The notes below the pieces were generated by a model. That model saw only the letters and a list, made by a program, of their open reading frames with translations. It was not told the DNA's origin and searched no databases. A stretch of DNA of 64,000 bases from positions 817,560 through 881,559 of the forward strand of contig OZ244982.1 of assembly GCA_965223115.1 (NCBI GenBank), written 5' to 3'. Below, in pieces: positions 1-64,000 of this stretch (position 1 is the first letter of the stretch; the number at the start of each line of letters is the position of its first letter). The translations under genes were made by a program, and so were the position numbers. Source of the stretch: Gammaproteobacteria bacterium (GTDB lineage: Bacteria > Pseudomonadota > Gammaproteobacteria > UBA4575).

Positions 1-616
1 GATTTGTGCAAAGAGCTGTCCTAAAGCCAATATAACCAGGATTTGCTTTCATTAAGGTGGGTATGTCATCTATAGCTAAAGAGCCAGCAAGGCCTGTAAG
101 TAAATCATTTTGTTTGGCACGGTTAATGAAATACTCAAGTTGTATGATATTTTTATGCTTAAGTAAGCCACCAGAACCTTTGCGAGCTGTGTCTAACATG
201 ACCCCTTTTAGACGTGCACTTTTGGCAATGTTAATTGCATTATCAATATCAAAACCCATATCAGCAAAAAACACAGCAATGATTGCAATGCCTTTATTAG
301 AACAATGGATTAGTTGGGGCAAACAATTTTCTATGTGGCGTTCGCTGAACATACCAACTTTCACGTAGTCGACTCCTGTTTCAGCCGTCTGCATGACTTT
401 ATCTTCTATAGCAGCGACGTCAGCAGGCAAATCCCCTACCGTGGCGCTGATGGCACATTTTTCCCACAATTCATCAACTACATAATGGATAACATTTAAT
501 GGAACGGCTCCCAAGGCACCATGGTTAGGTTCTTTCAAATCAATGATGTCTGCACCACCTTGATATGCGATGTTGGATTCTTGAAGGTTGCGTACGCTAG
601 CGAGCATTCCTGTCAT
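1..616 (-). CDS. MfnB-like TIM-barrel protein (DUF556; (5-formylfuran-3-yl)methyl phosphate synthase family), methanofuran biosynthesis. The C-terminal part continues left of the window.
   Basis: Reverse-strand translation from the ATG at 616-614 reads MTGMLASVRNLQESNIAYQGGADIIDLKEPNHGALGAVPL..., matching the conserved N-terminus of the archaeal/methylotroph MfnB family. The start overlaps the stop of the upstream gene (ATGA). The plus-strand ORFs listed at 57-706 are antisense artefacts. Confidence 0.5.
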   Translation of the reverse strand, partial: MTGMLASVRNLQESNIAYQGGADIIDLKEPNHGALGAVPLNVIHYVVDELWEKCAISATVGDLPADVAAIEDKVMQTAETGVDYVKVGMFSERHIENCLPQLIHCSNKGIAIIAVFFADMGFDIDNAINIAKSARLKGVMLDTARKGSGGLLKHKNIIQLEYFINRAKQNDLLTGLAGSLAIDDIPTLMKANPGYIGFRTALCTN

Positions 617-1185
617 AGCTGTTCATCCTTTTGCATGAATGTATCTACTTTTTCCATTAACCATCCCCATGCTTCTTGTTCTCGCCAGCCAGATGTTTTT
701 TCATAGCCTATACGTAGATATTCGATTTCTTGGAGTATTTTGTCTTGTGGCAACATATGTAGACGACTGACCAAAATCGCAAGTTCAAGCACTGCAAACT
801 GTGCGCGATTATACCCATGAAAGGGTGCATGTGTGACTTCATTTGCAATTTTGCATAAGAATTTTGGGCGAACTTCATCCTCTACTTTATTAATTACCTC
901 TAACTCTGTGTGGGCTAAGCAATTTTCTAAGCGCATACCATCAATAATATCAGTTGGACATGTTGGCCAAACTAGATTTCCAGTTAAACAACCTGCATAT
1001 ACACGTACATCATCAGTATAATTCAAAGTTGCAGTCCCATCTCGCTCTACATTATCTAATGTAGCAGAGGGTTTGAAAGGAAGGATAATTAAGTACTCTT
1101 CATCTTCATGTATACCCATGGGTGCTATGTGTACAGTTTTATCCTCCTGTACTGTCGTGACGATGCATTCGCGTATAAATGGCAT
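613..1185 (-). CDS. DUF447-family protein, typically encoded in H4MPT/methanofuran cofactor gene clusters
   Basis: 190-aa ORF translationally coupled to the DHPS-like gene upstream and the MfnB-like gene downstream. Length and composition fit DUF447 (flavin-reductase-like fold). Family assignment is from memory only. Confidence 0.4.
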   Translation of the reverse strand: MPFIRECIVTTVQEDKTVHIAPMGIHEDEEYLIILPFKPSATLDNVERDGTATLNYTDDVRVYAGCLTGNLVWPTCPTDIIDGMRLENCLAHTELEVINKVEDEVRPKFLCKIANEVTHAPFHGYNRAQFAVLELAILVSRLHMLPQDKILQEIEYLRIGYEKTSGWREQEAWGWLMEKVDTFMQKDEQL

Positions 1186-1195
1186 GTCAAATCCC

Positions 1196-2611
1196 TTATT
1201 TTTTCTTGCTTGCTTTTTTGCGGTCTTTGCGTGTGTGCATAGTATTGCCAGCTTCTTTAAATTGTGTCATGTCCTGTGCTTCTTTTTTGGTTGCCACACC
1301 CCAGCTGAGTTCTTCGTCCTGTTGATAACGTTTTCCCAATTGCCAAGCAATTTGAGCACGAGCATGTTCTACGCCTAGGTAAAATGCATGACCGCCATCA
1401 TCTTCTACGTTTAAGTTGGGATAAACTTCATATGGATCCGTAGTAGTGTATATGCCGTCTCTGTTATAAGTGTGAATGCCTTCTTCGCTCACCTGTATAC
1501 GGAAGTTTGAATCTTTAATTTGTGCAGCAAACTCATTAATTTCTTCTACTGTATAAGGGAATGGCTTGCGTTCATGTAAAGCCATTAAGTTATTGTCATA
1601 GCCTTTGGGTGGAATATTATCGATTCTAGATGCATACATGATGCGACGAGCAAGATCGGCTTCGCGTACTGCACAACGACAATGTTCACTGACCTCTGTT
1701 GCTAAGAGATATTGGATTTCCAGTTCCGAAATTATGCCTAGTAATAAAGCATTGGTACCCGAAGTATCTGCATGAGTCAGTTCTGTTAAATTACCAACGC
1801 CCATCATCATTTGAATATCAGGATAACGGTTGCGTAAATTTCGATAACGTACAATAGACTCAGTAAATCCAAAATGGATAGGGTCTAGAATAGAATCAGC
1901 AATAAACTCTCTTCCTTGCTTTAATAATTTGTCGATAGCCCGATAAAGAGAACGTACATCTGCTGGTGTATTGCCAATAAGAATCGGTGTGGAGGCTACT
2001 TCTTGTGTTACCCACAGTGATTTTTCGTTTAAGCTAAGTAAATAGTCTGCCCCAGCTAGACCGCCCACTATGAGATCTTCAGGGGTAAGTGAATCGACGC
2101 TTATTATAAAATTTTCAGCCTTAAGCGCCTGTACGGCTTCTTCCAGATGAGGGAAAGGTGTACTGGGCAGGCAACCTAGATCAATAACATTGGCTCCATC
2201 TTCTTTATAAGTAAAAGCACGTTTTATAATGTCCTCAATAGACATATTTGGTGCATCGACAATCTCAGCAAATATTTGTACGTCGTACTTGCTCAGATCA
2301 GTTTTTCTGTTTGTTTGACCAAAATAAGCCGGTAAATCTTTTAATTCTTCCGGTCCACGTTCAACTGGTATTCCAACTGACTTAGAGAGTACTTCAATAT
2401 CGCCTCTGCAGCGCCCTGGGATTACAATTCGATTAGCTTTACCTGGGTTGGTTAAACGTTTTTCAATGAGTTGTGTTGTCATTAATGCTGCAACACTGAC
2501 GCCAAGCTGTAGAACGCTATACGTAAATGCAGTTGGTTGCATAGATTCCAGCACGCGATGCAAACTTTTTTCTGCAAGTTTGCCAGTTAAAAAGAGAATA
2601 TGCTCAGGCAT
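1196..2611 (-). CDS. Dihydropteroate-synthase-like pterin-binding protein (H4MPT-pathway DHPS paralog with an N-terminal extension)
   Basis: 471 aa. The C-terminal half has the DHPS/pterin-binding TIM-barrel pattern (…VIDLGCLPSTPFP…, …GVGNLTELTHADTSGTNALL…). Operonic with the DUF447 and MfnB-like genes. Confidence 0.5.
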   Translation of the reverse strand: MPEHILFLTGKLAEKSLHRVLESMQPTAFTYSVLQLGVSVAALMTTQLIEKRLTNPGKANRIVIPGRCRGDIEVLSKSVGIPVERGPEELKDLPAYFGQTNRKTDLSKYDVQIFAEIVDAPNMSIEDIIKRAFTYKEDGANVIDLGCLPSTPFPHLEEAVQALKAENFIISVDSLTPEDLIVGGLAGADYLLSLNEKSLWVTQEVASTPILIGNTPADVRSLYRAIDKLLKQGREFIADSILDPIHFGFTESIVRYRNLRNRYPDIQMMMGVGNLTELTHADTSGTNALLLGIISELEIQYLLATEVSEHCRCAVREADLARRIMYASRIDNIPPKGYDNNLMALHERKPFPYTVEEINEFAAQIKDSNFRIQVSEEGIHTYNRDGIYTTTDPYEVYPNLNVEDDGGHAFYLGVEHARAQIAWQLGKRYQQDEELSWGVATKKEAQDMTQFKEAGNTMHTRKDRKKASKKK

Positions 2612-2845
2612 TTAATAATATACATCCATATTGAGTTCGATATGTAGCTTTCCTATGTAAAGTATTTACATAAGTAAATATAAGTAACTGCTTAATATAT
2701 ATAGTAATCCTTGTCACGTTAAAGTAGTTCGTAAAGTATTATTGAGCACGTACTTATTGATAGAGAGATAAAAAAAGCAGTGAATAAATACTGATATCTT
2801 GTTTAGAATGCCTACACAATTATATTTTAAATTGCTCACCTATAC

Positions 2846-4579
2846 ATGCTAACCACAATCAAACGTCGTCCAGAAGTCGAGATCAGCGAACATTTTCAAG
2901 ACCATCCGCCAATATTACAGCGTATCTACGCACAACGGGGCATTAGTAGCGAAGAAGAAGTCAATCATTCTCTTTCTAAGGCACTGCCACCAGGAAAATT
3001 GCTAAACGTAGATATTGGTGTAGAGCTGATCTATCGTTGTATGTGTGAAAAGCAGCGTGTTCTCATCATTGGTGATTTTGATGCAGATGGTGCAACCAGC
3101 ACCGCCTTGTTTATTCGTGCCTTACATAGCTTTGGATTTACAGAAGTCAATTATTTAGTTCCGAACCGCTTTGAATTTGGCTATGGCTTAACCCCTGAAA
3201 TTGTAGAAGTTGCTAGTGAATATGACCCAAGTCTGATTATCACTGTGGATAATGGTATATCGAGTATTGCTGGTGTTGCTGCAGCAAAAGCTAAGGGTTA
3301 CCAAGTGCTTATCACTGATCATCACTTGCCTGGAGAAGAGTTGCCACAGGCAGATGTCATCATTAACCCAAATCAACCACAAGATGAGTTTCCCAGTAAA
3401 CACCTTGCTGGGGTAGGGGTTGTGTTTTATGTGTTGTCTGCTTTACGGACTTATCTTCGCGATCAAGGTTGGTTTACGGTACAACAGTTAACAGAACCTA
3501 ATTTAGCGCAGTTTCTGGATCTTGTTGCCGTAGGGACAGTGGCTGATGTTGCTAGGTTAGACTACAACAATCGAATATTAGTGGATCAAGGTTTACGTAG
3601 AATTCGTGCTGGTAAATGTTGTATTGGTATACATACGTTATTAACTGTTGCGGGGAAAAATCTTCTTCGTACTAGTGCAACTGATCTAGGCTTTGTAATT
3701 GGTCCCAGACTCAATGCGGCGGGACGGCTTGAAGATATGTCATTGGGAATCGAATGTTTACTTACCAATAATGAGTCAAAAGCCACTGAGCTTGCCAAAA
3801 AGCTGAATAATCTCAACGAAGAACGTAAGCAAATTGAGCAAGAGATGCAAATTCAGGCAATTAATGTGCTCAAATCAAAGAGTTTTGCAGGAATCGACGA
3901 TCATCAATATGGAATTGCGCTATATGATGCAGATTGGCATCAAGGTGTAATTGGAATCGTAGCGGCACGACTAAAAGAAAAGTTTCATCGTCCTAGCATT
4001 GTATTTGCTCAAACAAATGACAATGAAATGAAAGGATCTGCACGTTCTATTCAAGGTCTACATATTCGTGATGCATTGGATTTAATGGCAGCACGCCATC
4101 CAGGTTTAATTAATACCTTTGGCGGTCATGCTATGGCGGCAGGGCTTTCAATCGCAAAACATCATTTTGAAAAATTTGCCTTTGTTTTCAATCAAACGAT
4201 AAAAGAACTTGTAACACCAGAACAATTAGAAGCCATACTGTTGTCTGACGGAGAATTAAATGATGCTGAGTTGTGTTTGGAAATTGCTGAAACTTTATTT
4301 CGGGCGGGTCCTTGGGGGCAGGGTTTTCCAGAACCAGTTTTTGATGGTGTATTTAATGTAGTTGAACACCGTATTGTGGGTAAGCATCATTTAAAATTGT
4401 GCTTGACACCACAAGGAAGTGAAAAAAGAATTGATGCAATTGCATTTAATATGGATAAGCACCACTGGCATAAAAGCGCCAAGCAAGTACATATCGCCTA
4501 TCAACTTGCTGTTAATGAGTTTAGAGGAATTCGATCCCCACAGCTCATTATACAATATTTAGAAGCTACAGATGCTTAA
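2846..4579 (+). CDS. recJ: Single-stranded-DNA-specific 5'-3' exonuclease RecJ
   Basis: 577 aa with the DHH motifs (…IIGDFDADGATS…, …ITDHHLPG…) and the DHHA1 GGHAMAAG motif. Confidence 0.9.
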   Translation: MLTTIKRRPEVEISEHFQDHPPILQRIYAQRGISSEEEVNHSLSKALPPGKLLNVDIGVELIYRCMCEKQRVLIIGDFDADGATSTALFIRALHSFGFTEVNYLVPNRFEFGYGLTPEIVEVASEYDPSLIITVDNGISSIAGVAAAKAKGYQVLITDHHLPGEELPQADVIINPNQPQDEFPSKHLAGVGVVFYVLSALRTYLRDQGWFTVQQLTEPNLAQFLDLVAVGTVADVARLDYNNRILVDQGLRRIRAGKCCIGIHTLLTVAGKNLLRTSATDLGFVIGPRLNAAGRLEDMSLGIECLLTNNESKATELAKKLNNLNEERKQIEQEMQIQAINVLKSKSFAGIDDHQYGIALYDADWHQGVIGIVAARLKEKFHRPSIVFAQTNDNEMKGSARSIQGLHIRDALDLMAARHPGLINTFGGHAMAAGLSIAKHHFEKFAFVFNQTIKELVTPEQLEAILLSDGELNDAELCLEIAETLFRAGPWGQGFPEPVFDGVFNVVEHRIVGKHHLKLCLTPQGSEKRIDAIAFNMDKHHWHKSAKQVHIAYQLAVNEFRGIRSPQLIIQYLEATDA

Positions 4580-4651
4580 ATTAATTTGAATTTTACTTTA
4601 CTATACTCGCGCACTATGTGCTAAAGAGAAATCAAGTAGCCTAAGATCGAT

Positions 4652-5747
4652 ATGGAAATTAACCCACTGCAAAATTTAATAGAGGATCTTCAAGTCCGTT
4701 CTGCAAGTCTAAGGGGGTATCTTTGACTATGAAAATAAGCGTGAACAATTAGATGAAGTCAGTCGTGAATTAGAGGATCCTGATATCTGGAATCAACCTG
4801 AGCTAGCTCAAAAACTAGGTAAAGAGCGTGCTAATCTCGAAACAGTAGTAAAAACCATCGAAGATGTAGAAGGCGGCATCAATGATGCCAATGACTTATT
4901 GATATTGGCAGCAGAAGAGGGAGATGATGATACCTTAAAGTCGATTGAGCATGACCTTTTAGAGCTGGAAACACGAGTTGCGAATTTAGAATTTCGTCGA
5001 ATGTTTGCAGGCGAAATGGATCCCAATCATGCCTTTTTAGATATACAGTCAGGTTCTGGCGGTACTGAAGCACAAGATTGGGCTGAGATGTTATTGCGTA
5101 TGTATTTGCGTTGGGGTGAGCGTAAAGGTTTTAAAACTGAATTGATCGAAGTGTCGCCTGGTGAAGTGGCAGGTATAAAAAGCGCAACGATTAAATTCGA
5201 AGGAGAATATGCCTTTGGTTGGCTGCGTACTGAAACTGGTGTACATCGTTTAGTAAGAAAGTCACCATTTGATTCAGGTAATCGAAGACATACTTCATTT
5301 GCAGCAGTATTTGTTTCACCAGAAATTGATGATGATATCGATATTGACATTAACCCCGCTGATTTGCGTATAGATGTTTATCGTGCCAGTGGTGCTGGAG
5401 GACAACACGTTAATAAGACGGAGTCAGCAGTAAGAATTACACATTTGCCCACAGGAGTTGTGACACAATGTCAAAATGATCGTTCGCAACATAAAAATAA
5501 AGATGTTGCCATGAAACAACTTAAGGCGAAATTGTATGAACTAGAGATTCAAAAACGCCAGGGAGAACAACAACAAATCGAGGACAGTAAGGCTGATATA
5601 GGTTGGGGAAGCCAAATACGATCATATGTCTTGGATCAGTCACGTATTAAAGATCTGCGCACTTCAGTTGAAACGGGTAACACGCAAGCTGTACTTGATG
5701 GTGATTTAGACCAATTTATTGAAGCTAGCCTTAAGAGCGGGCTATAA
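4652..5747 (+). CDS. prfB: Peptide chain release factor 2, requiring a programmed +1 ribosomal frameshift (join 4652..4723 with 4725..5747)
   Basis: ATG at 4652 opens a 24-codon frame ending CTT TGA C (4721-4727), preceded by the internal Shine-Dalgarno-like AGGGGG. The +1 frame continues into the 282-aa ORF carrying the GGQ motif (…[11 protein letters not shown]…) and the RF2 SPF motif (…[14 protein letters not shown]…). Confidence 0.9.
4709..4727 (+). other. prfB autoregulatory +1 frameshift site (SD-like AGGGGG, then UAU CUU UGA C)
   Basis: Sequence agggggtatctttgac. This is the canonical RF2 frameshift cassette. Confidence 0.85.
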
Positions 5748-5752
5748 CTAGT

Positions 5753-7261
5753 ATGTCAAATAAGAATCAAACAGAAGATCAAAACATTGATGAGAATAAG
5801 CTCATTGCACAACGTCGCACAAAGTTAACTGCGTTGCGAGAAAGTGCACAAGCTTTTCCAAACCACTTTCGTCGCGATAGCTATGCACAAGATTTGCAAG
5901 ATCAATTTAGTGCAAAGAGCAAAGAGGAATTAGTAGAGCTTGATCATATTGTCAAGGTGGCGGGCCGTATCATGGCTAAGCGCGGGCCGTTTCTTGTATT
6001 ACAAGATATGTCAGGACGTATACAAGCATACATAGATCGTAAGAATCTGGATAAAGAAATTGTTAAAAATATCGATACTTGGGACATTGGGGATATCATA
6101 GGTGTGCAAGGCCCTGTAAATAAATCAGGTAAGGGTGATTTGTATATAAAAATGCAATCAGTCGAGCTACTAACAAAAGCGTTGCGACCTTTGCCAGAAA
6201 AATTTCATGGTTTAACTGATTTGGAGCAACGATATCGTCAACGTTATGTAGATTTAATCATGAGCGAAGAATCGCGTAACGTTTTTACCATGCGAACAAA
6301 AATCATTCAGTATCTACGTGATTTTCTTGTTGGTCGTAGGTTTGTTGAAGTAGAAACCCCAATGATGCAAGTTATACCAGGTGGTGCCACTGCCCGGCCA
6401 TTTATTACTCATCATAATGCGCTCGATATACCTTTATATATGCGAGTTGCACCGGAATTATATTTGAAACGTTTGGTTGTCGGTGGAGTAGAGCGTGTAT
6501 TTGAAATTAATCGAAATTTTCGTAATGAAGGCTTATCCACGCGCCATAATCCTGAATTTACTATGCTTGAATTTTATCAAGCTTATGCAGATTATCGTGA
6601 TTTAATGGATCTTACGGAAGAAATGCTACGCGGTATATGTGTTGAAGTGCTGGGTACTACATCCATTCAATATGGCGATGAGGTTTATGATTTCAGCAAA
6701 CCATTTGCACGTATGACCGTGAAGGAGTCTATTCTACGTTATAACGCAAAACTAACCGCGGATGATTTGGATAGTATAAATAGCGCAAAAGCTGTGGCAA
6801 AAGAATTAAATATACCCGTTAAAGATAATTATGGCCTGGGTAAAATACAAATTGAAATTTTTGAAAAAACAGTAGAAGAAAAACTCAAAGACCCGACATT
6901 TATTACTGCGTATCCAACCGAAGTTTCGCCATTGGCGCGTAAAAATGACAAAGATCCATTTGTAACAGACCGTTTTGAATTTTTTGTAGGAAGTCGGGAA
7001 CTTGCAAATGGTTTTTCTGAATTGAATGATCCTGAAGAGCAGGCTGAGCGTTTTAAAGCTCAAGTTGCGGAAAAAGATGCTGGTGATGAAGAAGCCATGC
7101 ACTATGATGCTGACTATATACGTGCATTAGAATATGGATTACCTCCAACAGCAGGTGAAGGTATTGGTATTGATAGGCTTGTGATGTTGTTTACAAATTC
7201 ACATTCGATAAGAGATGTGATCTTATTTCCTCATATGAGGCCTGATTCAATTGAAAATTGA
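5753..7261 (+). CDS. lysS: Lysine--tRNA ligase (class II)
   Basis: 502 aa. Class II motifs (…FRNEG…, …[35 protein letters not shown]…, …[18 protein letters not shown]…). Immediately downstream of prfB, the conserved prfB-lysS pairing. Confidence 0.95.
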
Positions 7262-7361
7262 ATAATATTAAGTGAAAATTGCTACTGTACTAATTTATTG
7301 TCTCTTAATTCTTGAAGTTAGCATTACTAGTTCAGCATTTGCTAGTTGTGAAAAAAATAGA

Positions 7362-8156
7362 ATAAAACTTCAAGTTCTAAGTTCTGGGGGGTCCTGAATT
7401 AAGTGATTAACGTGCATCAACATCTTATTTAAATTAGATAGATGGTCGAGCTGCGGTACAGATAGACACAGGTACGAGGAGCAGCTTGAATTTCGAAAAG
7501 TCCGGGGCAGATATTATAAGATATTAAAGCAATTTTATTTACCCATCTACACGTAGATCATAGCCAATATTTACCTGCTTATATAAAAGGTTCTTTTTTT
7601 AGTTCTAGAAATAATAATTTGTACATTTATGGCCCGGATGGTAATGATTTAATGCCATTGACTTCTAGTTTCGTAGAAAGTTTGTTTGGTACTTCTGGAG
7701 CATATAAGTATTTAAATAGTTATTTAAATGAAAATCAAATAAGTGATTATAAAATTTTAGTTTGAAGATGTAAGTTTACAATGATATAAAACTCATACTT
7801 TTAAAGTTGGTGATATCTTTACTATTGCTTCTATAGCAGTTCATCATGGTCCTATTGCGGCCATTGCATGGAGAGTGAACATATTAGGATGTTCGATAAC
7901 ATTCTCTGGAGATATGTGTAATCACAGTCAATCTTTAACCACTTTAGCAAAAGGAAGTGATATCTTGGTCGCACATAATGCAATTCCTGAGAATGCAACA
8001 GGTGTAGTACGTAATTTACATACGCCTCCATCTGAAATTGGTAAAATTGCGAATGAAGCAGGTGTAAAAAAGTTAATTTTATCTCACCGAATGCAGAGAA
8101 CATTAAGTAAAAAAGAAGAAACTAAAGAGATTATCCAAGAAAAATATAATGGTTAA
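7362..8156 (+). pseudogene. Degraded metallo-beta-lactamase-fold hydrolase gene (several frameshifts and stops, start codon apparently lost)
   Basis: Three different frames carry consecutive pieces of one MBL-fold protein: IKLQVLSSGGS* (7362-7397, ATA where ATG is expected), …FTHLHVDHSQYLPAYIKGSFF… (HxHxDH motif, about 7540-7760), and …ITAIAVHHGPIAAIAWRVNILGCSITFSGDM…LILSHRM… (7830-8156). At least three in-frame stops. A G6 homopolymer sits at 7386-7391. Confidence 0.6.
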
Positions 8157-8213
8157 GTGAATTTTGCAAATGATTTAGATAGTTTTATTTCTAGCCTTCG
8201 ATATAATAAAAAG

Positions 8214-8237
8214 GTAGCGAAGCATTTGCTTCGCTAC
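8214..8237 (-). terminator. Rho-independent terminator for the 8259-9281 gene
   Basis: Perfect 11-bp stem gtagcgaagca/tgcttcgctac with a short loop. On the minus strand it is followed by a T-rich run (ctttttattatat). Confidence 0.6.
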
Positions 8238-8258
8238 TAAACTCGAGTATTATATTTC

Positions 8259-9281
8259 TCAGTTAGTTGTAAACTCGATTAACTCGACGCGGTCTCCTGT
8301 GTTTAAATCAATCTCTACTATCAAGCCAACCCCAGGCGCATAATATTTGTTTTCGTTAGCTTCTGAATCTAAAGGTGTGAAATCGCGTGTAATTAAGCAG
8401 TCTCCGTTACATGATGCAGCGGGAGAAGTTTCACTGCCATCTGTGGCTAAAATCTCAATAATGTCTTCGGCATCACCCCAAGCTACTTCTTGCCTAATGA
8501 TTTCTCCGATTTGAGGAACAGAAGGTAAGAGAATTCCAGCTTTTGCTCCGTCTCGGCCGGCTTTCCATGACCCATCAATATCGACTAATTCGGGATTTTC
8601 AGGATCATCGCCTTCAAAGCTTTCAAAGTTTTGCGAGATTTCGCCGCAATACCAAACATTTCCGTAAATGTCTTGAGCATACCAGTCATCCGTACTTTCT
8701 ACTAACTCCTCATCAACTTCGGCGATATCCCTGATTGTTACGCAGGTAACACCATCAATTAGTTTTGTTTCGTTAGTTACTATAACAGTTATTGTTTCGG
8801 TTTCTTCTTCACCTTCATCATCTATTGTAGTTCCTTCGTATACCCATTGATTACCCGTAACAAGCGGGAAATAAGGGTTAGGTGTTATACTTTTTCCTAT
8901 TTCTAAAGGATTTACAAAATTATCTGCGAAGTCTTCACCAAAGGGTGGGTCGTAGGGTTCTTGGCCTATGTCTCTACATAAACTTTTGCGTGCTCTAAAT
9001 ATTTCTTGACATTCTTTGGAGCTTTGACGTTGTTCTATCTTTGATTCACGTAAACAATTTGATTTTTCTTCATCATCACTTTCATTTAAACACGCTGCAA
9101 CATATTCAAGATAATTGTCTCTAACATCAAACTCACATGCAAATTTTAAAAATCTTGCAGTTTTTGCGCAGGTACGCTCATGGTTTTGGTTATGACTCGA
9201 AAATGATGTTGTAGGGAACACATATAAGAACCCAATTATACTTATTGAAATTACTGTAAAATTAAATCTAGACAACTTCAT
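8259..9281 (-). CDS. Secreted hypothetical protein, Cys-rich N-terminal region and very acidic body
   Basis: 340 aa. N-terminal signal peptide (MKLSRFNFTVISISIIGFLYVFPTTSFS), many Cys in the first 110 residues, long D/E-rich stretches. No recognised catalytic motif. Confidence 0.5.
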   Translation of the reverse strand: MKLSRFNFTVISISIIGFLYVFPTTSFSSHNQNHERTCAKTARFLKFACEFDVRDNYLEYVAACLNESDDEEKSNCLRESKIEQRQSSKECQEIFRARKSLCRDIGQEPYDPPFGEDFADNFVNPLEIGKSITPNPYFPLVTGNQWVYEGTTIDDEGEEETETITVIVTNETKLIDGVTCVTIRDIAEVDEELVESTDDWYAQDIYGNVWYCGEISQNFESFEGDDPENPELVDIDGSWKAGRDGAKAGILLPSVPQIGEIIRQEVAWGDAEDIIEILATDGSETSPAASCNGDCLITRDFTPLDSEANENKYYAPGVGLIVEIDLNTGDRVELIEFTTN

Positions 9282-9400
9282 GGCGATTCTCCTGTATGTT
9301 TTTTAGCTAAGCATTTGTTGCTTACTGTTAAACTTACAGAATGAACTTTACTAGAAGCTTATATATAGATTATCAAATGGTAATTTTTCTAAGTTGTAAT

Positions 9401-10806
9401 TTAAGCAGGTAATAAAATTGTGAATGTGCTGCCACTTCCATATTCACTTTTTATTTTTATGTCTCCTCCATGAGATCGAGCAATAGCCATAGCGTAGCTT
9501 AGCCCTAAACCATTTCCGTTACTGGATCTACTGCTATCACAACGGAAAAAACGTTCGAAAACCCGGTGCTGATCTTCTGGTAATATGCCATTTCCTTCAT
9601 CAATAATATGGATGTAAATATTTTTTGAATGATTTTCTAGTTTGATATGTACTTGACTATTTGGCTTTGTATATTTTAAAGCGTTATCTATTAAATTGGC
9701 CAACATTCGTTGTATGCTTTGTTTATTACCATTAAATTTGCATTTAGGTTTTATGTTAAAAGTAAGCTCAACATTTTTGTTTTCAGCTACAGGGTCAAAT
9801 AATTCACAGGCCTCTTCTATCAATCAGAAAGATCTATAATTTCTTTAATACGATTGGTGACACCCGCTTCAGCTTCTGCCACATCTAATGTGCTGTTTAC
9901 CATTTGAATAAGGCGGTCACATTCTTCTAGTGTATCTTCAGCTGCAACTTTGTAATTTTCACTTTGAGAATTATTAGACAAAGTATTTTCTGAGATAGCA
10001 CGAATTCTTGCTAATGGACTGCGTAAATCATGCGCAATATTGTCAATCATTTCGCGCATTTCGGTTATTAGGTTATTAATACGCTCAATCATTGCGTTAA
10101 ATGTATTTGCTAGAGTTTGAATTTCTTCTGGTTGTCTGGTAATTGATACACGACGGTTAAATTCTCCATTTCTAATATCGATAGCAGCTTTGTTGATCTC
10201 TTCTATACCTTTGATGCTCTGTTTGGCCATGAACCATCCAATTGTTGAGGCAATTGGTAAAGCAATCAAAAACATTGAAGCAAATACAATCAGAAGTAAT
10301 TCCATTATTTCTTCTTTTTCTTCAGTAGATTCTCCTATTTGCAGAATAGTATTAGAGCCAATTAATCCATAAACAATCCTTGTGTTTTCTTCTTGCATGG
10401 GGAATTTCATGGTTTCTAAATAGAGTTTAGAGTCATTTAATAAAACTTTGTTTAAGGTGCTCTGAATTGTGTGTATTCCTTTCCAATGAGATAGGTCTGA
10501 AGCATGGATCTGTTTACCGTTAGTAGTGAGAACGCGTAAAAATACTTCGCTAACATCACTAGTTTTTGCTTCACGGTCAATTTCTTTTTTAACAGCATAT
10601 ATTCCTTCGTTTTTAAAAAGTATAGAAAATTCTTCTATATCTTCTTCTAAATCCTCATCAATTCTATTATTTAATATAGTATTAATGGATAGATATAATG
10701 CCGAAAGTGAAATTGCTAAAAAGGTAACAAACAATATTGAATACCAGAGGGTGAGTCTGAAACTTAGAGTATTAGGAAATTTATTCATCATTGACTTTAA
10801 GAACAT
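9401..10806 (-). pseudogene. Sensor histidine kinase gene split by a -1 frameshift between the HisKA and HATPase_c domains
   Basis: ORF 10806-9820 carries two TM segments, a HAMP region and an H-box (…IAHDLRSPLARI…). ORF 9823-9401 carries the HATPase_c N, G1 and G2 boxes (…NLIDNALKYT…DEGNGI…GNGLGLSYA…). The two are contiguous but one nucleotide out of frame around 9815-9830 (…IDLSD* / LIEEACELF…). Confidence 0.65.
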
Positions 10807-11461
10807 AGCCTAGGCCACGAACGGTATGTATTAAAGGTGTGCTATATGTTTTATCTATTTTTTCTCTAAGTCTGCTAATTCTTGCTTCTACAACATTTGT
10901 TCCAGGGTCAAAATCGTAATTCCAAACTCTTTCCATTATCATTGTTTTTGACAAAACACGACCAGCATTTCTAACCAAATATTCTAATAGGGCAAATTCT
11001 TTTGGTTGTAGGTCAATCTTTTTATTCGCTCGTTTTGCAGTTCTAGAAAGTAAATCTAGAGATAAATCATTTATTGTTAATGTTGTTGGCTCTGAAATAT
11101 TACTTGCACGACGTAGAAGTGCTTCAATTCGAGCAAGTAACTCACTAAAAGAAAATGGTTTAGTTAGATAATCATCTCCACCATGTTGCAAACCATCAAT
11201 TCGGTCATCCACAGTGCGTTTTGCACTTAATATTATTATGGGAAGATTTATCCCTTTTTCTCGAACTCGACTTATAATAGATAAACCGTCTAGCTTAGGA
11301 AGCATCAAATCTATAATTGCAAGATCATAAATGTCTTGTATAACTAAGCTTAATCCTAATTGTCCGTCTGCTGCATGATCTATAGCAAAACCTGCCTCCT
11401 TAAGCCCTTTTATAATAAAGTCAGCTATTACCTGATCATCTTCAATGAGTAGTAATCTCAT
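10781..11461 (-). CDS. OmpR-family response regulator (receiver plus winged-helix DNA-binding domain)
   Basis: 226 aa. MRLLLIEDD…DLAIIDLMLPKLDG… receiver and a C-terminal OmpR/PhoB-type wHTH (…RVWNYDFDPGTNVVEARISRLREKI…). Overlaps the kinase start by 26 nt. Confidence 0.85.
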   Translation of the reverse strand: MRLLLIEDDQVIADFIIKGLKEAGFAIDHAADGQLGLSLVIQDIYDLAIIDLMLPKLDGLSIISRVREKGINLPIIILSAKRTVDDRIDGLQHGGDDYLTKPFSFSELLARIEALLRRASNISEPTTLTINDLSLDLLSRTAKRANKKIDLQPKEFALLEYLVRNAGRVLSKTMIMERVWNYDFDPGTNVVEARISRLREKIDKTYSTPLIHTVRGLGYVLKVNDE

Positions 11462-11694
11462 CTTTAATTTCTAGTAGATTTGAAGGATTTTATTACTTCA
11501 AGCATATATTCTTAATTTTAGTTTTATATTGCATTAACGTTTTAAATAAATATATGCCAAATCTAGCATGTGTATCTTTGTCATATTGCAAACAGTAATG
11601 CAATATTTTGAATTAAAACATTACCATATGGTGAACTAGAAGAAAGTTTTAATAAAAATGATCTATTTAGTTGGGTAATATAAGGTCTATATAA

Positions 11695-12837
11695 TTGACT
11701 TTTATGAACGCATATCCGAACTCTAGTATTTTAAAATATATTAATATCTTACTTGCATTATATTTTTTTATAGTTATGCAAGATGTATCAGCAAATGACC
11801 AAGGTCCTGCGGATATAAAGCTAGGTCCAAAAGATTTAACAGCAAGAATATATCGAAATCCTGAGGAACGTCGGGAAGCAGGATTGGGAACTAAACTAAC
11901 TGATAAGCTTAAATTTTCTGGATTACTAGAAATAGCAAAAGAATACAGTGAAGAAAACTTAGAGAATAGAGGAAAAAATAGAGTATATGCTGATATAACA
12001 TTTGCAGCACAGTTTGCGTTTGAGTATTCATTTGCCAAATGGATGAATACGGAGTTAATTTATGAGGTTGAGCATGACGGCAGAAATCAAACGGGTCAAT
12101 GGGATGAGGCATTTATTAGTTTAGATTTTGATGCATTAGGGATAGGCATAGAAGCAGGAAGAGTTTCTGCTCCATTTGGTGAATATTACAGTCATTTTGC
12201 TACAGGGCCATTATTGGAATTTGGTGAGACCATTCGTAATGGCTTGATTGTTGATTATGAGCTTTTGGCTGGATTAGATATAACAGGATTTATTATTGAT
12301 AGCGATGTGAAAAAAATGAATAAAGGCACTGACTATGACTGGGGGGCTGCTATTGAATATACATCTATAACAGAGGCCTTTCGTTTTGGTATAGGTTATC
12401 TATCAGACTTGGCAGAAAGTGATGAGCGTTTTTTGCAAGATGAAAATGATGAATATGAAAGACGTGTGTCAGCATGGAATGCTTATACATTAATAGGTTT
12501 TGAGGATTTTGAAATCACTGCTGAATATGTTCTAGCAAATAATAAGTTTAGAGAGTTTGATGATCAAGAAAATAAACCAAGTGCTTATAACCTTGAGTTA
12601 GCCTATTTTCCAGTACCTCAATTACAGGTGGCAGTAAGGCTGGAAGGTAGTGATGAATTCGCCGATAAGCCTGAACAACAATATGGCGTTTCAGTTAGTT
12701 GGTGTTTTGTTAATCGTCTAAGTATTACAACAGAATATTTATTTGCTAACTTTAAGAATAATTTTGCATTTGATGATGAGGATAATGAAATAAAAGATCG
12801 AGATATGATCGCAGCTGAGCTATCAATAGAATTTTAA
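11695..12837 (+). CDS. Putative outer-membrane beta-barrel (porin-like) protein
   Basis: 380 aa. Hydrophobic N-terminal signal-like segment, alternating amphipathic beta-strand pattern, C-terminal …ELSIEF with terminal Phe typical of OMPs. Divergently transcribed from the two-component system. Confidence 0.45.
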   Translation: MTFMNAYPNSSILKYINILLALYFFIVMQDVSANDQGPADIKLGPKDLTARIYRNPEERREAGLGTKLTDKLKFSGLLEIAKEYSEENLENRGKNRVYADITFAAQFAFEYSFAKWMNTELIYEVEHDGRNQTGQWDEAFISLDFDALGIGIEAGRVSAPFGEYYSHFATGPLLEFGETIRNGLIVDYELLAGLDITGFIIDSDVKKMNKGTDYDWGAAIEYTSITEAFRFGIGYLSDLAESDERFLQDENDEYERRVSAWNAYTLIGFEDFEITAEYVLANNKFREFDDQENKPSAYNLELAYFPVPQLQVAVRLEGSDEFADKPEQQYGVSVSWCFVNRLSITTEYLFANFKNNFAFDDEDNEIKDRDMIAAELSIEF

Positions 12838-12870
12838 TTTTATTTCTAAATTAGTAAATGTATAACCCAA

Positions 12871-13695
12871 CTAACCAATCCAAACAAGGAGTTCTCCTTG
12901 GCCGTCTACTGAAGTGTCACCCATGTAACGTTGTACACGTCTGCGCATTGGGTGTAGTAATCTAAACTTAGACTCATAACGCCTTAGCTCATGAAGTAGT
13001 AATGTTAGATAACCCAAGCTATGTCGACCACAGTCATGAAATCCTGATGCCATATCTTCTGGTTTGTGTGGAAATAGTAAAGTACCACGTCTCATACCAA
13101 CACCTACTTGTTTACCAATTGCCCCCATGTTGGTAATCGTTCCCGCTATCATTCTACTGGCACAATGATCACCGATATCCCCTACCACCATAATAGTTCC
13201 GCGTCGCATTAAGTCACCGGTAAAGTCACCAGTATTACCGTGTACGAGTATTGTGCCTCCTGACATGCCTTTTTTCTCACCTGTGATAGCACTGCCTGTA
13301 TAGTTATTGCTGTTACCAGATATTTCTAATAAGCCTTTAGACATCCCACAACCAGAGAAATCTTGTGTGTTTCCCTCTACCTTTATTGTGGCCCCATTTA
13401 ATTGTGCCCCTGCATAATGCCCACAATCACCGATTACTGATAGTTTTATATCGTTATTAAGTGCATAGCCAATATAGTCCATCTTGGAGTTCGCATTCTC
13501 CAATATATATTCATTACTAGAATTGCTTTTTGAAATATCAAATAACTCACCAACGGTGGTTTGTTGATTACCAATTAACAAATCTAGATTCTTGGTCTGT
13601 TCATCCGTTAGTGTTTGTTTTATAGCATCACTTAACCAACGCATATCTATGCGTTGTTGAACATTGCCTTTATATGTAACGGTTGTATGACTCAT
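12871..13695 (-). CDS. fhcC: Formyltransferase/hydrolase complex subunit C (FwdC-like, GXGXXG beta-helix repeats)
   Basis: 274 aa with repeated G-x-x-G-x-x-G segments (…GNTGDFTGDLMRRGTIMVVGDIGDHCASRMIAGTITN…) as in formylmethanofuran dehydrogenase subunit C. Last gene of a four-gene operon. Confidence 0.7.
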   Translation of the reverse strand: MSHTTVTYKGNVQQRIDMRWLSDAIKQTLTDEQTKNLDLLIGNQQTTVGELFDISKSNSSNEYILENANSKMDYIGYALNNDIKLSVIGDCGHYAGAQLNGATIKVEGNTQDFSGCGMSKGLLEISGNSNNYTGSAITGEKKGMSGGTILVHGNTGDFTGDLMRRGTIMVVGDIGDHCASRMIAGTITNMGAIGKQVGVGMRRGTLLFPHKPEDMASGFHDCGRHSLGYLTLLLHELRRYESKFRLLHPMRRRVQRYMGDTSVDGQGELLVWIG

Positions 13696-14587
13696 TCATT
13701 ATTTCTCTTAAATGGAAATGATGCTGGCCTAATTTACCACCGTAGTTACCCCCAGTAATTTTTTCAATGCCTTGTGCTTTGCCTAAATCACAAATAGCTT
13801 CGATGCCACGGTACATCGCTAAAACAACATCTTCTTTAGTTAGGCCGTCGATTACTATCTCCATTGCTGCTTCGATACTTTTGCCAAGTACATTGTCGGG
13901 TTCGCCTTTAAGTGTAGGGCAGAAAGGATGATTAGTAGAAGCATTCAGTTCCTTGTATTTTGAACCTACTTTGGAACCAGAACGAACTCCGCCCCCAGGG
14001 AATGGCAACACAATGTTTGGTAATACACTGATAGCATCAATTGCAGCTTCACAAGCAAGTAATGCCTGTGAAATATGTCGTGCTAATACTAAAATGTTTC
14101 CACCACCAATTGCACTTTGGTAGCCGGTAGATTCCTGACATAAAAATTCACCATCCATGACAGGAATGCGCCAGAAACGGTTACTACCAATCATTTTTGA
14201 TGATTGATAACCATCACCAAAATAGCGCAAATTTTTGCCTAAAGAAATTTGTTCATCTCCGTCCATGCCGGCAAATACTGCAGTAGTGGGGCAAGTGAGT
14301 ACACATTGTCCAACACGTACTTGTAATTGTTGCTCTAGTGTCTTGCGATCTGTAGAAAAAAGCAAAACAGATATTCCTGGTCTACCATCAGGAGTTTCGT
14401 GATTGCCAATAACTCTTTCAATGCCTGCTTCAACTTTACAACCAATTACAGAGGTTGCGAAACCGGTCATGGTTTCTGCGGCATGTCTTGCCCATTTATA
14501 ATTGATGGCGGTGATAATGATACGTGTAGCACGCATTGAAAATGCTTCTGAAAATGTATCTTCTATAAGAACGCCATTAATAATCAT
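13670..14587 (-). CDS. fhcD: Formylmethanofuran--tetrahydromethanopterin N-formyltransferase (Ftr / FhcD)
   Basis: 305 aa. N-terminus MIINGVLIEDTFSEAF… matches the Ftr signature (MEINGVxIEDTFAEAF). Overlaps fhcC by 26 nt. Confidence 0.8.
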   Translation of the reverse strand: MIINGVLIEDTFSEAFSMRATRIIITAINYKWARHAAETMTGFATSVIGCKVEAGIERVIGNHETPDGRPGISVLLFSTDRKTLEQQLQVRVGQCVLTCPTTAVFAGMDGDEQISLGKNLRYFGDGYQSSKMIGSNRFWRIPVMDGEFLCQESTGYQSAIGGGNILVLARHISQALLACEAAIDAISVLPNIVLPFPGGGVRSGSKVGSKYKELNASTNHPFCPTLKGEPDNVLGKSIEAAMEIVIDGLTKEDVVLAMYRGIEAICDLGKAQGIEKITGGNYGGKLGQHHFHLREIMNESYNRYI

Positions 14588-14591
14588 TGTA

Positions 14592-16250
14592 TTAATTTAG
14601 TTTGCATGGATGAATTTGAGTCTTACTACCAATGCATTCTTCCATTTCATCATTGCTGATTTTGAAATTATCAAATGCAATAGTTTGGTAGTCATCAAAA
14701 TATTTCTTTAAAGGTTTTTCGATAGCTCGATCAAACTCAGGTTTTACAACATGAGTTATACCTTGAACAGTTTTTATTACTGACCCATCTTTAACAATTT
14801 GCACACCATTTTTAAATACCATATAAGGCTTAGCAAACATCTGTTCTATATCATTTTGTTTGTGATAAACGACGATATTTGCGACTGCATTGTCACCTAG
14901 ATGGCCATGATCATTCAATCCTAAAATTTTAGCAGGGGCAGCACGTGTCATAATTGCAATTTCATATAGAGAATATTCGCGTTGCATGGAAGCCAAGTTA
15001 GACATCTTTTGTGCTTCAGGATGTATAATATTAAAAGCATCATTTCTAAACGAGCGATTCATTAATAATTTTATTAAATGAGGATAACTAGTAAAAGGGG
15101 CGCCGTTAGGGTGATCAGTAGTTAAAAAGATACGCCAGGGGTCATTTACTTGTAGGAAAATTTCTAAGCCGATGGCCCATTGCAAGGCATTAACAAAGCT
15201 TTTGTCACGGTACTTAAAGGGCATAACTCCACAACCTGCATCACATTCAATGTCCATAATAGTCCATTTCTTTGGGTGTGCATGGTCATGACCGAAGTAT
15301 TGCATCATGGTATCTCCAGATGTTGTCATGGTTTGACCAAACATAATTTGGCCAACATCTGCAGATACGTTGTTTTGTTTATTAATAGCTTCTGCAATCT
15401 CACATGCTGCGGAGGAGAATTTTCTATCGCCTTCTGCTCCATAGCTATGAAATTGAATATGGGTTAAATGAACAGGAAGGCCTTGTGCAGCAGACATGGT
15501 TGCAAGTGTTGATTCGAAGTTACCAGGAATACCTAAATTACTTGCATGAACGTGCAGTGGGTGTGGTACACCAAGATCATGTATGGCTTTACTTAAGGTG
15601 GTAATTATTTGTCGCGGTGTTACACCAATTGGGCCTGTTTCGTCAACATCAAGACGGCGTTGGTTATATTTAAATGCGTGGATTCCACCAGCATTAACTA
15701 CTTTTATTCCGATACATTGAGATGCGTCTAGTGTCCATGCTACGTAGTCATTAATCGCAGCTTGATTTGCACCTTGAGTTAGCATTCTCAACAAAAAGTC
15801 ATCATTGCCTAATAATGCGTAGCCCCCTTTGTCAATCATAGGAGTATCGGCCATTTCCATATGAGCTTGGCGAGCATTTACAGGTAATACAGCGGGCTCA
15901 AAGCATGTGGTATAGCCCATCTCGGCATAGCGATAACCTGTTGTATAAGTCGAAGGGGTAATGTGGCCACTTCCAGCACGGCATACATCTGTTTTATTAT
16001 CGATGTTGTTTTGGTGATCATCGAACATCATTGTGCGTGCAATATTTACTTTGCCGCCACCAATATGTGTATGCATATCGATTGCACCAGCCATGACAAT
16101 GCAATCATTAATATCTATTTCTTGGTCAATTTTTTTGTTTTCAGGTGCAGATAGGCTGATCTTGTCATCAACAATGTATATATCTTTTACTTGACCATCC
16201 ACTTCATGAACTGGGTCATATACCTTGCCGTTTGATAATTTAATAACCAT
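14592..16250 (-). CDS. fhcA: Formyltransferase/hydrolase complex subunit A (FwdA-like amidohydrolase)
   Basis: 552 aa. Metal-dependent amidohydrolase motifs (…AIDMHTHIGGGKVN…, …HVHASNLG…). Confidence 0.8.
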   Translation of the reverse strand: MVIKLSNGKVYDPVHEVDGQVKDIYIVDDKISLSAPENKKIDQEIDINDCIVMAGAIDMHTHIGGGKVNIARTMMFDDHQNNIDNKTDVCRAGSGHITPSTYTTGYRYAEMGYTTCFEPAVLPVNARQAHMEMADTPMIDKGGYALLGNDDFLLRMLTQGANQAAINDYVAWTLDASQCIGIKVVNAGGIHAFKYNQRRLDVDETGPIGVTPRQIITTLSKAIHDLGVPHPLHVHASNLGIPGNFESTLATMSAAQGLPVHLTHIQFHSYGAEGDRKFSSAACEIAEAINKQNNVSADVGQIMFGQTMTTSGDTMMQYFGHDHAHPKKWTIMDIECDAGCGVMPFKYRDKSFVNALQWAIGLEIFLQVNDPWRIFLTTDHPNGAPFTSYPHLIKLLMNRSFRNDAFNIIHPEAQKMSNLASMQREYSLYEIAIMTRAAPAKILGLNDHGHLGDNAVANIVVYHKQNDIEQMFAKPYMVFKNGVQIVKDGSVIKTVQGITHVVKPEFDRAIEKPLKKYFDDYQTIAFDNFKISNDEMEECIGSKTQIHPCKLN

Positions 16251-16258
16251 GATTGAGT

Positions 16259-17521
16259 TTAAAGGTTTTCTGTAAGTTGCTTGATGACTTCATTTGCTGC
16301 AGGAAGATCACTAGCACGTATGGCTTTTAAAGGTAAAGTGGCAACATTATCTGTGCGACACGCAAGTCCACGGTGATCTATACCTGGTACACCTGTAGGA
16401 ATGTAAACTTGAACATCTGAATTGCATTTCATGTTTGGATGCCCAATTACGATAGTAGGCACAGACGTTTCAGGGGGTAGGTCGCTGGAGTTATAAGTAG
16501 CTATCCATAGTAGTGCATCTGCTTCATTATTTTGTAGCATTGCCATTCCGTCGAATAAATTTGGATTATGGTTGGGTGCCCCATTCATAAATGCAATTGG
16601 TAAAGGTATGCCCATTTGCCATGTCGCAATTTGGTTGGCTGTAATTTCAGCTTTTGAACCACCTAATGTAAGTCCAACAACACGATTCTTTACCATGAGT
16701 CTTTTTATTAGTTGCGTAAGTGTCTGAATAGTTTGTTCTGCAGTTGCTTGGTTAAACTCCCCTGGGCTCCATAAAAAAGTTGTATATTGGCTGTTAGTTA
16801 TAATCTCGCATAATTGCAATAATGCTTGAATAGCATAAGTATTTTTATTAGAAATTTTATTAGGTGAAGCTATTATTCCATGGAGTTTTTGTATAATTGA
16901 TTCTAGAGTAGGTTCGTCAAAATTAAGAAATGTAATATCTTCGTACATAGATTGAATAGATTTGTCAGCATCATTTGCTACATCCAATACAAAAATATTT
17001 TTCTTTGTTGAGGTATCGCCATTCAATGACTGCGCTGGCGATAGTATTCGTTTATATAAGCGTGGGAAGTTTTCAAGTATTCCAGATCCAATTATTACAA
17101 CACAGTCTGCGCGATTACGGATTTCTGCTAAAGTTGTTTTTACTTCACCATGCCTTTGCATGACGGCATTATTAGTGCGCAATCTTGCGCCATTTGCATG
17201 ATCAATAACTCCGCCAATTTTTTCTGCTAATGCAATCGCATTTCTGCAGGTTTGCACATCCCCAATCAAACCGCTGATAAGAGGCTGTTTTGCTGAGGCT
17301 AAAATTTCACATGCCTTTTGTAGTGCATCTTTTTGAGTTGCAGTAGCACCCTTAACGAAAGGTGATGGGGCCTTGTTGTCTTCAAGTGAGGCGTCTTCAA
17401 AGTGGTGTTTACATTTTGCTGGCATTTCCGGATTCAGCTGTACAAAAAGATCATTTGTTTCAACCTCTAAATCGTCACAAAGTAAGCCACAATGTGTGCA
17501 TGTAACTGAATCAAATTGCAT
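16259..17521 (-). CDS. fhcB: Formyltransferase/hydrolase complex subunit B (FwdB-like, molybdopterin-oxidoreductase fold)
   Basis: 420 aa. N-terminal Cys cluster (MQFDSVTCTHCGLLCDDLEV) as in FwdB/FhcB. Confidence 0.75.
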   Translation of the reverse strand: MQFDSVTCTHCGLLCDDLEVETNDLFVQLNPEMPAKCKHHFEDASLEDNKAPSPFVKGATATQKDALQKACEILASAKQPLISGLIGDVQTCRNAIALAEKIGGVIDHANGARLRTNNAVMQRHGEVKTTLAEIRNRADCVVIIGSGILENFPRLYKRILSPAQSLNGDTSTKKNIFVLDVANDADKSIQSMYEDITFLNFDEPTLESIIQKLHGIIASPNKISNKNTYAIQALLQLCEIITNSQYTTFLWSPGEFNQATAEQTIQTLTQLIKRLMVKNRVVGLTLGGSKAEITANQIATWQMGIPLPIAFMNGAPNHNPNLFDGMAMLQNNEADALLWIATYNSSDLPPETSVPTIVIGHPNMKCNSDVQVYIPTGVPGIDHRGLACRTDNVATLPLKAIRASDLPAANEVIKQLTENL

Positions 17522-17592
17522 ATTAGTAGTTCAAGAATATTAATAAAAAGGGGCTATAAAGGATCATAACAAGATATCAAGAGGCTTGTAGC

Positions 17593-18639
17593 TTAATTTG
17601 TTTTGTTATCCAGTGAATAGGGCAAAGATTGCATTGAAATGTTTGCTCCTGATACTGAAGATAAATGTAAATCTCTATCATTTTGATTTGCTATGCGCAG
17701 TACGGCTAATGCAGAAGTAATTTCATCTGATATTTTTTCTGCTATAACAACTTTTCCCACTGGCTGGTTTTCATCTTTGGATGAAAAGATATTAATTCCA
17801 GGTTCAGGAACATTTGCAGTAATAATATTTATTCGATACATGCGACGATTAGGTTTACCTAGATAATGTGTGCGAGCAATTACCTCCTGTCCTGGATAAC
17901 ATCCTTTGCTAAAACTAACACCCTTAATAATTTCTAAGTTAGTCATTTGAGGAATGAAGGCTTCACTAGTATTTTCTGTAATTGTTGGTATACCGCTATA
18001 AATATCGTGTAAGTTCCACAACTTATTTGAAGCCACATCAAGTTTTTTGGCTAGTTCCCCCCAAATTGTAATCGCTTGTTTTGGTCTAGTTATACAAATT
18101 ACTCTTGAGTTTTCACTGGGGAGTCGAATTAAAGTTGTTTCATTATCTATTACGCAGTGATCAATTTTTTGAGGCATTGTTAAATCTATGCTACTTAGTA
18201 CTGATTCGGTGTTAGGTCCTGCTACTCCAAAAATAACCAACTCATCAGATGCGTCTATTAACTCTACTTTTGCTATGAGTTTAAACATATTTAATTTATT
18301 TAGAGTTTTTTCAATTACATCTTTTGGTAAAATAAGATGATACCCATTTACTGTTTTATATATCCTAAAGATTGAGAGCATTCTGCCCTTGGGGTTGCAG
18401 TAACTGCTGAGTTGACTATTTTTAGAGTTGACTAGGTTTAAGTCATTGGTAAATTGTCCATGCAAAAAGTTTTGTGCATCTTCTCCACTTGCTTTGATTA
18501 GACCTAGATTAGATAGGTTGCATAAGTAAGTGTGGTCTAATGAATATACTTCATTATCTGCCTCACCTAGAGTAGGTGCTTGCACATTACGAATCACTGT
18601 ACCTTGATCCGTCAAAAATTTGTTCCAAGCCTCGTTCAT
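17593..18639 (-). CDS. ygfZ: Folate-binding protein YgfZ (GcvT-like, Fe-S cluster repair / tRNA modification)
   Basis: 348 aa with the C-terminal signature …SFSKGCYPGQEVIARTHYLGK… (KGCYxGQE motif). Confidence 0.75.
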   Translation of the reverse strand: MNEAWNKFLTDQGTVIRNVQAPTLGEADNEVYSLDHTYLCNLSNLGLIKASGEDAQNFLHGQFTNDLNLVNSKNSQLSSYCNPKGRMLSIFRIYKTVNGYHLILPKDVIEKTLNKLNMFKLIAKVELIDASDELVIFGVAGPNTESVLSSIDLTMPQKIDHCVIDNETTLIRLPSENSRVICITRPKQAITIWGELAKKLDVASNKLWNLHDIYSGIPTITENTSEAFIPQMTNLEIIKGVSFSKGCYPGQEVIARTHYLGKPNRRMYRINIITANVPEPGINIFSSKDENQPVGKVVIAEKISDEITSALAVLRIANQNDRDLHLSSVSGANISMQSLPYSLDNKTN

Positions 18640-18888
18640 ACTGTACTGATTAAATTTTGTTCAAACATGATGATTTTGCATAAAAAACCAAGCTCAAAGT
18701 ATCAATCTATCATAAAATTACATATTAAATTTCTTTAAGCACTTGTTATTGCTCACATTTCTTTAGAGATATGTTCAATATATCTGGTCAATCGGTTAGT
18801 ATTCAATGCAGAACTAAGCGTTTTTACTGCCTCTGCAGAATGGAAGTTATCAAAGAGGCATCAATAGTACATAGTCAAGAGGAGTTAC

Positions 18889-19281
18889 ATGGCTAATCTA
18901 AGTAGGCCATTATCACCACATTTGCAAATTTACAGATGGCCACTCACGATGGCTATTTCGATTCTACATCGAATGACTGGTGTTGCACTTGCCATAGGCG
19001 CAGTATTGATGGTGGTGATTTTTATATCAGTTGCGGCTGGGCCTGAATCATACGAAATAGTAAGAGAGTTACTTGCAAGTAAGATTGGTAAGGCATTTTT
19101 GTTTTTATGGACCGTTGCACTTTTCTTACATTTGTTTAATGGTATCCGTCATTTAGTTTGGGATGTAGGCTATGGTTTTGAAAAAGGCGCCACAACAAAA
19201 TCTGGAATATTAGTGTTACTGGCTACTATAGTATTGTCTGTAGCAGTTTGGGTGGCAGCCTATCTAAGCTGTAATGTATAA
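18889..19281 (+). CDS. sdhC: Succinate dehydrogenase cytochrome b556 subunit
   Basis: 130 aa, three TM helices, …RPLSPHLQIYRWPLTM… N-terminus typical of SdhC. First gene of sdhCDAB. Confidence 0.8.
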   Translation: MANLSRPLSPHLQIYRWPLTMAISILHRMTGVALAIGAVLMVVIFISVAAGPESYEIVRELLASKIGKAFLFLWTVALFLHLFNGIRHLVWDVGYGFEKGATTKSGILVLLATIVLSVAVWVAAYLSCNV

Positions 19282-19294
19282 ATAAGGATTAAGA

Positions 19295-19666
19295 ATGTCT
19301 TTACGAACACCATTATCGGAAGCAAAAGGACTTGGCTCTGCTAAAGAGGGTGCAGGGCACTGGTGGCTGCAAAGATTAACTGCAGTTGCTTTAATACCTT
19401 TAGCAATTTGGCTGGCGTTTTCAGTCGCTATGTTAGGCTCAGCAAGTCACGAAACTATTGTAGGCTGGTTACAATCACCTATTGTAGTAGTTTTGCTAAT
19501 CTTGTTCATTGTGGCTACGTTCTATCACGCCCAATTAGGTCTTCAAGTTATTATTGAAGATTATGTTGGGGGCTGGCTAAAGATTACATCTTTAATTGCA
19601 ATCAATTTTCTTTGCATTATTTTGGCTGTTGCCGGAATTATCGCCCTGTTAAAAATCTTTTTATAA
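19295..19666 (+). CDS. sdhD: Succinate dehydrogenase hydrophobic membrane anchor subunit
   Basis: 123 aa, three TM helices, positioned between sdhC and sdhA. Confidence 0.75.
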   Translation: MSLRTPLSEAKGLGSAKEGAGHWWLQRLTAVALIPLAIWLAFSVAMLGSASHETIVGWLQSPIVVVLLILFIVATFYHAQLGLQVIIEDYVGGWLKITSLIAINFLCIILAVAGIIALLKIFL

Positions 19667-19675
19667 AAAACTACC

Positions 19676-21466
19676 ATGAGCAAAGCATACACTCCAATTG
19701 AGCATGCCTATGATGTTGTAGTAGTAGGTGCAGGTGGCGCCGGCTTACGTGCAACATTGGGTATGGCCGTTAGCGGTCTATCTACTGCATGTATTACTAA
19801 AGTTTTTCCTACAAGAAGTCACACAGTGGCTGCACAAGGTGGCATGAGCGCTGCATTAGGTAATATGGGTGAAGATGATTGGCGTTGGCATATGTACGAT
19901 ACTGTTAAAGGATCAGATTGGTTAGGTGATCAAGACGCAATTGAATATATGTGTCGTGAAGCTATTCCTGCAGTAGTTGAGTTAGAGCACTATGGGGTTC
20001 CATTTTCGCGTACTGATGAGGGTAGGATCTATCAGCGTCCCTTCGGTGGTATGACTACACATTTTGGCGAAGGTATTGCCCAGCGAACATGTGCAGCGGC
20101 GGATCGAACAGGGCATGCCATTTTACATACTCTTTACCAGCAATCTTTAAAACATAATGCAGAATTTTTTATCGAGTATTTCGCAACTGATTTGTTAATG
20201 GATGATGATGGTACTTGTAAAGGTGTCATGGCGTGGGATCTCGCTACAGGTGAATTGCATATATATCGTGCACACATGGTGCTGCTTGCTACAGGTGGCT
20301 ATGGACGGACCTATTTCTCATGTACTTCTGCACATACCTGTACTGGTGATGGAAATGCTATGGTGTTACGTGCTGGCTTGCCTTTGCAGGATATGGAGTT
20401 TGTGCAATTCCATCCCACCGGTATCTATGGTGCAGGTTGCTTAATAACAGAAGGTGTGCGTGGGGAAGGGGGCTATTTAACAAATTCTGAAGGCGAGCGC
20501 TTTATGGAGCGCTATGCACCTAATGCGAAAGATTTAGCCTCACGTGATGTAGTCAGTCGTTCCATGACAGTTGAAATTAATGAAGGTCGTGGTATTGGGG
20601 AAGAAAAAGATCATATTCATTTGCATCTTGAGCATTTGGGTGCAGATCTAATTAACGAGAAGCTACCGGGTATTGCTGAATCGGCAAGAATATTCGCTGG
20701 TGTTGATGTCACCAAAGAGCCTATCCCTGTTATTCCGACTGTGCATTACAACATGGGGGGCATCCCAACAAATTTCCATGGTGAAGTGGTTACCTTGAGA
20801 GATGGTGATCCCGATACAGTAATTCCTGGTTTGATGGCAATTGGTGAAGCTGCGTGTGTATCTGTGCATGGTGCCAATCGATTGGGCTCTAATTCACTAT
20901 TAGATTTAATTGTGTTTGGTAGAGCAGCGGCATTACGAACAGCGGAACTGGTCAAACCTAAACAATCACATAGCGAATTAAAAAATGGAGCGATTGATCA
21001 AGCGTTGGATCGCTTTGATAAACTCCGTTATGCCAATGGCAGTATTTCTACTGCAGACTTACGTTTGGAAATGCAAAAGACTATGCAAAATCATGCTGCT
21101 GTGTTTAGAACAGGTGAGTCCATTGAGAAAGGTATGGCTAAACTCAGAGCATTATTTAGTCAGTTAGATGATATCAAAGTATCTGATCACTCTTTGATTT
21201 GGAACACTGATTTAGTTGAAACCATGGAGCTAACAAATTTGATGCCACAGGCTTTAGCGACAGCACAATCTGCGTTAAATCGCGAAGAAAGTCGTGGTGC
21301 ACAAGCACGCGATGATTTCCCAGAACGTGATGATGATAACTGGATGAAGCATTCTTTGGTTTCAGTTAGTGACAATGGTGATGTAAGCATTGATTATCGT
21401 CCTGTACACATGTACACACAAAGCGATGATGTTGAAGTGATTCCACCTAAACCTCGAGTTTATTAA
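19676..21466 (+). CDS. sdhA: Succinate dehydrogenase flavoprotein subunit
   Basis: 596 aa. FAD-binding [13 protein letters not shown], covalent-FAD His region …[10 protein letters not shown]…, C-terminal …[16 protein letters not shown]…. Confidence 0.95.
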
Positions 21467-21495
21467 TTAAAGATTTTTTAAAAAGAGAGTTTAAG

Positions 21496-22278
21496 ATGGC
21501 GCAATTTACTCTTCCTGCTAATTCGGTTGTAAAACCAGGGAAAACATTTAAATCTACTACTAACAGCAGCAATATTAAGAAAGTAGTTATTTATCGCTAT
21601 GATCCAGATAGTGGTGAAAATCCTCGTACCGATACATATGAAGTAGACTTAGATACATGTGGCCCCATGGTGCTAGATATACTCATAAAAATTAAGAATG
21701 AAATTGATCCCACTTTAACATTTAGGCGTTCTTGTCGTGAGGGGATTTGTGGTTCGTGCTCAATGAATATTAATGGTTCAAATACACTAGCCTGTACTAA
21801 AGCTATTAGTGACATCAAAGGAGAGCTTAAAATTTATCCCTTGCCACATATGGCAGTAGTGAAAGATCTTGTACCTGATCTTACGAAGTTTTACGCACAA
21901 TATGCATCTGTAAAGCCATGGATGCAATCAGATTCACCTCCACCTCCTGATCGTGAGCGGTTACAGTCCAAAGAAGACCGTGAAAAGTTAGAAGGACTGG
22001 AAGAATGTATCCTTTGTGCATGTTGTTCAACGAGTTGCCCAAGTTATTGGTGGAATAGTGATCGTTATCTGGGTCCAGCTGCATTGTTGCAAGCATATCG
22101 ATGGATAGCGGATAGTCGAGACGAGGCTACAGGTGAACGTTTAGATGAGTTGGAAGACCCCTTTAAGTTATATAGATGTCATACAATTATGAATTGTACT
22201 AATACCTGTCCTAAATCACTAAATCCAGCAAAAGCAATTGCAGAAATAAAAAGATTAATTGTAAAAAGAAGAAACTAG
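21496..22278 (+). CDS. sdhB: Succinate dehydrogenase iron-sulfur subunit
   Basis: 260 aa. Cys clusters for 2Fe-2S (CREGICGSC…C), 4Fe-4S and 3Fe-4S ([12 protein letters not shown]…, [12 protein letters not shown]). Confidence 0.95.
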
Positions 22279-22284
22279 TAATCA

Positions 22285-22521
22285 GTGGAAAATCTGCAAA
22301 AACTAGCATGGCGATGTCGTCGTGGTACCAAAGAGCTAGATGTATTAATGCAGATATTTTTAAAAGAGTTTTATCCGTCTGCTAGTGTAGAATTACAGCA
22401 TGCATTTGAAACAATGTTAGACATGCAAGACCCTGAACTTTATGATCTACTTGTTGGTAGACAAAAATCCTTTAATGAAAACATTAATAAAGTGATTGAG
22501 CTTATCTATACCAAATATTAA
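22285..22521 (+). CDS. sdhE: FAD assembly factor SdhE (YgfY/CptB family)
   Basis: 78 aa with the conserved RGxxE motif (…AWRCRRGTKELDVLM…). Immediately downstream of sdhB. Confidence 0.8.
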   Translation: MENLQKLAWRCRRGTKELDVLMQIFLKEFYPSASVELQHAFETMLDMQDPELYDLLVGRQKSFNENINKVIELIYTKY

Positions 22522-22933
22522 CCTTACCTTAAAGCCTTCACAGGTTTTGTTTGCTTGTTTTGCTGTTTTACATGTACTCGCAGCGCTATGTCTTATTTTT
22601 ATATCCGTATCCGTTTGGTACAAGCTTTTTGCGCTAGTATTAGTATTGCTAAATGGAGTTTATACAATTAAGCACTACATATTGCTTAATAACAGCAATT
22701 CAATTGTTAGGATTTCAATATCAGTTATATCAAAACTACATAAGATTGAGTTTAAAGACGGTACAACACACCACGTCCACATAAAAAATGCAGCATGGCT
22801 GTTTAATTACTTTGCGACAATTGTGTTTTACACAAAATCAAAAAGATATAAAAGCATTATAGCAAAAGATACGCTTAGTCAAGAGCAATTTTATGCGCTG
22901 CGTTTATACCTTCGGTCTATTAATTCTTTGTGA
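22496..22933 (+). CDS. YgfX/CptA-like inner-membrane protein
   Basis: 145 aa, two N-terminal TM helices. Overlaps sdhE by 26 nt, the same pairing as E. coli ygfY-ygfX. Confidence 0.45.
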   Translation: MSLSIPNINLTLKPSQVLFACFAVLHVLAALCLIFISVSVWYKLFALVLVLLNGVYTIKHYILLNNSNSIVRISISVISKLHKIEFKDGTTHHVHIKNAAWLFNYFATIVFYTKSKRYKSIIAKDTLSQEQFYALRLYLRSINSL

Positions 22934-23069
22934 TAAGTAAAACAAATTTCACACTATATTAAGTTTGTGAGAAACTTCAATGTAATTATTTTATTGCAAG
23001 AACACTACTAAATAAAATAACAACAATTCTATTGTATGTTTAGTTAATTTTTTTATAACGTAAAAAGGA

Positions 23070-23612
23070 ATGAAAGAAATACTTCATAATAAACGCATAC
23101 TAGCGTCACCTTTGCCTGGTAGTTTTGCTGGGCTAATGGAAATGTATGAAGCAAATTATATTCGCATTCGAAAGTTATGTGGTGCTAAGCAAGAAATGCC
23201 TCTTGTTGCCGTATCGAGAATCTCGTTGGGAATGGATCTATATTTGCAAGTTATTGAACATACTAAATATACAGCAACCATAGCACTTACTTATTATTTT
23301 TCAGATATTAAATATGGGTTTTTGGCTTTCCCAGATCTTAAGGTGCGAGTGTACTATGATGCATTACAAGCTGAAGTGCTAAGTCAGTCATACAGACGTC
23401 TAAATCCAGATTTTTCTGCATTTAATTACCATATCGACCCAACTCTCGTTAAACGTTGGCGTATGAACAGGTTTTTATATAAATGGCTATCCTTCTGTGA
23501 CCATCAAGGTCATTCCTTCTTGATTGCTGACAAACACAGGAGAAATCATCTACTTACTGAAAATGTGGATTTGCCATTGCAGGGATCAGCTACTTCCAGT
23601 ACTATTGTTTAG
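23070..23612 (+). CDS. Hypothetical protein, possibly DUF1249 (YqiB-like)
   Basis: 180 aa with …KYTATIALTYYF… and …LKVRVYYDALQAEVLSQ… segments resembling the DUF1249 core. Family assignment is from memory only. Confidence 0.35.
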   Translation: MKEILHNKRILASPLPGSFAGLMEMYEANYIRIRKLCGAKQEMPLVAVSRISLGMDLYLQVIEHTKYTATIALTYYFSDIKYGFLAFPDLKVRVYYDALQAEVLSQSYRRLNPDFSAFNYHIDPTLVKRWRMNRFLYKWLSFCDHQGHSFLIADKHRRNHLLTENVDLPLQGSATSSTIV

Positions 23613-23788
23613 TGATCAAGTTATCTATATATCATAACTAATTGAAAAATAAGAATAAAAATATTTCCTAGAATTTGGCTTAGTCGACATTTTCTATTAT
23701 CCAGTTGATGTTAAAATAACCATCAAAATACATGGTTACTGGTCGACAAGGCCAAGTTTTTACCATTCAAGGTAGAAGGTGAAAGATT

Positions 23789-24262
23789 ATGAAACTATCA
23801 ACAAAAGCTCGTCATGCTATTACCGCAATGATGGATCTTGCAATTAATGACAAGTATAAGCCTGTAACGTTGGCGGATATCTCGCAGTGCCAAGGCATTT
23901 CATTGTCATATTTAGAACAATTATTTGCCAAGCTACGTAAAGGTGGGTTGGTAGTAGGTGTACGGGGTCCTGGCGGAGGTTACCGTCTTGCTCGATCGCC
24001 TCACGAGATTTCTATTGCACAAGTAATAAGTGCTATTGATGAAAGTGTACAACCACAACCTGAGCATTCAGAGTTATCAATGCAATTTGATGATCGATGT
24101 ATTACTCATATTATTTGGGATGAGCTTAGCGATAAGATTTATAAATATCTGAGTGGAGTATCACTGGGTGAGTTTACTGATAAACCTGAATATCAATTGC
24201 TTAGACAACAAGCGACAGGTGGTAATCGTAGTCATATGTTTGCAAAACGCTCAGCAGCATAA
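23789..24262 (+). CDS. Rrf2-family transcriptional regulator, IscR-like but lacking the Fe-S cluster Cys ligands
   Basis: 157 aa. N-terminal wHTH nearly identical in pattern to IscR (…ADISQCQGISLSYLEQLFAKLRKGGLVVGVRGPGGGYRLAR…). Only one of the three cluster-ligating Cys is retained (…FDDRCITHIIW…). Confidence 0.75.
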   Translation: MKLSTKARHAITAMMDLAINDKYKPVTLADISQCQGISLSYLEQLFAKLRKGGLVVGVRGPGGGYRLARSPHEISIAQVISAIDESVQPQPEHSELSMQFDDRCITHIIWDELSDKIYKYLSGVSLGEFTDKPEYQLLRQQATGGNRSHMFAKRSAA

Positions 24263-24286
24263 GTTTAGTTATTAAGTACTATAAAA

Positions 24287-24312
24287 AAGCCCGCTTTATG
24301 CGGGTTTTTTTT
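24287..24312 (+). terminator. Rho-independent terminator after the Rrf2 regulator gene
   Basis: aagcccgc-tttat-gcgggttt hairpin followed by T8 (…gcgggtttttttt). Confidence 0.75.
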
Positions 24313-24379
24313 GTGTGTTAAATAATAAGTTTGAAAGAAAATATGTTCTTCTGTTAGTATTCTGAACAACCATTCAGGA

Positions 24380-24973
24380 ATGAAAACATTGGCACCACGT
24401 AAATCTCAGATTGATCAAGATGAAGTAATAGACCGTGCAATGCATTTGTTTTGGCAGTACGGATATAAAAAAACTTCGGTTGAAGTTCTTATTAAAAAAG
24501 CAGGCGTAAACAGATTTAATTTATATGAAATATTTGGAGGTAAACATAGCTTATATCTTAAGGTATTAGATAAATATCGTGACGAAGTCTTTCTACAGCG
24601 CATGAAAAAGATTGAAGCGCATGAAGATGGTTTACTAGGTATTCAAGAGTATTTTGAATCACTAAAAGAATTTTTAATAGATACAAAAGGGAATTTCACA
24701 TGCTTAATGATGAATTCTCAAATAGAACTTGTTCCGAAAGATAAGAAAGTTTCAGAAAAAGTTTCTTTCTATTTTAATAAAATGGAGAAAACATTTTTTA
24801 ATGCGTTATTACGTGCTAAAAATTTTGGAACGTTATCAAAAGATACAGATATATGCGATTTGGCTAAATTTTTAACTGGAAGCGCACAAGGCATGTGTGT
24901 AGTAAGCAAATCTGAAAATGCAATAGAATTTTTAAATGCTTATACAAGATCGATATTAAAGTCTCTGAAATAA
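24380..24973 (+). CDS. TetR/AcrR-family transcriptional regulator
   Basis: 197 aa. N-terminal HTH (…LFWQYGYKKTSVEVLIKKAGVNRFNLYEIFGGK…). Confidence 0.7.
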   Translation: MKTLAPRKSQIDQDEVIDRAMHLFWQYGYKKTSVEVLIKKAGVNRFNLYEIFGGKHSLYLKVLDKYRDEVFLQRMKKIEAHEDGLLGIQEYFESLKEFLIDTKGNFTCLMMNSQIELVPKDKKVSEKVSFYFNKMEKTFFNALLRAKNFGTLSKDTDICDLAKFLTGSAQGMCVVSKSENAIEFLNAYTRSILKSLK

Positions 24974-25010
24974 AATACAAATTAGATAAATAAAAAAAAT
25001 AGGAGGAATT

Positions 25011-25868
25011 ATGAAACAAGAAGTAACAGTAGATGGGTTGAAAATCAATATAAATATAGAAGAAAGTGGTAGTGGAGATACCACTTTGCTGATGGTGCAT
25101 GGAATTCCTACGAATGCACGATTATGGAGGCATGTGCAGGCACAACTTCCACAATATCGCACCCTTGCCATGGATATGGTGGGGTACGGGCAGTCTGATA
25201 TGCCATTAGATAAATTTAAGCACTCGTTTATGAATCAAGCAGAGGCAGTGAAAGGTGTTATTGAAGGCCTTGGCTTAAAAGGTAAAGTTATTCTGGTTGC
25301 TCATGATCATGGTGGTGGTGTCGCGCAAGTATTCGCAACTAAATATTGCGACTATATATCTCGACTTGTGTTAATCAATCCAGTTTGTTTCGATCAATGG
25401 CCGGTATGTGAAGTAGAAGCCTTGGCAGGTTTAGATGGCGCACCAGATGAGGTGTTAGAACAAGCGCTAGGACAGGCAGTTGCAGGATTTCCTGCCTTGA
25501 TGCGTATGGGGAGTTATGATGGCGCCCCCTTTACCGATAAAAACTGTAAGCAAAATTATTTGCAGTTTTGGGGTCGAGGTCCGGGTATGACTGGATTTAA
25601 ATCTTTAATTCGTATCGCTGCCGATCCACAAAATTCAGATACCGATGTGGATCACAGCAAAATTACTTGTCCTACCATGGTGATGTGGGGTGTGGCAGAT
25701 AACTTTATGTCATGTACGGCTGCAGAAAAACTAAAAGAAAGGATTTCTGGTCCTACCCGTGTGCAATATTTAGAACGTGCCGGACACTGGGTGCAGGAAG
25801 ATCGCCCGGATGAGGTTGCAAAGTATATTAATGACTTTGTAACAGAATGGGCAGGTGTCAATCTGTAG
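25011..25868 (+). CDS. Alpha/beta-fold hydrolase
   Basis: 285 aa. HG oxyanion motif (…LLMVHGIPTN…), nucleophile elbow (…VAHDHGGGVA…). Has its own RBS (aggagg) nine bases upstream. Confidence 0.7.
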   Translation: MKQEVTVDGLKININIEESGSGDTTLLMVHGIPTNARLWRHVQAQLPQYRTLAMDMVGYGQSDMPLDKFKHSFMNQAEAVKGVIEGLGLKGKVILVAHDHGGGVAQVFATKYCDYISRLVLINPVCFDQWPVCEVEALAGLDGAPDEVLEQALGQAVAGFPALMRMGSYDGAPFTDKNCKQNYLQFWGRGPGMTGFKSLIRIAADPQNSDTDVDHSKITCPTMVMWGVADNFMSCTAAEKLKERISGPTRVQYLERAGHWVQEDRPDEVAKYINDFVTEWAGVNL

Positions 25869-25988
25869 AAGATCTTTTTCGCGTCAATTGCATTATCGAC
25901 TTTTTGAATGCGCATGTGTGGCAGTTCACACTGCGCTTCTAAAAGTCATGACCTTTAGTAATAAAAGATACTTCTAGTTGTAAAAACT

Positions 25989-26966
25989 TTATATCAAGTC
26001 TTTTACGGCATCTCGTTCTTCTAACAACTCTTTTTCGGTTGCTTTGATCATCTCCGAACTGTAATCGTCCATGCTTAGGCCTTGAACTACTTCATAGTTG
26101 CCATTTTTGCATTGAACTGGGAAGGAATACATTAATCCTTTCTCTACACCATAGTTTCCGGTAGAGACAATTCCCATACTGACCCAGTCATCCTCTGGGG
26201 TTCCCAGTACCCAATTACGCATATGATCCATTGCAGCCGAAGCGGCCGAAGCGGCCGAAGAGGCACCACGCGCATTAATCACTTCAGCGCCACGTTTTTG
26301 CACTTTAGGAATAAATTCATTTCGATACCAAGATTCATCAACTAAGGATGCAGCATTTTTGCCATCGACCGTACAATGGCTAATGTCTGGATACTGGGTA
26401 AGAGAATGATTGCCCCATACCGTCATATGTTTAATTTTAGTGACAGCCGTATTTGTTTTTGAGGATAACTGACTGATTGCGCGATTATGATCGAGTCTCA
26501 TCATAGAAGTGAATTGAGTAGGTGATAAGTCTGGTGCATTATTCATGGCTATCAAGGCGTTAGTGTTTGCGGGATTACCCACAATCAGGACTCTAACATC
26601 ACGTGAGGCATGATCATTGATTGCTTTACCTTGCGGTCCGAAAATTTTGCCATTTGCACTGAGTAAATCGCTACGTTCCATTCCTTTAGTTCGTGGGCGA
26701 GAACCAATTAACAATGCATAATCCACATCTTTAAAACCAACATCGATATCTGCAGTAGTCACAATGCCTTCTAATAAAGGGAAAGCACAATCGCGTAACT
26801 CCATTTCTACACCTTGTAATGCTGGCAATGCTGGCTCGATTTCTATCAGCTGTAAAATAATAGGCTGATCAACTCCAAGCATTCCCCCTGCAGCAATACG
26901 AAATGCCGCTGCATAACCAATATTTCCTGCAGCTCCTGTTATGGCAACTCGTACAGTTGGTTTCAT
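25989..26966 (-). CDS. mdh: Malate dehydrogenase (NAD-dependent, cytosolic/Thermus-type)
   Basis: 325 aa. [13 protein letters not shown] Rossmann motif, …[10 protein letters not shown]…, …[21 protein letters not shown]… characteristic of type-2 MDH. Confidence 0.9.
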
Positions 26967-26987
26967 CTTTCCTCCTAAATTTAGTGA

Positions 26988-28088
26988 TTAATGTGGGTTA
27001 TGTTGTTTTTCTAAATATTCATGTGACTGCATTTCAGTTAATCTGCTGGTTGTACGCTTGAACTCATCGCATAGCCGTGAACCGCAATACAATTCCTCAG
27101 GCATTGCTTCAGCAGAAAGGATTAACTTTACATTACGATCATAAAACTCGTCTACTAGATTAATAAATCTTCTTGCTTGATCATCTTTGTTGGCAAATAT
27201 TGGTACATGTGAGATTAATACAGCATTAAATTGTTTAGCAATGTCTATGTAATCAGCCGCACTACGTGGCCCATCACAAATCTCCTTAAAGTCAAACCAA
27301 GCAACATTATTCGTATGTCTGATAGTTTGGATCGGTCTACCATTTATTTCAATTTTTTCCCAAGAGGCGTTACTGCGTTCATTAGCAACGTTAAGAAAGG
27401 CATGTTCTAGCCAATCATGGGATGACACATCTATAGGAGAATTGTACATGTCATTTTTTTGTAAAAATTCAAAGCGATGATCTATTTCCCCATCCAATTC
27501 AATTACTTTAGTGTGTTCTTGTAAGAGCTTTATAGCAGGTAAAAATTTTTCTCTTTGTAAGCCATCTTTATAGAGTAGTGAAGGCTCTACATTCGATGTG
27601 GTAATAAGTACGACATTGTTTTCAAATAAACCTTCCAGTAGACCCGATAAGATCATGGCATCCCCGATATCATTTACATAGAATTCGTCAAAACACAAAA
27701 CTTTTGCTTTAGCAGCAAATTCATCGGCAACCAATTTAAGAGGATCAGGTTTATCGCGATAATTTTTCAACATTTTATGGACATCATCCATAAAACGGTG
27801 AAAATGTAGCCGAATTTTTTTAGAGGTGTGTAAATTCGAAAAAAACAAATCCATTAAGAAAGTTTTACCGCGACCTACACCACCCCAGATGTATAACCCT
27901 TTGATGTAATCAGTATTCGAATTTTTAGCCAATATGGCAACAACTCTATCTATAATAGTGGAATCATCAGGATTGCTAGTATCGAGCTCGTCATATAAAT
28001 CTTGTAGGGCCAGAACAACTTTCTTTTGTTGTACATCTTCCACTAGCTGGTGTTTATGAAGCAGATCTTCGTAGGCTGACGTTATCAT
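26988..28088 (-). CDS. zapE: AFG1-like ATPase / cell division protein ZapE
   Basis: 366 aa. Walker A GGVGRGKTFLMD, Walker B …VLCFDEF…. Confidence 0.8.
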   Translation of the reverse strand: MITSAYEDLLHKHQLVEDVQQKKVVLALQDLYDELDTSNPDDSTIIDRVVAILAKNSNTDYIKGLYIWGGVGRGKTFLMDLFFSNLHTSKKIRLHFHRFMDDVHKMLKNYRDKPDPLKLVADEFAAKAKVLCFDEFYVNDIGDAMILSGLLEGLFENNVVLITTSNVEPSLLYKDGLQREKFLPAIKLLQEHTKVIELDGEIDHRFEFLQKNDMYNSPIDVSSHDWLEHAFLNVANERSNASWEKIEINGRPIQTIRHTNNVAWFDFKEICDGPRSAADYIDIAKQFNAVLISHVPIFANKDDQARRFINLVDEFYDRNVKLILSAEAMPEELYCGSRLCDEFKRTTSRLTEMQSHEYLEKQHNPH

Positions 28089-28517
28089 TAATTCTTGCTT
28101 ATTCTTTTTTAACCCTCATTATCAACTAGTTAGTGACTTCCACAAGTGTGCTTAAAGGTATAGGAGCTGATATTGGATAAAACTCAATAAATTCTTGTAA
28201 TTACGCTGAAAAATTGTGCAGAAATGCTTATTTTTGATTAATTTTTATGCAATGTAGGCAGGGTATTTGGTTTTATCGAAACGTTCTTAATTACTCAAAT
28301 AATTCAAAATGAAATACATCAAAGGAGACTGCTAAATTAAAAAACCTTACTATATCAATATAGTTACGTGAAATAGATGCTATAAATTGTCACAAATGTG
28401 CCAAAAATTGTCGAAATTTCACTAATTTATAGTCCCCCATTAATTTGAAAAATTACTAAGTTGTTGAAAAGACAGTTTTTTGCCTAATTGGCATTAAATG
28501 TGCTTTATATATCGTGA

Positions 28518-28613
28518 GCCTCTCAACATGAAGCAAATATCCTCTATTTGGACATGTTGTTATTCTCGACTCCTCCTGGATTCGGCCGTCTTATTAAGAC
28601 GGCCTTTTTTTTT
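28518..28613 (+). ncRNA. Candidate small RNA (about 95 nt) with its own promoter-like elements and an intrinsic terminator
   Basis: TTGCCT-N17/19-TATATA at 28480-28511, an internal 7-bp stem (caacatg…catgttg, 28524-28560), then the terminator 28584-28613. No plus-strand CDS lies upstream for at least 2.6 kb. Confidence 0.3.
28584..28613 (+). terminator. Strong rho-independent terminator with no upstream plus-strand CDS
   Basis: 10-bp perfect stem ggccgtctta/taagacggcc followed by T9 (28605-28613). Confidence 0.75.
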
Positions 28614-28868
28614 GTTTGTATCCTTTAGTTCATAGATAGACAAGAAAAGGGCAAAACTACCTTGAGCTCCATTCCTAGATATCTATGGTTGATCTTGGTA
28701 TTGATCGTGTCTGACCCTATCGATTCGCTATATAACTCTTAATTATATCGATAAAGCCATTTTTATCGCGCTTTAACACTATTTATTATCCATCGCCTTT
28801 TGTAATTTACGCAAATAGTCAACATCATATCGACTTATATTATTTCTAGGATTTAATCCTATATCATT

Positions 28869-29693
28869 CTATGTTACTAATAAGTTTTTTTCTTGTGAAA
28901 CACCCATATAAGATATTCGAACTAGTATTCCAATAATCTTGCTAGATTTATCATTAAAAACTTTATTCCACACATAATAGTTTTTATTTATAAAGTTATT
29001 CAAATGGGTATTAAGTGAAGCAATTAGCAAATTATCATTAGGAGCAACTAAGAGGTTAAAGTCTGGATTTATTGGTTTGCTCACTTCAATTGCAACTAAT
29101 CCACGGTGTTTTATCTTATTATTCTTGCTAAACGCTACTTTCAATTGATTGCATGCTTTACGGATGTTTTTTTCTAATTTATCTGCTGAATGTATTCTCT
29201 TGCACTCAATGAAAACTGTTTTATCCATGAAGGTAAACGCTGTGTCAGTTGGGGAATTAAAAATAGCAAACAAATATTTATCAGGGTGATAAATTGTTGC
29301 AACGGTGTGAGCTTCAAATAGAAAGTTTCTAGCTTCTTGATTTGAATGTGTTTCATCTATACTAGAATCAGGTCCATTTATTGCCTTTTTTAATTTTTCA
29401 ATTACGCCAGTAAGAGACGATACTTGTTCATTTTTTAGTGATTCGTAAATGCCAATAATTGCCATTGTTTCAAATAGAACATTGACCGCATTGGGGTAAT
29501 TATTTCTAATTTCTTCGCTATTCCACTTGTCATAATTTAGTGTGAAATGTTCAAGATATTCCCCATAACGATCTACTCTCTTGTTATGAATATTTAAACC
29601 TAACTTTTCTAGCCATTTAACTGCTGAAGTATATGTTTTTAACAAACTACTATATGTTTGTGTGTCTATTAAAGATGCGTTAGCTGGTGTCAT
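28869..29693 (-). CDS. Hypothetical protein in the AT-rich island, possible nuclease-like D…ExK segment
   Basis: 274 aa, strongly AT-rich codon usage, no TM or signal peptide. …FMDKTVFIECKR… is weakly reminiscent of a PD-(D/E)xK core. Lies 57 nt downstream of the nucleotidyltransferase gene on the same strand. Confidence 0.35.
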   Translation of the reverse strand: MTPANASLIDTQTYSSLLKTYTSAVKWLEKLGLNIHNKRVDRYGEYLEHFTLNYDKWNSEEIRNNYPNAVNVLFETMAIIGIYESLKNEQVSSLTGVIEKLKKAINGPDSSIDETHSNQEARNFLFEAHTVATIYHPDKYLFAIFNSPTDTAFTFMDKTVFIECKRIHSADKLEKNIRKACNQLKVAFSKNNKIKHRGLVAIEVSKPINPDFNLLVAPNDNLLIASLNTHLNNFINKNYYVWNKVFNDKSSKIIGILVRISYMGVSQEKNLLVT

Positions 29694-29750
29694 TACAATA
29701 TTTATCTAATTTAAGCTTTGGATTATTGGATGAATATATTTTAAATTACT

Positions 29751-30446
29751 CTATTTGAAGTTGCGTTCAATTATTGTTATTAGTTTTTCGTTTAGCTTAT
29801 TTCTTGATTTATCAATATTTGTACTAAATCTAATTTGGCTCTCTATGGCATCATCGAAATATGCATTCTTTTTTAATTCACGCAATCTATCAGAAATATA
29901 ATTACTAACTTGCTCATTGGCTGATGCTACATCTTCAACCATTTTTGAATACCCATCGATTAGAGAAATAATATCTTCTGCATCTTTACTTCCTAATATG
30001 TCACCCTTACCACGGTCGCCAAACGATTCAATCTTTGTAGCTAACAAATAAGTAGGACTAATTACTTTTATTTTTATTCCATCAATTTCAAGCGCACGCG
30101 CGTGCTCGGTAGCTTCTTTGAACCATTTATTTTTAAAGCCGAGTACACTTTCTTCAGTCGGCATAAAATCAACAGGAGTACCATTAAAAACGTAGCGGCA
30201 TATTGGAGCATCTTCTGATTGATCGTGCTTAAAACCTAATGCTTCAACTGTTTCAGAAAATTTATAAAATTCTGATTTTGTTGTTACTTGTATTACTACA
30301 TCAACATCTCTTGTTGGCCGTGGCCTATCATCATCATTTATATATAGTGATACGATCGCACCGCCGACAAACATTAGATCATCTAGCAAAGATTCAAGTG
30401 CCTTTGCTACTTTCAATAGTGAAATAGTATTAGGGTTATTCAACAC
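29751..30446 (-). CDS. Pol-beta-superfamily nucleotidyltransferase (AbiEii / DUF1814-like candidate toxin)
   Basis: 231 aa. hG[GS]-x(n)-DhD signature (…FVGGAIVSLYINDDDRPRPTRDVDVVIQV…). Its start overlaps the stop of the upstream 188-aa gene by 11 nt. Confidence 0.5.
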   Translation of the reverse strand: MLNNPNTISLLKVAKALESLLDDLMFVGGAIVSLYINDDDRPRPTRDVDVVIQVTTKSEFYKFSETVEALGFKHDQSEDAPICRYVFNGTPVDFMPTEESVLGFKNKWFKEATEHARALEIDGIKIKVISPTYLLATKIESFGDRGKGDILGSKDAEDIISLIDGYSKMVEDVASANEQVSNYISDRLRELKKNAYFDDAIESQIRFSTNIDKSRNKLNEKLITIIERNFK

Positions 30447-31002
30447 CTAACTTTTCTTTGATAGCTTGTGCGCCAACTTCGCGTACTCTAACATCGCCGA
30501 CTCTTTGTGAGTCGAGTAAAGCTAACATTTCGTATAGTTCTGGATCTTCTTTGGCAGCTTCAGGTGCGAGTTCATGAATCGGATCACATGAATAACCTTC
30601 AACACCTTCATCGTCAGGCCAAACCCAATGTAGCTGATCGCTAGGTGCTAGTTGCTCATCAAATAGGCCAATAGCATCAGCCGTTGGCATACCCCTGACT
30701 TTTGCTCTACTTGCACCTGCTGGAAATGCGTACTTAGCACCATGAATCATGAACTCAGCCAATGCGCGCCGATTCACTTTTAAATCGCCCTTGTCACGTT
30801 TGCCTTTATTTCCAGATAGTAGGGATGCAGACTTGGCGCGCTCGACAGCATATTTCACAGCACTGGGAGGCATGCCCCCAAGTGATTCACCTAATGACTG
30901 GAATGAATAGTTGTCATCAAGTACAGCTAATTTCATCGCTACAAGTAAGTCTTGTGGCTTGAGTGCATCACTATTTTTCATGGCTATTTCCTTAATGTTC
31001 AA
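30436..31002 (-). CDS. Hypothetical protein, candidate cognate partner (antitoxin or regulator) of the nucleotidyltransferase
   Basis: 188 aa, translationally coupled (11-nt overlap) to the nucleotidyltransferase gene. Lysine-rich central segment. No motif recognised. Confidence 0.35.
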   Translation of the reverse strand: MNIKEIAMKNSDALKPQDLLVAMKLAVLDDNYSFQSLGESLGGMPPSAVKYAVERAKSASLLSGNKGKRDKGDLKVNRRALAEFMIHGAKYAFPAGASRAKVRGMPTADAIGLFDEQLAPSDQLHWVWPDDEGVEGYSCDPIHELAPEAAKEDPELYEMLALLDSQRVGDVRVREVGAQAIKEKLGVE

Positions 31003-31264
31003 TATTCTAGAATTTAGAATATTATATAGTTAATTTAGGAAAATACAAGGGCAAGTCAATAGCAAAGTACATAGGAAATGGTCTAAGTTATTGATTTATA
31101 TGTAGCTGCTTAGCGGCTCTTAGCTACCGTTAGGTGATGGTGATATCTGAGTCGACAACCTCTTCATGGTAGTGATGACTGTCACCCTCGTGGTCAATTT
31201 GCTAGCCGGTTGTGAATACTTCTAGCGCTTCAACTCTGAGCTTGATTAGCGAATAATCTAGGCA

Positions 31265-32314
31265 ATGGCTCTTGGTCCCCTCATGGTAGATTTATGTGCA
31301 GATACCATATCTGCACAGGAACGAAAACTTTTGCAGTCACCTCAAGTAGGTGGCGTAATCCTATTTAGCCGAAATTTTACTTCTATTGAAAAATTAAGTG
31401 CATTGATTGATGAGATCCATGCACTACGCCACCCAAGGCTATTAGTCGCGATTGACCAAGAGGGAGGCCGTGTACAACGGTTGCGCGATGGGTTTACACA
31501 ATTACCTGCGATAAAACTTTTGGGCGATCTTTATGAGAAAGACACCAAACGAGCTTGTGATTTATCTGAAATTAGCGGCTGGTTGATGGCCGCTGAACTT
31601 AGATCAATTGGAATTGATTTTAGTTTTGCACCCGTACTGGATCTTAACTACGGCATTAGCCAAGTTATTGGGGATCGTGCTTTTCATAAAGACCCGGATG
31701 TTGTATCTACCTTGGCTTCACGTTACATACATGGAATGAAAGACGCAGGGATGCAAGCAGTGGGTAAGCATTTTCCAGGTCATGGCTATGTTACTGCGGA
31801 TTCTCATATCGATTTGCCGACAGATACCCGTACATATCAAGATATTTTAATGGCAGACATCATCCCTTTTCAGCGCATGATAGATCACGGTCTTGCTGGG
31901 ATAATGAGTGCACATGTTATTTATGAAAAAGTCGACAAGAAAATCGCTACATTTTCAAAGAAATGGTTAGATACGATGTTACGTCAGCAATTAGAGTTTA
32001 ATGGTGTAATTTTCAGTGATGATTTAAGTATGAAAGCTGCGGATTGTGGTGATGAATACATCGAGCGTATCCATAAAGCTTTATCTGCTGGCTGTGATAT
32101 GGTGCTTGTTTGTAATGCAAGTGAACAAGCTTGTGATGTTGCAGAGAGGCTAGAAAACTATAACAATCCAACTTCTCAGATTCGTTTGACACGAATGCAT
32201 GGAGGCAAAGATCCACTTTCATACTATGAGTTGCGTCAGACAGATAAATGGAAGCATGCTGTAGCACAAGTCGAATCTTACCAAGTCTCGCCTTATGGTG
32301 AATTAACAATTTAA
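31265..32314 (+). CDS. nagZ: Beta-N-acetylhexosaminidase NagZ (peptidoglycan recycling)
   Basis: 349 aa. GH3 N-terminal domain with …VGGVILFSRNF…, …IDQEGGRVQRL…, …KHFPGHG…. Confidence 0.85.
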   Translation: MALGPLMVDLCADTISAQERKLLQSPQVGGVILFSRNFTSIEKLSALIDEIHALRHPRLLVAIDQEGGRVQRLRDGFTQLPAIKLLGDLYEKDTKRACDLSEISGWLMAAELRSIGIDFSFAPVLDLNYGISQVIGDRAFHKDPDVVSTLASRYIHGMKDAGMQAVGKHFPGHGYVTADSHIDLPTDTRTYQDILMADIIPFQRMIDHGLAGIMSAHVIYEKVDKKIATFSKKWLDTMLRQQLEFNGVIFSDDLSMKAADCGDEYIERIHKALSAGCDMVLVCNASEQACDVAERLENYNNPTSQIRLTRMHGGKDPLSYYELRQTDKWKHAVAQVESYQVSPYGELTI

Positions 32315-32336
32315 TTATTTAATACTGCCTTCAAAT

Positions 32337-33455
32337 ATGGAAAAAATAGATTTTGCAAAGTACATTCAATCATTAGAGCTAGTAGATTTTACAGGATCTT
32401 GGGTCTTGCAAGTTTTTATTATTGTTTTAGCAGTCTTGCTATTTAATTTTGGCTTTAAGCTATTTTTACACAAGCTGGCTAAAAGGGCAGAGTCTTCAAC
32501 AAATCCTTGGGATGATGCATTTATACACTCAGTTCGTAAACCTTTACGATTTTTAGTTTGGGTAATAGGGATTTTATTTGCTGCAGAAATTGTTGCTAGC
32601 CGTACAGATGCAGAAATATTTAAGGCGATCAATCCAATTAGGGATGTGGCCATTGTTGCAACATTGGCTTGGTTCTTAATCCGTTTTGTAAAAGAATTCG
32701 AAAAAGCATTTATTCGAAAAAAATATCAATCTGGTGCAGCCATTGACCTTACCACTACGCATGCGTTGGCTAAGCTTGTGCGAGCATCTGTTTTTATTAC
32801 AGCTGCATTGGTGATGTTGCAAACCTTGGGCTTTAGTATTTCGGGTGTTTTAGCATTTGGCGGCATTGGTGGTATTGCAGTAGGTTTTGCGGCTAAAGAT
32901 TTATTGTCCAATTTTTTTGGTGGCTTGATGATATATCTAGACCGGCCATTTAGAGTAGGAGACTGGATTCGCTCACCTGATAAAGAGTTAGAAGGTACAG
33001 TAGAAGAAATTGGTTGGCGTCAAACGAGGATACGTACTTTTAGTAAACGTCCAATTTATGTGCCAAATTCAATTTTCATGAATATCATAGTAGAGAATCC
33101 ATCACGTATGTCACATCGAAGAATTTATGAAACCATCGGTGTTCGTTATGATGATATCCATAGCATGGATAAAATTGTTGATGAAGTGAAGCAAATGCTA
33201 CGTAAACACGAACAGATTGATCAAACACAAACTATGATTGTTAATTTCAATGCGTTCAGTGAATCATCTGTAGATTTCTTTGTGTATACCTTCACAAAAA
33301 CAACAAATTGGATTCAATTTCACGAAGTAAAGCAGGATGTGCTGTTAAAGATCTCGGAAATTATTGAAAATAATAATGCCAGCATAGCATTTCCAACGCG
33401 TGTTATACAGCTTGAAAAAGAAGATACAAATTTAACTCCTTCGCTGCAAAATTAG
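32337..33455 (+). CDS. Small-conductance mechanosensitive channel (MscS family)
   Basis: 372 aa. N-terminal TM helices and a conserved MscS core (…GGIGGIAVGFAAKDLLSNFFGGLMIYLDRPFRVGDWI…). Confidence 0.8.
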   Translation: MEKIDFAKYIQSLELVDFTGSWVLQVFIIVLAVLLFNFGFKLFLHKLAKRAESSTNPWDDAFIHSVRKPLRFLVWVIGILFAAEIVASRTDAEIFKAINPIRDVAIVATLAWFLIRFVKEFEKAFIRKKYQSGAAIDLTTTHALAKLVRASVFITAALVMLQTLGFSISGVLAFGGIGGIAVGFAAKDLLSNFFGGLMIYLDRPFRVGDWIRSPDKELEGTVEEIGWRQTRIRTFSKRPIYVPNSIFMNIIVENPSRMSHRRIYETIGVRYDDIHSMDKIVDEVKQMLRKHEQIDQTQTMIVNFNAFSESSVDFFVYTFTKTTNWIQFHEVKQDVLLKISEIIENNNASIAFPTRVIQLEKEDTNLTPSLQN

Positions 33456-33467
33456 CAGGCAATTATT

Positions 33468-34031
33468 ATGAGTGAAACTTTATTGCGTGAAGCAACTGAG
33501 ACGCTTGAACAAGCTGATCTTATAATAAATGAAAAAACTATATATAAAGCTATAGATGAACTTGTAGAAAAAATAAAAGAATATATTAACGATAATGAAG
33601 TTCCTGTGCTTTTATGTGTTATGCGCGGCGGCTTAATGTTTACTTCAGAATTAATGAAACGATTACAAATGCCAGTCGAGTTGGATTATGTTCATGTGGA
33701 TCGCTATCGTGATAAAACACAAGGCGGTAGTTTGCACTGGCATAAAGAGCCTGATGCAAATCTAAACGAACGTCTTGTACTGCTAGCAGATGATATTTTT
33801 GATGAAGGCTATACTATGCAAGAGTTAATAGCTTACTGTAAAGCTAAAGGTGCGCGTGAAGTAAAATCAGTTGTATTGTTAAAAAAATCTCTTGCTGAAA
33901 AATATATTGATATTGAACCAGATTTTGTTGGTCTAGAGTGTGTAGATCGATATGTGTTTGGTTGGGGGATGGATTACAAAGGATATTGGCGCAATTTGTC
34001 GGATGTCTACGCAGTGAGTAGGGACAACTAA
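33468..34031 (+). CDS. hpt: Hypoxanthine/guanine phosphoribosyltransferase
   Basis: 187 aa. PRPP-binding motif …VLLADDIFDEGYTM…. Confidence 0.75.
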   Translation: MSETLLREATETLEQADLIINEKTIYKAIDELVEKIKEYINDNEVPVLLCVMRGGLMFTSELMKRLQMPVELDYVHVDRYRDKTQGGSLHWHKEPDANLNERLVLLADDIFDEGYTMQELIAYCKAKGAREVKSVVLLKKSLAEKYIDIEPDFVGLECVDRYVFGWGMDYKGYWRNLSDVYAVSRDN

Positions 34032-34038
34032 ACCATCC

Positions 34039-34779
34039 ATGACCCATTTGGCTATTATTGGAGGTACGGGCTTTTCTGATTTCAGTGAGTTAAGTATTCT
34101 ACGCACAGAAAATATTGAAACACCTTATGGATTGCCAAGCGCATCTATAATTATTGGCGAGCTAGCGGGAAAAGAAATTGCGTTTCTTGCCAGACACGGC
34201 GAAAAACATACTATTGCTCCACACAAAATAAATTATCGAGCCAACCTTTGGGCACTAAAAAGTATTGGTGTTAAAAATATTATTGCAATTGCTGCCGTAG
34301 GTGGAATTAACCCAGCGATCCCTCCTAAAAAAATAATTATTCCAGATCAAATTATTGATTATACCTACTCGCGTAAACATACTTTTTTTGAAGAAGAGTC
34401 TGACGGGGTCACCCATATCGATTTTACCAGGCCTTATTGTGAAGAACTTAGGCAACAGCTTATAGATATAACAAAACAGCAGAATATAGATGTATTTAAA
34501 GGCGGTACTTATGGCGCCACTCAAGGGCCACGCTTAGAAACTGCAGCTGAGATTAAGCGTATGGACCGGGATGGCTGTGACATCGTTGGCATGACAGGGA
34601 TGCCTGAAGCGGCTTTGGCTAAAGAATTAGGTTTGTGTTATGCAACGCTTGCGCTATGTGTAAATTGGGCTGCAGGAATTACTAAAAGTGAAATCACTAT
34701 GGAAGAGATTCAACAATCTATTAAAGAAGGAATGATTTCGATAAATCAAGCATTACTACGATTTATTAAAACAATGTAA
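34039..34779 (+). CDS. mtnP: S-methyl-5'-thioadenosine phosphorylase (PNP/MTAP family)
   Basis: 246 aa. …LAIIGGTGFSD… N-terminus and …GCDIVGMTGMPEA… motif of MTAP. Confidence 0.75.
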   Translation: MTHLAIIGGTGFSDFSELSILRTENIETPYGLPSASIIIGELAGKEIAFLARHGEKHTIAPHKINYRANLWALKSIGVKNIIAIAAVGGINPAIPPKKIIIPDQIIDYTYSRKHTFFEEESDGVTHIDFTRPYCEELRQQLIDITKQQNIDVFKGGTYGATQGPRLETAAEIKRMDRDGCDIVGMTGMPEAALAKELGLCYATLALCVNWAAGITKSEITMEEIQQSIKEGMISINQALLRFIKTM

Positions 34780-35188
34780 TAAAAAATTAATATTTAAATT
34801 TTCTCTTAATAGAAATATTGAGACAGATATATTACTCCAAAATAAATTAAATTTATTTTACAAGTTTATGTAAAGTAAAAATTTTTATTATTTAATTTAA
34901 AGTAAAAAATTTCAGAATGCACATTCGTCAAAAAAACGACGTATTGTGTTTGTTTTTTCTTATATAAAAATTTGTAACAAACTTCACAGTTTTGATACCT
35001 ATATACAATTTTAATGCACTTAACAAAACTATGTTTTGAATTTTATATAGTTTTAAGTGTTTGTAGTAATTTTATATTAGCAATATGTTAATTTATATTT
35101 AAAAATTACTAACGTAGGTTTAGGGGAGATATCAATAATGAGATTGATTAAGAGCTAATTTAACTAGTATTAACTTTATAAATACTAG

Positions 35189-35875
35189 TTAAGAATCTGC
35201 AGGGCGGATTTCTACCAGTATGCCTAATATGGGATGATCAAGGTAGTGTAGTTGTTTGCTGCGCATTTTGCGGTGAGTTTTAATTGCAAAATCTGCAAGC
35301 ACGCGATCTCTGCCTAGTGCATTATCATTACCTATTGTGTTTGCAGAAAAAGGTCGGCGATAGGCTAAGTCAGTATAGACGTGTAAATAGCGTCCCAACA
35401 CAATTTTTATTGTGCCATCTAATTCATTTACAGGATGGTTTTTAGGATGTTTGCGGTCACTAAAGTCTGTTTGTACAAATGACCTCTCTCTAAACTCATT
35501 GCGATAATCTTTGCCGGCATGGATACGTACGGGGATAGCCTCTTCTTTTGCCAGCCCAGGCTGTAACCAAGCAGCATGCTTTAATACTTTATAGCGCCCT
35601 GTTTTATTTAATGCAGCGGCTTCGTTGGTTAATGTTAAAGCTTCGTTGGGATAAGGAACAAATCCATAGTTTACTGCACTGTCATCCAGAACAAGTGAGC
35701 CTTGTAAGTTGGGAATAACTGGTTCTGTAGATATATGTATTGAGTTTGCAGAGCCCGCTTTTGTATCCGTAAAAAAGATCATTTCAACTATATAATCTTT
35801 TGCATTTGCAGCTGGTGAAACAAGAAGAGCAAATAAAATTACGCGTGCTATATTTTTATTGATTATGTTAATCAT
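35189..35875 (-). CDS. CsiV-like periplasmic protein (DUF2066 family)
   Basis: 228 aa. Signal peptide then …YIVEMIFF… opening typical of the CsiV family. Located immediately downstream of mfd, as csiV is in Vibrio. Confidence 0.4.
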   Translation of the reverse strand: MINIINKNIARVILFALLVSPAANAKDYIVEMIFFTDTKAGSANSIHISTEPVIPNLQGSLVLDDSAVNYGFVPYPNEALTLTNEAAALNKTGRYKVLKHAAWLQPGLAKEEAIPVRIHAGKDYRNEFRERSFVQTDFSDRKHPKNHPVNELDGTIKIVLGRYLHVYTDLAYRRPFSANTIGNDNALGRDRVLADFAIKTHRKMRSKQLHYLDHPILGILVEIRPADS

Positions 35876-35887
35876 TATAAATTTGTA

Positions 35888-38800
35888 TTATGCGGCCTGT
35901 TTTAATTGTAGATTATTTAATAGATCTACAATAGCATCAATTCGTTCTTGGGGGGTTTCTGTTTCAGTATATATAGTAAGTTTTTCAGAACCATCGAGTT
36001 TATATATTTCTGGGTCATTTTGAATCAAAGACAATAATTTTGTTACATCTATATTAGGTGATTTTGCAAAGCGCAAACGGAGGATTTCATGTCCGGCTTC
36101 AATTTTAGTTACGCCAAAATCTGTTGCGATTAGTTTTAGATGAGTAACATGAAACAGATTCTTAGCAAAATCTGGAAGCAAGCCAAAGCGATCAATCAAT
36201 TCTACTTCAAGATCATCTAAATCATCTTGTGTATTAGCGCTGGCGATGCGTTTGTACAGTACTAGTCGTGTATGGACATCGGGCACATAGTCATCAGGTA
36301 ATAATGCTGGTATGCCTAAGTCTATTTCTATGCCTTGGTCAAAAGGAAGGTCAAGTTCTGGTATATCGCCTGCCTTGAGCGCAGCGACTGCACGCCCTAA
36401 AAGTTCATTATATAAACTGAAGCCAATTTCTTGAATTTGACCACTCTGTTCAGCGCCGAGCAATTCTCCAGCTCCTCTTATTTCTAAATCATGTGTTGCC
36501 AAAGTAAATCCAACCCCAAGATCCTCTAATGATTCTATGGCCTCTAAACGTTTTATGGCATCGCTGGTCATGGCCGAACGTGGTGGTGCAATTAAATATG
36601 CATAGGCACGGTGGTGAGAGCGTCCCACACGTCCACGAATCTGATGTAGTTGTGAAAGCCCTAATTTATCCGCTCTATTAATGATAATTGTATTAGCCGA
36701 AGGAATGTCGATTCCATTTTCAATGATCGTGGTACAAACTAAAATACTGAAACGCTGGTGGTAAAAATCTAGCATGACTTGTTCTAAGTCTCGCTCAGGC
36801 ATTTGGCCATGTGCAATTCTAATAGCGGTGTCAGGTAATAATTGTTGTATGTCTTTCGCAGTTTTTTCGATTGTTTTTACTTCATTATGTAGGAAAAAGA
36901 CCTGGCCTCCTCGTTTTAACTCCCTTAAACAAGCTTCTTGAATCATATTGTCATTCCAAGTGCCGACGAATGTTTTTATAGCATGGCGATGATTTGGTGG
37001 AGTTGCGATAATGGATAAATCGCGTAACCCGCTTAATGACATGTTTAATGTCCTCGGGATTGGAGTTGCAGTTAAAGTGAGGATATCCACTTCTGTACGC
37101 ATTTTCTTTAAAACTTCCTTTTGGCGAACGCCAAAACGTTGTTCTTCATCGACAACAATTAAACCTAAGTTTTTAAACTTAATGTCCGAGCTTAAAAGCT
37201 TATGTGTACCAATGACAATATCCACGGTTCCATCTTCTAAGCCCGCTAATACAAGTTTTTGGTTTTTTGCTGAGAGAAAGCGAGATATGTGTTCAATTCG
37301 AAATGGCCAGTCTGCAAATCGATCACTAAAACTTTGAAAATGTTGTGATGCAAGTAGGGTAGTGGGAACAAGTACCGCAACTTGTTTGCCTGTTGATACA
37401 GCAACAAATGCAGCACGCATGGCAACTTCTGTCTTGCCAAAACCTACGTCGCCACAAACTACACGGTCCATTGGTCTAGTAGATTCCATGTCGATTGTTA
37501 CATCATCAATGGCTTTTTGCTGATCAGGTGTTTCTTCGTATGGAAAAGTGGAACAAAATGAATTCATTTCTTGATGGTCCACTATATATTGATAGCCTTG
37601 CTTTGCCTCGCGGCGTGAATAAATATCGAGAAGTTCTGCAGCAACATCTTTAGCACGTTCTGCAGCTCTACGTTTTATATTTTTCCAAACATCGCCACCT
37701 AAACGATGTAATGGTGCGTTTTCTTCAGAAGCACCAGTGTAACGACTGACTAAATGTAAAGATGAAACAGGGACATAGAGAATATCACCATCAGCATATT
37801 CTAATGTAAGAAATTCAGTTTTGGTTCCACTAAGCGTGAGCGTTTTTAGGCCTTTATATCTTCCTACACCATGATCTTCGTGTACTACAGGTGAGCCTTC
37901 ACTTAGATCGGAAAGATTCTTGATTAATGACTCAGCATCCCGAATTTGCCTTCTACGCTGTCTTTTCTGTTTCGCGCGAGCACCGAATAGATTGCTCTCG
38001 GTAATAATAGCTATTTTATTTTGCTCTAAAACAAGACCTTCTTCTAATGGGCCAATAGAGATTGCAAGCTTATGGTCTTGTAGCAAAAAATCATGCCAGT
38101 CATTTACTACAGTTGGGTGTAATGAGAACCCTTTTAATACATCTAGTAAATATTCTCGTCGTCCTGGTGATTCAGCTAAAAAAAGAATTTTATAGTTCTT
38201 ATTCTCTATAAATCTTTTTAATTCACTAGCAGGGTCTTTAATATGTGTATTAATCGTTACATTTTGTAATGCATGTGTGTCAAAATTGTATTGATCTCGA
38301 TGTAATTGCTCTAACTCATATTGCTGTAAACGAATTGTATTGAGTTTAAGGATGTTTTTTTCGAAGTATTCAGTCGATATCCAGAGTTGCTTAGGATGTA
38401 ATGGTGGACGTTCCAGATCATATTTTCTTTGCTCATATCTATAAAAAACATCGTTCTCAAATTCTTCTGTAATTTCGAAAATATTCTCTATTAGAACAAC
38501 TTGTGTATTTTCAGGTATGTAATCGAAAAATGTACTGGTTTCTTCACAAAACAATGGTAAATAATATTCAATACCTGAGGGTAAGTTATTGTTGCTTACA
38601 TCCCGGTAGATAATGCTTTTATTGGGGTCGCCTTCAAATTGCACTCTATAGTTTTGTCTAAATCGTTTAATAGAGTCTTGGTCAGTAGGAAATTCTCTTG
38701 CTGGAAGAATTTGTATACTTTCTACTTTATTTGTTGAAACTTGGTTCTCAGGATTAAATATACGAATGGTTTCAATTTCATTATCGAAGAGGTCGATGCG

Positions 38801-39343
38801 AAAAGGTGCTGTGCAACCCATCGGGAAAAGATCAATGATGGAGCCTCGTACAGCAAATTCGCCATGTGTAAATACTTGTGATACGTATTGATAACCAGCA
38901 TTTACTAGTGTTTGTTTAAACGTTTCTAAATCAAGCTGATCATTGATTGTAAGGTTAAGAGTTTGTCCTAGTACGAATGATTTGGGTGCCAGTTTTGAAA
39001 GAATGGTGCTGGCAGAGATGATAAGTGCGCCTTGTTTCGTTTTTGGCAAAGCACATAATGCTTGAAGACGGTCCGATATAATGTCTTCATGTGGAGAAAA
39101 CACGTCATAAGGAAGCGTTTCTGAATCTGGAAACATATATATATCTGTATCGTCATTACTAAAAAATCTTATTTCTCTTTCTAAGATATGTGCAGATTGA
39201 ATATCTGCAGAAATAATAAGTGTTAGGCCTTGGAATTGTTCTATTGCTTTGGCAAGTATTAAGCCTTTACTGCAGCCATAGGTACGTCCCCAAGTGATGT
39301 GAGTATGGTCTTGATTGGGTAAAGGCGGGTTGAAGATATCCAT
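35888..39343 (-). CDS. mfd: Transcription-repair coupling factor
   Basis: 1151 aa. UvrB-homology N-terminus, RNAP-interaction domain, SF2 helicase motifs (…DVGFGKTEVA…, …VVDEEQRFGV…, …LTLTATPIPRTL…) and TRG motif. Confidence 0.95.
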   Translation of the reverse strand: MDIFNPPLPNQDHTHITWGRTYGCSKGLILAKAIEQFQGLTLIISADIQSAHILEREIRFFSNDDTDIYMFPDSETLPYDVFSPHEDIISDRLQALCALPKTKQGALIISASTILSKLAPKSFVLGQTLNLTINDQLDLETFKQTLVNAGYQYVSQVFTHGEFAVRGSIIDLFPMGCTAPFRIDLFDNEIETIRIFNPENQVSTNKVESIQILPAREFPTDQDSIKRFRQNYRVQFEGDPNKSIIYRDVSNNNLPSGIEYYLPLFCEETSTFFDYIPENTQVVLIENIFEITEEFENDVFYRYEQRKYDLERPPLHPKQLWISTEYFEKNILKLNTIRLQQYELEQLHRDQYNFDTHALQNVTINTHIKDPASELKRFIENKNYKILFLAESPGRREYLLDVLKGFSLHPTVVNDWHDFLLQDHKLAISIGPLEEGLVLEQNKIAIITESNLFGARAKQKRQRRRQIRDAESLIKNLSDLSEGSPVVHEDHGVGRYKGLKTLTLSGTKTEFLTLEYADGDILYVPVSSLHLVSRYTGASEENAPLHRLGGDVWKNIKRRAAERAKDVAAELLDIYSRREAKQGYQYIVDHQEMNSFCSTFPYEETPDQQKAIDDVTIDMESTRPMDRVVCGDVGFGKTEVAMRAAFVAVSTGKQVAVLVPTTLLASQHFQSFSDRFADWPFRIEHISRFLSAKNQKLVLAGLEDGTVDIVIGTHKLLSSDIKFKNLGLIVVDEEQRFGVRQKEVLKKMRTEVDILTLTATPIPRTLNMSLSGLRDLSIIATPPNHRHAIKTFVGTWNDNMIQEACLRELKRGGQVFFLHNEVKTIEKTAKDIQQLLPDTAIRIAHGQMPERDLEQVMLDFYHQRFSILVCTTIIENGIDIPSANTIIINRADKLGLSQLHQIRGRVGRSHHRAYAYLIAPPRSAMTSDAIKRLEAIESLEDLGVGFTLATHDLEIRGAGELLGAEQSGQIQEIGFSLYNELLGRAVAALKAGDIPELDLPFDQGIEIDLGIPALLPDDYVPDVHTRLVLYKRIASANTQDDLDDLEVELIDRFGLLPDFAKNLFHVTHLKLIATDFGVTKIEAGHEILRLRFAKSPNIDVTKLLSLIQNDPEIYKLDGSEKLTIYTETETPQERIDAIVDLLNNLQLKQAA

Positions 39344-39643
39344 GCAGATTCAGTCAAATATCTCAGTTATATTAAAAAAGCACGCCATTCTACTTATTGT
39401 GTCTGAGAAATACAGACTTCTTACTCGTGTAGCAATATTTTTATCTAACATATCCAATATTGCTAGATTGGCTTTGATCTCCCTAGCAATAAATTGATGA
39501 GAATCATTCTCATTATCTAAAATTTACCAACCATCGGACCTAACGAATCATTCATCGATTCTGGATCTCTACATGTTAAGATTCCTGTGTAATTAATGAG
39601 TTACACGAAATAATCAAATAATTCCTAAATCGGACTAAACATT

Positions 39644-40276
39644 ATGCGCACACAGGAGGTAAGCGTACTCAAAGCACACGACCTAAAATGCATGCGAGGA
39701 TCTGCAGAACTATTTTCTAATCTCAATTTTTCAGTTAAACCAGGCGAAGCATTAGTTGTCGAAGGTAGTAATGGCAGTGGTAAAACAAGTTTGCTGAGAA
39801 TTTTATGTGGGTTCAACTTGCCTATAGAAGGCGAAATAACGTGGTGTGATATTCCGATTGGTAGACATGAAGATTACCAACAACAGATTTCTTATATTGG
39901 CCATCAATCTGGTGTAAAACTGGACTTAACCGTATTGGAAAATCTCATATTTGCTCAGCGCATGGTTGGTACAACTAGAGATGAATCTGAAATTAAAGAA
40001 ATTATACGTTCGGTAGGCTTATTTAAACAAAGGAATGTATTAACACGAAAACTATCTGCTGGACAAAAGCGTCGTGTTGCATTAGCGAGATTGCAATTAG
40101 AAGAGAGAATGATTTGGGTATTAGATGAACCGTTAACTGCATTGGATAAAGGATTTGTGACAGAATTTGAAACTGTTTTAAAAAAGCATTTAGATAGTAA
40201 AGGTATATTGATTGTAACTACACATCGTGATTTGAAAATACCACAACACAATATTAATCGATTAAATCTTTCGTAA
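39644..40276 (+). CDS. ccmA: Heme exporter ATP-binding protein CcmA
   Basis: 210 aa ABC ATPase (Walker A GSNGSGKTS, signature LSAGQKRR). First gene of an intact ccm operon. Confidence 0.85.
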   Translation: MRTQEVSVLKAHDLKCMRGSAELFSNLNFSVKPGEALVVEGSNGSGKTSLLRILCGFNLPIEGEITWCDIPIGRHEDYQQQISYIGHQSGVKLDLTVLENLIFAQRMVGTTRDESEIKEIIRSVGLFKQRNVLTRKLSAGQKRRVALARLQLEERMIWVLDEPLTALDKGFVTEFETVLKKHLDSKGILIVTTHRDLKIPQHNINRLNLS

Positions 40277-40282
40277 ATAATT

Positions 40283-40951
40283 ATGTTCAGTGCATTATTA
40301 ACTGTTATTCAACGCGATTTGCTTATTGCATTTCGGCGTCGTTCTGAACTAATGAATCCAATTTTATTTTATGTGATTGTAGTCACTCTGTTTCCACTAG
40401 GTGTAAGTCCTGATGTGGAGTTTTTAAGTAAATTAGCACCAGGTGTAGTGTGGGTGGCAGCTTTATTAGCAGCATTAATATCAATGGAAAGTATTTTTCG
40501 GCAGGATTTTGATGATGGAAGCATTGAGCAATTATTTTTAAGTCAACATCCACCTACTTTACTTATATTTGGGAAAGTCATTGCGCACTGGCTTATTACA
40601 GGGCTGCCGATGTTAGCCATCGTGCCTTTGATGGCGTTACTCTTATATATACCAAATCAAGCTATACCCACATTATTTGCCACAGTTTTGTTAGGCACAC
40701 CAACTCTAAGTTTAATAGGTGCAATTGGTGTCGCATTGACAGCTGGATTGCGTGGAGGTGGTGTATTATCAGGTTTGTTAGTATTACCACTTTATATTCC
40801 AGTTTTAATATTTGCATCAGGTGCTGTAACTGCATCCGTTGAGGGGTTGGAGGTTTCTGGATTACTGGCATTGTTGGGTGCAGGTTTAATTTTGGCATTA
40901 ATACTTGCACCCATTGCAATTAGTGCATCGTTGAAAATTAGTATGAGTTAA
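40283..40951 (+). CDS. ccmB: Heme exporter membrane protein CcmB
   Basis: 222 aa, six TM helices, follows ccmA. Confidence 0.85.
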   Translation: MFSALLTVIQRDLLIAFRRRSELMNPILFYVIVVTLFPLGVSPDVEFLSKLAPGVVWVAALLAALISMESIFRQDFDDGSIEQLFLSQHPPTLLIFGKVIAHWLITGLPMLAIVPLMALLLYIPNQAIPTLFATVLLGTPTLSLIGAIGVALTAGLRGGGVLSGLLVLPLYIPVLIFASGAVTASVEGLEVSGLLALLGAGLILALILAPIAISASLKISMS

Positions 40952-40953
40952 AT

Positions 40954-41685
40954 ATGTGGAAATTTTTTCATAAATTATCGTCTCCTAAATACTACTATGA
41001 ATGGTCTGGGAAATTATTGCCGTGGTTGGCAGCTTTAACGATTGTATTAATGGCGATAGGTATTTATTGGGGTTTAGTCATTGCGCCAACAGATTATCAG
41101 CAAGGTGAGTCTTACAGAATTATATTTATACATGTACCTGCCGCATGGATGTCAATGTTTGTATACGTTGTGATGGCTGTAGCAGGGTTTATCGCATTGG
41201 TTTGGAAGACTAAAATTTCAGAAGTTGTAGTTTCCGAATGTGCTGTAATAGGTGCTGTATTTACTGCCTTGGCTCTTATTACTGGTATGTTATGGGGCAA
41301 GCCAACTTGGGGAACGTATTGGCAATGGGATGCTAGATTGACTTCTGAATTAATTTTATTGTTTCTATATTTAGGTGTAATAGCGATCTATTCAGCAATA
41401 GAAGATAATCGTTTAGCAGCCAAAGCTGCCAGTGTATTGGCGATTGTCGGAGTGATTAATATTCCTATTATTCATTTCTCTGTTACGTGGTGGAATTCTT
41501 TACATCAACCTAATATGGAAATTGTTTCTGAGAACCCATCTATGCATCCCAGTATGTTGTACCCATTACTGCTCATGGCGATTGCTTTTAAAGTTTATTT
41601 TGCATGGCTTTTAATAATACGCATGAGAAATGAAATTTTATCACGTGAGCGTTCTACCAATTGGGTTAAAAACTTATTACAGTGA
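40954..41685 (+). CDS. ccmC: Heme exporter protein CcmC
   Basis: 243 aa with the WWD domain motif (…FSVTWWNSLHQ…). Confidence 0.9.
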   Translation: MWKFFHKLSSPKYYYEWSGKLLPWLAALTIVLMAIGIYWGLVIAPTDYQQGESYRIIFIHVPAAWMSMFVYVVMAVAGFIALVWKTKISEVVVSECAVIGAVFTALALITGMLWGKPTWGTYWQWDARLTSELILLFLYLGVIAIYSAIEDNRLAAKAASVLAIVGVINIPIIHFSVTWWNSLHQPNMEIVSENPSMHPSMLYPLLLMAIAFKVYFAWLLIIRMRNEILSRERSTNWVKNLLQ

Positions 41686-41693
41686 GTTAACAA

Positions 41694-41842
41694 TGCAAGA
41701 ATTTTTTTATATGGGTGGTAAAGCATTTTTCGTTTGGAGTGCGTATGGTATTACTGCAGTTGCACTCATATTTAGTGTTGTCTTAGCCAGCCGTCGTAAA
41801 AAAAAGATTTTTAAAGAAATTGAAGATAGTTTAGAAGAGTGA
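41694..41842 (+). CDS. ccmD: Heme exporter protein CcmD
   Basis: 49-aa single-TM protein, MQEFFYMGGKAFFVWSAYGITAVALIFSVVLASRRKKKIF…. The ORF track's upstream start at 41630 would overlap ccmC. The ATG at 41694 is preferred. Confidence 0.65.
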
Positions 41843-41843
41843 T

Positions 41844-42305
41844 ATGAGAGCAAAAAGAAAACAGCGGTTAATATTTGTAATCATACTGCTAGTAGGATTT
41901 AGTTGTGCTGCAGCCTTAGGCGTCTATGCATTGCAAAAAAATAAAACCTATTTTTATACACCAACTGAAGTTGCCTCAGGGGCAGTAGCTCAGGGAAAGT
42001 TATTTAGAGTAGGTGGATTGGTTGTAGAAGGAAGTGTTGATAAAGGCGGGGATGGCCTTACTACTGAATTTGGTCTTACCGATACGACTGATACGGTGAA
42101 AGTCCGTTATACAGGTTTATTGCCTGATTTGTTTCGCGAAGGTCAAGGTATTGTTGCACAAGGAAAATTAGATGAGAAAGGTGTATTTGTTGCACAAGAA
42201 GTGCTTGCTAAGCATGATGAAAATTATATGCCACCCGAAGTTGCTGAAGCTTTAAAAGAATCTGGTGCAAAACATCCAGAAAACATTCCAAAGAGAAATT
42301 ATTAA
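41844..42305 (+). CDS. ccmE: Cytochrome c-type biogenesis heme chaperone CcmE
   Basis: 153 aa, N-terminal TM anchor, typical CcmE OB-fold sequence (…FRVGGLVVEGSV…). Confidence 0.85.
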   Translation: MRAKRKQRLIFVIILLVGFSCAAALGVYALQKNKTYFYTPTEVASGAVAQGKLFRVGGLVVEGSVDKGGDGLTTEFGLTDTTDTVKVRYTGLLPDLFREGQGIVAQGKLDEKGVFVAQEVLAKHDENYMPPEVAEALKESGAKHPENIPKRNY

Positions 42306-42308
42306 ATC

Positions 42309-44309
42309 ATGATACCTGAAGTTGGTCACTTTGCTTTGATTGTTGCGCTTTGTATAGCGCTAGTACAAACCATTATCCCATTATTAGGTGCACAAACTTA
42401 TACAAGTCAGTGGATGGCGGTAGCAAAGCCAGCAGCGCGTGGTCAGTTTCTTTTTTTAGTCATCGCTTATGCATGTTTGACTTATGCGTTTATCGATAAT
42501 GATTTTTCAGTCCTATATGTTGCCAATAATTCAAATACAGCACTACCTTTGCAATATAAGGTTTCCGCGGTTTGGGGTGCGCACGAAGGCTCGCTTTTGT
42601 TATGGGCATTAATGCTTGGTGGATGGACATTTGCAGTGACAATTTTTAGTAAAAGTCTGCCGAATGAGATGGTAGCGCGTGTATTAGGAGTAATGGGTTT
42701 TGTCAGCGTTGGGTTTCTTCTTTTTATGTTGCTGACTTCTAATCCTTTTGAGCGCATTTTCCCTGTACCTTTAGAAGGTCGAGATTTGAACCCGTTACTA
42801 CAAGATCCTGGTTTGGTTATTCACCCTCCCATGCTCTATATGGGTTATGTGGGGTTTTCTGTTACTTTTGCCTTTGCCATAGCGGCTTTATTGGGTGGCA
42901 AATTAGATTCGGCCTGGGCGCGATGGTCGCGACCTTGGTCTACATTTGCTTGGGTGTTTCTAACTATCGGTATCACTTTAGGCAGCTGGTGGGCTTATCA
43001 TGAGCTCGGTTGGGGTGGATGGTGGTTTTGGGATCCGGTAGAAAACGCATCCTTTATGCCCTGGTTAGTAGGGACTGCTTTGATACATTCACTTGCAGTA
43101 ACAGAAAAGAGATCAAGCTTTAAAAGCTGGACAGTATTATTGGCCATCTTTGCTTTTTCGCTTAGCTTATTAGGGACTTTTTTAGTGCGCTCAGGTGTAT
43201 TGGTATCAGTGCATGCATTTGCAACTGATCCTGCACGTGGCGTATATATATTAATGTTTTTAGCCCTTGTAATCGGTGGTTCACTTTTACTTTATGCGTT
43301 GCGAGCTCCATGTATAAAATCAATCGGCCAGTTTGAATTGTTTTCAAGAGAAACAGCATTATTAATTAATAATGTTTTGTTGTTGGTTGCAATGATTACA
43401 ATTCTTGTAGGTACTTTATACCCATTATTTTTAGATGCTCTTAATGCAGGAAAAATTTCTGTAGGGCCTCCTTATTTTAATACTGTATTTGTTCCTCTGA
43501 TGTTACCGCTTGTGTTCATTGTAGGTATAGGCCCTTTTATGCGTTGGAAAAAAGCAGGCATGCAGGAAGTTTTGAAAAAGCTATTAAAAATTGTTGTGAT
43601 TGGGATAATAGTTGGAATTGCATTGCCATTTTTAGTGGCTGGTAAAACTTCCATTTTAGTGGCATTGGGGATTGGTTTAGGCAGTTGGTCGATTGCTTCC
43701 GCTGTATATTACTTATTTAGAAATGCATTTCGTTCAGATTCTGGTAGTAATACTTTACAACATCTTAAAAAAATTCCACGATCTACTTATGGTATGTGTG
43801 TTGCACATTTGGGAATTGGAATATTTGTATTCGGCGTGACTTTTGTTAGTGCATTTCAGCAAGAAAAAGAACTCCCCATGCATACTGGTCAAAGAGTAGA
43901 AATGTCAGGTTATGTGTTCGAATTTGATGGAGTGAAGAATGTGCAAGGTCCTAATTACTCCTCTAAACAGGCATCTATACATGTATATAAAAATGACAAA
44001 TTAGTTGCGACTCTATTGCCAGAAAAACGCACTTATTTGGTACAACAAAATCCAATGACTGAAGCAGGTATTGATACAGGTTTTCTGCGAGATGTATATG
44101 TAGCATTGGGAGAGCAAGTAAATGAAAGTGCATGGGGCATGCGTTTGTATTACAAACCATTCATCCAATGGATTTGGTTGGGTGCTGTACTAATGGCTTT
44201 TGGCGGTATGTTAGCAGCATTGGATCGACGCTATCGATTTAAACTCAAGAGAGAAAAAATATCCACTCAAGCATCGCGGCATAATCAAAAAGCTGTAACT
44301 GCATCGTAA
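42309..44309 (+). CDS. ccmF: Cytochrome c heme lyase subunit CcmF
   Basis: 666 aa polytopic protein with the WWD motif (…GWGGWWFWDPVENAS…). Confidence 0.9.
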   Translation: MIPEVGHFALIVALCIALVQTIIPLLGAQTYTSQWMAVAKPAARGQFLFLVIAYACLTYAFIDNDFSVLYVANNSNTALPLQYKVSAVWGAHEGSLLLWALMLGGWTFAVTIFSKSLPNEMVARVLGVMGFVSVGFLLFMLLTSNPFERIFPVPLEGRDLNPLLQDPGLVIHPPMLYMGYVGFSVTFAFAIAALLGGKLDSAWARWSRPWSTFAWVFLTIGITLGSWWAYHELGWGGWWFWDPVENASFMPWLVGTALIHSLAVTEKRSSFKSWTVLLAIFAFSLSLLGTFLVRSGVLVSVHAFATDPARGVYILMFLALVIGGSLLLYALRAPCIKSIGQFELFSRETALLINNVLLLVAMITILVGTLYPLFLDALNAGKISVGPPYFNTVFVPLMLPLVFIVGIGPFMRWKKAGMQEVLKKLLKIVVIGIIVGIALPFLVAGKTSILVALGIGLGSWSIASAVYYLFRNAFRSDSGSNTLQHLKKIPRSTYGMCVAHLGIGIFVFGVTFVSAFQQEKELPMHTGQRVEMSGYVFEFDGVKNVQGPNYSSKQASIHVYKNDKLVATLLPEKRTYLVQQNPMTEAGIDTGFLRDVYVALGEQVNESAWGMRLYYKPFIQWIWLGAVLMAFGGMLAALDRRYRFKLKREKISTQASRHNQKAVTAS

Positions 44310-44319
44310 TAATTTCAAT

Positions 44320-44850
44320 ATGTTTAAATTTCTAGCTCCGGTAATACTATTTTTTGTCTTAGTAGGTTTTTTGTATGTAGGCTTGTATAAGGATCCTTCT
44401 CAAGTACCTTCTCCGTTAATTGGTAAACCTTCGCCACAATTTTCATTGCCAACATTAAACGATTCTAAAACGATTACAAATCAGGAATTCATTGGCAAAG
44501 TATCGCTTTTAAATGTATGGGCTACATGGTGTTTCGCATGTCGTCAGGAGCATCCAGTACTAAATGAGCTGGCAAGTAAAAATATTGTGCCTATTTACGG
44601 ATTAAACTATAAAGATGATGCCATAAAAGCAAGGCAATATTTAAAGACTCATGGAAATCCTTTTACTGCAAACGCGTTTGACGAAACAGGCCGTGTTGGT
44701 ATTGACTGGGGAGTTTATGGTGCTCCAGAAACATTTTTAATTGATAAGAATGGCATAATTCGTCATAAACACATTGGACCGCTAACACATGAAGATCTAG
44801 AGAAAACTATAGTACCAATGGTACAGCAGCTAAATAATGAAACCTCTTAG
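44320..44850 (+). CDS. ccmG: Thiol:disulfide interchange protein CcmG/DsbE
   Basis: 176 aa thioredoxin fold with WCFAC active site. Confidence 0.85.
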   Translation: MFKFLAPVILFFVLVGFLYVGLYKDPSQVPSPLIGKPSPQFSLPTLNDSKTITNQEFIGKVSLLNVWATWCFACRQEHPVLNELASKNIVPIYGLNYKDDAIKARQYLKTHGNPFTANAFDETGRVGIDWGVYGAPETFLIDKNGIIRHKHIGPLTHEDLEKTIVPMVQQLNNETS

Positions 44851-45304
44851 TTTAACCATTATTCAATTATTTCTTTGTTTGTTTGCTGTGACTGCATTAG
44901 CAGAAGTTGGTTCTATAGCTGCGCAACATGAAGAGCGTTATCATGCTTTACTAAATGAGTTGCGTTGTTTGGTTTGCCAGAACCAAACTATTGCTGAATC
45001 TGATGCAGATTTAGCCAAAGATTTGCGCATAGAAGTAAAAAAAATGCTCGAAGAAGGAGCTACTGATAAGGATATTATTGATTTTATGGCAAATCGTTAT
45101 GGTGATTTTGTTTTATATAAGCCACTAGTAAAACCTAAAACTTATTTTTTATGGTTTGGTCCATTCATAATCCTACTTGCAGTTTTATTGTTTTTAATTA
45201 TCAAGCTCAAAAAGCAAAATATACCTAATGCCTCAGAATTAACTAAAGAAGAAAAAACAAAACTTGATTCTATTTTAAATCAAAGTAATAAATCTAATGA
45301 TTAG
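44837..45304 (+). CDS. ccmH: Cytochrome c-type biogenesis protein CcmH
   Basis: 155 aa with the LRCxxC motif (…LNELRCLVCQNQTIAES…) and a C-terminal TM segment. Confidence 0.8.
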   Translation: MKPLSLTIIQLFLCLFAVTALAEVGSIAAQHEERYHALLNELRCLVCQNQTIAESDADLAKDLRIEVKKMLEEGATDKDIIDFMANRYGDFVLYKPLVKPKTYFLWFGPFIILLAVLLFLIIKLKKQNIPNASELTKEEKTKLDSILNQSNKSND

Positions 45305-46544
45305 TTTTTGGATAGTATGCGTGCTGTTTTTAATTATTGCATTAGTTATTGTATTGCCACCTTTGCTTGCCAAAGAAGCTACTGCGGATATAGACCGTCA
45401 AGAGATAAATCAAATAGTTTTTGAAAAAAAATTAATTGAATTAGAAAGTGATCTAAATCATGATCTGATAGATAAAGAACAATTTGAATTAGCAAAAACT
45501 GATTTGCAGCGAACACTTTTAGATGATCTTAATGAACAAAAAAGATCAATAAAAAGTAAGAATAATATAATATTACCCACGATTATTTTATTAGCTATAC
45601 CTACTATAGCGGTACTGATGTATTTTAAAATAAATACTGGCCTAGAGTCGTTATCGCCAGAATTTAAAGCTCAGTCACAAGCACAACAGGCTGGACAGAT
45701 GCAGTCTGTCGAACAAGCTATCGCAAATCTTGAAGAAAAATTAAATCAGGATCCAAATAATTTAGATGGTTGGTTAATGCTAGGCAGGTCATATTTAATT
45801 TCGGAACACTTTGAAGCTGCGGTAAAGGCATTTGCTAAAGCTAATGAGTTAACGAATAACTCAGACCCAAGTGTTCTTATTGCGTATGGAGAAGCACAAG
45901 GTTTTGCCAATGGACAAAAATTTGATGAACAATCACTGCTACTTTTTAAGAAGGCATTACAAATTGATCCTCAGAATGAGAGAGGGCTTTGGTATGCAGG
46001 TTATGCATCTTATCAGCTTGAGGATTACAAAAATTCTGTAGTTTATTGGGAAAAATTGTTGACACAAGTGCCTGATGAAGAGGCAGATGCCAAATCTGCA
46101 TTACAGGCTTATTTGAATGATGCTAAACAAAAAGCCGGTCTTGAAATAACTGAAATACCGCTAAATAATGATAAAGCTGAGAGCGAGAGCAGCGATTCTG
46201 CAATGCTAACAGTAAATGTTGCGCTATCTGAAGAATTACAAAATGAAATAACAAAGGATGATACGCTCTTTGTTTATGCACGTGCACAAAAAGGGCCTAA
46301 AATGCCTTTGGCACTAGTAAAGCTAACTGCAGGTGATTTACCAGTTTCAGTAACCCTTAACGATTCTGTGGCAATGATGCCAACACAGACTTTGTCTAGT
46401 CAAAATGAAGTTGAAGTCATAGCTAGAATTTCCAAATCAGGGCAGGCGATTATGCAAAGTGGAGATATATATGGGAGTATTCAATCTGTTTCCACAAAAC
46501 AGCTACAAACAGTCGACATATTGATCGATAAAAAAGCACAATAA
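45297..46544 (+). CDS. ccmI: Cytochrome c-type biogenesis protein CcmI/CycH (TPR repeats)
   Basis: 415 aa, N-terminal TM helices followed by TPR-like repeats. Last gene of the ccm operon. Confidence 0.65.
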   Translation: MISFWIVCVLFLIIALVIVLPPLLAKEATADIDRQEINQIVFEKKLIELESDLNHDLIDKEQFELAKTDLQRTLLDDLNEQKRSIKSKNNIILPTIILLAIPTIAVLMYFKINTGLESLSPEFKAQSQAQQAGQMQSVEQAIANLEEKLNQDPNNLDGWLMLGRSYLISEHFEAAVKAFAKANELTNNSDPSVLIAYGEAQGFANGQKFDEQSLLLFKKALQIDPQNERGLWYAGYASYQLEDYKNSVVYWEKLLTQVPDEEADAKSALQAYLNDAKQKAGLEITEIPLNNDKAESESSDSAMLTVNVALSEELQNEITKDDTLFVYARAQKGPKMPLALVKLTAGDLPVSVTLNDSVAMMPTQTLSSQNEVEVIARISKSGQAIMQSGDIYGSIQSVSTKQLQTVDILIDKKAQ

Positions 46545-46671
46545 CCGATACGCACTAGTAATGATTAGGTAACATCTTGTATCGATATCTATTTTTTAGA
46601 TTCGGTTGGGCTTTAGGTATATTCTTATAGAGTATTTAATTATTATAACTTGAGCTATCAAAGGTAACATT

Positions 46672-46914
46672 ATGGATCTTGAGATTGTTCGAAGCATTTT
46701 AGCGTGGTGTGCATTAGTCAATATCGGATTGCTTTTGGTCTGGATTTTGCTTTTCATTATGGTTCATGACTGGATCTACCGATTACATAGTATGTGGTTT
46801 AAGATATCTAAACAGCAGTTTGATTCAATTCATTATATGTTAATAGGTGCGTTTAAAATAATAACTATTATGTTTTTTCTTATCCCATATTTAGTAATAC
46901 GTCATCTAAGCTAG
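46672..46914 (+). CDS. Small hypothetical membrane protein (two TM)
   Basis: 80-aa ORF with two hydrophobic helices. No family recognised. Confidence 0.3.
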   Translation: MDLEIVRSILAWCALVNIGLLLVWILLFIMVHDWIYRLHSMWFKISKQQFDSIHYMLIGAFKIITIMFFLIPYLVIRHLS

Positions 46915-46924
46915 TGTAAATAAC

Positions 46925-47158
46925 ATGCTTGCAAAAGGAATTATTTTATTTTTGGTTTGGTTGTTATTTATTTCACGTTTAATACCTAAATATTTTTTAT
47001 ACAGAGATACAAATCAAGTACATCTATTTGGCAAACTATGGGAAGGAGAAATAGGAGTATTTATTCTACTTGGAATAACTGCAATAGCAATTGTTGTACT
47101 TGGACTCAGTCTACAAAATTTTTATTTATTTTTTACTAAAAAAGTAAATACCGATTAA
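46925..47158 (+). CDS. Small hypothetical membrane protein (two TM)
   Basis: 77-aa ORF, two hydrophobic helices, 10 nt after the previous small ORF. Confidence 0.3.
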   Translation: MLAKGIILFLVWLLFISRLIPKYFLYRDTNQVHLFGKLWEGEIGVFILLGITAIAIVVLGLSLQNFYLFFTKKVNTD

Positions 47159-48058
47159 CTAATTATTATATTCGCTGTCTATAAATCGTTTACCAATTTC
47201 CTGATATGCATCCACACGTCTATCACGTAAGTAGGGCCAAGTTTGCCTAATTGATTCGGTTTCAGATAAGTCTATGCTGGTTACCAATGTTTCAGCATTG
47301 TCAGCACAACATTGGTCTTTAATTTTACCAAATGCATCAGTAATAAAGGATTGTCCCCAAAAATCGATACCTTTTGTTTTTCCCGAAGAGTCACTTTCGT
47401 GTCCGACTCTATTTACGCAAATTAATGGTAAATTATTAGCTATGGAATGGCTTTGCTGTACTATTTGCCAAGCTTGGAACTGACGCTGTTGTTCTTCTTT
47501 ATTATCTCGAGGGTCCCATCCAATAGCAGAAGGATAAATCAATATTTGTGCTCCACTTAATGTCATTAATCTTGCACCCTCTGGAAACCATTGATCCCAG
47601 CACACCATTACACCCAGTTTGCCAATTGAAGTTTGTATTGGGTTAAATCCTAAGTCACCTAATGCAAAATAATATTTTTCATGGTAACCAGGATCGTCTG
47701 GGATATGCATTTTTCTATATATGCCAGCTAATTGGCCGTTGTTATCAAATACTATGGCAGTGTTGTGGTACAAGCCTGCTGCACGTTTTTCAAAAATGGA
47801 ACCTACTATTACAACTTTATTTTGCTTTGCAGATTGACTAAGTGCTTGTGTAAGAGGGCCCGGGATAGGTTGAGCTAAATCAAAGTGTTGTGCAGATTCT
47901 GCCTGGCAAAAATATAAGCTGGTGTGTAGCTCACAAAGTACAATAAGCTCTGCTCCTTTAGCAGCTGAATGTTTTATTTGTTCCAAGCTATAATCAAGAT
48001 TGGCTTGATAGTTAGCTTGCATTTGCTGTTGTATTAATGCCACGTTTATTTTACTCAT
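47159..48058 (-). CDS. aguB: N-carbamoylputrescine amidase (carbon-nitrogen hydrolase family)
   Basis: 299 aa nitrilase-superfamily protein with the catalytic Cys region …GVMVCWDQWFPE…. Overlaps the aguA stop (ATGA). Confidence 0.7.
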   Translation of the reverse strand: MSKINVALIQQQMQANYQANLDYSLEQIKHSAAKGAELIVLCELHTSLYFCQAESAQHFDLAQPIPGPLTQALSQSAKQNKVVIVGSIFEKRAAGLYHNTAIVFDNNGQLAGIYRKMHIPDDPGYHEKYYFALGDLGFNPIQTSIGKLGVMVCWDQWFPEGARLMTLSGAQILIYPSAIGWDPRDNKEEQQRQFQAWQIVQQSHSIANNLPLICVNRVGHESDSSGKTKGIDFWGQSFITDAFGKIKDQCCADNAETLVTSIDLSETESIRQTWPYLRDRRVDAYQEIGKRFIDSEYNN

Positions 48059-49089
48059 TGCAATACACCTTGAGGAATCTGCATAGTGGCGCAGTGTATC
48101 CCCCCAAATTGCTGAATTAAAGCATTGCTATCGATACCAATAATCTCACGATATTGAAATATTTCGTCTAAAAGTTTAAGAACATAGTCATCTTGTTTGT
48201 CTTTAAACATAGGAACAAGAACTTTTTTGTTAGTAATTAAAAAGTTTGTATAGCAAACCGGCAGTTGATTATTGGATAGAAATTTTGGTTGTGGTAATGG
48301 TAGGGGTACTAATTCAAAATTATTGTTACTTTGTTTTTTAATTGATTTTAATTGTGTAGTGAGATTTTCCAAGGCCTTATAATTTATATCACTTGGATTA
48401 TTACACGAAGTATAGGCGATAATGTCATCACAACAAAATCGTACCAAAGTATCAATATGCCCATCTGTATCATCTCCTGCAAGTTGAACATCATGGATCC
48501 AATAGGTTTTATTACAACCAAACCAGTCAGAAAATTGTTCTTCTAAAGAAGTTAAATACTGTTGTGTATTCTCAATGTATTTGCGAGTAATAGATTTACT
48601 TGAACAGAATAAGTCACCTCGATTATTAATTTCTAGATTTCCTGCTTCAAGCACTAGGTCTATATTCTGTATAGTTGCGTTTAGTTTAAATTGTTGTGTG
48701 AATGTATTGTTAAATGCATTGTCTAAGATATGAGGATATTTGTGACCCCAAGCATCAAATTTGAAATTAAGGATGGTGTGGTTATTTCCTGTTTGTATAC
48801 AAACAGGTCCATAGTCTCGTATCCAGGTATCATTAGTTGGAACTTTTGCATATGAAATATTCCTACTGTTGGTTTGTGTATTACTTAAAAGTTGCTGAAT
48901 ATGTAGCTTATGTAATTCATTATATGCAACGATGATTAATTCTTGATGTTGGCAAATATGGCAGCAGAGTGTTGTATAGAAAGTTTCAATACTATTTAGG
49001 CAGTCTGCCCAGTCAGATTGGGCATGTGGCCAAACAATTACGATAGCATCTTGCCGCCCCCATTCAGGGACAAGCTTATTTAAACTCAC
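48055..49089 (-). CDS. aguA: Agmatine deiminase
   Basis: 344 aa. …PEWGRQDAIVIVWPHAQSDW… N-terminus and C-terminal catalytic Cys (…GGIHCATMQIP…) of the PAD_porph/agmatine deiminase family. Confidence 0.75.
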   Translation of the reverse strand: MSLNKLVPEWGRQDAIVIVWPHAQSDWADCLNSIETFYTTLCCHICQHQELIIVAYNELHKLHIQQLLSNTQTNSRNISYAKVPTNDTWIRDYGPVCIQTGNNHTILNFKFDAWGHKYPHILDNAFNNTFTQQFKLNATIQNIDLVLEAGNLEINNRGDLFCSSKSITRKYIENTQQYLTSLEEQFSDWFGCNKTYWIHDVQLAGDDTDGHIDTLVRFCCDDIIAYTSCNNPSDINYKALENLTTQLKSIKKQSNNNFELVPLPLPQPKFLSNNQLPVCYTNFLITNKKVLVPMFKDKQDDYVLKLLDEIFQYREIIGIDSNALIQQFGGIHCATMQIPQGVLQ

Positions 49090-49152
49090 AAATTAAAATA
49101 TTAACTACTCAGCTTATAAGGAGCTTTATTTTGGGTGTAGGCTTTGTACTAA

Positions 49153-49434
49153 TCAATGTGCTACGGTGTGTATTACGTAATCATTTTCAAAAAATACAGA
49201 ATAACCATCATAATCCCATCGATATATTGCTGGCTTACCAGTAGGCCCTTGGCGAGTGTTTGGCTGACCAAAGCGGGATTCTACTTGGACTTTAGTTAAG
49301 CCTCTAACAGGCATAGATGAACTTATAACAACGACTGCGTTGCTGCTAGGTGTCTTCACTACCTGGGCGTTTACCTGTAATGTGAAGCCTGTGACAAGTA
49401 GAAATAATAAGATTGAGATAATTAATTTGCGCAT
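49153..49434 (-). CDS. Small secreted protein (BamE/SmpA_OmlA-like fold suspected)
   Basis: 93 aa, signal peptide (MRKLIISILLFLLVTGFTLQVNA), …GLTKVQVESRFGQP… segment. Confidence 0.35.
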   Translation of the reverse strand: MRKLIISILLFLLVTGFTLQVNAQVVKTPSSNAVVVISSSMPVRGLTKVQVESRFGQPNTRQGPTGKPAIYRWDYDGYSVFFENDYVIHTVAH

Positions 49435-49707
49435 GGATTTATCAGTTTTAATTACTATGCTTAAATCATAGCACTGTCATATGATTGCTGGAATAAAGTC
49501 CAATCAAAGGCACGATAATAGCCGATATTTGGCAGATTGAGCGTAGTACTGACATGCCATTAGAACTCTATAAAACTTAAACGGACTAAATAATTACTAT
49601 ATTCATATATTTGCCCAATAGTCTGCAAAATATAGTTTCTTAATAATTTATATATCAATAGCTTATAGAATATTTATCAAGTAATTTAACTCACTAAATA
49701 CACCTTT

Positions 49708-50955
49708 ATGTTCCGTCCCTTAGAGCTATTTGTTGGATTGCGTTATCTGCGTGCTAAACGACGTAATCACTTCATCTCATTTATATCATTCATCTCTGTG
49801 TTTAGTTTGGCGCTAGGTATCATCATGATCTTGGTTGTTTTATCTGTTATGAATGGATTTCAACACGAAATCAAAGATCGTATTCTGAGCATGACTGCAC
49901 ATGCCACTGTACTTGAATTAGATGGGAAGCTGCGAGATTGGGAAAAAGTCGAGCAGGAGCTAGAAGGTAATCCAGATATTAAAGGATTTGCCCCATATGT
50001 TCAGGGTCAAAGCATGGTAGTTAAAGGTAAGCAAGTTACAGGGATCATGATAAGTGGGGTTGATCCTCAACTCGAGGCTAATGTTTCACAAATAGGAGAG
50101 CATTTACTTGATGCCAATTTAGATATTTTGCAACCAGGAAAGTTTGAAATTCTACTGGGTATAGACCTAGCTAATTATTTAGGCGTAGACATAGGTGAAA
50201 AAATAACGGTTATTACACCGGAAGCCACGGTTACTCCTGCTGGGATACTGCCTAAGTTTAGACGTTTTACTGTGGCTGGATTCTATCAGGTAGGTATGCC
50301 TCAGTATGATCGTAATACAGCGGCGATTCATATAGAAGATGCCAAACGCCTGTTTCATTTAGGAGATTCTGTTACCGGCCTGCGTTTAAAACTAGAAAAC
50401 CTTTTTGATGCGCAAAATATTACTAAACAACTCCGAAATCAGCTCGGTGGAGATTACTGGGTGACTGATTGGACGCATCATAATCGTAATTTTTTTCGTG
50501 CCTTAAAAATGGAAAAAACGATGATGTTTATTATCACTTTTATCATAGTTCTGGTTGCGGCATTTAATATTATTTCTATGCTTATTATGGTGGTTACAGA
50601 GAAGCAAAGTGATATTGCCATACTTCGAACCCAAGGTATGACTCCAAGAAGTATTATGGGAATTTTCATTGTACAAGGGACTATGATTGGTTTAGTTGGA
50701 ACTTTGTTAGGGGCACTTGGCGGTGTTTTGCTAGGGCAAAACGTGGGTAATATAGTTGCCGGTATTGAAAATTTACTTGGGATAAAATTTTTGTCATCCG
50801 ATGTATATCCGATTAGCGATTTTCCCTCTCAAGTGATTCCTAGTGATGTAATTATTGTCTGCATAACTGCATTCATTCTCACTGTGTTAGCAACGATATA
50901 TCCTGCTAGGAAAGCTGCACGTACACAGCCAGCTGAAGCTTTACGTTATGAGTAA
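49708..50955 (+). CDS. lolC: Lipoprotein-releasing system permease LolC/LolE
   Basis: 415 aa. MacB-like fold, N-terminal TM, large periplasmic domain, three C-terminal TM helices (FtsX domain). Confidence 0.8.
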   Translation: MFRPLELFVGLRYLRAKRRNHFISFISFISVFSLALGIIMILVVLSVMNGFQHEIKDRILSMTAHATVLELDGKLRDWEKVEQELEGNPDIKGFAPYVQGQSMVVKGKQVTGIMISGVDPQLEANVSQIGEHLLDANLDILQPGKFEILLGIDLANYLGVDIGEKITVITPEATVTPAGILPKFRRFTVAGFYQVGMPQYDRNTAAIHIEDAKRLFHLGDSVTGLRLKLENLFDAQNITKQLRNQLGGDYWVTDWTHHNRNFFRALKMEKTMMFIITFIIVLVAAFNIISMLIMVVTEKQSDIAILRTQGMTPRSIMGIFIVQGTMIGLVGTLLGALGGVLLGQNVGNIVAGIENLLGIKFLSSDVYPISDFPSQVIPSDVIIVCITAFILTVLATIYPARKAARTQPAEALRYE

Positions 50956-50960
50956 TCATT

Positions 50961-51638
50961 ATGACTGAAGTATTGCATTGCCAAGGTTTAACTAAGACTT
51001 TTGATAGTGGACCTTTGCGTGTAGATGTATTAAATGGCGTAAATTTAAATGTTGCCAAAAATAGTAGAGTTGCCATTGTAGGTGCTTCGGGTAGTGGTAA
51101 AAGTACTTTAATGCATATTTTGGGAGGCTTGGATTTACCTAATTCTGGAGTAGTACAGATATGTGGTGAAGACATGTCTACATTGTCAGATGCAGATCGT
51201 GGTCGCCTGCGTAATCGATCAATTGGATTTATTTACCAGTTTCATCACTTATTGCCTGAATTTTCTGCTTTGGAAAATGTTGCCATGCCACTGCTTTTGC
51301 GTGGAGACTCAATAGCAGAGGCAATGCATCATGCAAATGAAATTTTAACAAAAGTGGGCTTAGCTGAACGTGTAAAACATAAGCCTGCAGAGCTTTCAGG
51401 CGGTGAGCGGCAACGCGTAGCTATAGCAAGGGCACTTGTAACAAAGCCCCAACTCATCCTTGCTGATGAGCCTACTGGGAATCTGGATCGAAAAAACGCA
51501 AACCAAGTACATAAGCTTATGTTGGAATTAAACGAGGAATTGGGTACGGCGGTTATACTTGTAACCCATGACTACAGTATTGCCGAATCAATGAAAAATA
51601 TATATATGCTTGAAGATGGTGTGTTAGCAGAACAATAG
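50961..51638 (+). CDS. lolD: Lipoprotein-releasing system ATP-binding protein LolD
   Basis: 225 aa ABC ATPase ([34 protein letters not shown]). Confidence 0.9.
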
Positions 51639-51639
51639 C

Positions 51640-52176
51640 TTACTTTGAGTTATTGTTTAGTTGCCGTTGTTTGCGTAGCTTTCTACTCCTCCAAAATATA
51701 ACTATGTAAAGCCGCCAAAGTACTCGTGCGGATATAAAACCAATTAACCCAGACAGAGTTCCCATAAACAAGCACCCCATAAGAAAAGGTTGCCATCTCT
51801 CGCGTAACTCTGTAAATAACCAGTTTAGACTTAGCTCAAAATCAAAAGGTCCAGGATAGACATTAGTGAGCCAAGTGCCTACTTTATAGGCAAGAAAAAA
51901 CAGTGGGGGCATCGTTATAGGGTTGGTGATCCATACTAATGCTACTGAGATTGGTAGATTGCAGCGAAATATAATCGCAAGTCCTGCTGCCAGTAGCATT
52001 TGAAACGGAATGGGTATGAATGCGCAAAATAGACCTATTGCGCAGGCTACCGATACCGACCTGCGATTCAAGTGCCATAAATTTTTATCATGAAGGAGTT
52101 CTCCAAAAATTCCTAAGGATTTTTCTTTTTGGATTTTTTGGCTAGGAATGAACTGCTTTAGGAATTTTCGTGGCAT
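51640..52176 (-). CDS. DUF2062-family membrane protein
   Basis: 178 aa, three or four TM helices. This family is frequently adjacent to comEC. Confidence 0.55.
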   Translation of the reverse strand: MPRKFLKQFIPSQKIQKEKSLGIFGELLHDKNLWHLNRRSVSVACAIGLFCAFIPIPFQMLLAAGLAIIFRCNLPISVALVWITNPITMPPLFFLAYKVGTWLTNVYPGPFDFELSLNWLFTELRERWQPFLMGCLFMGTLSGLIGFISARVLWRLYIVIFWRSRKLRKQRQLNNNSK

Positions 52177-52226
52177 GTATAAATGATGGCCATATTAATT
52201 AAAGTTACATATATATATTTATTTAA

Positions 52227-54530
52227 GTGATCAGGTTTTCATTAGCTTTTTTATTTGGAATTCTCATTCTAACAACGTTTCGAGATTTACCACACTGGTT
52301 GTGGGCGGTGTGCGTGATTCCGGCGGTATGTTTTGCTATCAAGTTTCCACGTTACATTGTATTGCTAGGCATTATTATAGGTTTTCTATGGGCGCTTGGT
52401 CATGCTTACTTGAGGCTTTATCCTGAACTGGATCGTTCTCTAGAAGGTGTCGATTTATATGTACAAGGCCTGATTATTTCTATACCTGCTATTCAAGATC
52501 GCAGTATGCGCTTTGAACTCAAAGTAACGAGTGCGACACAAATCGATAATAATGAAAATATCACAATCCCTAATAAGGTTCGCTTGAACTGGTACGGGGA
52601 TTTCCCAGTATTACAAATTGGAGAACAATGGCATCTTCGTGTGCGTTTAAAACGCCCATGGGGTTTTGCTAATCCAGGTGGTTTTGACTATGAGAAATGG
52701 TTATTTGAGCAGGGAATTCGTGCCACAGGATATGTCAGAAACTCGGAGCTAAACCAACGCATAGAAGTTACAAAACTAAGTCAATTATCTCATTTTGTTA
52801 GGGCATGGCTTAATAAGCAGTTTCAGGATGTAGAGCTAGATAAAAATACAGCAGTAATTAAAGCTCTCGTGTTGGGTGAAAAAAATGAAATGAGTGAAAA
52901 AAGGTGGGAGATATTAACTGCAACAGGTACAAATCACTTATTAGCTATTTCAGGATTACACATTAGCTTGGTTTCTGGTTTTGTTTTTTTTATTGTTTTA
53001 CAGTTATGGAAATTAAGCGAAACATTATGTCTGCTTATTGCTGCTCAACGGATAGCGGCAATAGCAGGAATAATAGCGAGTGTGCTGTATGCAATGCTTG
53101 CCGGCTTTGCCATACCTACTCAGCGTGCCGTGGTAATGGTAAGTGTAGTATTACTTGCCATTTATTACTCTAAAACGATACGGCCATGGAATATATTAGC
53201 GATTGCATTGCTCGCTGTCCTTGTTTGGGATCCATTCTCAGTATTATCCCCAGGTTTTTGGTTATCTTTCCTCGCCGTAGCTATAATTTTCTATACGATT
53301 GCGGAAAAACAAGCAAAGCAATCTTGGATTTATCATATAGGTCGGATGCAATTGGTTTTAGCAGTAGGTTTATTGCCTTTAACATTAGTATTATTCCAAC
53401 AAGCTGCTTTGATTGCGCCCATTGCAAATATGTTTGCAGTGCCTTGGGTTAGTTTTGTAGTTGTACCTCTAGTGCTGCTAGGTTCGGGATTACTAATACT
53501 TAGTCAAACTTTATCGGCATGGGTTTTACAAATCGCAGGCTATTCTGTAGATGTCTTTTGGGCAGTCCTTACTTTTTTGTACAAACTTCCAAATGCAAAT
53601 TGGTTTCATGCAGCTCCTGGGTGGGTGCTTATACCAGCTGGTATTGCAATAATATTGCTATTGGCGCCAAGGGGTTGGCCTGCAAAGTTGCTGTGTATTC
53701 CGCTTTTAAGTCCATTAGTATTTGCGCCTGCATCAGAACTGCTAGATGAAGATGAACTTAGAGTAGCTGTTCTTGATGTAGGGCAGGGCTTGGCTGTTGT
53801 TTTAGAACATGATCAATATGTGCTGGTATATGATACAGGACCTAAGTTTAGTAAGAGCTTCAATGCGGGTGAGTCCGTGGTCTTACCCTATTTATTAGAG
53901 CGTGGTATAGATGAAATCGATATGCTAGTTGTAAGCCATGCTGACAAGGATCACGCTGGTGGAGCACAAAGTTTACTATCTAATATTGATGTGAAACGCA
54001 TGGTTACAAGTACACCTTCTAACTATAAGCATGCATTTATGAGCGAATGCAAAGCCGGGATCCGTTGGGAATGGAAAGGTGTGCATTATCAGTTTTTGCA
54101 CCCTGGCAAGGATATGCATGGGCTATCAAAAAATAATGGTTCATGTGTGCTATTGGTACGCCATAGGCAGGGCAGTGTACTGATTACTGGTGATATTGAG
54201 CGACCAATCGAGCGATTTTTAGTAGAAAATAAACCTGATTTGCTTGATACTGATGTCTTAATCGTGCCTCATCATGGAAGCAACTCGTCTTCAACAGCAG
54301 CATTTATACAAACTACATCTCCAGAGTATGCAATATTTACTACGGGCTATCGAAACCCATATGGATTCCCGAATAAAAAAGTAATTGCTCGTTATGAAGA
54401 ATTTGGTAGTGCATTAATGAATACGGCTTCTGAGGGTATGATTACATTTGCATTTTTAAATCAAAATGGCTTGAAATTACATACAGGTTATCGTGAAAAG
54501 CGACGTAGATTTTGGCATTCTAGATTTTAA
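52227..54530 (+). CDS. comEC: DNA internalization-related competence protein ComEC/Rec2
   Basis: 767 aa. N-terminal DUF4131-like region, polytopic competence domain, C-terminal MBL domain (…VVSHADKDHAGG…). Confidence 0.85.
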   Translation: MIRFSLAFLFGILILTTFRDLPHWLWAVCVIPAVCFAIKFPRYIVLLGIIIGFLWALGHAYLRLYPELDRSLEGVDLYVQGLIISIPAIQDRSMRFELKVTSATQIDNNENITIPNKVRLNWYGDFPVLQIGEQWHLRVRLKRPWGFANPGGFDYEKWLFEQGIRATGYVRNSELNQRIEVTKLSQLSHFVRAWLNKQFQDVELDKNTAVIKALVLGEKNEMSEKRWEILTATGTNHLLAISGLHISLVSGFVFFIVLQLWKLSETLCLLIAAQRIAAIAGIIASVLYAMLAGFAIPTQRAVVMVSVVLLAIYYSKTIRPWNILAIALLAVLVWDPFSVLSPGFWLSFLAVAIIFYTIAEKQAKQSWIYHIGRMQLVLAVGLLPLTLVLFQQAALIAPIANMFAVPWVSFVVVPLVLLGSGLLILSQTLSAWVLQIAGYSVDVFWAVLTFLYKLPNANWFHAAPGWVLIPAGIAIILLLAPRGWPAKLLCIPLLSPLVFAPASELLDEDELRVAVLDVGQGLAVVLEHDQYVLVYDTGPKFSKSFNAGESVVLPYLLERGIDEIDMLVVSHADKDHAGGAQSLLSNIDVKRMVTSTPSNYKHAFMSECKAGIRWEWKGVHYQFLHPGKDMHGLSKNNGSCVLLVRHRQGSVLITGDIERPIERFLVENKPDLLDTDVLIVPHHGSNSSSTAAFIQTTSPEYAIFTTGYRNPYGFPNKKVIARYEEFGSALMNTASEGMITFAFLNQNGLKLHTGYREKRRRFWHSRF

Positions 54531-54565
54531 ATAGGATAAGGATATACATTAAGGAGTTCATGTAA

Positions 54566-55180
54566 GTGTATGAAATTATGAAGGCAGGTGGCTGGTTAAT
54601 GCTGCCTATCATTGCATGTTCCATTGTTGCCTTGGCAATCGTATTGGAAAGATTCTGGACACTACAGAAAGAGCGGGTCACGCCTAAATACCTAGCAGCA
54701 AGGATTTGGCAATGGAGTAAAGATGGCAAATTAGATGAAAATCGCATTATGCAAATACGAAAAAGTTCTCCATTGGGTCGAGTACTGGCGTCAGGCCTAA
54801 TTAACCAAAATTATGATAGAGAAGTAATGAAAGAATCCATTGAAGAGACGGGTAGGCATGTTGCGTATGAATTACAACGTTTTCTCAATACACTGGGCAC
54901 TATAGCGGCTATCTCTCCTTTGCTAGGGCTTCTTGGCACCGTAATTGGAATGATTCAAGTTTTTAGTGTTATCACAAGTGTTGGCGTGGGGGATCCAGGA
55001 GAGTTAGCAGGAGGAATATCTAAGGCACTGATCACTACAGCTGCTGGATTGTGTGTAGCGATACCTAGCTTAATTTTTGTGCGTTACTTTAGGAGAAGAG
55101 TAGATGGTTTGGTAGTTGGAATGGAGGAAGAAGCCATAAAACTGGTTGAAGTAATGCATGGACAGCGCAGAGTCGAGTAA
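54566..55180 (+). CDS. exbB: MotA/TolQ/ExbB proton-channel family protein
   Basis: 204 aa, three TM helices, conserved …LGLLGTVIGMI… motif. Confidence 0.8.
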   Translation: MYEIMKAGGWLMLPIIACSIVALAIVLERFWTLQKERVTPKYLAARIWQWSKDGKLDENRIMQIRKSSPLGRVLASGLINQNYDREVMKESIEETGRHVAYELQRFLNTLGTIAAISPLLGLLGTVIGMIQVFSVITSVGVGDPGELAGGISKALITTAAGLCVAIPSLIFVRYFRRRVDGLVVGMEEEAIKLVEVMHGQRRVE

Positions 55181-55182
55181 CG

Positions 55183-55596
55183 ATGAATTTTAACCGTGCT
55201 GAGAGCGATCGTCTTGAGGTAAATCTCACACCACTTATTGATGTGGTGTTTTTGCTACTTATTTTTTTTATGGTAACAACAACTTTTAATCAACAAGCTG
55301 AACTGCGAGTAGATCTACCAGAAGCTAGTTCTAAAGAGCAATCCATAGATGTTGAACCAATTGAAATTACTATTGATAAATCAGGAGTCTATTACATAAA
55401 TGGAGTGGGCCTTGCGAATAATGAGGCAAAGACACTGATGCAGTCTTTGCAAAAGATTGCAAACGAAGATATGGAAAGAGGCGTAATCATCAGTGCAGAC
55501 GCTGCAACCCCACATCAAGCTGTAATTACTGCTATGGATACAGTGGCCAGATTAGGCATTTCTAAAGTATCCATCGCAACTTCAAAACCTAAGTAA
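55183..55596 (+). CDS. exbD: Biopolymer transport protein ExbD/TolR
   Basis: 137 aa. …NLTPLIDVVFLLLIFFMVTT… single TM helix typical of ExbD/TolR. Confidence 0.8.
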   Translation: MNFNRAESDRLEVNLTPLIDVVFLLLIFFMVTTTFNQQAELRVDLPEASSKEQSIDVEPIEITIDKSGVYYINGVGLANNEAKTLMQSLQKIANEDMERGVIISADAATPHQAVITAMDTVARLGISKVSIATSKPK

Positions 55597-55610
55597 TCAT
55601 AAGCTTTAAA

Positions 55611-57383
55611 ATGGCCACACAAGCCTATAAACAAAGTAGCTGGCAAACGTATCGGCGTTTATTAAGCTATACCTTATCAAAGTGGCAGTATCTTTTGCTC
55701 GGTTCGGTTGCACTATTAATATTCTCGGGGCTAGATGCGCTTATTGCATACTTATTAGGACCATTTATAGACAATACCTATGTAGCAAAAAATTACGAAG
55801 AAATTAAGTGGATTCCCATAATTCTACTCGTAGTAATTATTTTTCGTGGCATCGTAAATTTTATTGGTACTTATCTGATTGGCTATATTGGTGCATATGT
55901 AATTAAGGAACTTCGTCAGGAAATGTTTGATCGAGTGCAATATTTCCCAACTAGTTTTTTTGATCAACAAGCTACAGGCGAACTACTGTCTAAGTTTTCG
56001 TATGATGTAGAACGAGTAATCGGTGCTGCAGTAAAAAGTTTGAGAATTTTGGTAGAGGATACAGCTAAGATCATATTTCTGTTAGCTGTAATGTTTATTA
56101 ACAACTGGAAACTTACTTTATTGTTTTTGATTGTGGCCCCTTTAATTGCAGTAGTTGTTGGCTATACAAGTAAATTATTTAGAAAATTTAGTGAACATAT
56201 GCAGAAATCAGTAGGTAAGATTACTCATATTGTTGAAGAAAGTATTACCGGGCATCGAATTGTAAAAATTTTTGGCGGTCAGCGATATGAAATCGATAAA
56301 TTTGAATATGCAAATGAAAAATACCGACGTAATAACCTTAGAAAAGTAATAACCAAAGCAGCAAGTACACCTATAATTCAAATGTTGGTAGGTTTTGTAT
56401 TAGTCGCTGTATTGGCCATAGCGGCAAGACCGGAAATAGCATCAGAAGAATCTGCAGGAGGTTTTGTTAGTTTCATTGTCGCAATGGTATGGATATTAAC
56501 CCCAGCGAGAAAACTAACTTTGGTAAATGAAATACTACAGACAGGCATTGCTGCAGGTCAAAGTGTGTTTGAATTAATTGACACAGAAAAAGAATATGAG
56601 TCATCTACCCAAGCTATTAAGAATTGTAAAGGTAAGATTGAATATCAAAATGTAACATTTAAATATGCTACAAGAAATGATCAGGCATTAAATAATGTTA
56701 GTTTATTGATAGAACCAGGAGAAACAGTCGCATTTGTAGGTAAATCTGGAAGTGGTAAAAGTACAATCGTTAATTTATTACCAAGGTTTTATACAGTTGA
56801 ACAAGGTTCTATATTGATAGATGGAACCGATATTAATGACATTAGTTTACAGTCTTTGCGAGCACAAATGTCTATCGTTAGCCAAGAAGTTGTGCTGTTT
56901 AATGATACCATTGCTAATAATATTGCTTATGCTAGAGATCTAGATGCAAATGATCCTCTTATTTTAAAAGTAGCTAAAGCTGCACGGGTTTTAGAGTTTA
57001 CAGATAAGTTACCAGAAAAATTAAATACGTTAGTAGGCGAGAATGGAGTATTGCTTTCAGGGGGGCAAAGACAACGCATTGCTATTGCAAGGGCATTGTT
57101 AAAAGATGCACCCATCTTAATTTTAGATGAGGCTACTTCTTCATTAGATACCGAGTCTGAAAAATATATTCAGATAGCTTTAGACATACTTCAAGAAAAT
57201 AGAACAACGTTGGTAATAGCACACCGGCTTTCAACGATAGAAAAGGCGGATAGAATCGTTGTTATGGAAAAAGGTAAAATTATAGAAACTGGTAAACATC
57301 ATGAGTTATTGCAGCGTAATAGTGCATATGCAAATTTATATAAAATGCAAATTCATCGACACGACGATGTGGTAAATGCTTAA
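55611..57383 (+). CDS. msbA: Lipid A export ATP-binding/permease protein MsbA
   Basis: 590 aa. Six-TM ABC exporter domain plus NBD ([34 protein letters not shown]). Confidence 0.9.
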   Translation: MATQAYKQSSWQTYRRLLSYTLSKWQYLLLGSVALLIFSGLDALIAYLLGPFIDNTYVAKNYEEIKWIPIILLVVIIFRGIVNFIGTYLIGYIGAYVIKELRQEMFDRVQYFPTSFFDQQATGELLSKFSYDVERVIGAAVKSLRILVEDTAKIIFLLAVMFINNWKLTLLFLIVAPLIAVVVGYTSKLFRKFSEHMQKSVGKITHIVEESITGHRIVKIFGGQRYEIDKFEYANEKYRRNNLRKVITKAASTPIIQMLVGFVLVAVLAIAARPEIASEESAGGFVSFIVAMVWILTPARKLTLVNEILQTGIAAGQSVFELIDTEKEYESSTQAIKNCKGKIEYQNVTFKYATRNDQALNNVSLLIEPGETVAFVGKSGSGKSTIVNLLPRFYTVEQGSILIDGTDINDISLQSLRAQMSIVSQEVVLFNDTIANNIAYARDLDANDPLILKVAKAARVLEFTDKLPEKLNTLVGENGVLLSGGQRQRIAIARALLKDAPILILDEATSSLDTESEKYIQIALDILQENRTTLVIAHRLSTIEKADRIVVMEKGKIIETGKHHELLQRNSAYANLYKMQIHRHDDVVNA

Positions 57384-57411
57384 CTAGAATACTTTATTAG
57401 CATAAATTGAT

Positions 57412-58398
57412 TTGAATATAGATTACGAAAATATTTGGCGTTCAAAAAACTTACTGTCTACCATACTTTTACCATTATCATGGATATTTAGAACAGCTGT
57501 TGTTTTAAGAAGATCCTACTATCGCATAAGAAACTCAAATAATTCATATCTACCCGTATTTGTTATTGTTGTTGGTAATCTCACGGTAGGAGGTACAGGG
57601 AAGACTCCATTTGTAATTTGGCTTGCAAAATATTGTAAGAACAAAGGATTAAATGTGGGCATAGTGACTCGAGGTTATAAGCGAGAAAGTAAACAACATA
57701 TGATAGAAGTACAGCCACAAACTACGCCATCTGAGGTGGGTGATGAAGCTTTGTTGCTAGCATTAAAAACGTCTTGTCCAGTAATTGTTTCCGCAAACCG
57801 TAGACAAGCAGTAGAAACATTAGTGAGTAAATATCAGGTAGAAGTGGTTTTGTCTGATGATGGTTTACAGCATTACAATATGCCTAGAGATAAGGAAATT
57901 GTTATTGTAGACACTGAACAATTATTTGGTAATGGTAGATGTTTGCCAGCAGGACCTTTAAGAGAGCCTGTTAAACGTATAAAATCTTGTGATTTAATTA
58001 TTTATAGTAATTGTGAAAATTCTTCAAATGCAGCATTTAAAATGCAAATCAATGATGCTGTTTCGCTTTCGTCAGATATCGTACGAAAATCAGTAAAAGA
58101 TTTCACCAACTTCACGGTGCATGCAGTTGCAGGTATTGGTAATCCAAGTCGTTTTTTTAATGCATTGCGAGGCGCAGGTATTCAGGTCATAGAACATAGA
58201 TTCCCTGATCATTACACTTATCAAGAGAACGATTTGGAATTTAATGATGCACATCCTATTCTAATGACTGAGAAAGATGCAGTAAAATGTAAGAAATTCA
58301 CGCATAAAGATATTTGGTATGTGCCAGTTTCGCTACTACCTAACGATTTGCTAAGACAAAGTATTTCAACAATTATTGAAGGAATTCAGCATGGATAA
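57412..58398 (+). CDS. lpxK: Tetraacyldisaccharide 4'-kinase
   Basis: 328 aa with …[13 protein letters not shown]… P-loop. Conserved msbA-lpxK order. Confidence 0.85.
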
Positions 58399-58585
58399 TC
58401 AACTACTTGATATTTTGGTCTGTCCCGTAACCAAAGGGCCGTTAAAATATGACAAAGAACGGCAAGAATTGATTTCTACCTCGGCTCGTCTTGCATATCC
58501 AATTCGAGACGGAATACCTGTTATGCTAGAAGAAGAAGCACGGACGATAGACGAAGAAGAGTATGATAAATACAAAGCGATGTAA
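58391..58585 (+). CDS. ycaR: Trm112/YcaR-family small protein (DUF343)
   Basis: [29 protein letters not shown]…[16 protein letters not shown]. Classic lpxK-ycaR-kdsB arrangement. The ORF track's upstream start at 58376 would overlap lpxK by 23 nt, whereas the ATG at 58391 overlaps it by 8 nt. Confidence 0.7.
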
Positions 58586-58628
58586 GTAAAATTCAGAGAA
58601 TTAAAAATTCTAATTAGTTGATCGTTTT

Positions 58629-59363
58629 GTGGAATTCAAAGTTGTCATCCCAGCTCGCTATGCATCTACACGATTACCTGGTAAAGCACTTTTGCCGGTT
58701 AATGGTAAGCCTATTATCCAGTTTGTGTATGAAAATGCTCTAAACAGCGGTGCACAGCAAGTCATTGTGGCTACGGATGACCAGCGTATTAAAGAAGCTG
58801 CTGAGAAATTTGATGCTGAAGTTTGTTTGACTTCGAGTCAGCATCTATCAGGTACAGATAGAATTGCTGAAGTGGTGCAAATATATTCTTGGCCTGATGG
58901 GGTAGTGATTGTAAATGTGCAAGGTGATGAACCTTTAATGCCTTCAGGAAATATACGTCAAGTCGCAGAAAATCTAATTACACATGATAATATAAGCATG
59001 TCCACTTTATGTGCAAATATAAGTGAAGAAAATTACAAAAATAAAAATGTTGTTAAAGTTAATTATGATAAAAATAATATCGCAATAAATTTTAGTAGAG
59101 ATATACAAACTTTTGATAATGAGTCTATTCAAGGTAAAAAAATATATCGGCATTTGGGAATATACTCATATCATGTTGGATTTTTAAATCTATTTACTCA
59201 ACTTCCACAATCAGTTTCTGAAAAACAAGAGTCACTAGAACAATTGCGAGCATTAGATAATGACTATTTAATCTATGTTGACTTGTGTAAAGAAGAAACA
59301 GGCATTGGTGTGGATACACAAGAGGATTATAAGATTTTGTTAAACACGTTAATAAATCGTTGA
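58629..59363 (+). CDS. kdsB: 3-deoxy-manno-octulosonate cytidylyltransferase (CMP-KDO synthetase)
   Basis: 244 aa. …VVIPARYASTRLPGKAL… N-terminus and …NVQGDEPL… motif. Confidence 0.9.
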   Translation: MEFKVVIPARYASTRLPGKALLPVNGKPIIQFVYENALNSGAQQVIVATDDQRIKEAAEKFDAEVCLTSSQHLSGTDRIAEVVQIYSWPDGVVIVNVQGDEPLMPSGNIRQVAENLITHDNISMSTLCANISEENYKNKNVVKVNYDKNNIAINFSRDIQTFDNESIQGKKIYRHLGIYSYHVGFLNLFTQLPQSVSEKQESLEQLRALDNDYLIYVDLCKEETGIGVDTQEDYKILLNTLINR

Positions 59364-59369
59364 TATGCT

Positions 59370-59963
59370 ATGCAATGGAAGATGAAACGACGTGTTCGTG
59401 CTTATGATGGTCATTTTAAAGTTGATCAATGCATAATACAGCATGAACTTTTTGCTGGTGGGAATAGTGGAGACTTAAAGCGTGAGCGTGTATCCAGACA
59501 AAATTCTGTTGCTGTACTACCCTATGATCCGCATAGAGACGAGGTGGTTTTAATCGAACAATTCCGTGTAGGACCTTTAGAGCAAGATGCGAATCCATGG
59601 TTGGTAGAAGTTATTGCGGGCTTGGTAGAGGAGGGTGAAAGTCTAGAAGAAGTCGCTTATCGTGAAGCTATAGAAGAAGCGGATTGTAAAATTGAAAAGC
59701 TATATCATGTTTCTTCTTTTTACCCATCTCCAGGTGGATTTGCAGAGTTATCACATGTTTATATTGGAAAAACTAATACATCAGGCCTTGGCGGTATTCA
59801 TGGAGCAGTACACGAAGGGGAAGATATACGTGTTTGCGTAGTTTCATCACAACAAGCAGTTGATATGTTAAGTGAAGGAGTAATCCGATCAGCAATACCT
59901 ATGATTGCGCTATATTGTTTTAAAGATCTAAAAGTGGAATTGCAAAAGAAGTGGTTAAGCTAG
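59370..59963 (+). CDS. nudF: Nudix hydrolase, ADP-ribose pyrophosphatase type
   Basis: 197 aa. Nudix box GLVEEGESLEEVAYREAIEEADC. Confidence 0.7.
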   Translation: MQWKMKRRVRAYDGHFKVDQCIIQHELFAGGNSGDLKRERVSRQNSVAVLPYDPHRDEVVLIEQFRVGPLEQDANPWLVEVIAGLVEEGESLEEVAYREAIEEADCKIEKLYHVSSFYPSPGGFAELSHVYIGKTNTSGLGGIHGAVHEGEDIRVCVVSSQQAVDMLSEGVIRSAIPMIALYCFKDLKVELQKKWLS

Positions 59964-60087
59964 TATAAAGCTGATTAGTCAATTACTATGATTTAAATAG
60001 CTTTTTAATTTATTGAAACATATATTTTGACCTAGTCTAACCACCTATATTAAATTGGAGTGATGAAAACGATTAGGTTAGACGTAG

Positions 60088-60939
60088 TCATTTTTCAACA
60101 TCAACTTTGACAAAGATAGAGCTTATTTTGTCTGATTCAGATCGAGAAGTACTTAAAATACCTTTGTCTTTAGATTTTGCATCAGTATCCACACCACCAA
60201 TTTGCACCCATTGACCTAATTTTGCAGTGATCATGGTATCGGCTTCTTGAACATCGATAGTGCCATGATGCTCATTGCTGACAGATCGGTAGTGTGGCTG
60301 CACTTGTAATGAAACATTGCCGTTTCCTGTTAAATGTGGGGTTACATAAAAACCGCTAGTAATGTCTTGATAGTCGACACTGTCGTAAACAGATATACCA
60401 CGGCGGTGGCGGATAATGGTGCGATGCTCAAAGGGACGGATTTCACCGGCAGCAATGAAGGCTTTACCACCTTCGATAACCCGTACCATGTGCTCGGTAT
60501 CACTTTCTTGCTCGCGTTCATTTTTGTTAACTCGAATGCGTGTACCTTCATCTCTAGGTGGGCTGTCTCCAATAACAACGCGAGTGTCGTCACCGATTTC
60601 ATAATTGCCAGAATAATTAAAGTCTGTTGATTCAGATCCTAAATCAACATTATTTCGCACCGTAATAATTAAATTACGTGGTGCTTTATCCATGACTTTA
60701 AGCAAGCGAGTAATTTCCTCTAGGGTGTTAGTATCTGTACGTAAAAATAGCTGAAACCCTGATCCTGTAATTGCGTCGTTTGGCTTTAATAAGGGTTTAA
60801 TGATTGGAATCATTTCTTCTGCAGGTCGATTGCTCAGCTGAATAATTTTTAAGGGGTCATTTTGATCTGCACTAACCGCAGATATAATTACGGTACAAAA
60901 TAAGATAATTACTGTGTGCTGTATTATTCTTAAATACAT
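60088..60939 (-). CDS. Secreted protein with a possible secretin-N-like segment and a short C-terminal secretin-like patch
   Basis: 283 aa. Signal peptide (MYLRIIQHTVIILFCTVIISAVSA). …LKIIQLSNRPAEEMIPIIKPLL…FQLFLRTDTNTLEEITRLLKVMDKAPRNLIITVRN… resembles the Secretin_N short domain. C-terminus …GQWVQIGGVDTD…SSIFVKVDV resembles the secretin-domain core and tail. No database or structure check was possible. Confidence 0.4.
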   Translation of the reverse strand: MYLRIIQHTVIILFCTVIISAVSADQNDPLKIIQLSNRPAEEMIPIIKPLLKPNDAITGSGFQLFLRTDTNTLEEITRLLKVMDKAPRNLIITVRNNVDLGSESTDFNYSGNYEIGDDTRVVIGDSPPRDEGTRIRVNKNEREQESDTEHMVRVIEGGKAFIAAGEIRPFEHRTIIRHRRGISVYDSVDYQDITSGFYVTPHLTGNGNVSLQVQPHYRSVSNEHHGTIDVQEADTMITAKLGQWVQIGGVDTDAKSKDKGILSTSRSESDKISSIFVKVDVEK

Positions 60940-61457
60940 AATCTTCTTATAGCGGTATCTTGAGCACTAAGCTCCCATATATTTGTAAAAGTTTCCGTCA
61001 ACTCTTTAGACTTATCAGCATCATTAAAGTTTACTTCTGCATCATATAAATCAGATTTAAGGTTGTATATATAGCCAACATTATCTGCAACTAGTAGGCT
61101 TTGGTTAAACTGAGAATAGTCATTACATATAGTACGAATTTCGATTTTTGATGAAATACGTTGACTTATGTCTAATAAACGGTGACCATTTTTAATCATT
61201 TGGGCTGTATCATGAACGAGTATTCTTATGCTTGCATGTCTGGTACGACGCACTAGTTGAGTTGCGGCTTCAGCGATATTCTCGTTATTGAAAATAGTAG
61301 GGTCCAAATAGCGGCTTATAATGATAATTTGATCTTGTGCAGAATATAATAATTTTGTAATTGCATCCTTATTTTGAGCGCGACTGTCTATATTTATGCG
61401 TTCATTAGTGACGCCAAGAATGAAATTTTTAAAAAAATTATCTTTAGAAATCCCCAC
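60930..61457 (-). CDS. PLD-like (Nuc-like) fold protein lacking the catalytic HKD motif, a probable pseudo-enzyme
   Basis: 175 aa. …AQDQIIIISRYLDPTIFNNENIAEAATQLVRRTRHASIRILVHD… follows the PLD-family pattern (A+xSIxIxxYxx…IxxALxxAxxRGVxVRILxD). The position of HxKx4D reads NQSLLVAD (H→N, K→S). The stop overlaps the start of the downstream secreted-protein gene by 10 nt. Confidence 0.35.
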   Translation of the reverse strand: MGISKDNFFKNFILGVTNERINIDSRAQNKDAITKLLYSAQDQIIIISRYLDPTIFNNENIAEAATQLVRRTRHASIRILVHDTAQMIKNGHRLLDISQRISSKIEIRTICNDYSQFNQSLLVADNVGYIYNLKSDLYDAEVNFNDADKSKELTETFTNIWELSAQDTAIRRLCI

Positions 61458-61730
61458 GTTTCATGCCTTTTAAATTAATTTGTTTAGCTATAGTGAATTA
61501 TAAACTACTAGCTTTAGGTTCTCATTTGCAATAATGCCAATTTTGGGAACTAAATGTGGCACTACATAGCCTATATGTCGTGGTTGAGGCCATAAGCTCG
61601 GTTTTTGGGCGATTATCGCGTATAGTGCTGCGGTTTTAGCGCTTGAAAAATACTAAAAGTTTAGTACCATTTTGCCGCCAAATAAATTGAGATGGATATA
61701 TTTTACCTGACACTGAAAGCAGTGTAAGCC

Positions 61731-62453
61731 ATGATAGAAATAGATCACTTAAATAAAAAGTTCGGACATTTAGTTGCTGTTGAAGATATTTCCTTCTCTG
61801 TTAAGCCAGGGGAGGTGCTTGGCTTTTTAGGCCCAAACGGTGCTGGTAAGTCTACGACAATGAAAATGATCACAGGGTTTTTGACACCTAGTTCTGGTGA
61901 AATCAATGTATGTGGTTATAACGTCGGTGAGCGGCCTATTGATGTTAAAAAAAGAATAGGCTATTTACCTGAAGGGGCACCTAGCTATGGTGAAATGACT
62001 CCGCTTCAGTATCTTGAATTTATTGCTGAAGTGCGTGAACTTTCTGGGCAGAAAAAAACAGAGCGTAAAAAAGAAGTTATAGAGCGTCTGCATCTGGATA
62101 AGGTGTTAAACCAGTCAATAGAAACTTTATCAAAAGGATTCAAGAGAAGAGTAGGCCTTGCGCAAGCTATTTTACATGACCCTGAAGTATTGATTTTAGA
62201 TGAGCCTACTGATGGTTTAGATCCTAACCAAAAGCATGAAGTTAGAGAATTGATTAAAAGCATCGCAGTCGAAAAAGTGATTGTCATTTCTACCCATATA
62301 CTTGAAGAAGTAGATGCGATATGTACACGCGCAATTATCATTGCAAACGGTAAAATTCTTGCCGATGATACGCCAGATGGGCTGCGAAGTAAGTCTTCAA
62401 GTAATAAATTAGATGATGTATTCCGTGAGATTACGCAAGCGAAGCTATCATGA
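61731..62453 (+). CDS. ABC transporter ATP-binding protein (ABC-2/GldA-like)
   Basis: 240 aa. GPNGAGKSTT Walker A, LSKGFKRRVGLAQAIL signature, ILDEPTDGLD Walker B. Confidence 0.85.
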   Translation: MIEIDHLNKKFGHLVAVEDISFSVKPGEVLGFLGPNGAGKSTTMKMITGFLTPSSGEINVCGYNVGERPIDVKKRIGYLPEGAPSYGEMTPLQYLEFIAEVRELSGQKKTERKKEVIERLHLDKVLNQSIETLSKGFKRRVGLAQAILHDPEVLILDEPTDGLDPNQKHEVRELIKSIAVEKVIVISTHILEEVDAICTRAIIIANGKILADDTPDGLRSKSSSNKLDDVFREITQAKLS

Positions 62454-63184
62454 AAAATATTATAACGATATTTAAACGTGAATTAAGCAGCTACTTTGCA
62501 ACGCCAGTTGCTTATGTGTTTATTGTGATATTTTTGATAATGAGCGGTGCGTTGACGTTTTATTTAGGTAATTTTTATGAAAGGGGTCAAGCAGATTTAG
62601 TTCCTTTTTTCCAGTTTCATCCTTGGCTATATTTATTTTTAGTACCAGCAATAGCCATGCGTCTATGGGCTGAAGAACGCAAATCCGGCAGTATTGAATT
62701 ATTAATGACTTTGCCTATCTCAGTAGGGCAGTCTGTAATTGGTAAGTTTTTTGCGGCTTGGATTTTTATAGGAATTGCTTTGTTTTTAACTTTTCCAATC
62801 TGGATTACTGTAAATTATTTAGGTAACCCAGATAATGGAGTTATTTTTGCTGCTTATTTAGGGAGCTTTTTAATGGCTGGCGGGTTCTTGGCAATCGGTG
62901 CTTGTATTTCTGCTATGACAAAAAATCAAGTAATTGCATTTATCATCACAGTAGTCATTTGTTTTATTTTTCTATTAGCGGGCTCATCGTTGGTTTTAAA
63001 CTTCTTTAAAGCTTGGATTCCACAAAGTATTGTTGATGCAATTTCATCATTAAGCTTTTTAACCCACTATGCATCGATTGCAAAAGGTGTGATTGATTTA
63101 AGAGATGTTATCTATTTTGTAACATTAATTGGTTTTTGGTTATACGCTAATGCCTTAGTAGTGGAAATAAAGAAAGCGGACTAA
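62450..63184 (+). CDS. ABC-2 family transporter permease (GldF-like)
   Basis: 244 aa, six TM helices. Start overlaps the ATPase stop (ATGA). Confidence 0.7.
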   Translation: MKNIITIFKRELSSYFATPVAYVFIVIFLIMSGALTFYLGNFYERGQADLVPFFQFHPWLYLFLVPAIAMRLWAEERKSGSIELLMTLPISVGQSVIGKFFAAWIFIGIALFLTFPIWITVNYLGNPDNGVIFAAYLGSFLMAGGFLAIGACISAMTKNQVIAFIITVVICFIFLLAGSSLVLNFFKAWIPQSIVDAISSLSFLTHYASIAKGVIDLRDVIYFVTLIGFWLYANALVVEIKKAD

Positions 63185-63194
63185 CACTATAGCT

Positions 63195-64000
63195 ATGCAG
63201 AAAACTACATCAATAACGGTGATTGGGTTAATTATTCTTGCCATCTTGTTTTTAATTGTAAATATGGCAAGTAGTAAATTGTTTACCTCTATGCGTGCCG
63301 ACTTAACTCAAAATGAACTCTATACTCTAACTAAGGGCACACGCAATATAGTAGCAAGTATACAAGAGCCTGTTACTTTGTATTTATTTTACTCAGATAA
63401 AGCGAGTGAAGATGTTCCACAATTACGTACCTATGCAAACCGCGTAAAAGAACTTTTGCAAGAGTATGCACAACTATCAAATGGAAAGATTGCGTTAAAT
63501 ATTGTTGATCCAGTGCCATTTTCAGAAGAAGAAGATCAGGCCGCTGCATTTGGGTTGCAAGGTGTGCCGATTGGAAATAGTGGTGAAAATATTTATTTTG
63601 GCTTAGCTGCTAGTAATGCAGTAGGTGATACTGAAAAGATTGCTTTTTTTCAGCCTCAGCGAGAGCAGTTTCTTGAATATGATGTTTCAAAGTTAATTAA
63701 TAATTTAACTAACCCTAAAAAGCCGGTTATAGGAATCATCACACAACTTTCATTGTTTGGTGGGTTTGATATTGAAACCACGCAAATGACAAAAGCATGG
63801 GCCATCATTGCGCAGATGCGGCAATTATTTGAATTAAAACAGCTTGATATTACAGCTAAAGTAATAGATGAAGATATTGATATCTTAATGGTAGTGCACC
63901 CTAAAGACCTTAGTTTGCTTACAAAATATGCAATAGATCAGTTTGTAATGCGAGGTGGTAAGTTGTTATTGTTTGTTGATCCACATTCTGAAGTAGACAA
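63195..64000 (+). CDS. GldG-like ABC-transporter auxiliary component (partial, continues beyond the window)
   Basis: ORF from the ATG at 63195 (MQKTTSITVIGLIILAILFLIVN…), open to the window end. N-terminal TM helix followed by a periplasmic domain, typical partner of ABC-2 ATPase/permease pairs. Confidence 0.5.
   Translation, partial: MQKTTSITVIGLIILAILFLIVNMASSKLFTSMRADLTQNELYTLTKGTRNIVASIQEPVTLYLFYSDKASEDVPQLRTYANRVKELLQEYAQLSNGKIALNIVDPVPFSEEEDQAAAFGLQGVPIGNSGENIYFGLAASNAVGDTEKIAFFQPQREQFLEYDVSKLINNLTNPKKPVIGIITQLSLFGGFDIETTQMTKAWAIIAQMRQLFELKQLDITAKVIDEDIDILMVVHPKDLSLLTKYAIDQFVMRGGKLLLFVDPHSEVD

Follow-up and report, generated by a model that had tools for sequence, protein, structure and literature searches.

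The fhcBADC operon

The window, i.e., the whole 64-kb stretch of DNA that was analysed, carries on its minus strand, from 17521 to 12871, four intact and co-oriented open reading frames that encode homologues of FhcB, FhcA, FhcD and FhcC (Table 1). As described in a preliminary reading of the same DNA, the genes are tightly packed or overlapping: fhcB and fhcA are separated by 8 nt and fhcA and fhcD by 4 nt, while the coding regions of fhcD and fhcC overlap by 26 nt. Fhc is a well-known complex by which bacteria that oxidise methyl compounds convert carbon from formaldehyde to formate. The B-A-D-C order is found in all 44 gammaproteobacterial loci that were examined and is also that of the characterised Methylorubrum extorquens operon (PMC6926001). 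The operon is flanked by ygfZ on one side, with a gap of 71 bp between ygfZ and fhcB, and by a gene for an LbtU-like porin on the other.

Table 1. Genes of the fhcBADC operon and of the cofactor operon in the window.
Gene	Position	Strand	Length (aa)	Assignment	Basis and remarks
mfnB-like	1..616	-		4-HFC-P synthase, MfnB-like	PF04476 (199.5 bits); C-terminal ~30 codons cut by the window edge
DUF447	613..1185	-	190	DUF447 protein	DUF447_N and DUF447_C
DHPS-like	1196..2611	-	471	DUF6513 and dihydropteroate-synthase-like protein	PF20123 (139 bits)
fhcC	12871..13695	-	274	GXGXG beta-helix scaffold subunit	TIGR03122, GXGXG
fhcD	13670..14587	-	305	formylmethanofuran:H4MPT formyltransferase	FTR and FTR_C, TIGR03119
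fhcA	14592..16250	-	552	formyl-methylofuran hydrolase, amidohydrolase with binuclear zinc site	TIGR03121, Amidohydro_3
fhcB	16259..17521	-	420	FwdB-like, putative scaffold subunit	TIGR03129 (239 bits); full-length alignment to FwdB 5T5I_B

A promoter and terminator scan of positions 11400-19000 returned fewer promoter-like sites than shuffled sequence and none (0) in the ygfZ-fhcB gap; the scan is uninformative, except that read-through from ygfZ stays allowed. A 95-aa antisense open reading frame within fhcA (15180-15467, plus strand) is not considered to be a gene, since its apparent conservation in relatives is a shadow of fhcA.

The 305-aa FhcD (N-terminus MIINGVLIEDTFSEAF), which the preliminary description had taken for an Ftr-type formyltransferase, matches both lobes of that family (Pfam FTR, PF01913, 209 bits; FTR_C, PF02741, 189 bits) and scores 418 bits to the fhcD model TIGR03119 (cut-off 293). 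Its top PDB match is the corresponding chain of the M. extorquens complex (6S6Y_D, 325 bits), with archaeal Ftr chains at 276 bits or less. FhcA scores 728 bits to TIGR03121 (cut-off 393) and 156 bits to Amidohydro_3, and its top PDB match is 6S6Y_A (427 bits). The zinc ligands of M. extorquens FhcA are His57, His59, Lys176 (a carboxy-lysine), His229, His258 and Asp377 (PMC6926001), and alignment to that protein recovers the full set (6/6) in the FhcA of the window, as H60, H62, K183, H235, H264 and D379. FhcC scores 208 bits to TIGR03122 (cut-off 131) and 63 bits to GXGXG; its 125-bit match to 6S6Y_C, a sequence alignment only, spans residues 5-271 and includes the Fhc-specific C-terminal part, the region that docks FhcD in Fhc, and the FwdC alignments to FhcC end at about residue 223. 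For FhcA, FhcC and FhcD alike, the M. extorquens Fhc chains (6S6Y) outscore the archaeal Fwd/Fmd and Ftr chains, and the tungsten-Fwd models remain far below their cut-offs (FwdA NF042911, 479 versus 950 bits; FwdC NF042910, 123 versus 340 bits).

FhcB: lost pterin site and retained cysteines

FhcB aligns over its full length to TIGR03129 (239 bits, E 6e-71), yet lies under the curated cut-off of 328 bits, and a Pfam search of the protein returned no match and no molybdopterin domains. The naming of three subunits as FwdA-, FwdB- and FwdC-like in the preliminary description holds throughout. In the alignment FhcB ends where FwdB ends, and the catalytic residues of FwdB are replaced (the metal ligand Cys118 by Arg113, His119 by Leu114 and Arg288 by Gly287). 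The same catalytic residues are lost in all 44 gammaproteobacterial FhcB homologues, and the Cys118 position is hypervariable across the relatives; a deltaproteobacterial homologue that serves as control (L050) retains C-H-R. Genes for FwdD, FwdE, FwdF, FwdG or a polyferredoxin were not found at the locus in the list of open reading frames or by Pfam and TIGRFAM profile searches. Because FhcB is without the FwdB catalytic trio and an FwdD domain is missing, the products of fhcBADC are assigned, from residues and gene content, to the hydrolase type of complex and not to the Mo/W dehydrogenases.

The preliminary description had weighed its Fhc assignment against subunits nearer to a true Mo/W dehydrogenase with an intact FwdB. 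FhcB does score slightly nearer to archaeal FwdB (99.7 bits to 5T5I_B versus 77.6 bits to M. extorquens FhcB), and after trimming of the N-terminal Fe-S domain the order is the same (85 versus 78 bits); the pterin site is, however, not intact, and thus the assignment stands.

The N-terminal region of FhcB has a four-cysteine [4Fe-4S] motif (CxxCxxxC...C) formed by C8, C11, C15 and C37. This motif is kept, with Cys118/His119 absent, in 129 of the 150 best-scoring homologue representatives, and the cysteines persist where FhcB identity is down to ~26-30%. FhcB is the fastest-evolving of the subunits, with 61% identity to the protein of the closest genome. Since 129 of the 150 representatives keep the motif, the missing Fe-S domain is a trait of M. 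extorquens FhcB and not of the family. The Fe-S-less FhcB of the textbook enzyme is the minority form among bacterial homologues, which qualifies the loss of the Fe-S cluster as a general feature of Fhc evolution. A scaffold-only role for FhcB in the window is an extrapolation, since the sole characterised Fhc lacks the Fe-S motif. A function of the cluster beyond fold stability, e.g., as a redox or oxygen sensor that gates the release of formate or as the site at which an electron-transfer partner docks, is quite improbable. The M. extorquens enzyme, in which the domain is deleted, could not reveal an extra role of this kind.

Cofactor genes and the rest of the window

Profile matches confirm the three genes at 1-2611, named MfnB-like, DUF447 and DHPS-like in the preliminary description, with 10.26 kb between the end of fhcC and the DHPS-like gene. 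The MfnB-like protein falls in the bacterial subfamily NF002576 (232 bits) and is 100% identical to a public protein of 235 aa (P0121); the MfnB homologue of M. extorquens is Orf22 (PMC8141765). The stop codon of the DUF447 gene overlaps the start codon of mfnB (ATGA). Proteins with DUF447 are typically encoded in the archaeal-like C1 gene clusters that methylotrophs carry. The DHPS-like protein scores 193 bits to TIGR00284, under the cut-off, and is presumed from family membership and gene context only to act in H4MPT (pterin) biosynthesis. The DHPS-like-DUF447-mfnB operon is kept in three related genomes (L003, L055 and L056).

Beyond the DHPS-like gene lie recJ, prfB and lysS, and the spacer that adjoins fhcC contains a frameshifted histidine kinase gene and a broken MBL-fold gene. 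The remaining window consists of housekeeping genes (sdhCDAB, iscR, mdh, mfd, ccm, lolCD, msbA, lpxK and kdsB), in line with the ordinary neighbourhood noted previously, and its GC content of 37.2% fits the low-GC gammaproteobacterium that had been proposed. Rfam and tRNA scans of the window gave no match. None of fae, mtdB, mch, a formate dehydrogenase gene or a primary C1-oxidising gene is found within the 64-kb window, and tblastn of the window with approximate Fae and Mch queries likewise gave no match.

C1 modules in related genomes

The preliminary description had the C1 genes split into at least two loci, which is right but incomplete: relatives have a third module that includes fae, mch, mtdB and more cofactor genes. 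The whole island is held by L057 (the same contig region as L023), in which fae, mch, mtdB and cofactor genes are divergent from fhcBADC and are followed by an mtoX-SCO1-mauG operon and an NAD-linked formate dehydrogenase (FDH); the tblastn matches to Fae and Mch in this genome agree with the Pfam annotation (PF08714 and PF02289). In L001, the mtoX operon, fhcBADC and FDH are adjacent. A search with the Fae of the clade (from L057) identified Fae on the contig of a relative with 88% FhcD identity (P0434) and led to L058 and L059, in which a single contig has fhc and, ~60 kb away, the fae/mch/mtdB module. The spacing between the C1 modules differs among relatives. L055 and L056 end 9-10 kb past mfnB in MMPL and AA-kinase genes, which flank the fae module of L058. 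This synteny with relatives suggests that fae, mtdB and mch of the source genome may lie ~10 kb or more beyond the start of the window. None of the 40 Fae cluster members listed, of 122, was the Fae of the source genome, which is not evidence of absence. The related genomes can be read as a series in which one C1 island (mtoX, fae/mtdB/mch, fhc and FDH) is progressively broken up and its parts are embedded in housekeeping genes.

The host is probably a member of an uncultured marine gammaproteobacterial clade at or near the GTDB order UBA4575, a placement that rests on the relative L033 (UBA1858), with 80% FhcD identity. On the basis of genome annotation and metaproteomes, dissimilatory methylotrophy has been proposed for UBA4575 bacteria (PMC8371827). 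If the host is of this order, the locus adds little in this regard, i.e., one more intact Fhc operon in a clade for which that lifestyle has already been put forward. The Fhc homologues of the relatives are already named so in public records.

Inheritance and proposed function

The FhcD of the window is 95% identical to that of its closest relative. The GC3 of the fhc genes (0.26-0.31) is the same as that of housekeeping genes, and the synteny of sdhCDAB with ygfZ-fhcBADC is common to the window, L002 and L003. In comparison to the nearest genome, dS is saturated (>1 or undefined), and dN values alone were compared, with dN/dS ratios unused: dN is 0.034 for FhcD, 0.080 for FhcA, 0.179 for FhcC and 0.292 for FhcB, and 0.035 for SdhA. 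The catalytic subunits FhcD and FhcA are constrained like SdhA. Because composition, divergence and conserved synteny agree, fhcBADC is considered to be vertically inherited, which supports the earlier view that the operon is wired into the core chromosome. Horizontal acquisition of fhcBADC was rejected, as the operon agrees with the host genome in GC3, in dN when compared with housekeeping genes and in the synteny of its flanks. Gene integrity, family membership, the conservation or loss of active-site residues, synteny and selective constraint are direct observations.

The favoured reading, with a probability of roughly 0.9, is that fhcBADC is a functional operon for the last step of H4MPT-linked formaldehyde oxidation and a vertically inherited trait of the core chromosome. 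Enzyme activity, cofactor and physiological substrate, like the occurrence of fae, mtdB and mch in the source genome, are inferences from the sequence. By analogy to the M. extorquens enzyme, FhcD would load the formyl group from N5-formyl-H4MPT onto the amine of a methylofuran arm that is tightly bound, and this arm would then swing to the FhcA binuclear zinc centre, where the formyl group would be hydrolysed to formate. The three genes at 1-2611 are predicted to supply cofactor parts, with MfnB contributing to the furan ring and the DHPS-like protein to a pterin step. The operon most likely serves to oxidise formaldehyde derived from methylated compounds (e.g., methanethiol or DMS), and the resulting formate would be passed to an NAD-linked formate dehydrogenase.

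A functional operon could instead serve formaldehyde detoxification alone in an ordinary heterotroph that does not gain energy from the oxidation of methanethiol, DMS or methanol. This is unlikely. The fhc genes of the source genome and its nearest relatives do have housekeeping neighbours and no C1-oxidation gene close by, and for UBA4575 the literature identified no pathway of C1 assimilation (PMC8371827), both of which are compatible with detoxification; however, slightly deeper relatives link fhcBADC to the mtoX-SCO1-mauG methanethiol-oxidase operon and NAD-FDH, SBP56 proteins of UBA4575 were detected in bloom metaproteomes (PMC8371827), and the SdhA-like constraint on FhcD and FhcA also speaks against detoxification alone.

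It is highly improbable that the operon is what remains, in decay, of a C1 island that fragmented, in a genome whose pathway has become incomplete. The ancestral island (as in L057) is broken into separate modules in the sub-clade, the spacer on the fhcC side has its frameshifted kinase and broken MBL-fold genes, and the source-genome Fae was missing from the cluster members listed. By contrast, the four fhc genes and the three cofactor genes are intact and have low dN, the same split layout occurs in several relatives whose contig also carries fae, mch and mtdB, L055 and L056 end in the very genes that flank the L058 fae module, and the Fae non-detection is a limit of the look-up (40 of 122 members). 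Scarcely credible is a true Mo/W formylmethanofuran dehydrogenase (Fmd/Fwd) with an attached Ftr, which would interconvert CO2 and formyl-methanofuran with electrons relayed via the FhcB [4Fe-4S] cluster: while the full-length likeness of FhcB to FwdB, its higher score to 5T5I_B and the retained cysteine motif are in its favour, the Cys118, His119 and Arg288 positions are Arg, Leu and Gly (the first varying freely in relatives), Pfam molybdopterin and molybdopterin-binding domains, the fourth domain FwdD, a polyferredoxin and other Fwd subunit genes are all absent, the scores to the FwdA and FwdC exception models do not reach the cut-offs, with A, C and D matching Fhc best, and L050, which retains C-H-R, exemplifies the dehydrogenase type.

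Comparison with known systems

The tungsten-dependent Fwd complex of Methanothermobacter wolfeii (FwdABCDFG, 5T5I) has FwdA, FwdB and FwdC subunits that are homologous over their full length to FhcA, FhcB and FhcC, and it shares the N-terminal CxxCxxxC...C motif of FwdB with the FhcB of the window. Unlike M. wolfeii Fwd, the window is without Cys118/His119/Arg288 and the FwdD, FwdF and FwdG genes, and the Ftr subunit is encoded inside the operon.

FhcABCD of M. extorquens (6S6Y; Hemmann et al. 2019, PMC6926001) has the same four subunits encoded in the same fhcBADC order, and its A, C and D chains are the best PDB matches (427, 125 and 325 bits). The M. extorquens FhcB is likewise without equivalents of Cys118, His119 and Arg288 (Ser62 there, Arg113 here), and FwdD is absent in both. 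The two FhcB proteins differ in that the M. extorquens protein is a 361-residue chain without the N-terminal domain, whereas the 420-aa protein of the window keeps the domain and its four cysteines; identity between the two is low, with two short aligned stretches (78 bits). The hosts also differ, M. extorquens being an alphaproteobacterium and the host here a low-GC uncultured marine gammaproteobacterium, and the other genes of the 'archaeal-like' cluster are scattered here, unlike the contiguous cluster of M. extorquens.

H4MPT/methylofuran C1 islands also occur in uncultured marine Gammaproteobacteria of the order UBA4575 and of clades close to it (Francis et al. 2021, PMC8371827), and relatives with 80-95% FhcD identity have the same fhcBADC order. 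These relatives also share the DHPS-like-DUF447-mfnB operon and some of the flanking synteny, and are similar in GC content (~37-39%) and genome size (~2.4-2.8 Mb). The lifestyle already put forward for such bacteria is dissimilatory methylotrophy with an SBP56 methanethiol oxidase. In the source genome and its nearest relatives, by contrast, fhcBADC has come to stand apart from the mtoX operon, from FDH and from the fae/mch/mtdB module and is positioned between ygfZ-sdh and a variable spacer adjoining lysS-prfB-recJ.

The fhcBADC cluster

The fhc genes form a compact cluster (intergenic gaps of 8 and 4 nt, with fhcD and fhcC overlapping by 26 nt), and their four reading frames agree exactly in coordinates and minus strand with the preliminary description. 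By profile search, FhcD has both Ftr lobes (PF01913, 209 bits; PF02741, 189 bits) and scores above the cut-off of the FhcD equivalog TIGR03119 (418 vs 293 bits), which bears out the Ftr identity proposed for the 305-aa protein. FhcA (728 bits, cut-off 393) and FhcC (208 bits, cut-off 131) also pass their curated models; by contrast, FhcB matches its model over the full length (E 6e-71) but below the cut-off (239 vs 328 bits), and has no Pfam match.

Features of the window discussed in the text
Feature	Coordinates	Strand	Length	Remark
MfnB-type 4-HFC-P synthase gene	1..616	-		truncated by window end
DUF447 gene	613..1185	-
DUF6513 + DHPS-like gene	1196..2611	-
prfB	4650-5747	+		+1 frameshift site CTTTGAC at 4721
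lysS-fhcC interval	7262-12870
Metallo-beta-lactamase (MBL)-fold gene	7272-8156	+		HxHxDH motif, signal-peptide-like start
Heavy-metal-type sensor histidine kinase	9401-10806	-		two ORFs, 9820-10806 and 9401-9823
fhcC	13695..12871	-	274 aa	TIGR03122
fhcD	14587..13670	-	305 aa	PF01913 + PF02741, TIGR03119
fhcA	16250..14592	-	552 aa	TIGR03121
fhcB	17521..16259	-	420 aa	TIGR03129, full length
ygfZ	17593-18639			ends 71 nt upstream of fhcB
Promoter-like site	18806-18777	-		upstream of ygfZ; only such site on this strand in 17522-18888
ABC transporter pair	61731-63184	+

Formyltransferase/hydrolase or formylmethanofuran dehydrogenase

As judged from its sequence, the cluster is of the Fhc formyltransferase/hydrolase type and not a formylmethanofuran dehydrogenase (Fwd), based on: (i) matches to solved structures, (ii) the zinc ligands of FhcA, (iii) residue loss in FhcB, (iv) the lack of Fwd subunits, and (v) the B-A-D-C gene order, which is common to every gammaproteobacterial relative examined and to the Methylorubrum extorquens operon (PMC6926001). 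Across the solved structures as a whole, the best match of FhcA, FhcC and FhcD is the M. extorquens Fhc complex (PDB 6S6Y), ahead of the best archaeal chains (427 vs 395, 125 vs 96 and 325 vs 276 bits, respectively). The FhcC alignment to 6S6Y_C reaches residue 271, whereas FwdC alignments end near residue 223; by alignment, the additional residues fall in a part that was described from the M. extorquens structure as specific to Fhc and as the platform on which FhcD docks (PMC6926001). The curated tungsten-Fwd 'exception' models score well under their cut-offs (FwdA, 479 vs 950; FwdC, 123 vs 340). FhcA retains the complete set of six binuclear-zinc ligands (H60, H62, K183, H235, H264 and D379), corresponding to His57/59, Lys176, His229/258 and Asp377 of M. 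extorquens (PMC6926001).

The dehydrogenase reading, in which the flanking subunits would be closer to Fwd and the FwdB site intact, finds some favor in the FhcB score. FhcB is the only subunit closer to an archaeal chain (99.7 bits to FwdB of Methanothermobacter wolfeii, 5T5I_B, vs 77.6 to M. extorquens FhcB), and trimming 54 N-terminal residues leaves the archaeal protein slightly ahead (85 vs 78 bits). The FhcA and FhcC scores and the FhcB site residues stand against it: Arg113, Leu114 and Gly287 occupy the positions of FwdB Cys118 (a tungsten ligand), His119 and Arg288. Cys118 and His119 are present in none of the 44 gammaproteobacterial FhcB homologs from related loci, in which the Cys118 position is hypervariable. 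As a positive control, representing the dehydrogenase type, the set also included a deltaproteobacterial homolog with Cys-His-Arg retained (L050). Neither a FwdD-like fourth domain nor other Fwd subunits left a trace at the locus, where the neighbors of fhcBADC (ygfZ and an LbtU-like porin gene) leave no room for them. On gene calls, family scores and residue tests, the Fhc complex recognized in the preliminary description is thus real and was correctly interpreted.

Genomic setting and constraint

At the left edge of the window, the MfnB, DUF447 and DHPS-like genes reported earlier are all present and are followed by recJ, prfB and lysS. The prfB gene appears as a mere 282-aa piece in the ORF list because of its classical programmed +1 frameshift. 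The remaining genes (iscR, mdh, zapE, nagZ, hpt, mfd, ccm, lolCD, comEC, msbA, lpxK, kdsB and similar) make up the ordinary housekeeping neighborhood that had been described. The ABC transporter pair has gliding-motility proteins as best models (GldA, 289 vs 403 bits; GldF, 193 vs 289), a naming unexpected in a gammaproteobacterium and with both scores under the curated cut-offs; the pair is probably a generic ABC-2 exporter. The ygfZ-fhcB gap was free of sites resembling promoters or terminators, and the sole promoter-like site of this strand is located upstream of ygfZ; thus, read-through transcription of ygfZ-fhcBADC is possible.

Close relatives differ strongly in gene content between lysS and fhcC, a variation hot spot whose length runs from about 0.27 kb in L056 to about 13 kb in L002/L055. 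The fhc and cofactor operons are therefore unequally spaced, with 5.0 kb (L056), 6.5 kb (L003), 10.3 kb (window) or about 18 kb (L002/L055) between fhcC and the DHPS-like gene. In the window, the interval is occupied by the disrupted MBL-fold gene, a gene for a 340-aa hypothetical protein, a two-component system with a frameshifted kinase and the LbtU-like porin gene. The MBL-fold gene is broken into at least three frames and is probably a pseudogene. A single frameshift at about 9823-9826 splits the histidine kinase, which is one ORF in the L002 ortholog; the split reflects either pseudogene formation or an indel in the assembly.

Amino acid identity to the closest genome (L002/L055, contig CBDCUI010000009.1) is 95% for FhcD, 87% for FhcA, 75% for FhcC and 61% for FhcB, compared to 95% for SdhA, 93% for PrfB, 85% for LysS and 76% for RecJ. 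Synonymous sites are saturated; thus, dN values alone were compared (FhcD, 0.034; FhcA, 0.080; FhcC, 0.179; FhcB, 0.292; SdhA, 0.035; YgfZ, 0.313). The two catalytic subunits, FhcD and FhcA, are as constrained as succinate dehydrogenase; the scaffold subunits FhcB and FhcC, still intact, evolve at four to nine times the rate of FhcD. In GC3, the fhc genes (0.26-0.31) match housekeeping genes (0.25-0.33; whole-window GC, 37.2%), and the sdhCDAB<->ygfZ-fhcBADC arrangement is common to the window, L002 and L003 and not found in deeper relatives. Nothing in these sequences points to recent horizontal acquisition, consistent with the earlier view that fhc is embedded in the core chromosome.

The wider C1 pathway

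Neither fae, mch and mtdB nor genes for formate dehydrogenase or primary C1 oxidation were found in the 64-kb window. In the relative L057 (83% FhcD identity), the entire C1 island is contiguous: GHMP-kinase-fold, mtdB, ATP-grasp, mch, RimK-like, CitG-like, fae and PTPS-like genes diverge from fhcBADC, and the island continues with an SBP56-SCO1-MauG operon and an NAD-linked formate dehydrogenase (14896-18479 and 19999-20849). SBP56, SCO1 and MauG genes are arranged in this way in the mtoX operon for methanethiol oxidase in Hyphomicrobium. In L001 (90% FhcD identity), the mtoX operon, fhcBADC and formate dehydrogenase adjoin (4101-5561 and 11770-16234), but the fae module has shifted elsewhere; in both loci the linkage also takes in redoxins, and the dehydrogenase has 51-kDa-like and molybdopterin subunits. 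This linkage in slightly deeper relatives indicates methanethiol/DMS as one source of the formaldehyde.

In L058 and L059 (88% FhcD identity), the fae/mch/mtdB module and fhc share a contig, some 60 kb apart, and the module includes further cofactor genes (HisF-like orf17, PabB-like and AA-kinase/MfnE-like). In the nearest relatives, L055 and L056, about 9 kb of unrelated genes separate the DHPS-like-DUF447-mfnB operon from the same MMPL and AA-kinase genes that stand at the end of the fae module in L058. This synteny would place the beginning of the window genome's fae module outside the window, probably at least about 10 kb past the left edge. The MMPL transporter gene beside the presumed module is in several ORFs in L056 (17644-20153) and intact in L058 and L055.

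The sequences establish family membership, retention or loss of active-site residues, intact genes and constraint; from these we infer the Fhc activity, its substrate and the cofactor structure as follows. The formaldehyde, whose most plausible sources are methanethiol/DMS or other methylated compounds, would be bound to H4MPT and oxidized to formyl-H4MPT by Fae, MtdB and Mch encoded outside the window. By analogy to M. extorquens, FhcD would pass the formyl group on to the bound methylofuran arm for hydrolysis to formate by FhcA, and FhcB and FhcC would act as scaffold (PMC6926001). MfnB would supply the furan moiety of the cofactor (PMC8141765).

Lineage and comparison with known systems

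The close relatives are all uncultured MAGs labeled Gammaproteobacteria or 'Thiotrichales', of marine origin as judged from sample names and published accounts (PMC8371827, PMC10793256). A MAG labeled 'uncultured Mycobacterium sp.' (L015, CAXMUG010000020.1) carries fhcBADC with an FhcD 85% identical to this gammaproteobacterial clade; the contig is probably mis-binned or mislabeled. The relative L033, with 80% FhcD identity to the window, bears the name UBA1858, a GTDB genus in the order and family UBA4575, of which a closed genome has 2.40 Mb and 38.95% GC (PMC10793256); through this relative, the window is probably of UBA4575 lineage. Francis et al. inferred dissimilatory methylotrophy for UBA4575 from genome annotation and metaproteomes, in which its SBP56 methanethiol oxidase was detected (PMC8371827). 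The biology inferred in the preliminary description had, thus, already been proposed for the probable lineage, and the cluster is a routine member of a well-characterized system.

FhcB of the window differs from M. extorquens FhcB in its N-terminal [4Fe-4S] domain, which is entirely absent from the latter (PMC6926001). The four cysteines (C8, C11, C15 and C37) are kept in the window and in 44/44 gammaproteobacterial homologs, even at FhcB identities down to about 26-30%. Among the best 150 representatives (P0473-P0622) from a search of 1.84 billion cluster representatives, 129 combine the four cysteines with loss of Cys118/His119, six have a partial motif, and 15 are without the N-terminal domain, several of these being fragments. 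Retention of the motif is thus not peculiar to the window, as far as these homologs indicate. That so widely conserved an Fe-S motif functions beyond fold stability is unlikely. Within the best 150, the common bacterial FhcB is the motif-bearing, pterin-site-less form and the M. extorquens form a minority, to which alone the published account of an FhcB without an Fe-S domain applies.

Follow-up and report, generated by a model that had tools for sequence, protein, structure and literature searches.

A probable two-gene toxin-antitoxin module of the PDC-M21A/B family beside an unrelated, truncated nuclease gene in an acquired island of a gammaproteobacterium

The closest described relatives of the gene pair considered here are toxin systems built around a nucleotidyltransferase of the DUF1814 kind, whose diagnostic motifs have been defined as hG[G/S]...DhD, KLxAaxxR and +DxxD (PMC3985639). 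In the AbiE systems of S. agalactiae and L. lactis, a gene for a winged-helix partner stands first and is overlapped by the DUF1814 toxin gene, whose product AbiEii carries motifs I-IV and a threonine two residues before the DxD motif (T65, D67, D69). AbiE stabilises plasmids (PMC3985639); L. lactis AbiE and another DUF1814 system, SanaTA, are stated in a preprint to protect against phage, whereas S. agalactiae AbiE gave no protection in E. coli against 32 coliphages (preprint). The MenAT1 and MenAT3 systems of Mycobacterium tuberculosis pair related toxins with quite different partners, MenA1 being a 68-aa helical peptide and MenA3 a COG5340 protein. A further group, PDC-M21, is a candidate from the PADLOC preprint (Payne et al., bioRxiv 10.1101/2024.01.29.577857), and in the literature that we searched it is named nowhere but in the supplement of that preprint. 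Its cassette consists of three families, FAM_01665>>FAM_00091>>FAM_01402, of which the last (PDC-M21C) is a PP2C Ser/Thr phosphatase; the three-gene relatives were singled out for lying inside loci of BREX, DISARM or type I restriction-modification (RM), and the two-gene cassette was rejected by the authors as a defence candidate (10.1101/2024.01.29.577857). The locus described here is a clean natural example, in a Thiotrichales-like, uncultured gammaproteobacterium, of the two-gene form of this family. Its genes A and B probably make up a bicistronic toxin-antitoxin module of the PDC-M21A/B family, which lies beside an unrelated and probably decaying nuclease gene, C, in an acquired island.

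The three genes were found in a 64-kb window (the whole stretch of DNA that was analysed), where they appear as three minus-strand open reading frames flanked by zapE (AFG1_ATPase, E 4e-120) and nagZ (Glyco_hydro_3, E 1e-80). A preliminary description of this DNA had proposed that they form an island inserted between these two genes, that no integrase or IS is present in the interval, and that the adjacency of zapE and nagZ in relatives would be a suitable check. All of this, including the positions it gave for the reading frames, has held up: the zapE-nagZ gap measures 480-660 bp in 14 of 19 close relatives, as against 3,176 bp in the window. Homology breakpoints against the relatives delimit an island of ~2.6 kb (28614..31215, no strand assigned) with a sharp left edge, directly after the T-run of an sRNA terminator, where the relatives' homology ends at 28612-28620, and a right edge approximate to about 10 nt, where it restarts at ~31215-31227. 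We read the island as horizontally acquired DNA, set immediately behind the terminator of an sRNA gene that is conserved. Neither a direct repeat flanking it nor a second sRNA copy bounding it was found in the window. Because two relatives hold other cargo at the same spot, a ThsB-TIR/PDC-M50 pair of the Thoeris type in L022 (E 1.9e-67 and 2.6e-51) and different cargo with an IS3 in L013, we take the zapE-nagZ spot to be one at which variable cargo, often related to defence, has repeatedly landed in this lineage. Relative L028, in which synteny differs, was left out of the insertion evidence, for or against; an argininosuccinate/adenylosuccinate-lyase-like ORF, read from the sequence rather than profile-scanned, lies upstream of its zapE.

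Gene B (29751..30446, minus strand) encodes a putative toxin of 231 aa that matches the PADLOC PDC-M21B model with E 1.4e-57. From its GTG start at 30446 it overlaps the stop codon of gene A by 11 nt, and this long start is favoured over an alternative TTG since the residues upstream of the TTG are conserved in close homologs; the public annotation has a later start and a product of 221 aa. The protein is a Pol-beta-fold nucleotidyltransferase of the DUF1814/AbiEii-MenT kind. Motifs I and II read FVG28G29...T45-R-D47-V-D49, with G28, G29, D47 and D49 invariant in 49 family members, as is D93. Motif III is K138-I-E-S-F-G-D-R145 (KIESFGDR, to be compared with KLxAaxxR), in which K138 is invariant and R145 at least 90% conserved, and the DUF1814-specific motif IV (+DxxD) is K154-D155-A-E-D158 (KDAED), with both aspartates invariant. 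The candidate phosphoacceptor T45, two residues before DxD, occurs in at least 90% of family members and gives way to Ser in some; its spacing from D47 equals that of T39 and D41 in MenT1 and that of T65 with D67/D69 in AbiEii, the two toxins in which the threonine of this T-x-D-x-D context undergoes auto-phosphorylation. When the B family profile was compared with solved structures, MenT1 (8AN4) was the best match (E 1.1e-6; similarity of the single B sequence to it is low, at E 0.18), and the alignment runs across the catalytic core and motifs III/IV and brings the phosphoacceptor contexts FTRDVD and PTRDVD into register. The family models for AbiEii itself are less decisive. The Pfam AbiEii match (PF08843) is marginal, at 27.1 bits against a cut-off of 22.5, and N-terminal, its best stretch covering residues 18-69, while the PADLOC AbiEii model does not match the B of the window and does match a plasmid homolog (E 2.4e-7).

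B could conceivably be no toxin at all, being instead a harmless modifying enzyme, such as an antibiotic or small-molecule nucleotidyltransferase, under a MarR-like repressor. Its best full-length Pfam match is indeed DUF2204 (21.1 bits, cut-off 20.3), a nucleotidyltransferase family of unassigned function, and some homologs of A are annotated as MarR family regulators. We regard such a role as very improbable, given on the other side that motifs III and IV together are the DUF1814 toxin signature, that the phosphoacceptor threonine is conserved, that MenT1, itself a toxin, is the nearest relative of solved structure, that overlapping pairs on plasmids and by integrases are typical of toxin-antitoxin modules, and that no NCBIfam model rises above noise for B (best E 0.018, far below curated cut-offs).

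Gene A (30436..30981, minus strand) matches the PADLOC PDC-M21A model with E 2.5e-31 and encodes a putative antitoxin and autorepressor of 181 aa. The preliminary description had given this gene 188 aa, from position 31002, where a TTG codon sits within a palindrome; the start is most likely ATG 30981, which is preceded at 7 nt by a ribosome-binding site, AAGGA. The palindrome is a perfect 9-bp inverted repeat, AATATTCTA-N5-TAGAATATT (31023-31001, minus strand), which is a candidate operator for A and which overlaps the putative -10 box of the A-B promoter, TATAAT at 31026-31021 on the same strand as read from the sequence (joint feature 31001..31026); in L001 and L004 it is likewise retained ahead of gene A, amid flanking sequence that has diverged. 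An inverted repeat at the promoter, to which A may bind, is a further likeness to AbiE, in addition to the gene order, the overlapping DUF1814 gene and the toxin motifs. In the A protein the two differ. It is a winged-helix protein whose C-terminal domain has no solved relative, and beyond the generic winged helix no sequence or structure match was obtained to AbiEi (COG5340; 6Y8Q), Rv2827c or the MenA antitoxins; A is neither a MenA1-like peptide nor a COG5340 protein. The earlier suspicion that the pair is of the AbiE/MenAT kind was therefore sound as regards its layout, its nucleotidyltransferase signature (hGG...DVDVV), the 11-nt overlap and the motifs of B, and mistaken in taking the partner for an AbiEi-family protein.

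The recommended PADLOC check of the three proteins returned A as PDC-M21A and B as PDC-M21B, in the same order and with the same overlapping junction as in that family, and no model for C, so the module is not the uncatalogued one that had been supposed. It differs from PDC-M21 in that it lacks the PP2C gene and has no BREX, DISARM or RM locus around it. The PDC-M21C models recognise third genes on plasmids (E 2.2e-23 and 2.1e-16), and in the 64-kb window neither a PP2C gene nor a remnant of one was found (best E 0.59). The pair in the window is the two-gene form, which is commoner than three-gene PDC-M21. Across unrelated contexts, among them a site by an integrase and a transposase in L004 and 116 plasmids, some only 8 kb in size, A and B are always adjacent, with small gaps or short overlaps.

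Gene C, as the third member of the island, might belong with the other two, as the preliminary description implied. In such a three-gene system the nuclease would serve as the effector, or else as a second one, under the regulator-nucleotidyltransferase pair, and there is something to be said for this: the genes share a strand, the gap between B and C is only 57 nt and contains no terminator-like site, their GC3 values are almost equal (0.228 and 0.230), and the PDC-M21 family does have a three-gene form. The genuine third gene of the family is, however, a phosphatase and not a nuclease, C matches no PADLOC model (PDC-M21C included), and C is truncated by a stop codon. Above all, no C homolog is present in the other A-B loci that were examined, and ~29 independent C loci show no recurring neighbour and no homolog of A, B or PP2C nearby. 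By this failure to co-occur the reading of the three genes as one unit is largely refuted, and we give it almost no credence.

C is better described as a truncated nuclease gene than as the 274-aa orphan of the preliminary description. It spans 304 codons (28780..29693, minus strand), with a premature in-frame TAG at 28869..28871, where homologs have Cys, Thr or Val followed by ~23 more residues; the copy in the window thus lacks the last 29 codons of the ancestral reading frame and yields the 274-aa product. The nuclease-like D...ECK segment noted in the preliminary description is real (D150...E163-C-K165), and the core has the alpha-beta-beta-beta-alpha-beta order of the PD-(D/E)xK fold, with E in helix 1, D in strand 2 and ExK in strand 3. 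An orphan it is not, for it belongs to a large, unnamed family of ~300-aa proteins (1,633 representative clusters). No member of this family reaches Pfam or PADLOC family thresholds. Its nearest known counterparts are the PD-(D/E)xK effectors of defence systems (Shedu SduA, CBASS Cap4 and NucC, McrC) and Pfam PDDEXK_9 / Mrr_cat, from which C differs in having its own N-terminal helical domain, in standing alone and, in the window, in being truncated. Elsewhere it has many genes of defence and of the mobilome around it (PARIS AriAB, MADS, AbiJ, SIR2/ThsA, Avs2, a type I restriction enzyme, BrnTA, transposases), and the family is typical of defence islands and mobile elements; no C homolog was found in viral contigs or in the phage collection, PHROGs had no match to A, B or C, and NCBIfam yielded no meaningful match. 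A 41-sequence C alignment was too diverse to serve as the seed for a locus search. Genes of 185 aa and 246 aa that adjoin a C homolog in L006 were considered as possible A and B homologs and have no similarity to them by tblastn. The C of the window is a solitary predicted nuclease, probably decaying, as judged from the premature stop.

The base composition of the island is uneven. The preliminary description had called it AT-rich, which is correct for the B and C part (GC 0.316, in the lowest 2% of windows) and incorrect for gene A (0.452, above the window average of 0.372); the whole island, at 0.352, is unexceptional, 22% of same-size windows being as low or lower. The difference between gene A and gene B (0.452 vs 0.341) counts against a toxin-antitoxin island as the explanation.

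The wider distribution of A-B bears on what the module is for. It could be an addiction module that is wholly selfish, or a remnant in decay, having no part in phage defence and serving only to stabilise the DNA around it. Small plasmids with few other genes often carry the family, and chromosomal copies are scattered singly among metabolic genes, with B in one case reduced to a 72-aa stub beside an intact A. All of this would suit a selfish element, as would the rejection of the two-gene cassette as a defence candidate, the plasmid stabilisation by AbiE and the failure of S. agalactiae AbiE against coliphages, on account of which a defence role for A-B cannot be assumed. We nonetheless think it rather unlikely that selfishness is the whole story, since the three-gene relatives sit within loci of BREX, DISARM or type I RM, one sampled plasmid copy adjoins brxL and another a TrlF ATPase, the same chromosomal spot in a relative holds a Thoeris-type TIR pair, and L. 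lactis AbiE and SanaTA are stated to protect against phage.

For the toxin-antitoxin module that we favour, the likeness of B to the MenT toxins suggests that it would arrest growth by extending tRNA 3' ends with nucleotides. A would repress the operon at the palindrome, and its C-terminal domain may neutralise B, the likeliest way being to make the toxin auto-phosphorylate at T45 (a type VII mechanism); the mode of neutralisation is proposed by analogy, as A resembles known antitoxins in no more than the winged helix. Such a module could act to stabilise the island, to abort infection by phage, or in both ways. The dedicated PP2C of the three-gene relatives argues that phosphorylation controls this toxin family, and from it, the conserved T-x-D-x-D and an antitoxin C-terminal domain with no solved relative, we predict that phosphorylation of the toxin is the switch throughout the PDC-M21 family. 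Should this be confirmed, the type VII mechanism recently proposed for AbiE and MenAT would take in a third class of antitoxin, unrelated to the other two. None of these results overturns current understanding. The island carries ordinary mobile defence or addiction cargo and not a new kind of system.

Part of what had been counted as island content proves to be native. The 780-bp non-coding stretch ascribed to the island is a composite of ~90 nt that are the cut-off tail of C and of native intergenic DNA with an sRNA gene, the latter (28334-28620) being conserved, L027 excepted, in every close relative that yielded an intergenic region. The orphan terminated transcript reported there does have a Rho-independent terminator, a hairpin followed by a T9 run at 28584-28613 on the plus strand; it belongs to a conserved, native candidate sRNA gene of ~98 nt (28516..28613, plus strand), recognised by conservation, folding and terminator, which would otherwise pass for island content. 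A promoter scan places the promoter-like hexamers TTGGCA-N16-TATCGT at 28488..28515 on the same strand, TTGGCA and the spacing being conserved in relatives. The putative 5' end of the sRNA could be up to ~7 nt further downstream. The predicted RNA consists of a stem-loop, an invariant single-stranded CUCCUCC and the terminator. It is conserved in at least 17 relatives (87% mean column identity), has a minimum free energy of -33.5 kcal/mol (z = -6.18), and double changes preserve two of its terminator pairs, one in 2 sequences and the other in 7.

The gene is single-copy in the window. In L013 and L022 repeated pieces of it were considered as att-site duplications of its 3' end; the alignment of these copies spans the whole sRNA and they retain its 5' stem by way of a G.U pair, so that they are better termed sibling copies. 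A bolder scheme, which we hold to be improbable, is that the sRNA terminator is a docking site at which defence cargo is swapped with no resident integrase, travelling with sibling sRNA copies like those of L013 and L022, which would act as recombination anchors or rewire sRNA dosage, and, separately, that two-gene PDC-M21A/B is a type VII system with a new antitoxin fold, its toxin re-armed by phosphatases of the host, while three-gene forms bring their own PP2C. ARAGORN found no tRNA or tmRNA, and Rfam searches of 27500-31800 and 28300-28660 gave matches below gathering thresholds, the best of them to Betaproteobacteria toxic sRNA (RF02278, 32.2 bits against 50), mmgR (RF00519, 25.6 against 41) and anti-hemB (RF02837, 21.8 against 49.5), families from lineages other than that of the present host. 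In the position of its CUCCUCC, just before the terminator, the candidate sRNA resembles anti-Shine-Dalgarno sRNAs, which likewise have a C/U-rich seed by the terminator.

Between zapE and nagZ the window contains a real insertion, at a place where insertions recur. By scanning the genome collection with ZapE we recovered 19 relatives (69-80% identity), all of them uncultured Thiotrichales or Gammaproteobacteria MAGs, and in 14 of these nagZ and zapE are divergent neighbours only 480-660 bp apart, as compared to a gap of 3,176 bp in the window, which bears out the island insertion proposed in the preliminary description. The five other relatives consist of two loci cut by contig ends, one (L028) with a different synteny, and two (L013 and L022) that have expansions of their own at the site. 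The identities of the flanking genes also held (zapE matches AFG1_ATPase at E 4e-120 and nagZ matches Glyco_hydro_3 at E 1e-80). Starting in zapE, the window and its relatives are homologous as far as 28612-28620, and they become so again ~45 nt ahead of the start of nagZ; these two breakpoints delimit a foreign segment at ~28614-31215, for which a search gave no integrase or IS and no direct repeat flanking it. In L022 this position is taken up by genes for a ThsB-type TIR protein and its partner PDC-M50A (E 1.9e-67 and 2.6e-51) and for a DUF3455 protein, and by an ORF in which an RNAFSH motif (Rx4H, HEPN-type) was spotted by eye and which has no Pfam or PADLOC match; in L013 it holds an SRAP gene that is truncated, an IS3 and several unknown genes. 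Such differing contents mark the site as a hotspot whose cargo varies and is in part related to defence.

The island's three minus-strand ORFs are present as they were originally placed: gene A, the putative antitoxin (30436-31002 or, more likely, 30436-30981), gene B, the putative nucleotidyltransferase toxin (29751-30446), and the nuclease-like gene C (28869-29693). The AT-richness ascribed to the whole island applies to the stretch of B and C, where GC is 0.316 and in the lowest 2% of windows, but not to gene A, which at 0.452 lies above average; the mean for the window is 0.372 and that for the island 0.352, a value matched or undercut by 22% of equal-sized windows. A and B differ from each other in GC (0.452 vs 0.341) and in GC3 (0.319 vs 0.228), though the two genes always travel together. 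The composition profile also has sharp AT-rich troughs outside the island, at 34750-35249 (GC 0.222) and 24500-24999 (GC 0.280).

The 780-bp non-coding stretch that had been counted as island content is explained instead by the tail of C and by a native sRNA gene. The first ~90 nt past the TAG of C belong to C's own reading frame, and 28334-28620 is native DNA: of the close relatives with a recovered intergenic region, all but L027 share it at 75-91% identity. The core of this native segment looks like a plus-strand sRNA gene: a candidate of ~98 nt at 28516-28613, conserved in 17 or more relatives and preceded on the same strand by a promoter-like site (28488-28515) with a TTGGCA hexamer at conserved spacing, as seen in a promoter scan and in the relatives. 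Its predicted parts are a stem (CAACAUG/CAUGUUG), a CUCCUCC stretch that is invariant and single-stranded, and, as a Rho-independent terminator, a GC-rich hairpin with U9 behind it. The predicted fold (-33.5 kcal/mol, z = -6.18) was equalled in stability by none of 200 shuffles, and at two terminator pairs both partners have changed with pairing preserved (in 2 and 7 sequences, respectively). Rfam gave sub-threshold matches only, led by RF02278 (32.2 vs 50 bits) and then mmgR and anti-hemB, which are sRNA families of the same build as the candidate. There is a single copy in the window, and alignment located extra copies in L013 (4185-4285) and L022 (5474-5572 and 4161-4262), where they bracket the cargo modules. 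All three are flanked on the 5' side by an identical 28 nt, CAGGTGTACATAAATTAACCTAAAAACG, which the window lacks. The extra copies align along the full length of the sRNA and therefore look like siblings of it rather than simple att remnants; they may act as functional paralogs, mark island termini or serve as anchors for recombination.

The family to which gene C belongs is a real one, with proteins of 297-300 aa; a word-indexed search returned just four homologs, and an exhaustive profile search 1,633 representative clusters (E up to 1e-3), 909 of them at 1e-10 or better. The structural model of C (pLDDT 77.8, pTM 0.80) combines a helical N-terminal domain with an alpha-beta-beta-beta-alpha-beta core, on the expected elements of which lie the nearly invariant residues E127, D150, E163 and K165, and Pfam and PADLOC give the family weak, scattered matches to PD-(D/E)xK families. 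In the window an in-frame TAG (28869-28871, minus strand) ends C at codon 275 of 304. Translation through it (...NLLVT*NDIGLNPRN...KAMDNK) aligns with the tails of homologs, e.g., ...NLLVTCSQWGLNPRN... in the homolog P0002, and tblastn aligned the extended frame through residue 303; the stop arose by recent pseudogenisation or else reflects an error in base calling. Across ~29 independent C loci, each neighbour family occurs in two loci at most, and genes of defence systems and mobile elements abound among the neighbours (PARIS AriAB at E 1.9e-200, MADS, AbiJ, SIR2/ThsA, Avs2, WYL, a type I restriction enzyme, BrnTA, and transposases of the Tn3, Mutator and rve types). None of these loci has an A, B or PP2C homolog beside the C gene, so the earlier grouping of A, B and C into one three-gene unit finds no support. 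From this survey C emerges as a solitary predicted PD-(D/E)xK nuclease, shortened by a stop in the window, of a kind typical of defence islands and mobile elements and unrelated to A and B.

The locus containing A and B belongs to an already known kind of system, and the initial observation is confirmed in part. In PADLOC-DB, A is PDC-M21A (E 2.5e-31) and B is PDC-M21B (E 1.4e-57). The PDC systems are 145 phage defence candidates that were picked because they lie within BREX, DISARM or type I RM loci (bioRxiv 10.1101/2024.01.29.577857). PDC-M21 derives from a cassette of three families (166 instances); the two-gene cassette formed by the first two of these (713 instances) was rejected as a candidate (supplement, bioRxiv 10.1101/2024.01.29.577857). 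Homologs of B occur on 116 plasmids, and five of six sampled plasmid loci encode an operon of a regulator, a nucleotidyltransferase and a ~224-aa protein, the last annotated as a serine/threonine phosphatase in three of the five. These full PDC-M21 operons (L096, on pAJ14, at 3122-5126, and L097, L098, L099 and L100), with winged-helix regulator, nucleotidyltransferase and PP2C phosphatase joined by overlapping stops and starts, include two on 8-kb Acinetobacter plasmids, one with brxL next to it and another that neighbours a TrlF ATPase. The two third proteins that were scanned, those of L096 and L097, match PDC-M21C models (E 2.2e-23 and 2.1e-16) and PP2C, and the other three are similar in sequence to that of L096 (E 1.9e-14 to 6.8e-54). 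No PP2C homolog or remnant was found in the window, which accordingly holds the two-gene form, as do its closest relatives L001-L004 and the more distant chromosomal copies L090 and L094. In another chromosomal copy (L092, 8001-8739) the antitoxin-like gene is intact and the nucleotidyltransferase has decayed to a 72-aa stub, leaving an orphan antitoxin or regulator.

The AbiE-type reading of the pair survives for its layout and toxin family but not for the partner as AbiEi. The invariant residues of B (G28, G29, D47, D49, D93, K138, D155 and D158) fit motifs I-IV published for AbiEii/DUF1814, i.e., hG[G/S]...DhD, KLxAaxxR and +DxxD (PMC3985639), and the best solved relative of the family profile is the MenT1 toxin (8AN4, E 1.1e-6). 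At least 90% of the B family share T45, which stands two residues ahead of the DxD; it aligns with T39 of MenT1 and has the same spacing as T65 of AbiEii, both of which are auto-phosphorylated upon antitoxin binding, switching the toxin off. Just upstream of A there is a TATAAT box, overlapped by an inverted repeat of 9 bp without mismatches that is kept in the two closest loci, where the flanking DNA has diverged, an arrangement that fits autorepression. In the inferred mechanism, A would repress the operon and neutralise B, and B, once freed, would nucleotidylate tRNA 3' ends and halt translation, with phosphorylation of T45 as its probable off-switch. The strongest indirect support for such a switch is the dedicated phosphatase of the three-gene relatives, and a dedicated PP2C together with a conserved phosphoacceptor threonine would imply a built-in step for re-arming the toxin; we found no paper describing a PP2C-bearing PDC-M21 operon with toxin re-arming. 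The locus offers mainly a case in which control of the PDC-M21 family by phosphorylation could be tested, and an example of the sRNA-adjacent hotspot.

Two other parts of the region deserve mention. The ~130 nt from the A-B promoter to the nagZ-side junction (31082-31215) match neither the intergenic DNA of relatives nor other A-B loci, and on the minus strand resemble a short, acidic, His-rich coding remnant. Outside the island, a plus-strand ORF of 285 aa (25011-25868) encodes a protein that is 94-99% identical in 13 relatives (listed as L010, L012-L018 and L020-L023, with L017 partial, cut by the locus end), vs 74-85% for ZapE and Mdh there, and 64-67% identical in four other relatives; this bimodal identity suggests a recent exchange of the gene. 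The mdh-to-hydrolase spacing is variable too, from 0.1 to 3.2 kb.

Follow-up and report, generated by a model that had tools for sequence, protein, structure and literature searches.

A gene pair for a predicted minimal secretin and a DUF7931 protein of PLD fold in Gammaproteobacteria

To our knowledge, every described secretin forms the outer-membrane component of a large trans-envelope machine, be it a T2SS, a T3SS, a type IV or Tad pilus or the export apparatus of filamentous phages. Members of the superfamily typically assemble 12-16 copies of one subunit into a gated outer-membrane channel. The filamentous-phage secretin pIV (f1/M13; PDB 7ofh) comprises ~400 aa, docks to phage pI/pXI via its N0 domain and is encoded together with phage assembly genes. 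Among proteins of the PLD fold, Nuc and NucT (PDB 1byr and 6ehi) are exported single-HKD endonucleases, whereas the C-terminal domain of TrmB/TrmBL2 and the DUF1669 domain of FAM83 have lost the HKD motif and bind ligands or proteins.

Here we describe two overlapping genes in a 64,000-nucleotide stretch of gammaproteobacterial DNA (the window, by which we mean this whole stretch). They code for a 175-aa protein with a DUF7931 domain and for a 283-aa precursor, which we call a mini-secretin (Table 1). The preliminary description of the locus knew of no described system with this composition, and in the literature searched we likewise found no functional study of DUF7931, of mini-, short or orphan secretins or of PA2632/PA2633. 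Compared with GspD/XcpQ, PilQ, InvG and Tad RcpA, the mini-secretin is devoid of N0/N1/N2 (or AMIN) domains, of the S domain and of a pilotin signal or lipobox. It differs from pIV in having no N0 domain, in the length of its mature chain (259 aa) and in that no phage or assembly genes are found nearby. The DUF7931 protein has the size and fold of Nuc/NucT and shares their strand pattern (IRILVHD, IEIR and LLVAD, followed by a C-terminal F...W helix), but N118 and S120 stand in place of the catalytic His and Lys, which are not conserved in its family, and it does not carry the signal peptide of the exported nucleases. In being a PLD fold without HKD it resembles TrmB/TrmBL2 and FAM83, which are among its top structural matches, but a sequence relationship to either is not detectable, and TrmB has an N-terminal winged-helix DNA-binding domain, whereas DUF7931 is stand-alone or fused to a GNAT acetyltransferase.

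The gene pair and its surroundings

Both minus-strand ORFs are as the preliminary description had claimed, including the overlap of the stop of the 175-aa ORF with the start of the 283-aa ORF, where ..TGT ATT TAA closes the DUF7931 gene and ATG TAT TTA opens the mini-secretin gene. All strings quoted there are found in the two translations: IRILVHD (residues 77-83) and F157...I160-W161 near the C-terminus of the 175-aa protein, and GQWVQIGGV (residues 242-250) and SSIFVKVDV (residues 272-280) in the 283-aa protein. There are about 80-90 close homologues of equal length for each of the two proteins, which, with the Pfam matches and the family size given below, shows that both ORFs are real genes and not chance reading frames. 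The N-terminus MGISKDNFF of the 175-aa protein is common to homologues. The overlap of stop codon and ATG points to translational coupling of the two genes. The same geometry is suggested by tblastn matches in at least 7 of the 17 loci of the window's clade, and gene calls place 4-nt overlaps in L018, L022, L025 and L027.

Table 1. Positions of the gene pair, its encoded domains and neighbouring features in the window
Feature	Position	Strand	Details
DUF7931 gene	60930-61457	minus	175 aa; GTG start; TAA stop at 60930-60932
Mini-secretin precursor gene	60088-60939	minus	283 aa; ATG start
Stop/start overlap of the pair	60930-60939	minus	10 nt; ATGTATTTAA
Signal peptide, residues 1-24	60868-60939	minus	MYLRIIQHTVIILFCTVIISAVSA, then DQ; SPase I type by appearance, no conserved lipobox
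Single Secretin_N / N3-like putative ring-building domain, residues ~28-85	60685-60858	minus	beta-alpha-beta-beta-alpha, directly after the signal peptide
Predicted secretin core, residues ~86-283	60091-60684	minus	From DSSP of the model, Pfam Secretin and the XcpQ alignment
HxK(x)4D-equivalent site, N118-Q-S-L-L-V-A-D125	61083-61106	minus	His to Asn, Lys to Ser, Asp kept
Intergenic region separating the pair from a divergent ABC-transporter operon	61458-61730		273 bp
Candidate sigma-70-like promoter of the pair	61497-61525	minus	ATGAGA-17-TATAAT; 10/12 positions match
comEC	52227-54530		

The promoter listed in Table 1 is a candidate only, because the number of promoter-like sites that our scan located in the intergenic region is not above chance; a terminator scan also returned nothing above chance. 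Rfam and tRNA scans of the window gave no match, and we therefore recognize no Rfam riboswitch in the 273-bp leader region. The end of comEC lies 5.56 kb from the pair, in agreement with the ~5.5 kb reported earlier. Neither a GNAT nor a JmjC gene is present anywhere in the 64-kb window. A reading of the pair as an anti-phage defence system was dropped, as a PADLOC search at E ≤ 0.01 gave no match for either of the two.

A short secretin and its family

The 283-aa protein matches Pfam Secretin (PF00263) with 37.6 bits (gathering score 27.5) over residues 152-258 (nt 60166-60486) and Secretin_N with a sub-threshold score of 17.4 bits. GspD 5wln matches it at E 3.7e-4 in phmmer, the residue-level alignment to XcpQ 5wln contains the motifs G..vP, vtP.i and dGq.v.iGG, and the PHROG pIV profile matches at 2.1e-8. 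The NCBIfam secretin models stay far below their cut-offs (32.8 versus 351 bits for GspD; E 0.03 for a weak HofQ match), and NCBIfam holds no model above cut-off for either protein of the pair. A Foldseek search with the monomer model returned 40 matches at E ≤ 1e-3, every one of them a secretin (best 5.6e-15); the model itself is moderately confident (pLDDT 76.6, pTM 0.50), and its superpositions have high r.m.s.d. values (5-13 Å). A Pfam scan at E ≤ 10 gave only Secretin and Secretin_N, and together with the structural matches this rejects an identity as CpaB/RcpC or PilP, which the preliminary description had named as one way in which its reading could fail.

The model starts with the signal peptide as a helix (residues 2-22). 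Since the N domain follows the signal peptide immediately, from about residue 28, the chain has no room for N0/N1/N2 or AMIN domains. The core is modelled as a long outer hairpin (residues 89-155), two short inner hairpins (167-192 and 196-215), a polar loop (216-234) and a second long hairpin (245-281), and so displays the long outer and inner gate hairpins of the secretin fold. No helix is found after residue 83. Canonical secretins carry an amphipathic helical loop at the place equivalent to residues 216-234; in our model this segment has the lowest confidence and, unlike in the canonical proteins, forms no such loop. The chain stops with the last strand (263-281), and there is thus no S domain. 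The signal peptide, the Secretin_N-like domain and the core motifs noted in the preliminary description were all recovered by Pfam, the model, Foldseek and the family scan, but its verdict that the protein is much too short for a full secretin holds only in part: N0-N2 and the S domain do not fit, yet the whole core plus one N domain is accommodated. In size, the protein is comparable to what has been resolved of pIV (230 residues) and RcpA (244 residues), two of its best structural matches. Judged from the model, the 283-aa protein is a complete but stripped-down secretin with one N domain and a core.

The mini-secretin is not a one-off but a member of a very large family, to which P. aeruginosa PA2633 very probably also belongs: a profile of this family retrieves at least 1,095 cluster representatives (50% identity) at E ≤ 1e-30, and the best 150 of these are 220-372 aa long. 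Among 73 diverse members, 70 match Pfam Secretin (E ≤ 1e-3) and 67 Secretin_N; a hydrophobic N-terminus or signal sequence, followed directly by the N domain, is present in 71, and a lipobox-like motif in only 2. Conservation reaches the last strand. We surveyed neighbouring genes as Pfam-annotated examples of recurrent clusters and judged secretion genes from these annotations. T2SS, T4P, Tad, T3SS and filamentous-phage assembly genes were seen neither around the window pair nor among the annotated neighbours in 113 related loci; what lies there are housekeeping genes or genes for DUF7931, GNAT and JmjC proteins, and the annotated examples are RmuC, an M90 peptidase, patatin, MltB, UbiB and a DinG-like helicase. 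A family of more than 1,000 clusters of ~280-residue secretins, with no machine seen among the neighbours surveyed, raises the question of what role a lone secretin plays, and of its membrane insertion and gating when pilotin, S domain and N0 docking are all absent.

A PLD fold without the HxK motif

The 175-aa protein matches Pfam DUF7931 (PF25559) with 130.9 bits (gathering score 27) and at full length (residues 27-173, corresponding to profile positions 3-149 of 149). Its AF2 model (pLDDT 84.5, pTM 0.81) finds PLD-fold proteins exclusively among the top 50 Foldseek matches, including the TrmB/TrmBL2 C-domain, NucT, Nuc, FAM83, F13, PLD3/4 and Zucchini (best E-values are 5e-7 for TrmBL2 and 4e-6 for FAM83). 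The comparison with Nuc 1byr yields TM-scores of 0.60/0.68 and an r.m.s.d. of 3.6 Å over 166 columns. The protein has no hydrophobic N-terminus or signal peptide and is predicted to be cytoplasmic.

We analyzed conservation in 30 non-redundant domains, using a stand-alone DUF7931 profile that excludes the GNAT half of fusion proteins. The Asp of the HxK(x)4D-equivalent site (D125) is found in 30/30 domains, whereas position 118 varies (N8/P5/S3/A3) with His in only 2, and position 120 (A10/S7) is Lys in none. The two structural claims made earlier, a PLD/Nuc fold and the absence of the catalytic HxK at NQSLLVAD, are thus borne out, the latter for the protein and for the DUF7931 family alike. 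These alignments indicate a PLD-fold protein that is not an HKD enzyme, and DUF7931 would add a bacterial case of the PLD fold serving as a non-catalytic module, here repeatedly fused to GNAT. Polar residues are nevertheless conserved elsewhere in the domain (G91-H92, R100, S103, R108 and R171; H92 in 28, S103 in 27, and R100 and R108 each in 25 of the 30 domains), which leaves room for an unrecognized activity.

Pairing across lineages and possible roles

The coupling of the two genes put forward in the preliminary description recurs far beyond the window. The pair is present in 17/17 loci of the window's clade and, outside it, in L018, L019, L022, L025, L027 and 7 metagenome loci, the last from a scan with a 25-sequence subset, whose sample is biased towards members with SGRLGEW and ranked against P0206. 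It thereby occurs in 16 divergent lineage representatives, Pseudomonas and Halopseudomonas included, with a mini-secretin identity of 20% at minimum and 30% at median. Its chromosomal setting differs between them, at least ABC/nudF, purB-aceA and purB-mscS being represented. DUF7931 adjoins or is fused to a GNAT acetyltransferase in Pseudomonas and Halopseudomonas; we located 26 GNAT::DUF7931 fusion clusters, and a separate GNAT gene adjoins in L022, L027, L030 and L109. Most sampled mini-secretins are not accompanied by DUF7931 (56 loci, each with enough upstream DNA), and 4/5 further GNAT::DUF7931 contexts (L028/29, L110, L112 and L113) contain no mini-secretin. As each of these two large families is also found alone, the link between the two genes is facultative, and pairing is not obligate. 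A 195-aa ORF abutting one unpaired mini-secretin (L071) was rejected as a cryptic DUF7931 (hhalign probability 0.1%). In L111, a 147-aa ORF takes the place of the mini-secretin after the fusion gene and weakly resembles its N-terminus (32% probability).

We favor, at about even chances, a two-gene operon that encodes an autonomous minimal-secretin pore and a cytoplasmic pseudo-PLD binding module, the two being facultatively linked. The mini-secretin, exported by Sec, joins a single N3-type ring-building domain to a complete secretin beta-core and has none of the features (N0-N2, the S domain and a lipid anchor) by which canonical secretins are connected to an inner-membrane machine or a pilotin. 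At the outer membrane it may build, by itself, a gated ring of identical subunits that acts as an autonomous conduit for a substrate; the listing of PA2633 among surface-fraction proteins (PMC8959810) lends this indirect support. DUF7931, with HxK lost family-wide, would be a binding or regulatory module, and its primary partner across bacteria is a small GNAT acetyltransferase, often fused to it. In many Gammaproteobacteria the pair is predicted to be co-transcribed and translationally coupled, and hence probably used under the same conditions. Proteins of the cytoplasm and of the outer membrane are out of each other's reach, so any coupling must be indirect; any passage of material from one to the other is likewise inferred.

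The two genes may instead be neighbours without a shared function, the mini-secretin being an independent envelope protein, DUF7931 belonging to a GNAT (perhaps JmjC) module next to purB, and the overlap reflecting inherited gene order. This is a serious but less probable alternative. The solitary occurrence of both families speaks for it, with the 56 unpaired mini-secretins lying beside unrelated housekeeping genes, as do the different compartments suggested by a signal peptide on the mini-secretin alone. Against it speaks that pairing is kept in 16 lineages at a median identity of 30% and in several chromosomal contexts, that the window's clade retains the pair without GNAT or JmjC in the 64-kb window, and that the stop/start overlap recurs in distant members. 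It is unlikely that DUF7931 is an active enzyme with a non-HKD site (e.g. G-H92, R100, S103 and R108) whose small-molecule product, possibly made together with GNAT, exits through the mini-secretin. The conserved polar residues would fit a catalytic center and the acetyltransferase fusion suggests a single pathway, but DUF7931 lacks both the His that serves as canonical nucleophile and the Lys, non-catalytic modules (the TrmB/TrmBL2 C-domain and FAM83) are among its closest structural matches, and the pair is not accompanied by an inner-membrane exporter from lineage to lineage.

The role in DNA uptake on which the preliminary description had speculated is very improbable. The pair would then be an accessory of natural competence, with DUF7931 as a DNA-binding Nuc-like module and the mini-secretin as a small channel that passes DNA through the outer membrane in cooperation with ComEC. 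HofQ and PilQ are secretins that take up DNA, Nuc-type PLD proteins bind nucleic acids, and the short distance to comEC and the weak HofQ match would be in line with such a function. However, proximity of comEC to the pair is confined to the clade of the window, where it belongs to an ordinary housekeeping synteny (comEC-exbB-exbD-msbA-lpxK-kdsB), and the DNA-uptake idea is therefore unsupported. The 96 loci beyond L001-L017 contain no comEC match, pilus or competence genes lie beside no sampled family member, and DUF7931 is cytoplasmic and linked to GNAT rather than to com or pil genes. A reading of the 283-aa ORF as a pseudogene or as what is left of a truncated full-length secretin is refuted by the family data and almost certainly wrong: GspD and PilQ are more than twice as long, but more than 1,000 cluster representatives share the length of the ORF and align end to end, the N domain directly follows a signal peptide in 71 of 73 members, and conservation reaches up to the last strand.

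More tentatively, and with clearly less confidence than in the two-gene operon itself, mini-secretins may form a distinct and widespread class of self-sufficient outer-membrane channels, co-expressed in many Gammaproteobacteria, Pseudomonas among them, with a cytoplasmic GNAT/pseudo-PLD module that makes, senses or marks the cargo. If true, this would constitute a new minimal system for envelope export or permeability, in which secretin rings operate without a dedicated inner-membrane machine.

The order purB - JmjC - GNAT - DUF7931 - Secretin_N protein of 269-272 aa - aceA is found in P. alcaligenes (L027) and Halopseudomonas pelagia (L025; the loci of this species are L025/L026). In the window's lineage only DUF7931 and the mini-secretin are present, at a different chromosomal location, and the mini-secretin shares 25-30% identity with the proteins of these loci. 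From the PAO1 gene order and the UniProt name, we take PA2631-PA2633 to be the equivalent P. aeruginosa locus. PA2633 (Q9I0K5), named 'Secretin_N domain-containing protein' in UniProt, is a probable orthologue of the mini-secretin, which makes the question of its function testable in a standard genetic system. PA2633 has been quantified in a surface-shaving proteome (PMC8959810).

Gene layout and the DUF7931 protein

Both genes of the pair are minus-strand ORFs at the positions first described, and all strings quoted from their products (IRILVHD, NQSLLVAD, F...IW, GQWVQIGGV and SSIFVKVDV) are present. Minus-strand bases 60930–60939 read ATGTATTTAA, and the DUF7931 stop thus overlaps the mini-secretin start, as had been noted, by 10 nt. 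The N-terminus of the 175-aa protein, MGISKDNFFKNF, is common to its homologues, and close homologues of equal length (∼80–90 for each ORF) occur in uncultured marine Gammaproteobacteria. Judged by sequence, both ORFs are real genes. The observations of the preliminary description were confirmed, and its interpretation is supported only in part.

Features of the window, of the 283-aa model and of two related loci
Feature	Position	Strand	Remarks
fhcCDAB-like cluster	12874–17521	−	formyltransferase/hydrolase complex, H4MPT C1 pathway
Nucleotidyltransferase gene and 188-aa ORF	29754–31002	−	231-aa product, AbiEii/DUF2204-type
DUF2062 membrane protein gene	51640–52176	−	divergent from comEC
comEC-exbB-exbD-msbA-lpxK-ycaR-kdsB-nudF	52227–59963	+	ordinary housekeeping synteny
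Mini-secretin gene	60088–60939	−	ORF, 283 aa
DUF7931 gene	60930–61457	−	ORF, 175 aa, GTG start
ABC transporter operon	61731–64000	+	divergent from the pair
ABC operon ATPase	within 61731–64000	+	240 aa
ABC operon ABC-2-type permease	within 61731–64000	+	244 aa
ABC operon GldG-like auxiliary protein	within 61731–64000	+	continues past window edge; Pfam DUF7088 and ABC_transp_aux
N-terminal signal helix	residues 2–22		model
β-α-β-β-α domain	residues 30–83		model
Long hairpin	residues 89–155		model
Two short hairpins	residues 167–192 and 196–215		model
Polar loop	residues 216–234		model, low confidence
Second long hairpin	residues 245–281		model, closes chain
ORF in locus L111	5972–6415	+	147 aa
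ORF in locus L071	466–1050	+	195 aa

The 175-aa protein matches Pfam DUF7931 (130.9 bits; cut-off 27), has no signal peptide and matched none of the PADLOC models. Its AlphaFold2 model is confident (pLDDT 84.5, pTM 0.81), and its top 50 PDB matches by Foldseek all have the PLD fold, among them the C-terminal domains of TrmBL2 and TrmB, NucT, Nuc (1byr; r.m.s.d. is 3.6 Å over 166 columns), FAM83, vaccinia F13, PLD1–4 and Zucchini, which confirms the fold proposed earlier. The HxK(x)4D position reads N118-Q-S120-L-L-V-A-D125. Across 30 DUF7931 domains (<60% identity filter, stand-alone and fused forms), the His-equivalent position is variable (Asn in 8, Pro in 5, Ser in 3, Ala in 3 and His in only 2), and Lys is found at its equivalent position in 0/30 (Ala in 10, Ser in 7, others). 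The loss of the catalytic motif, previously noted for N118/S120, is thus family-wide and not confined to the window protein. We read the DUF7931 protein as a non-catalytic PLD-fold binding module, as the TrmB C-domain and FAM83 are likewise.

Architecture and spread of the mini-secretin

The 283-aa protein scores 37.6 bits against Pfam Secretin (cut-off 27.5) and a sub-threshold 17.4 bits against Secretin_N, and is also matched by PHROG pIV. Its model is of moderate confidence (pLDDT 76.6, pTM 0.50), and we take the order of its elements to be that of a secretin core after one N3-type ring-building domain, as in published secretin structures. All 40 Foldseek matches at E ≤ 1e-3 are secretins (InvG at 5.6e-15, then GspD, PilQ, pIV, BfpB and RcpA), and the motifs G..vP, vtP.i and dGq.v.iGG align by residue with XcpQ. 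Pfam, Foldseek and this alignment bear out the Secretin_N-like and secretin-core segments recognized initially.

Compared with known secretins, the protein lacks any N0, N1 or N2 domain, because its N domain begins directly behind the signal peptide; the S domain and the lipid anchor are missing as well, and the model contains no helix beyond residue 83. The earlier judgment that it is too short for a full secretin holds for these absent N and S domains, but the protein makes up a minimal yet complete secretin, close in size to the ordered portion of pIV or RcpA. Its polar loop lies at the position of the amphipathic helical loop of canonical secretins. Some family members (P0008, P0018, P0065, P0075 and P0076) carry a Gly/Tyr/Ser/Arg-rich insertion of 12–20 residues (e.g. 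GGNSRYRDSYYGSNY) at columns about 274–293 of the family alignment A1, which correspond to this loop, the lowest-confidence one of the model.

Of 1.84 billion cluster representatives searched with a profile of the family, 4,673 matched at E ≤ 1e-3, and 1,095 of these reached E ≤ 1e-30. Lengths among the top 150 all fall within 220–372 aa, and nearly all of these proteins align end-to-end. In a diverse set of 73 members, which share 26–61% identity with the window protein, Secretin is matched in 70, Secretin_N in 67, a hydrophobic signal-like N-terminus is present in 71, and a lipobox-like motif in only 2. Thioalkalivibrio, Chromatiaceae, Pseudomonas alcaligenes and Halopseudomonas pelagia are among the named sources; in pipeline annotation the proteins appear as “Secretin_N domain-containing protein,” “GspD/PulD (secretin)” or “hypothetical.” The mini-secretin is best described as a secretin that has kept only its core and is not attached to any machine.

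Recurrence of the pair and its partners

DUF7931 is followed by the mini-secretin in 17/17 clade genomes found, where the pair sits between the ABC transporter and nudF-kdsB-lpxK-msbA-comEC. In the clade, wherever a locus extends that far, the ATPase (17/17) and permease (16/17) genes lie next to the pair, even in L017 with its 43% identity; other lineages lack this adjacency. These 17 genomes are one lineage, and distant pairings in other contexts are more telling: mini-secretins of 23–37% identity also have DUF7931 upstream, in different surroundings. The gene orders are purB-DUF7931-mini-secretin-mscS (L019), JmjC-GNAT-DUF7931-mini-secretin (L022) and purB-JmjC-GNAT-DUF7931-mini-secretin-aceA (L027, P. 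alcaligenes), the last recurring with GNAT fused to DUF7931 in L025/26 (H. pelagia) and L018. Overlaps of 4 nt between the two genes are seen in L018, L022, L025 and L027, and in L019 a gap of 20 nt lies between them. The pairing recurs well beyond the window, in 16 lineage representatives (<60% identity; mini-secretin identity is 20–57%, median 30%).

Among 80 metagenome loci recovered by a mini-secretin motif, DUF7931 lies upstream in 7; another 56, whose upstream sequence spans 450 bp or more, lack it. The neighbors of unpaired mini-secretins are unrelated (RmuC, M90 peptidase, patatin, MltB, UbiB, DinG-like helicase). In a rough NJ tree with midpoint rooting, most unpaired proteins group in a single large clade, and the paired proteins lie on many deep branches. 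This pattern is compatible with an old pairing that one lineage lost, but the rooting is unreliable and the sample motif-biased. GNAT::DUF7931 fusions also occur without a mini-secretin (L028/29, L110, L112 and L113). The link is facultative, not obligate.

In L111, the 147-aa ORF occupies the mini-secretin's place, overlapping the GNAT::DUF7931 stop by 4 nt; no Pfam family matches it, and its likeness to the signal peptide and first strand of a mini-secretin is weak (hhalign 32% probability). It may represent either a remnant or another kind of partner. The last base of the L071 ORF is also the first of an unpaired mini-secretin gene (1-nt overlap). This ORF shows neither a Pfam match nor likeness to DUF7931, and may be spurious or else a substitute partner upstream.

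DUF7931's strongest partner is GNAT, with 26 GNAT::DUF7931 fusion clusters; the 64-kb window contains no GNAT, JmjC or purB gene. For the GNAT, the best NCBIfam matches are to PRK10314 and RimI-like models, and none comes near its cut-off. A JmjC/RoxA-like oxygenase gene (Pfam JmjC_2 and WHD_ROXA) almost always precedes GNAT or GNAT::DUF7931, downstream of purB (L018, L022, L025–L028, L064, L109, L110, L112, L113), and its stop codon often overlaps the start of the next gene.

Possible function and published traces

At roughly even chances, we favor a joint reading in which the mini-secretin would be exported by Sec, self-assemble into a gated ring at the outer membrane and work without a dedicated inner-membrane machine, while DUF7931 would act as a cytoplasmic binding or regulatory module within a GNAT-centred function; translational coupling would co-express both proteins, between which function may flow. 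A lesser but substantial chance goes to an inherited adjacency with no function in common. D125, F157 and W161 are invariant across the 30 DUF7931 domains, and G91-H92, R100, S103, R108 and R171 are conserved in 25–28 of them; this His/Ser/Arg set could mark an unrecognized site, and an enzyme using a non-HKD site is unlikely, though less so than the following two alternatives. The proximity of comEC had raised the idea of DNA uptake. It reflects the comEC...nudF housekeeping synteny, is limited to the window's clade, and com or pil genes stand beside 0 sampled members; the competence idea fails on these grounds, and an accessory role there is very improbable. That the 283-aa ORF is a truncated remnant is hardly credible.

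A literature search returned no paper on DUF7931 and none describing short or orphan secretins, in line with the initial impression that no system of this composition has been described. Going by the purB...aceA synteny of L027/L025, the UniProt name and the PAO1 gene order, PA2631–PA2633 would be GNAT, DUF7931 and mini-secretin. In the literature found, PA2633 (Q9I0K5) of P. aeruginosa appears in list entries only, as a “Secretin_N domain-containing protein” in a surface-shaving proteome (PMC8959810) and as a landmark for the sRNA PA2633.1/SrbA (PMC5542712, PMC5870498); PA2632 has a single mention, for its mutation in one resistant isolate (PMC12960592). Both families are catalogued yet uncharacterized, and amount to a large gap that can be tested, with a putative orthologue in a model organism.

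Elsewhere in the window, the fhcCDAB-like cluster (Pfam GXGXG, FTR with FTR_C, and amidohydrolase, plus a 420-aa ORF without Pfam match) and the 37% GC point to a methylotroph-like marine gammaproteobacterium. The nucleotidyltransferase, which Pfam matches weakly, is encoded by a gene that overlaps the 188-aa ORF at the latter's end; this ORF has no Pfam match. Together the two could form a type IV toxin-antitoxin or abortive-infection pair.
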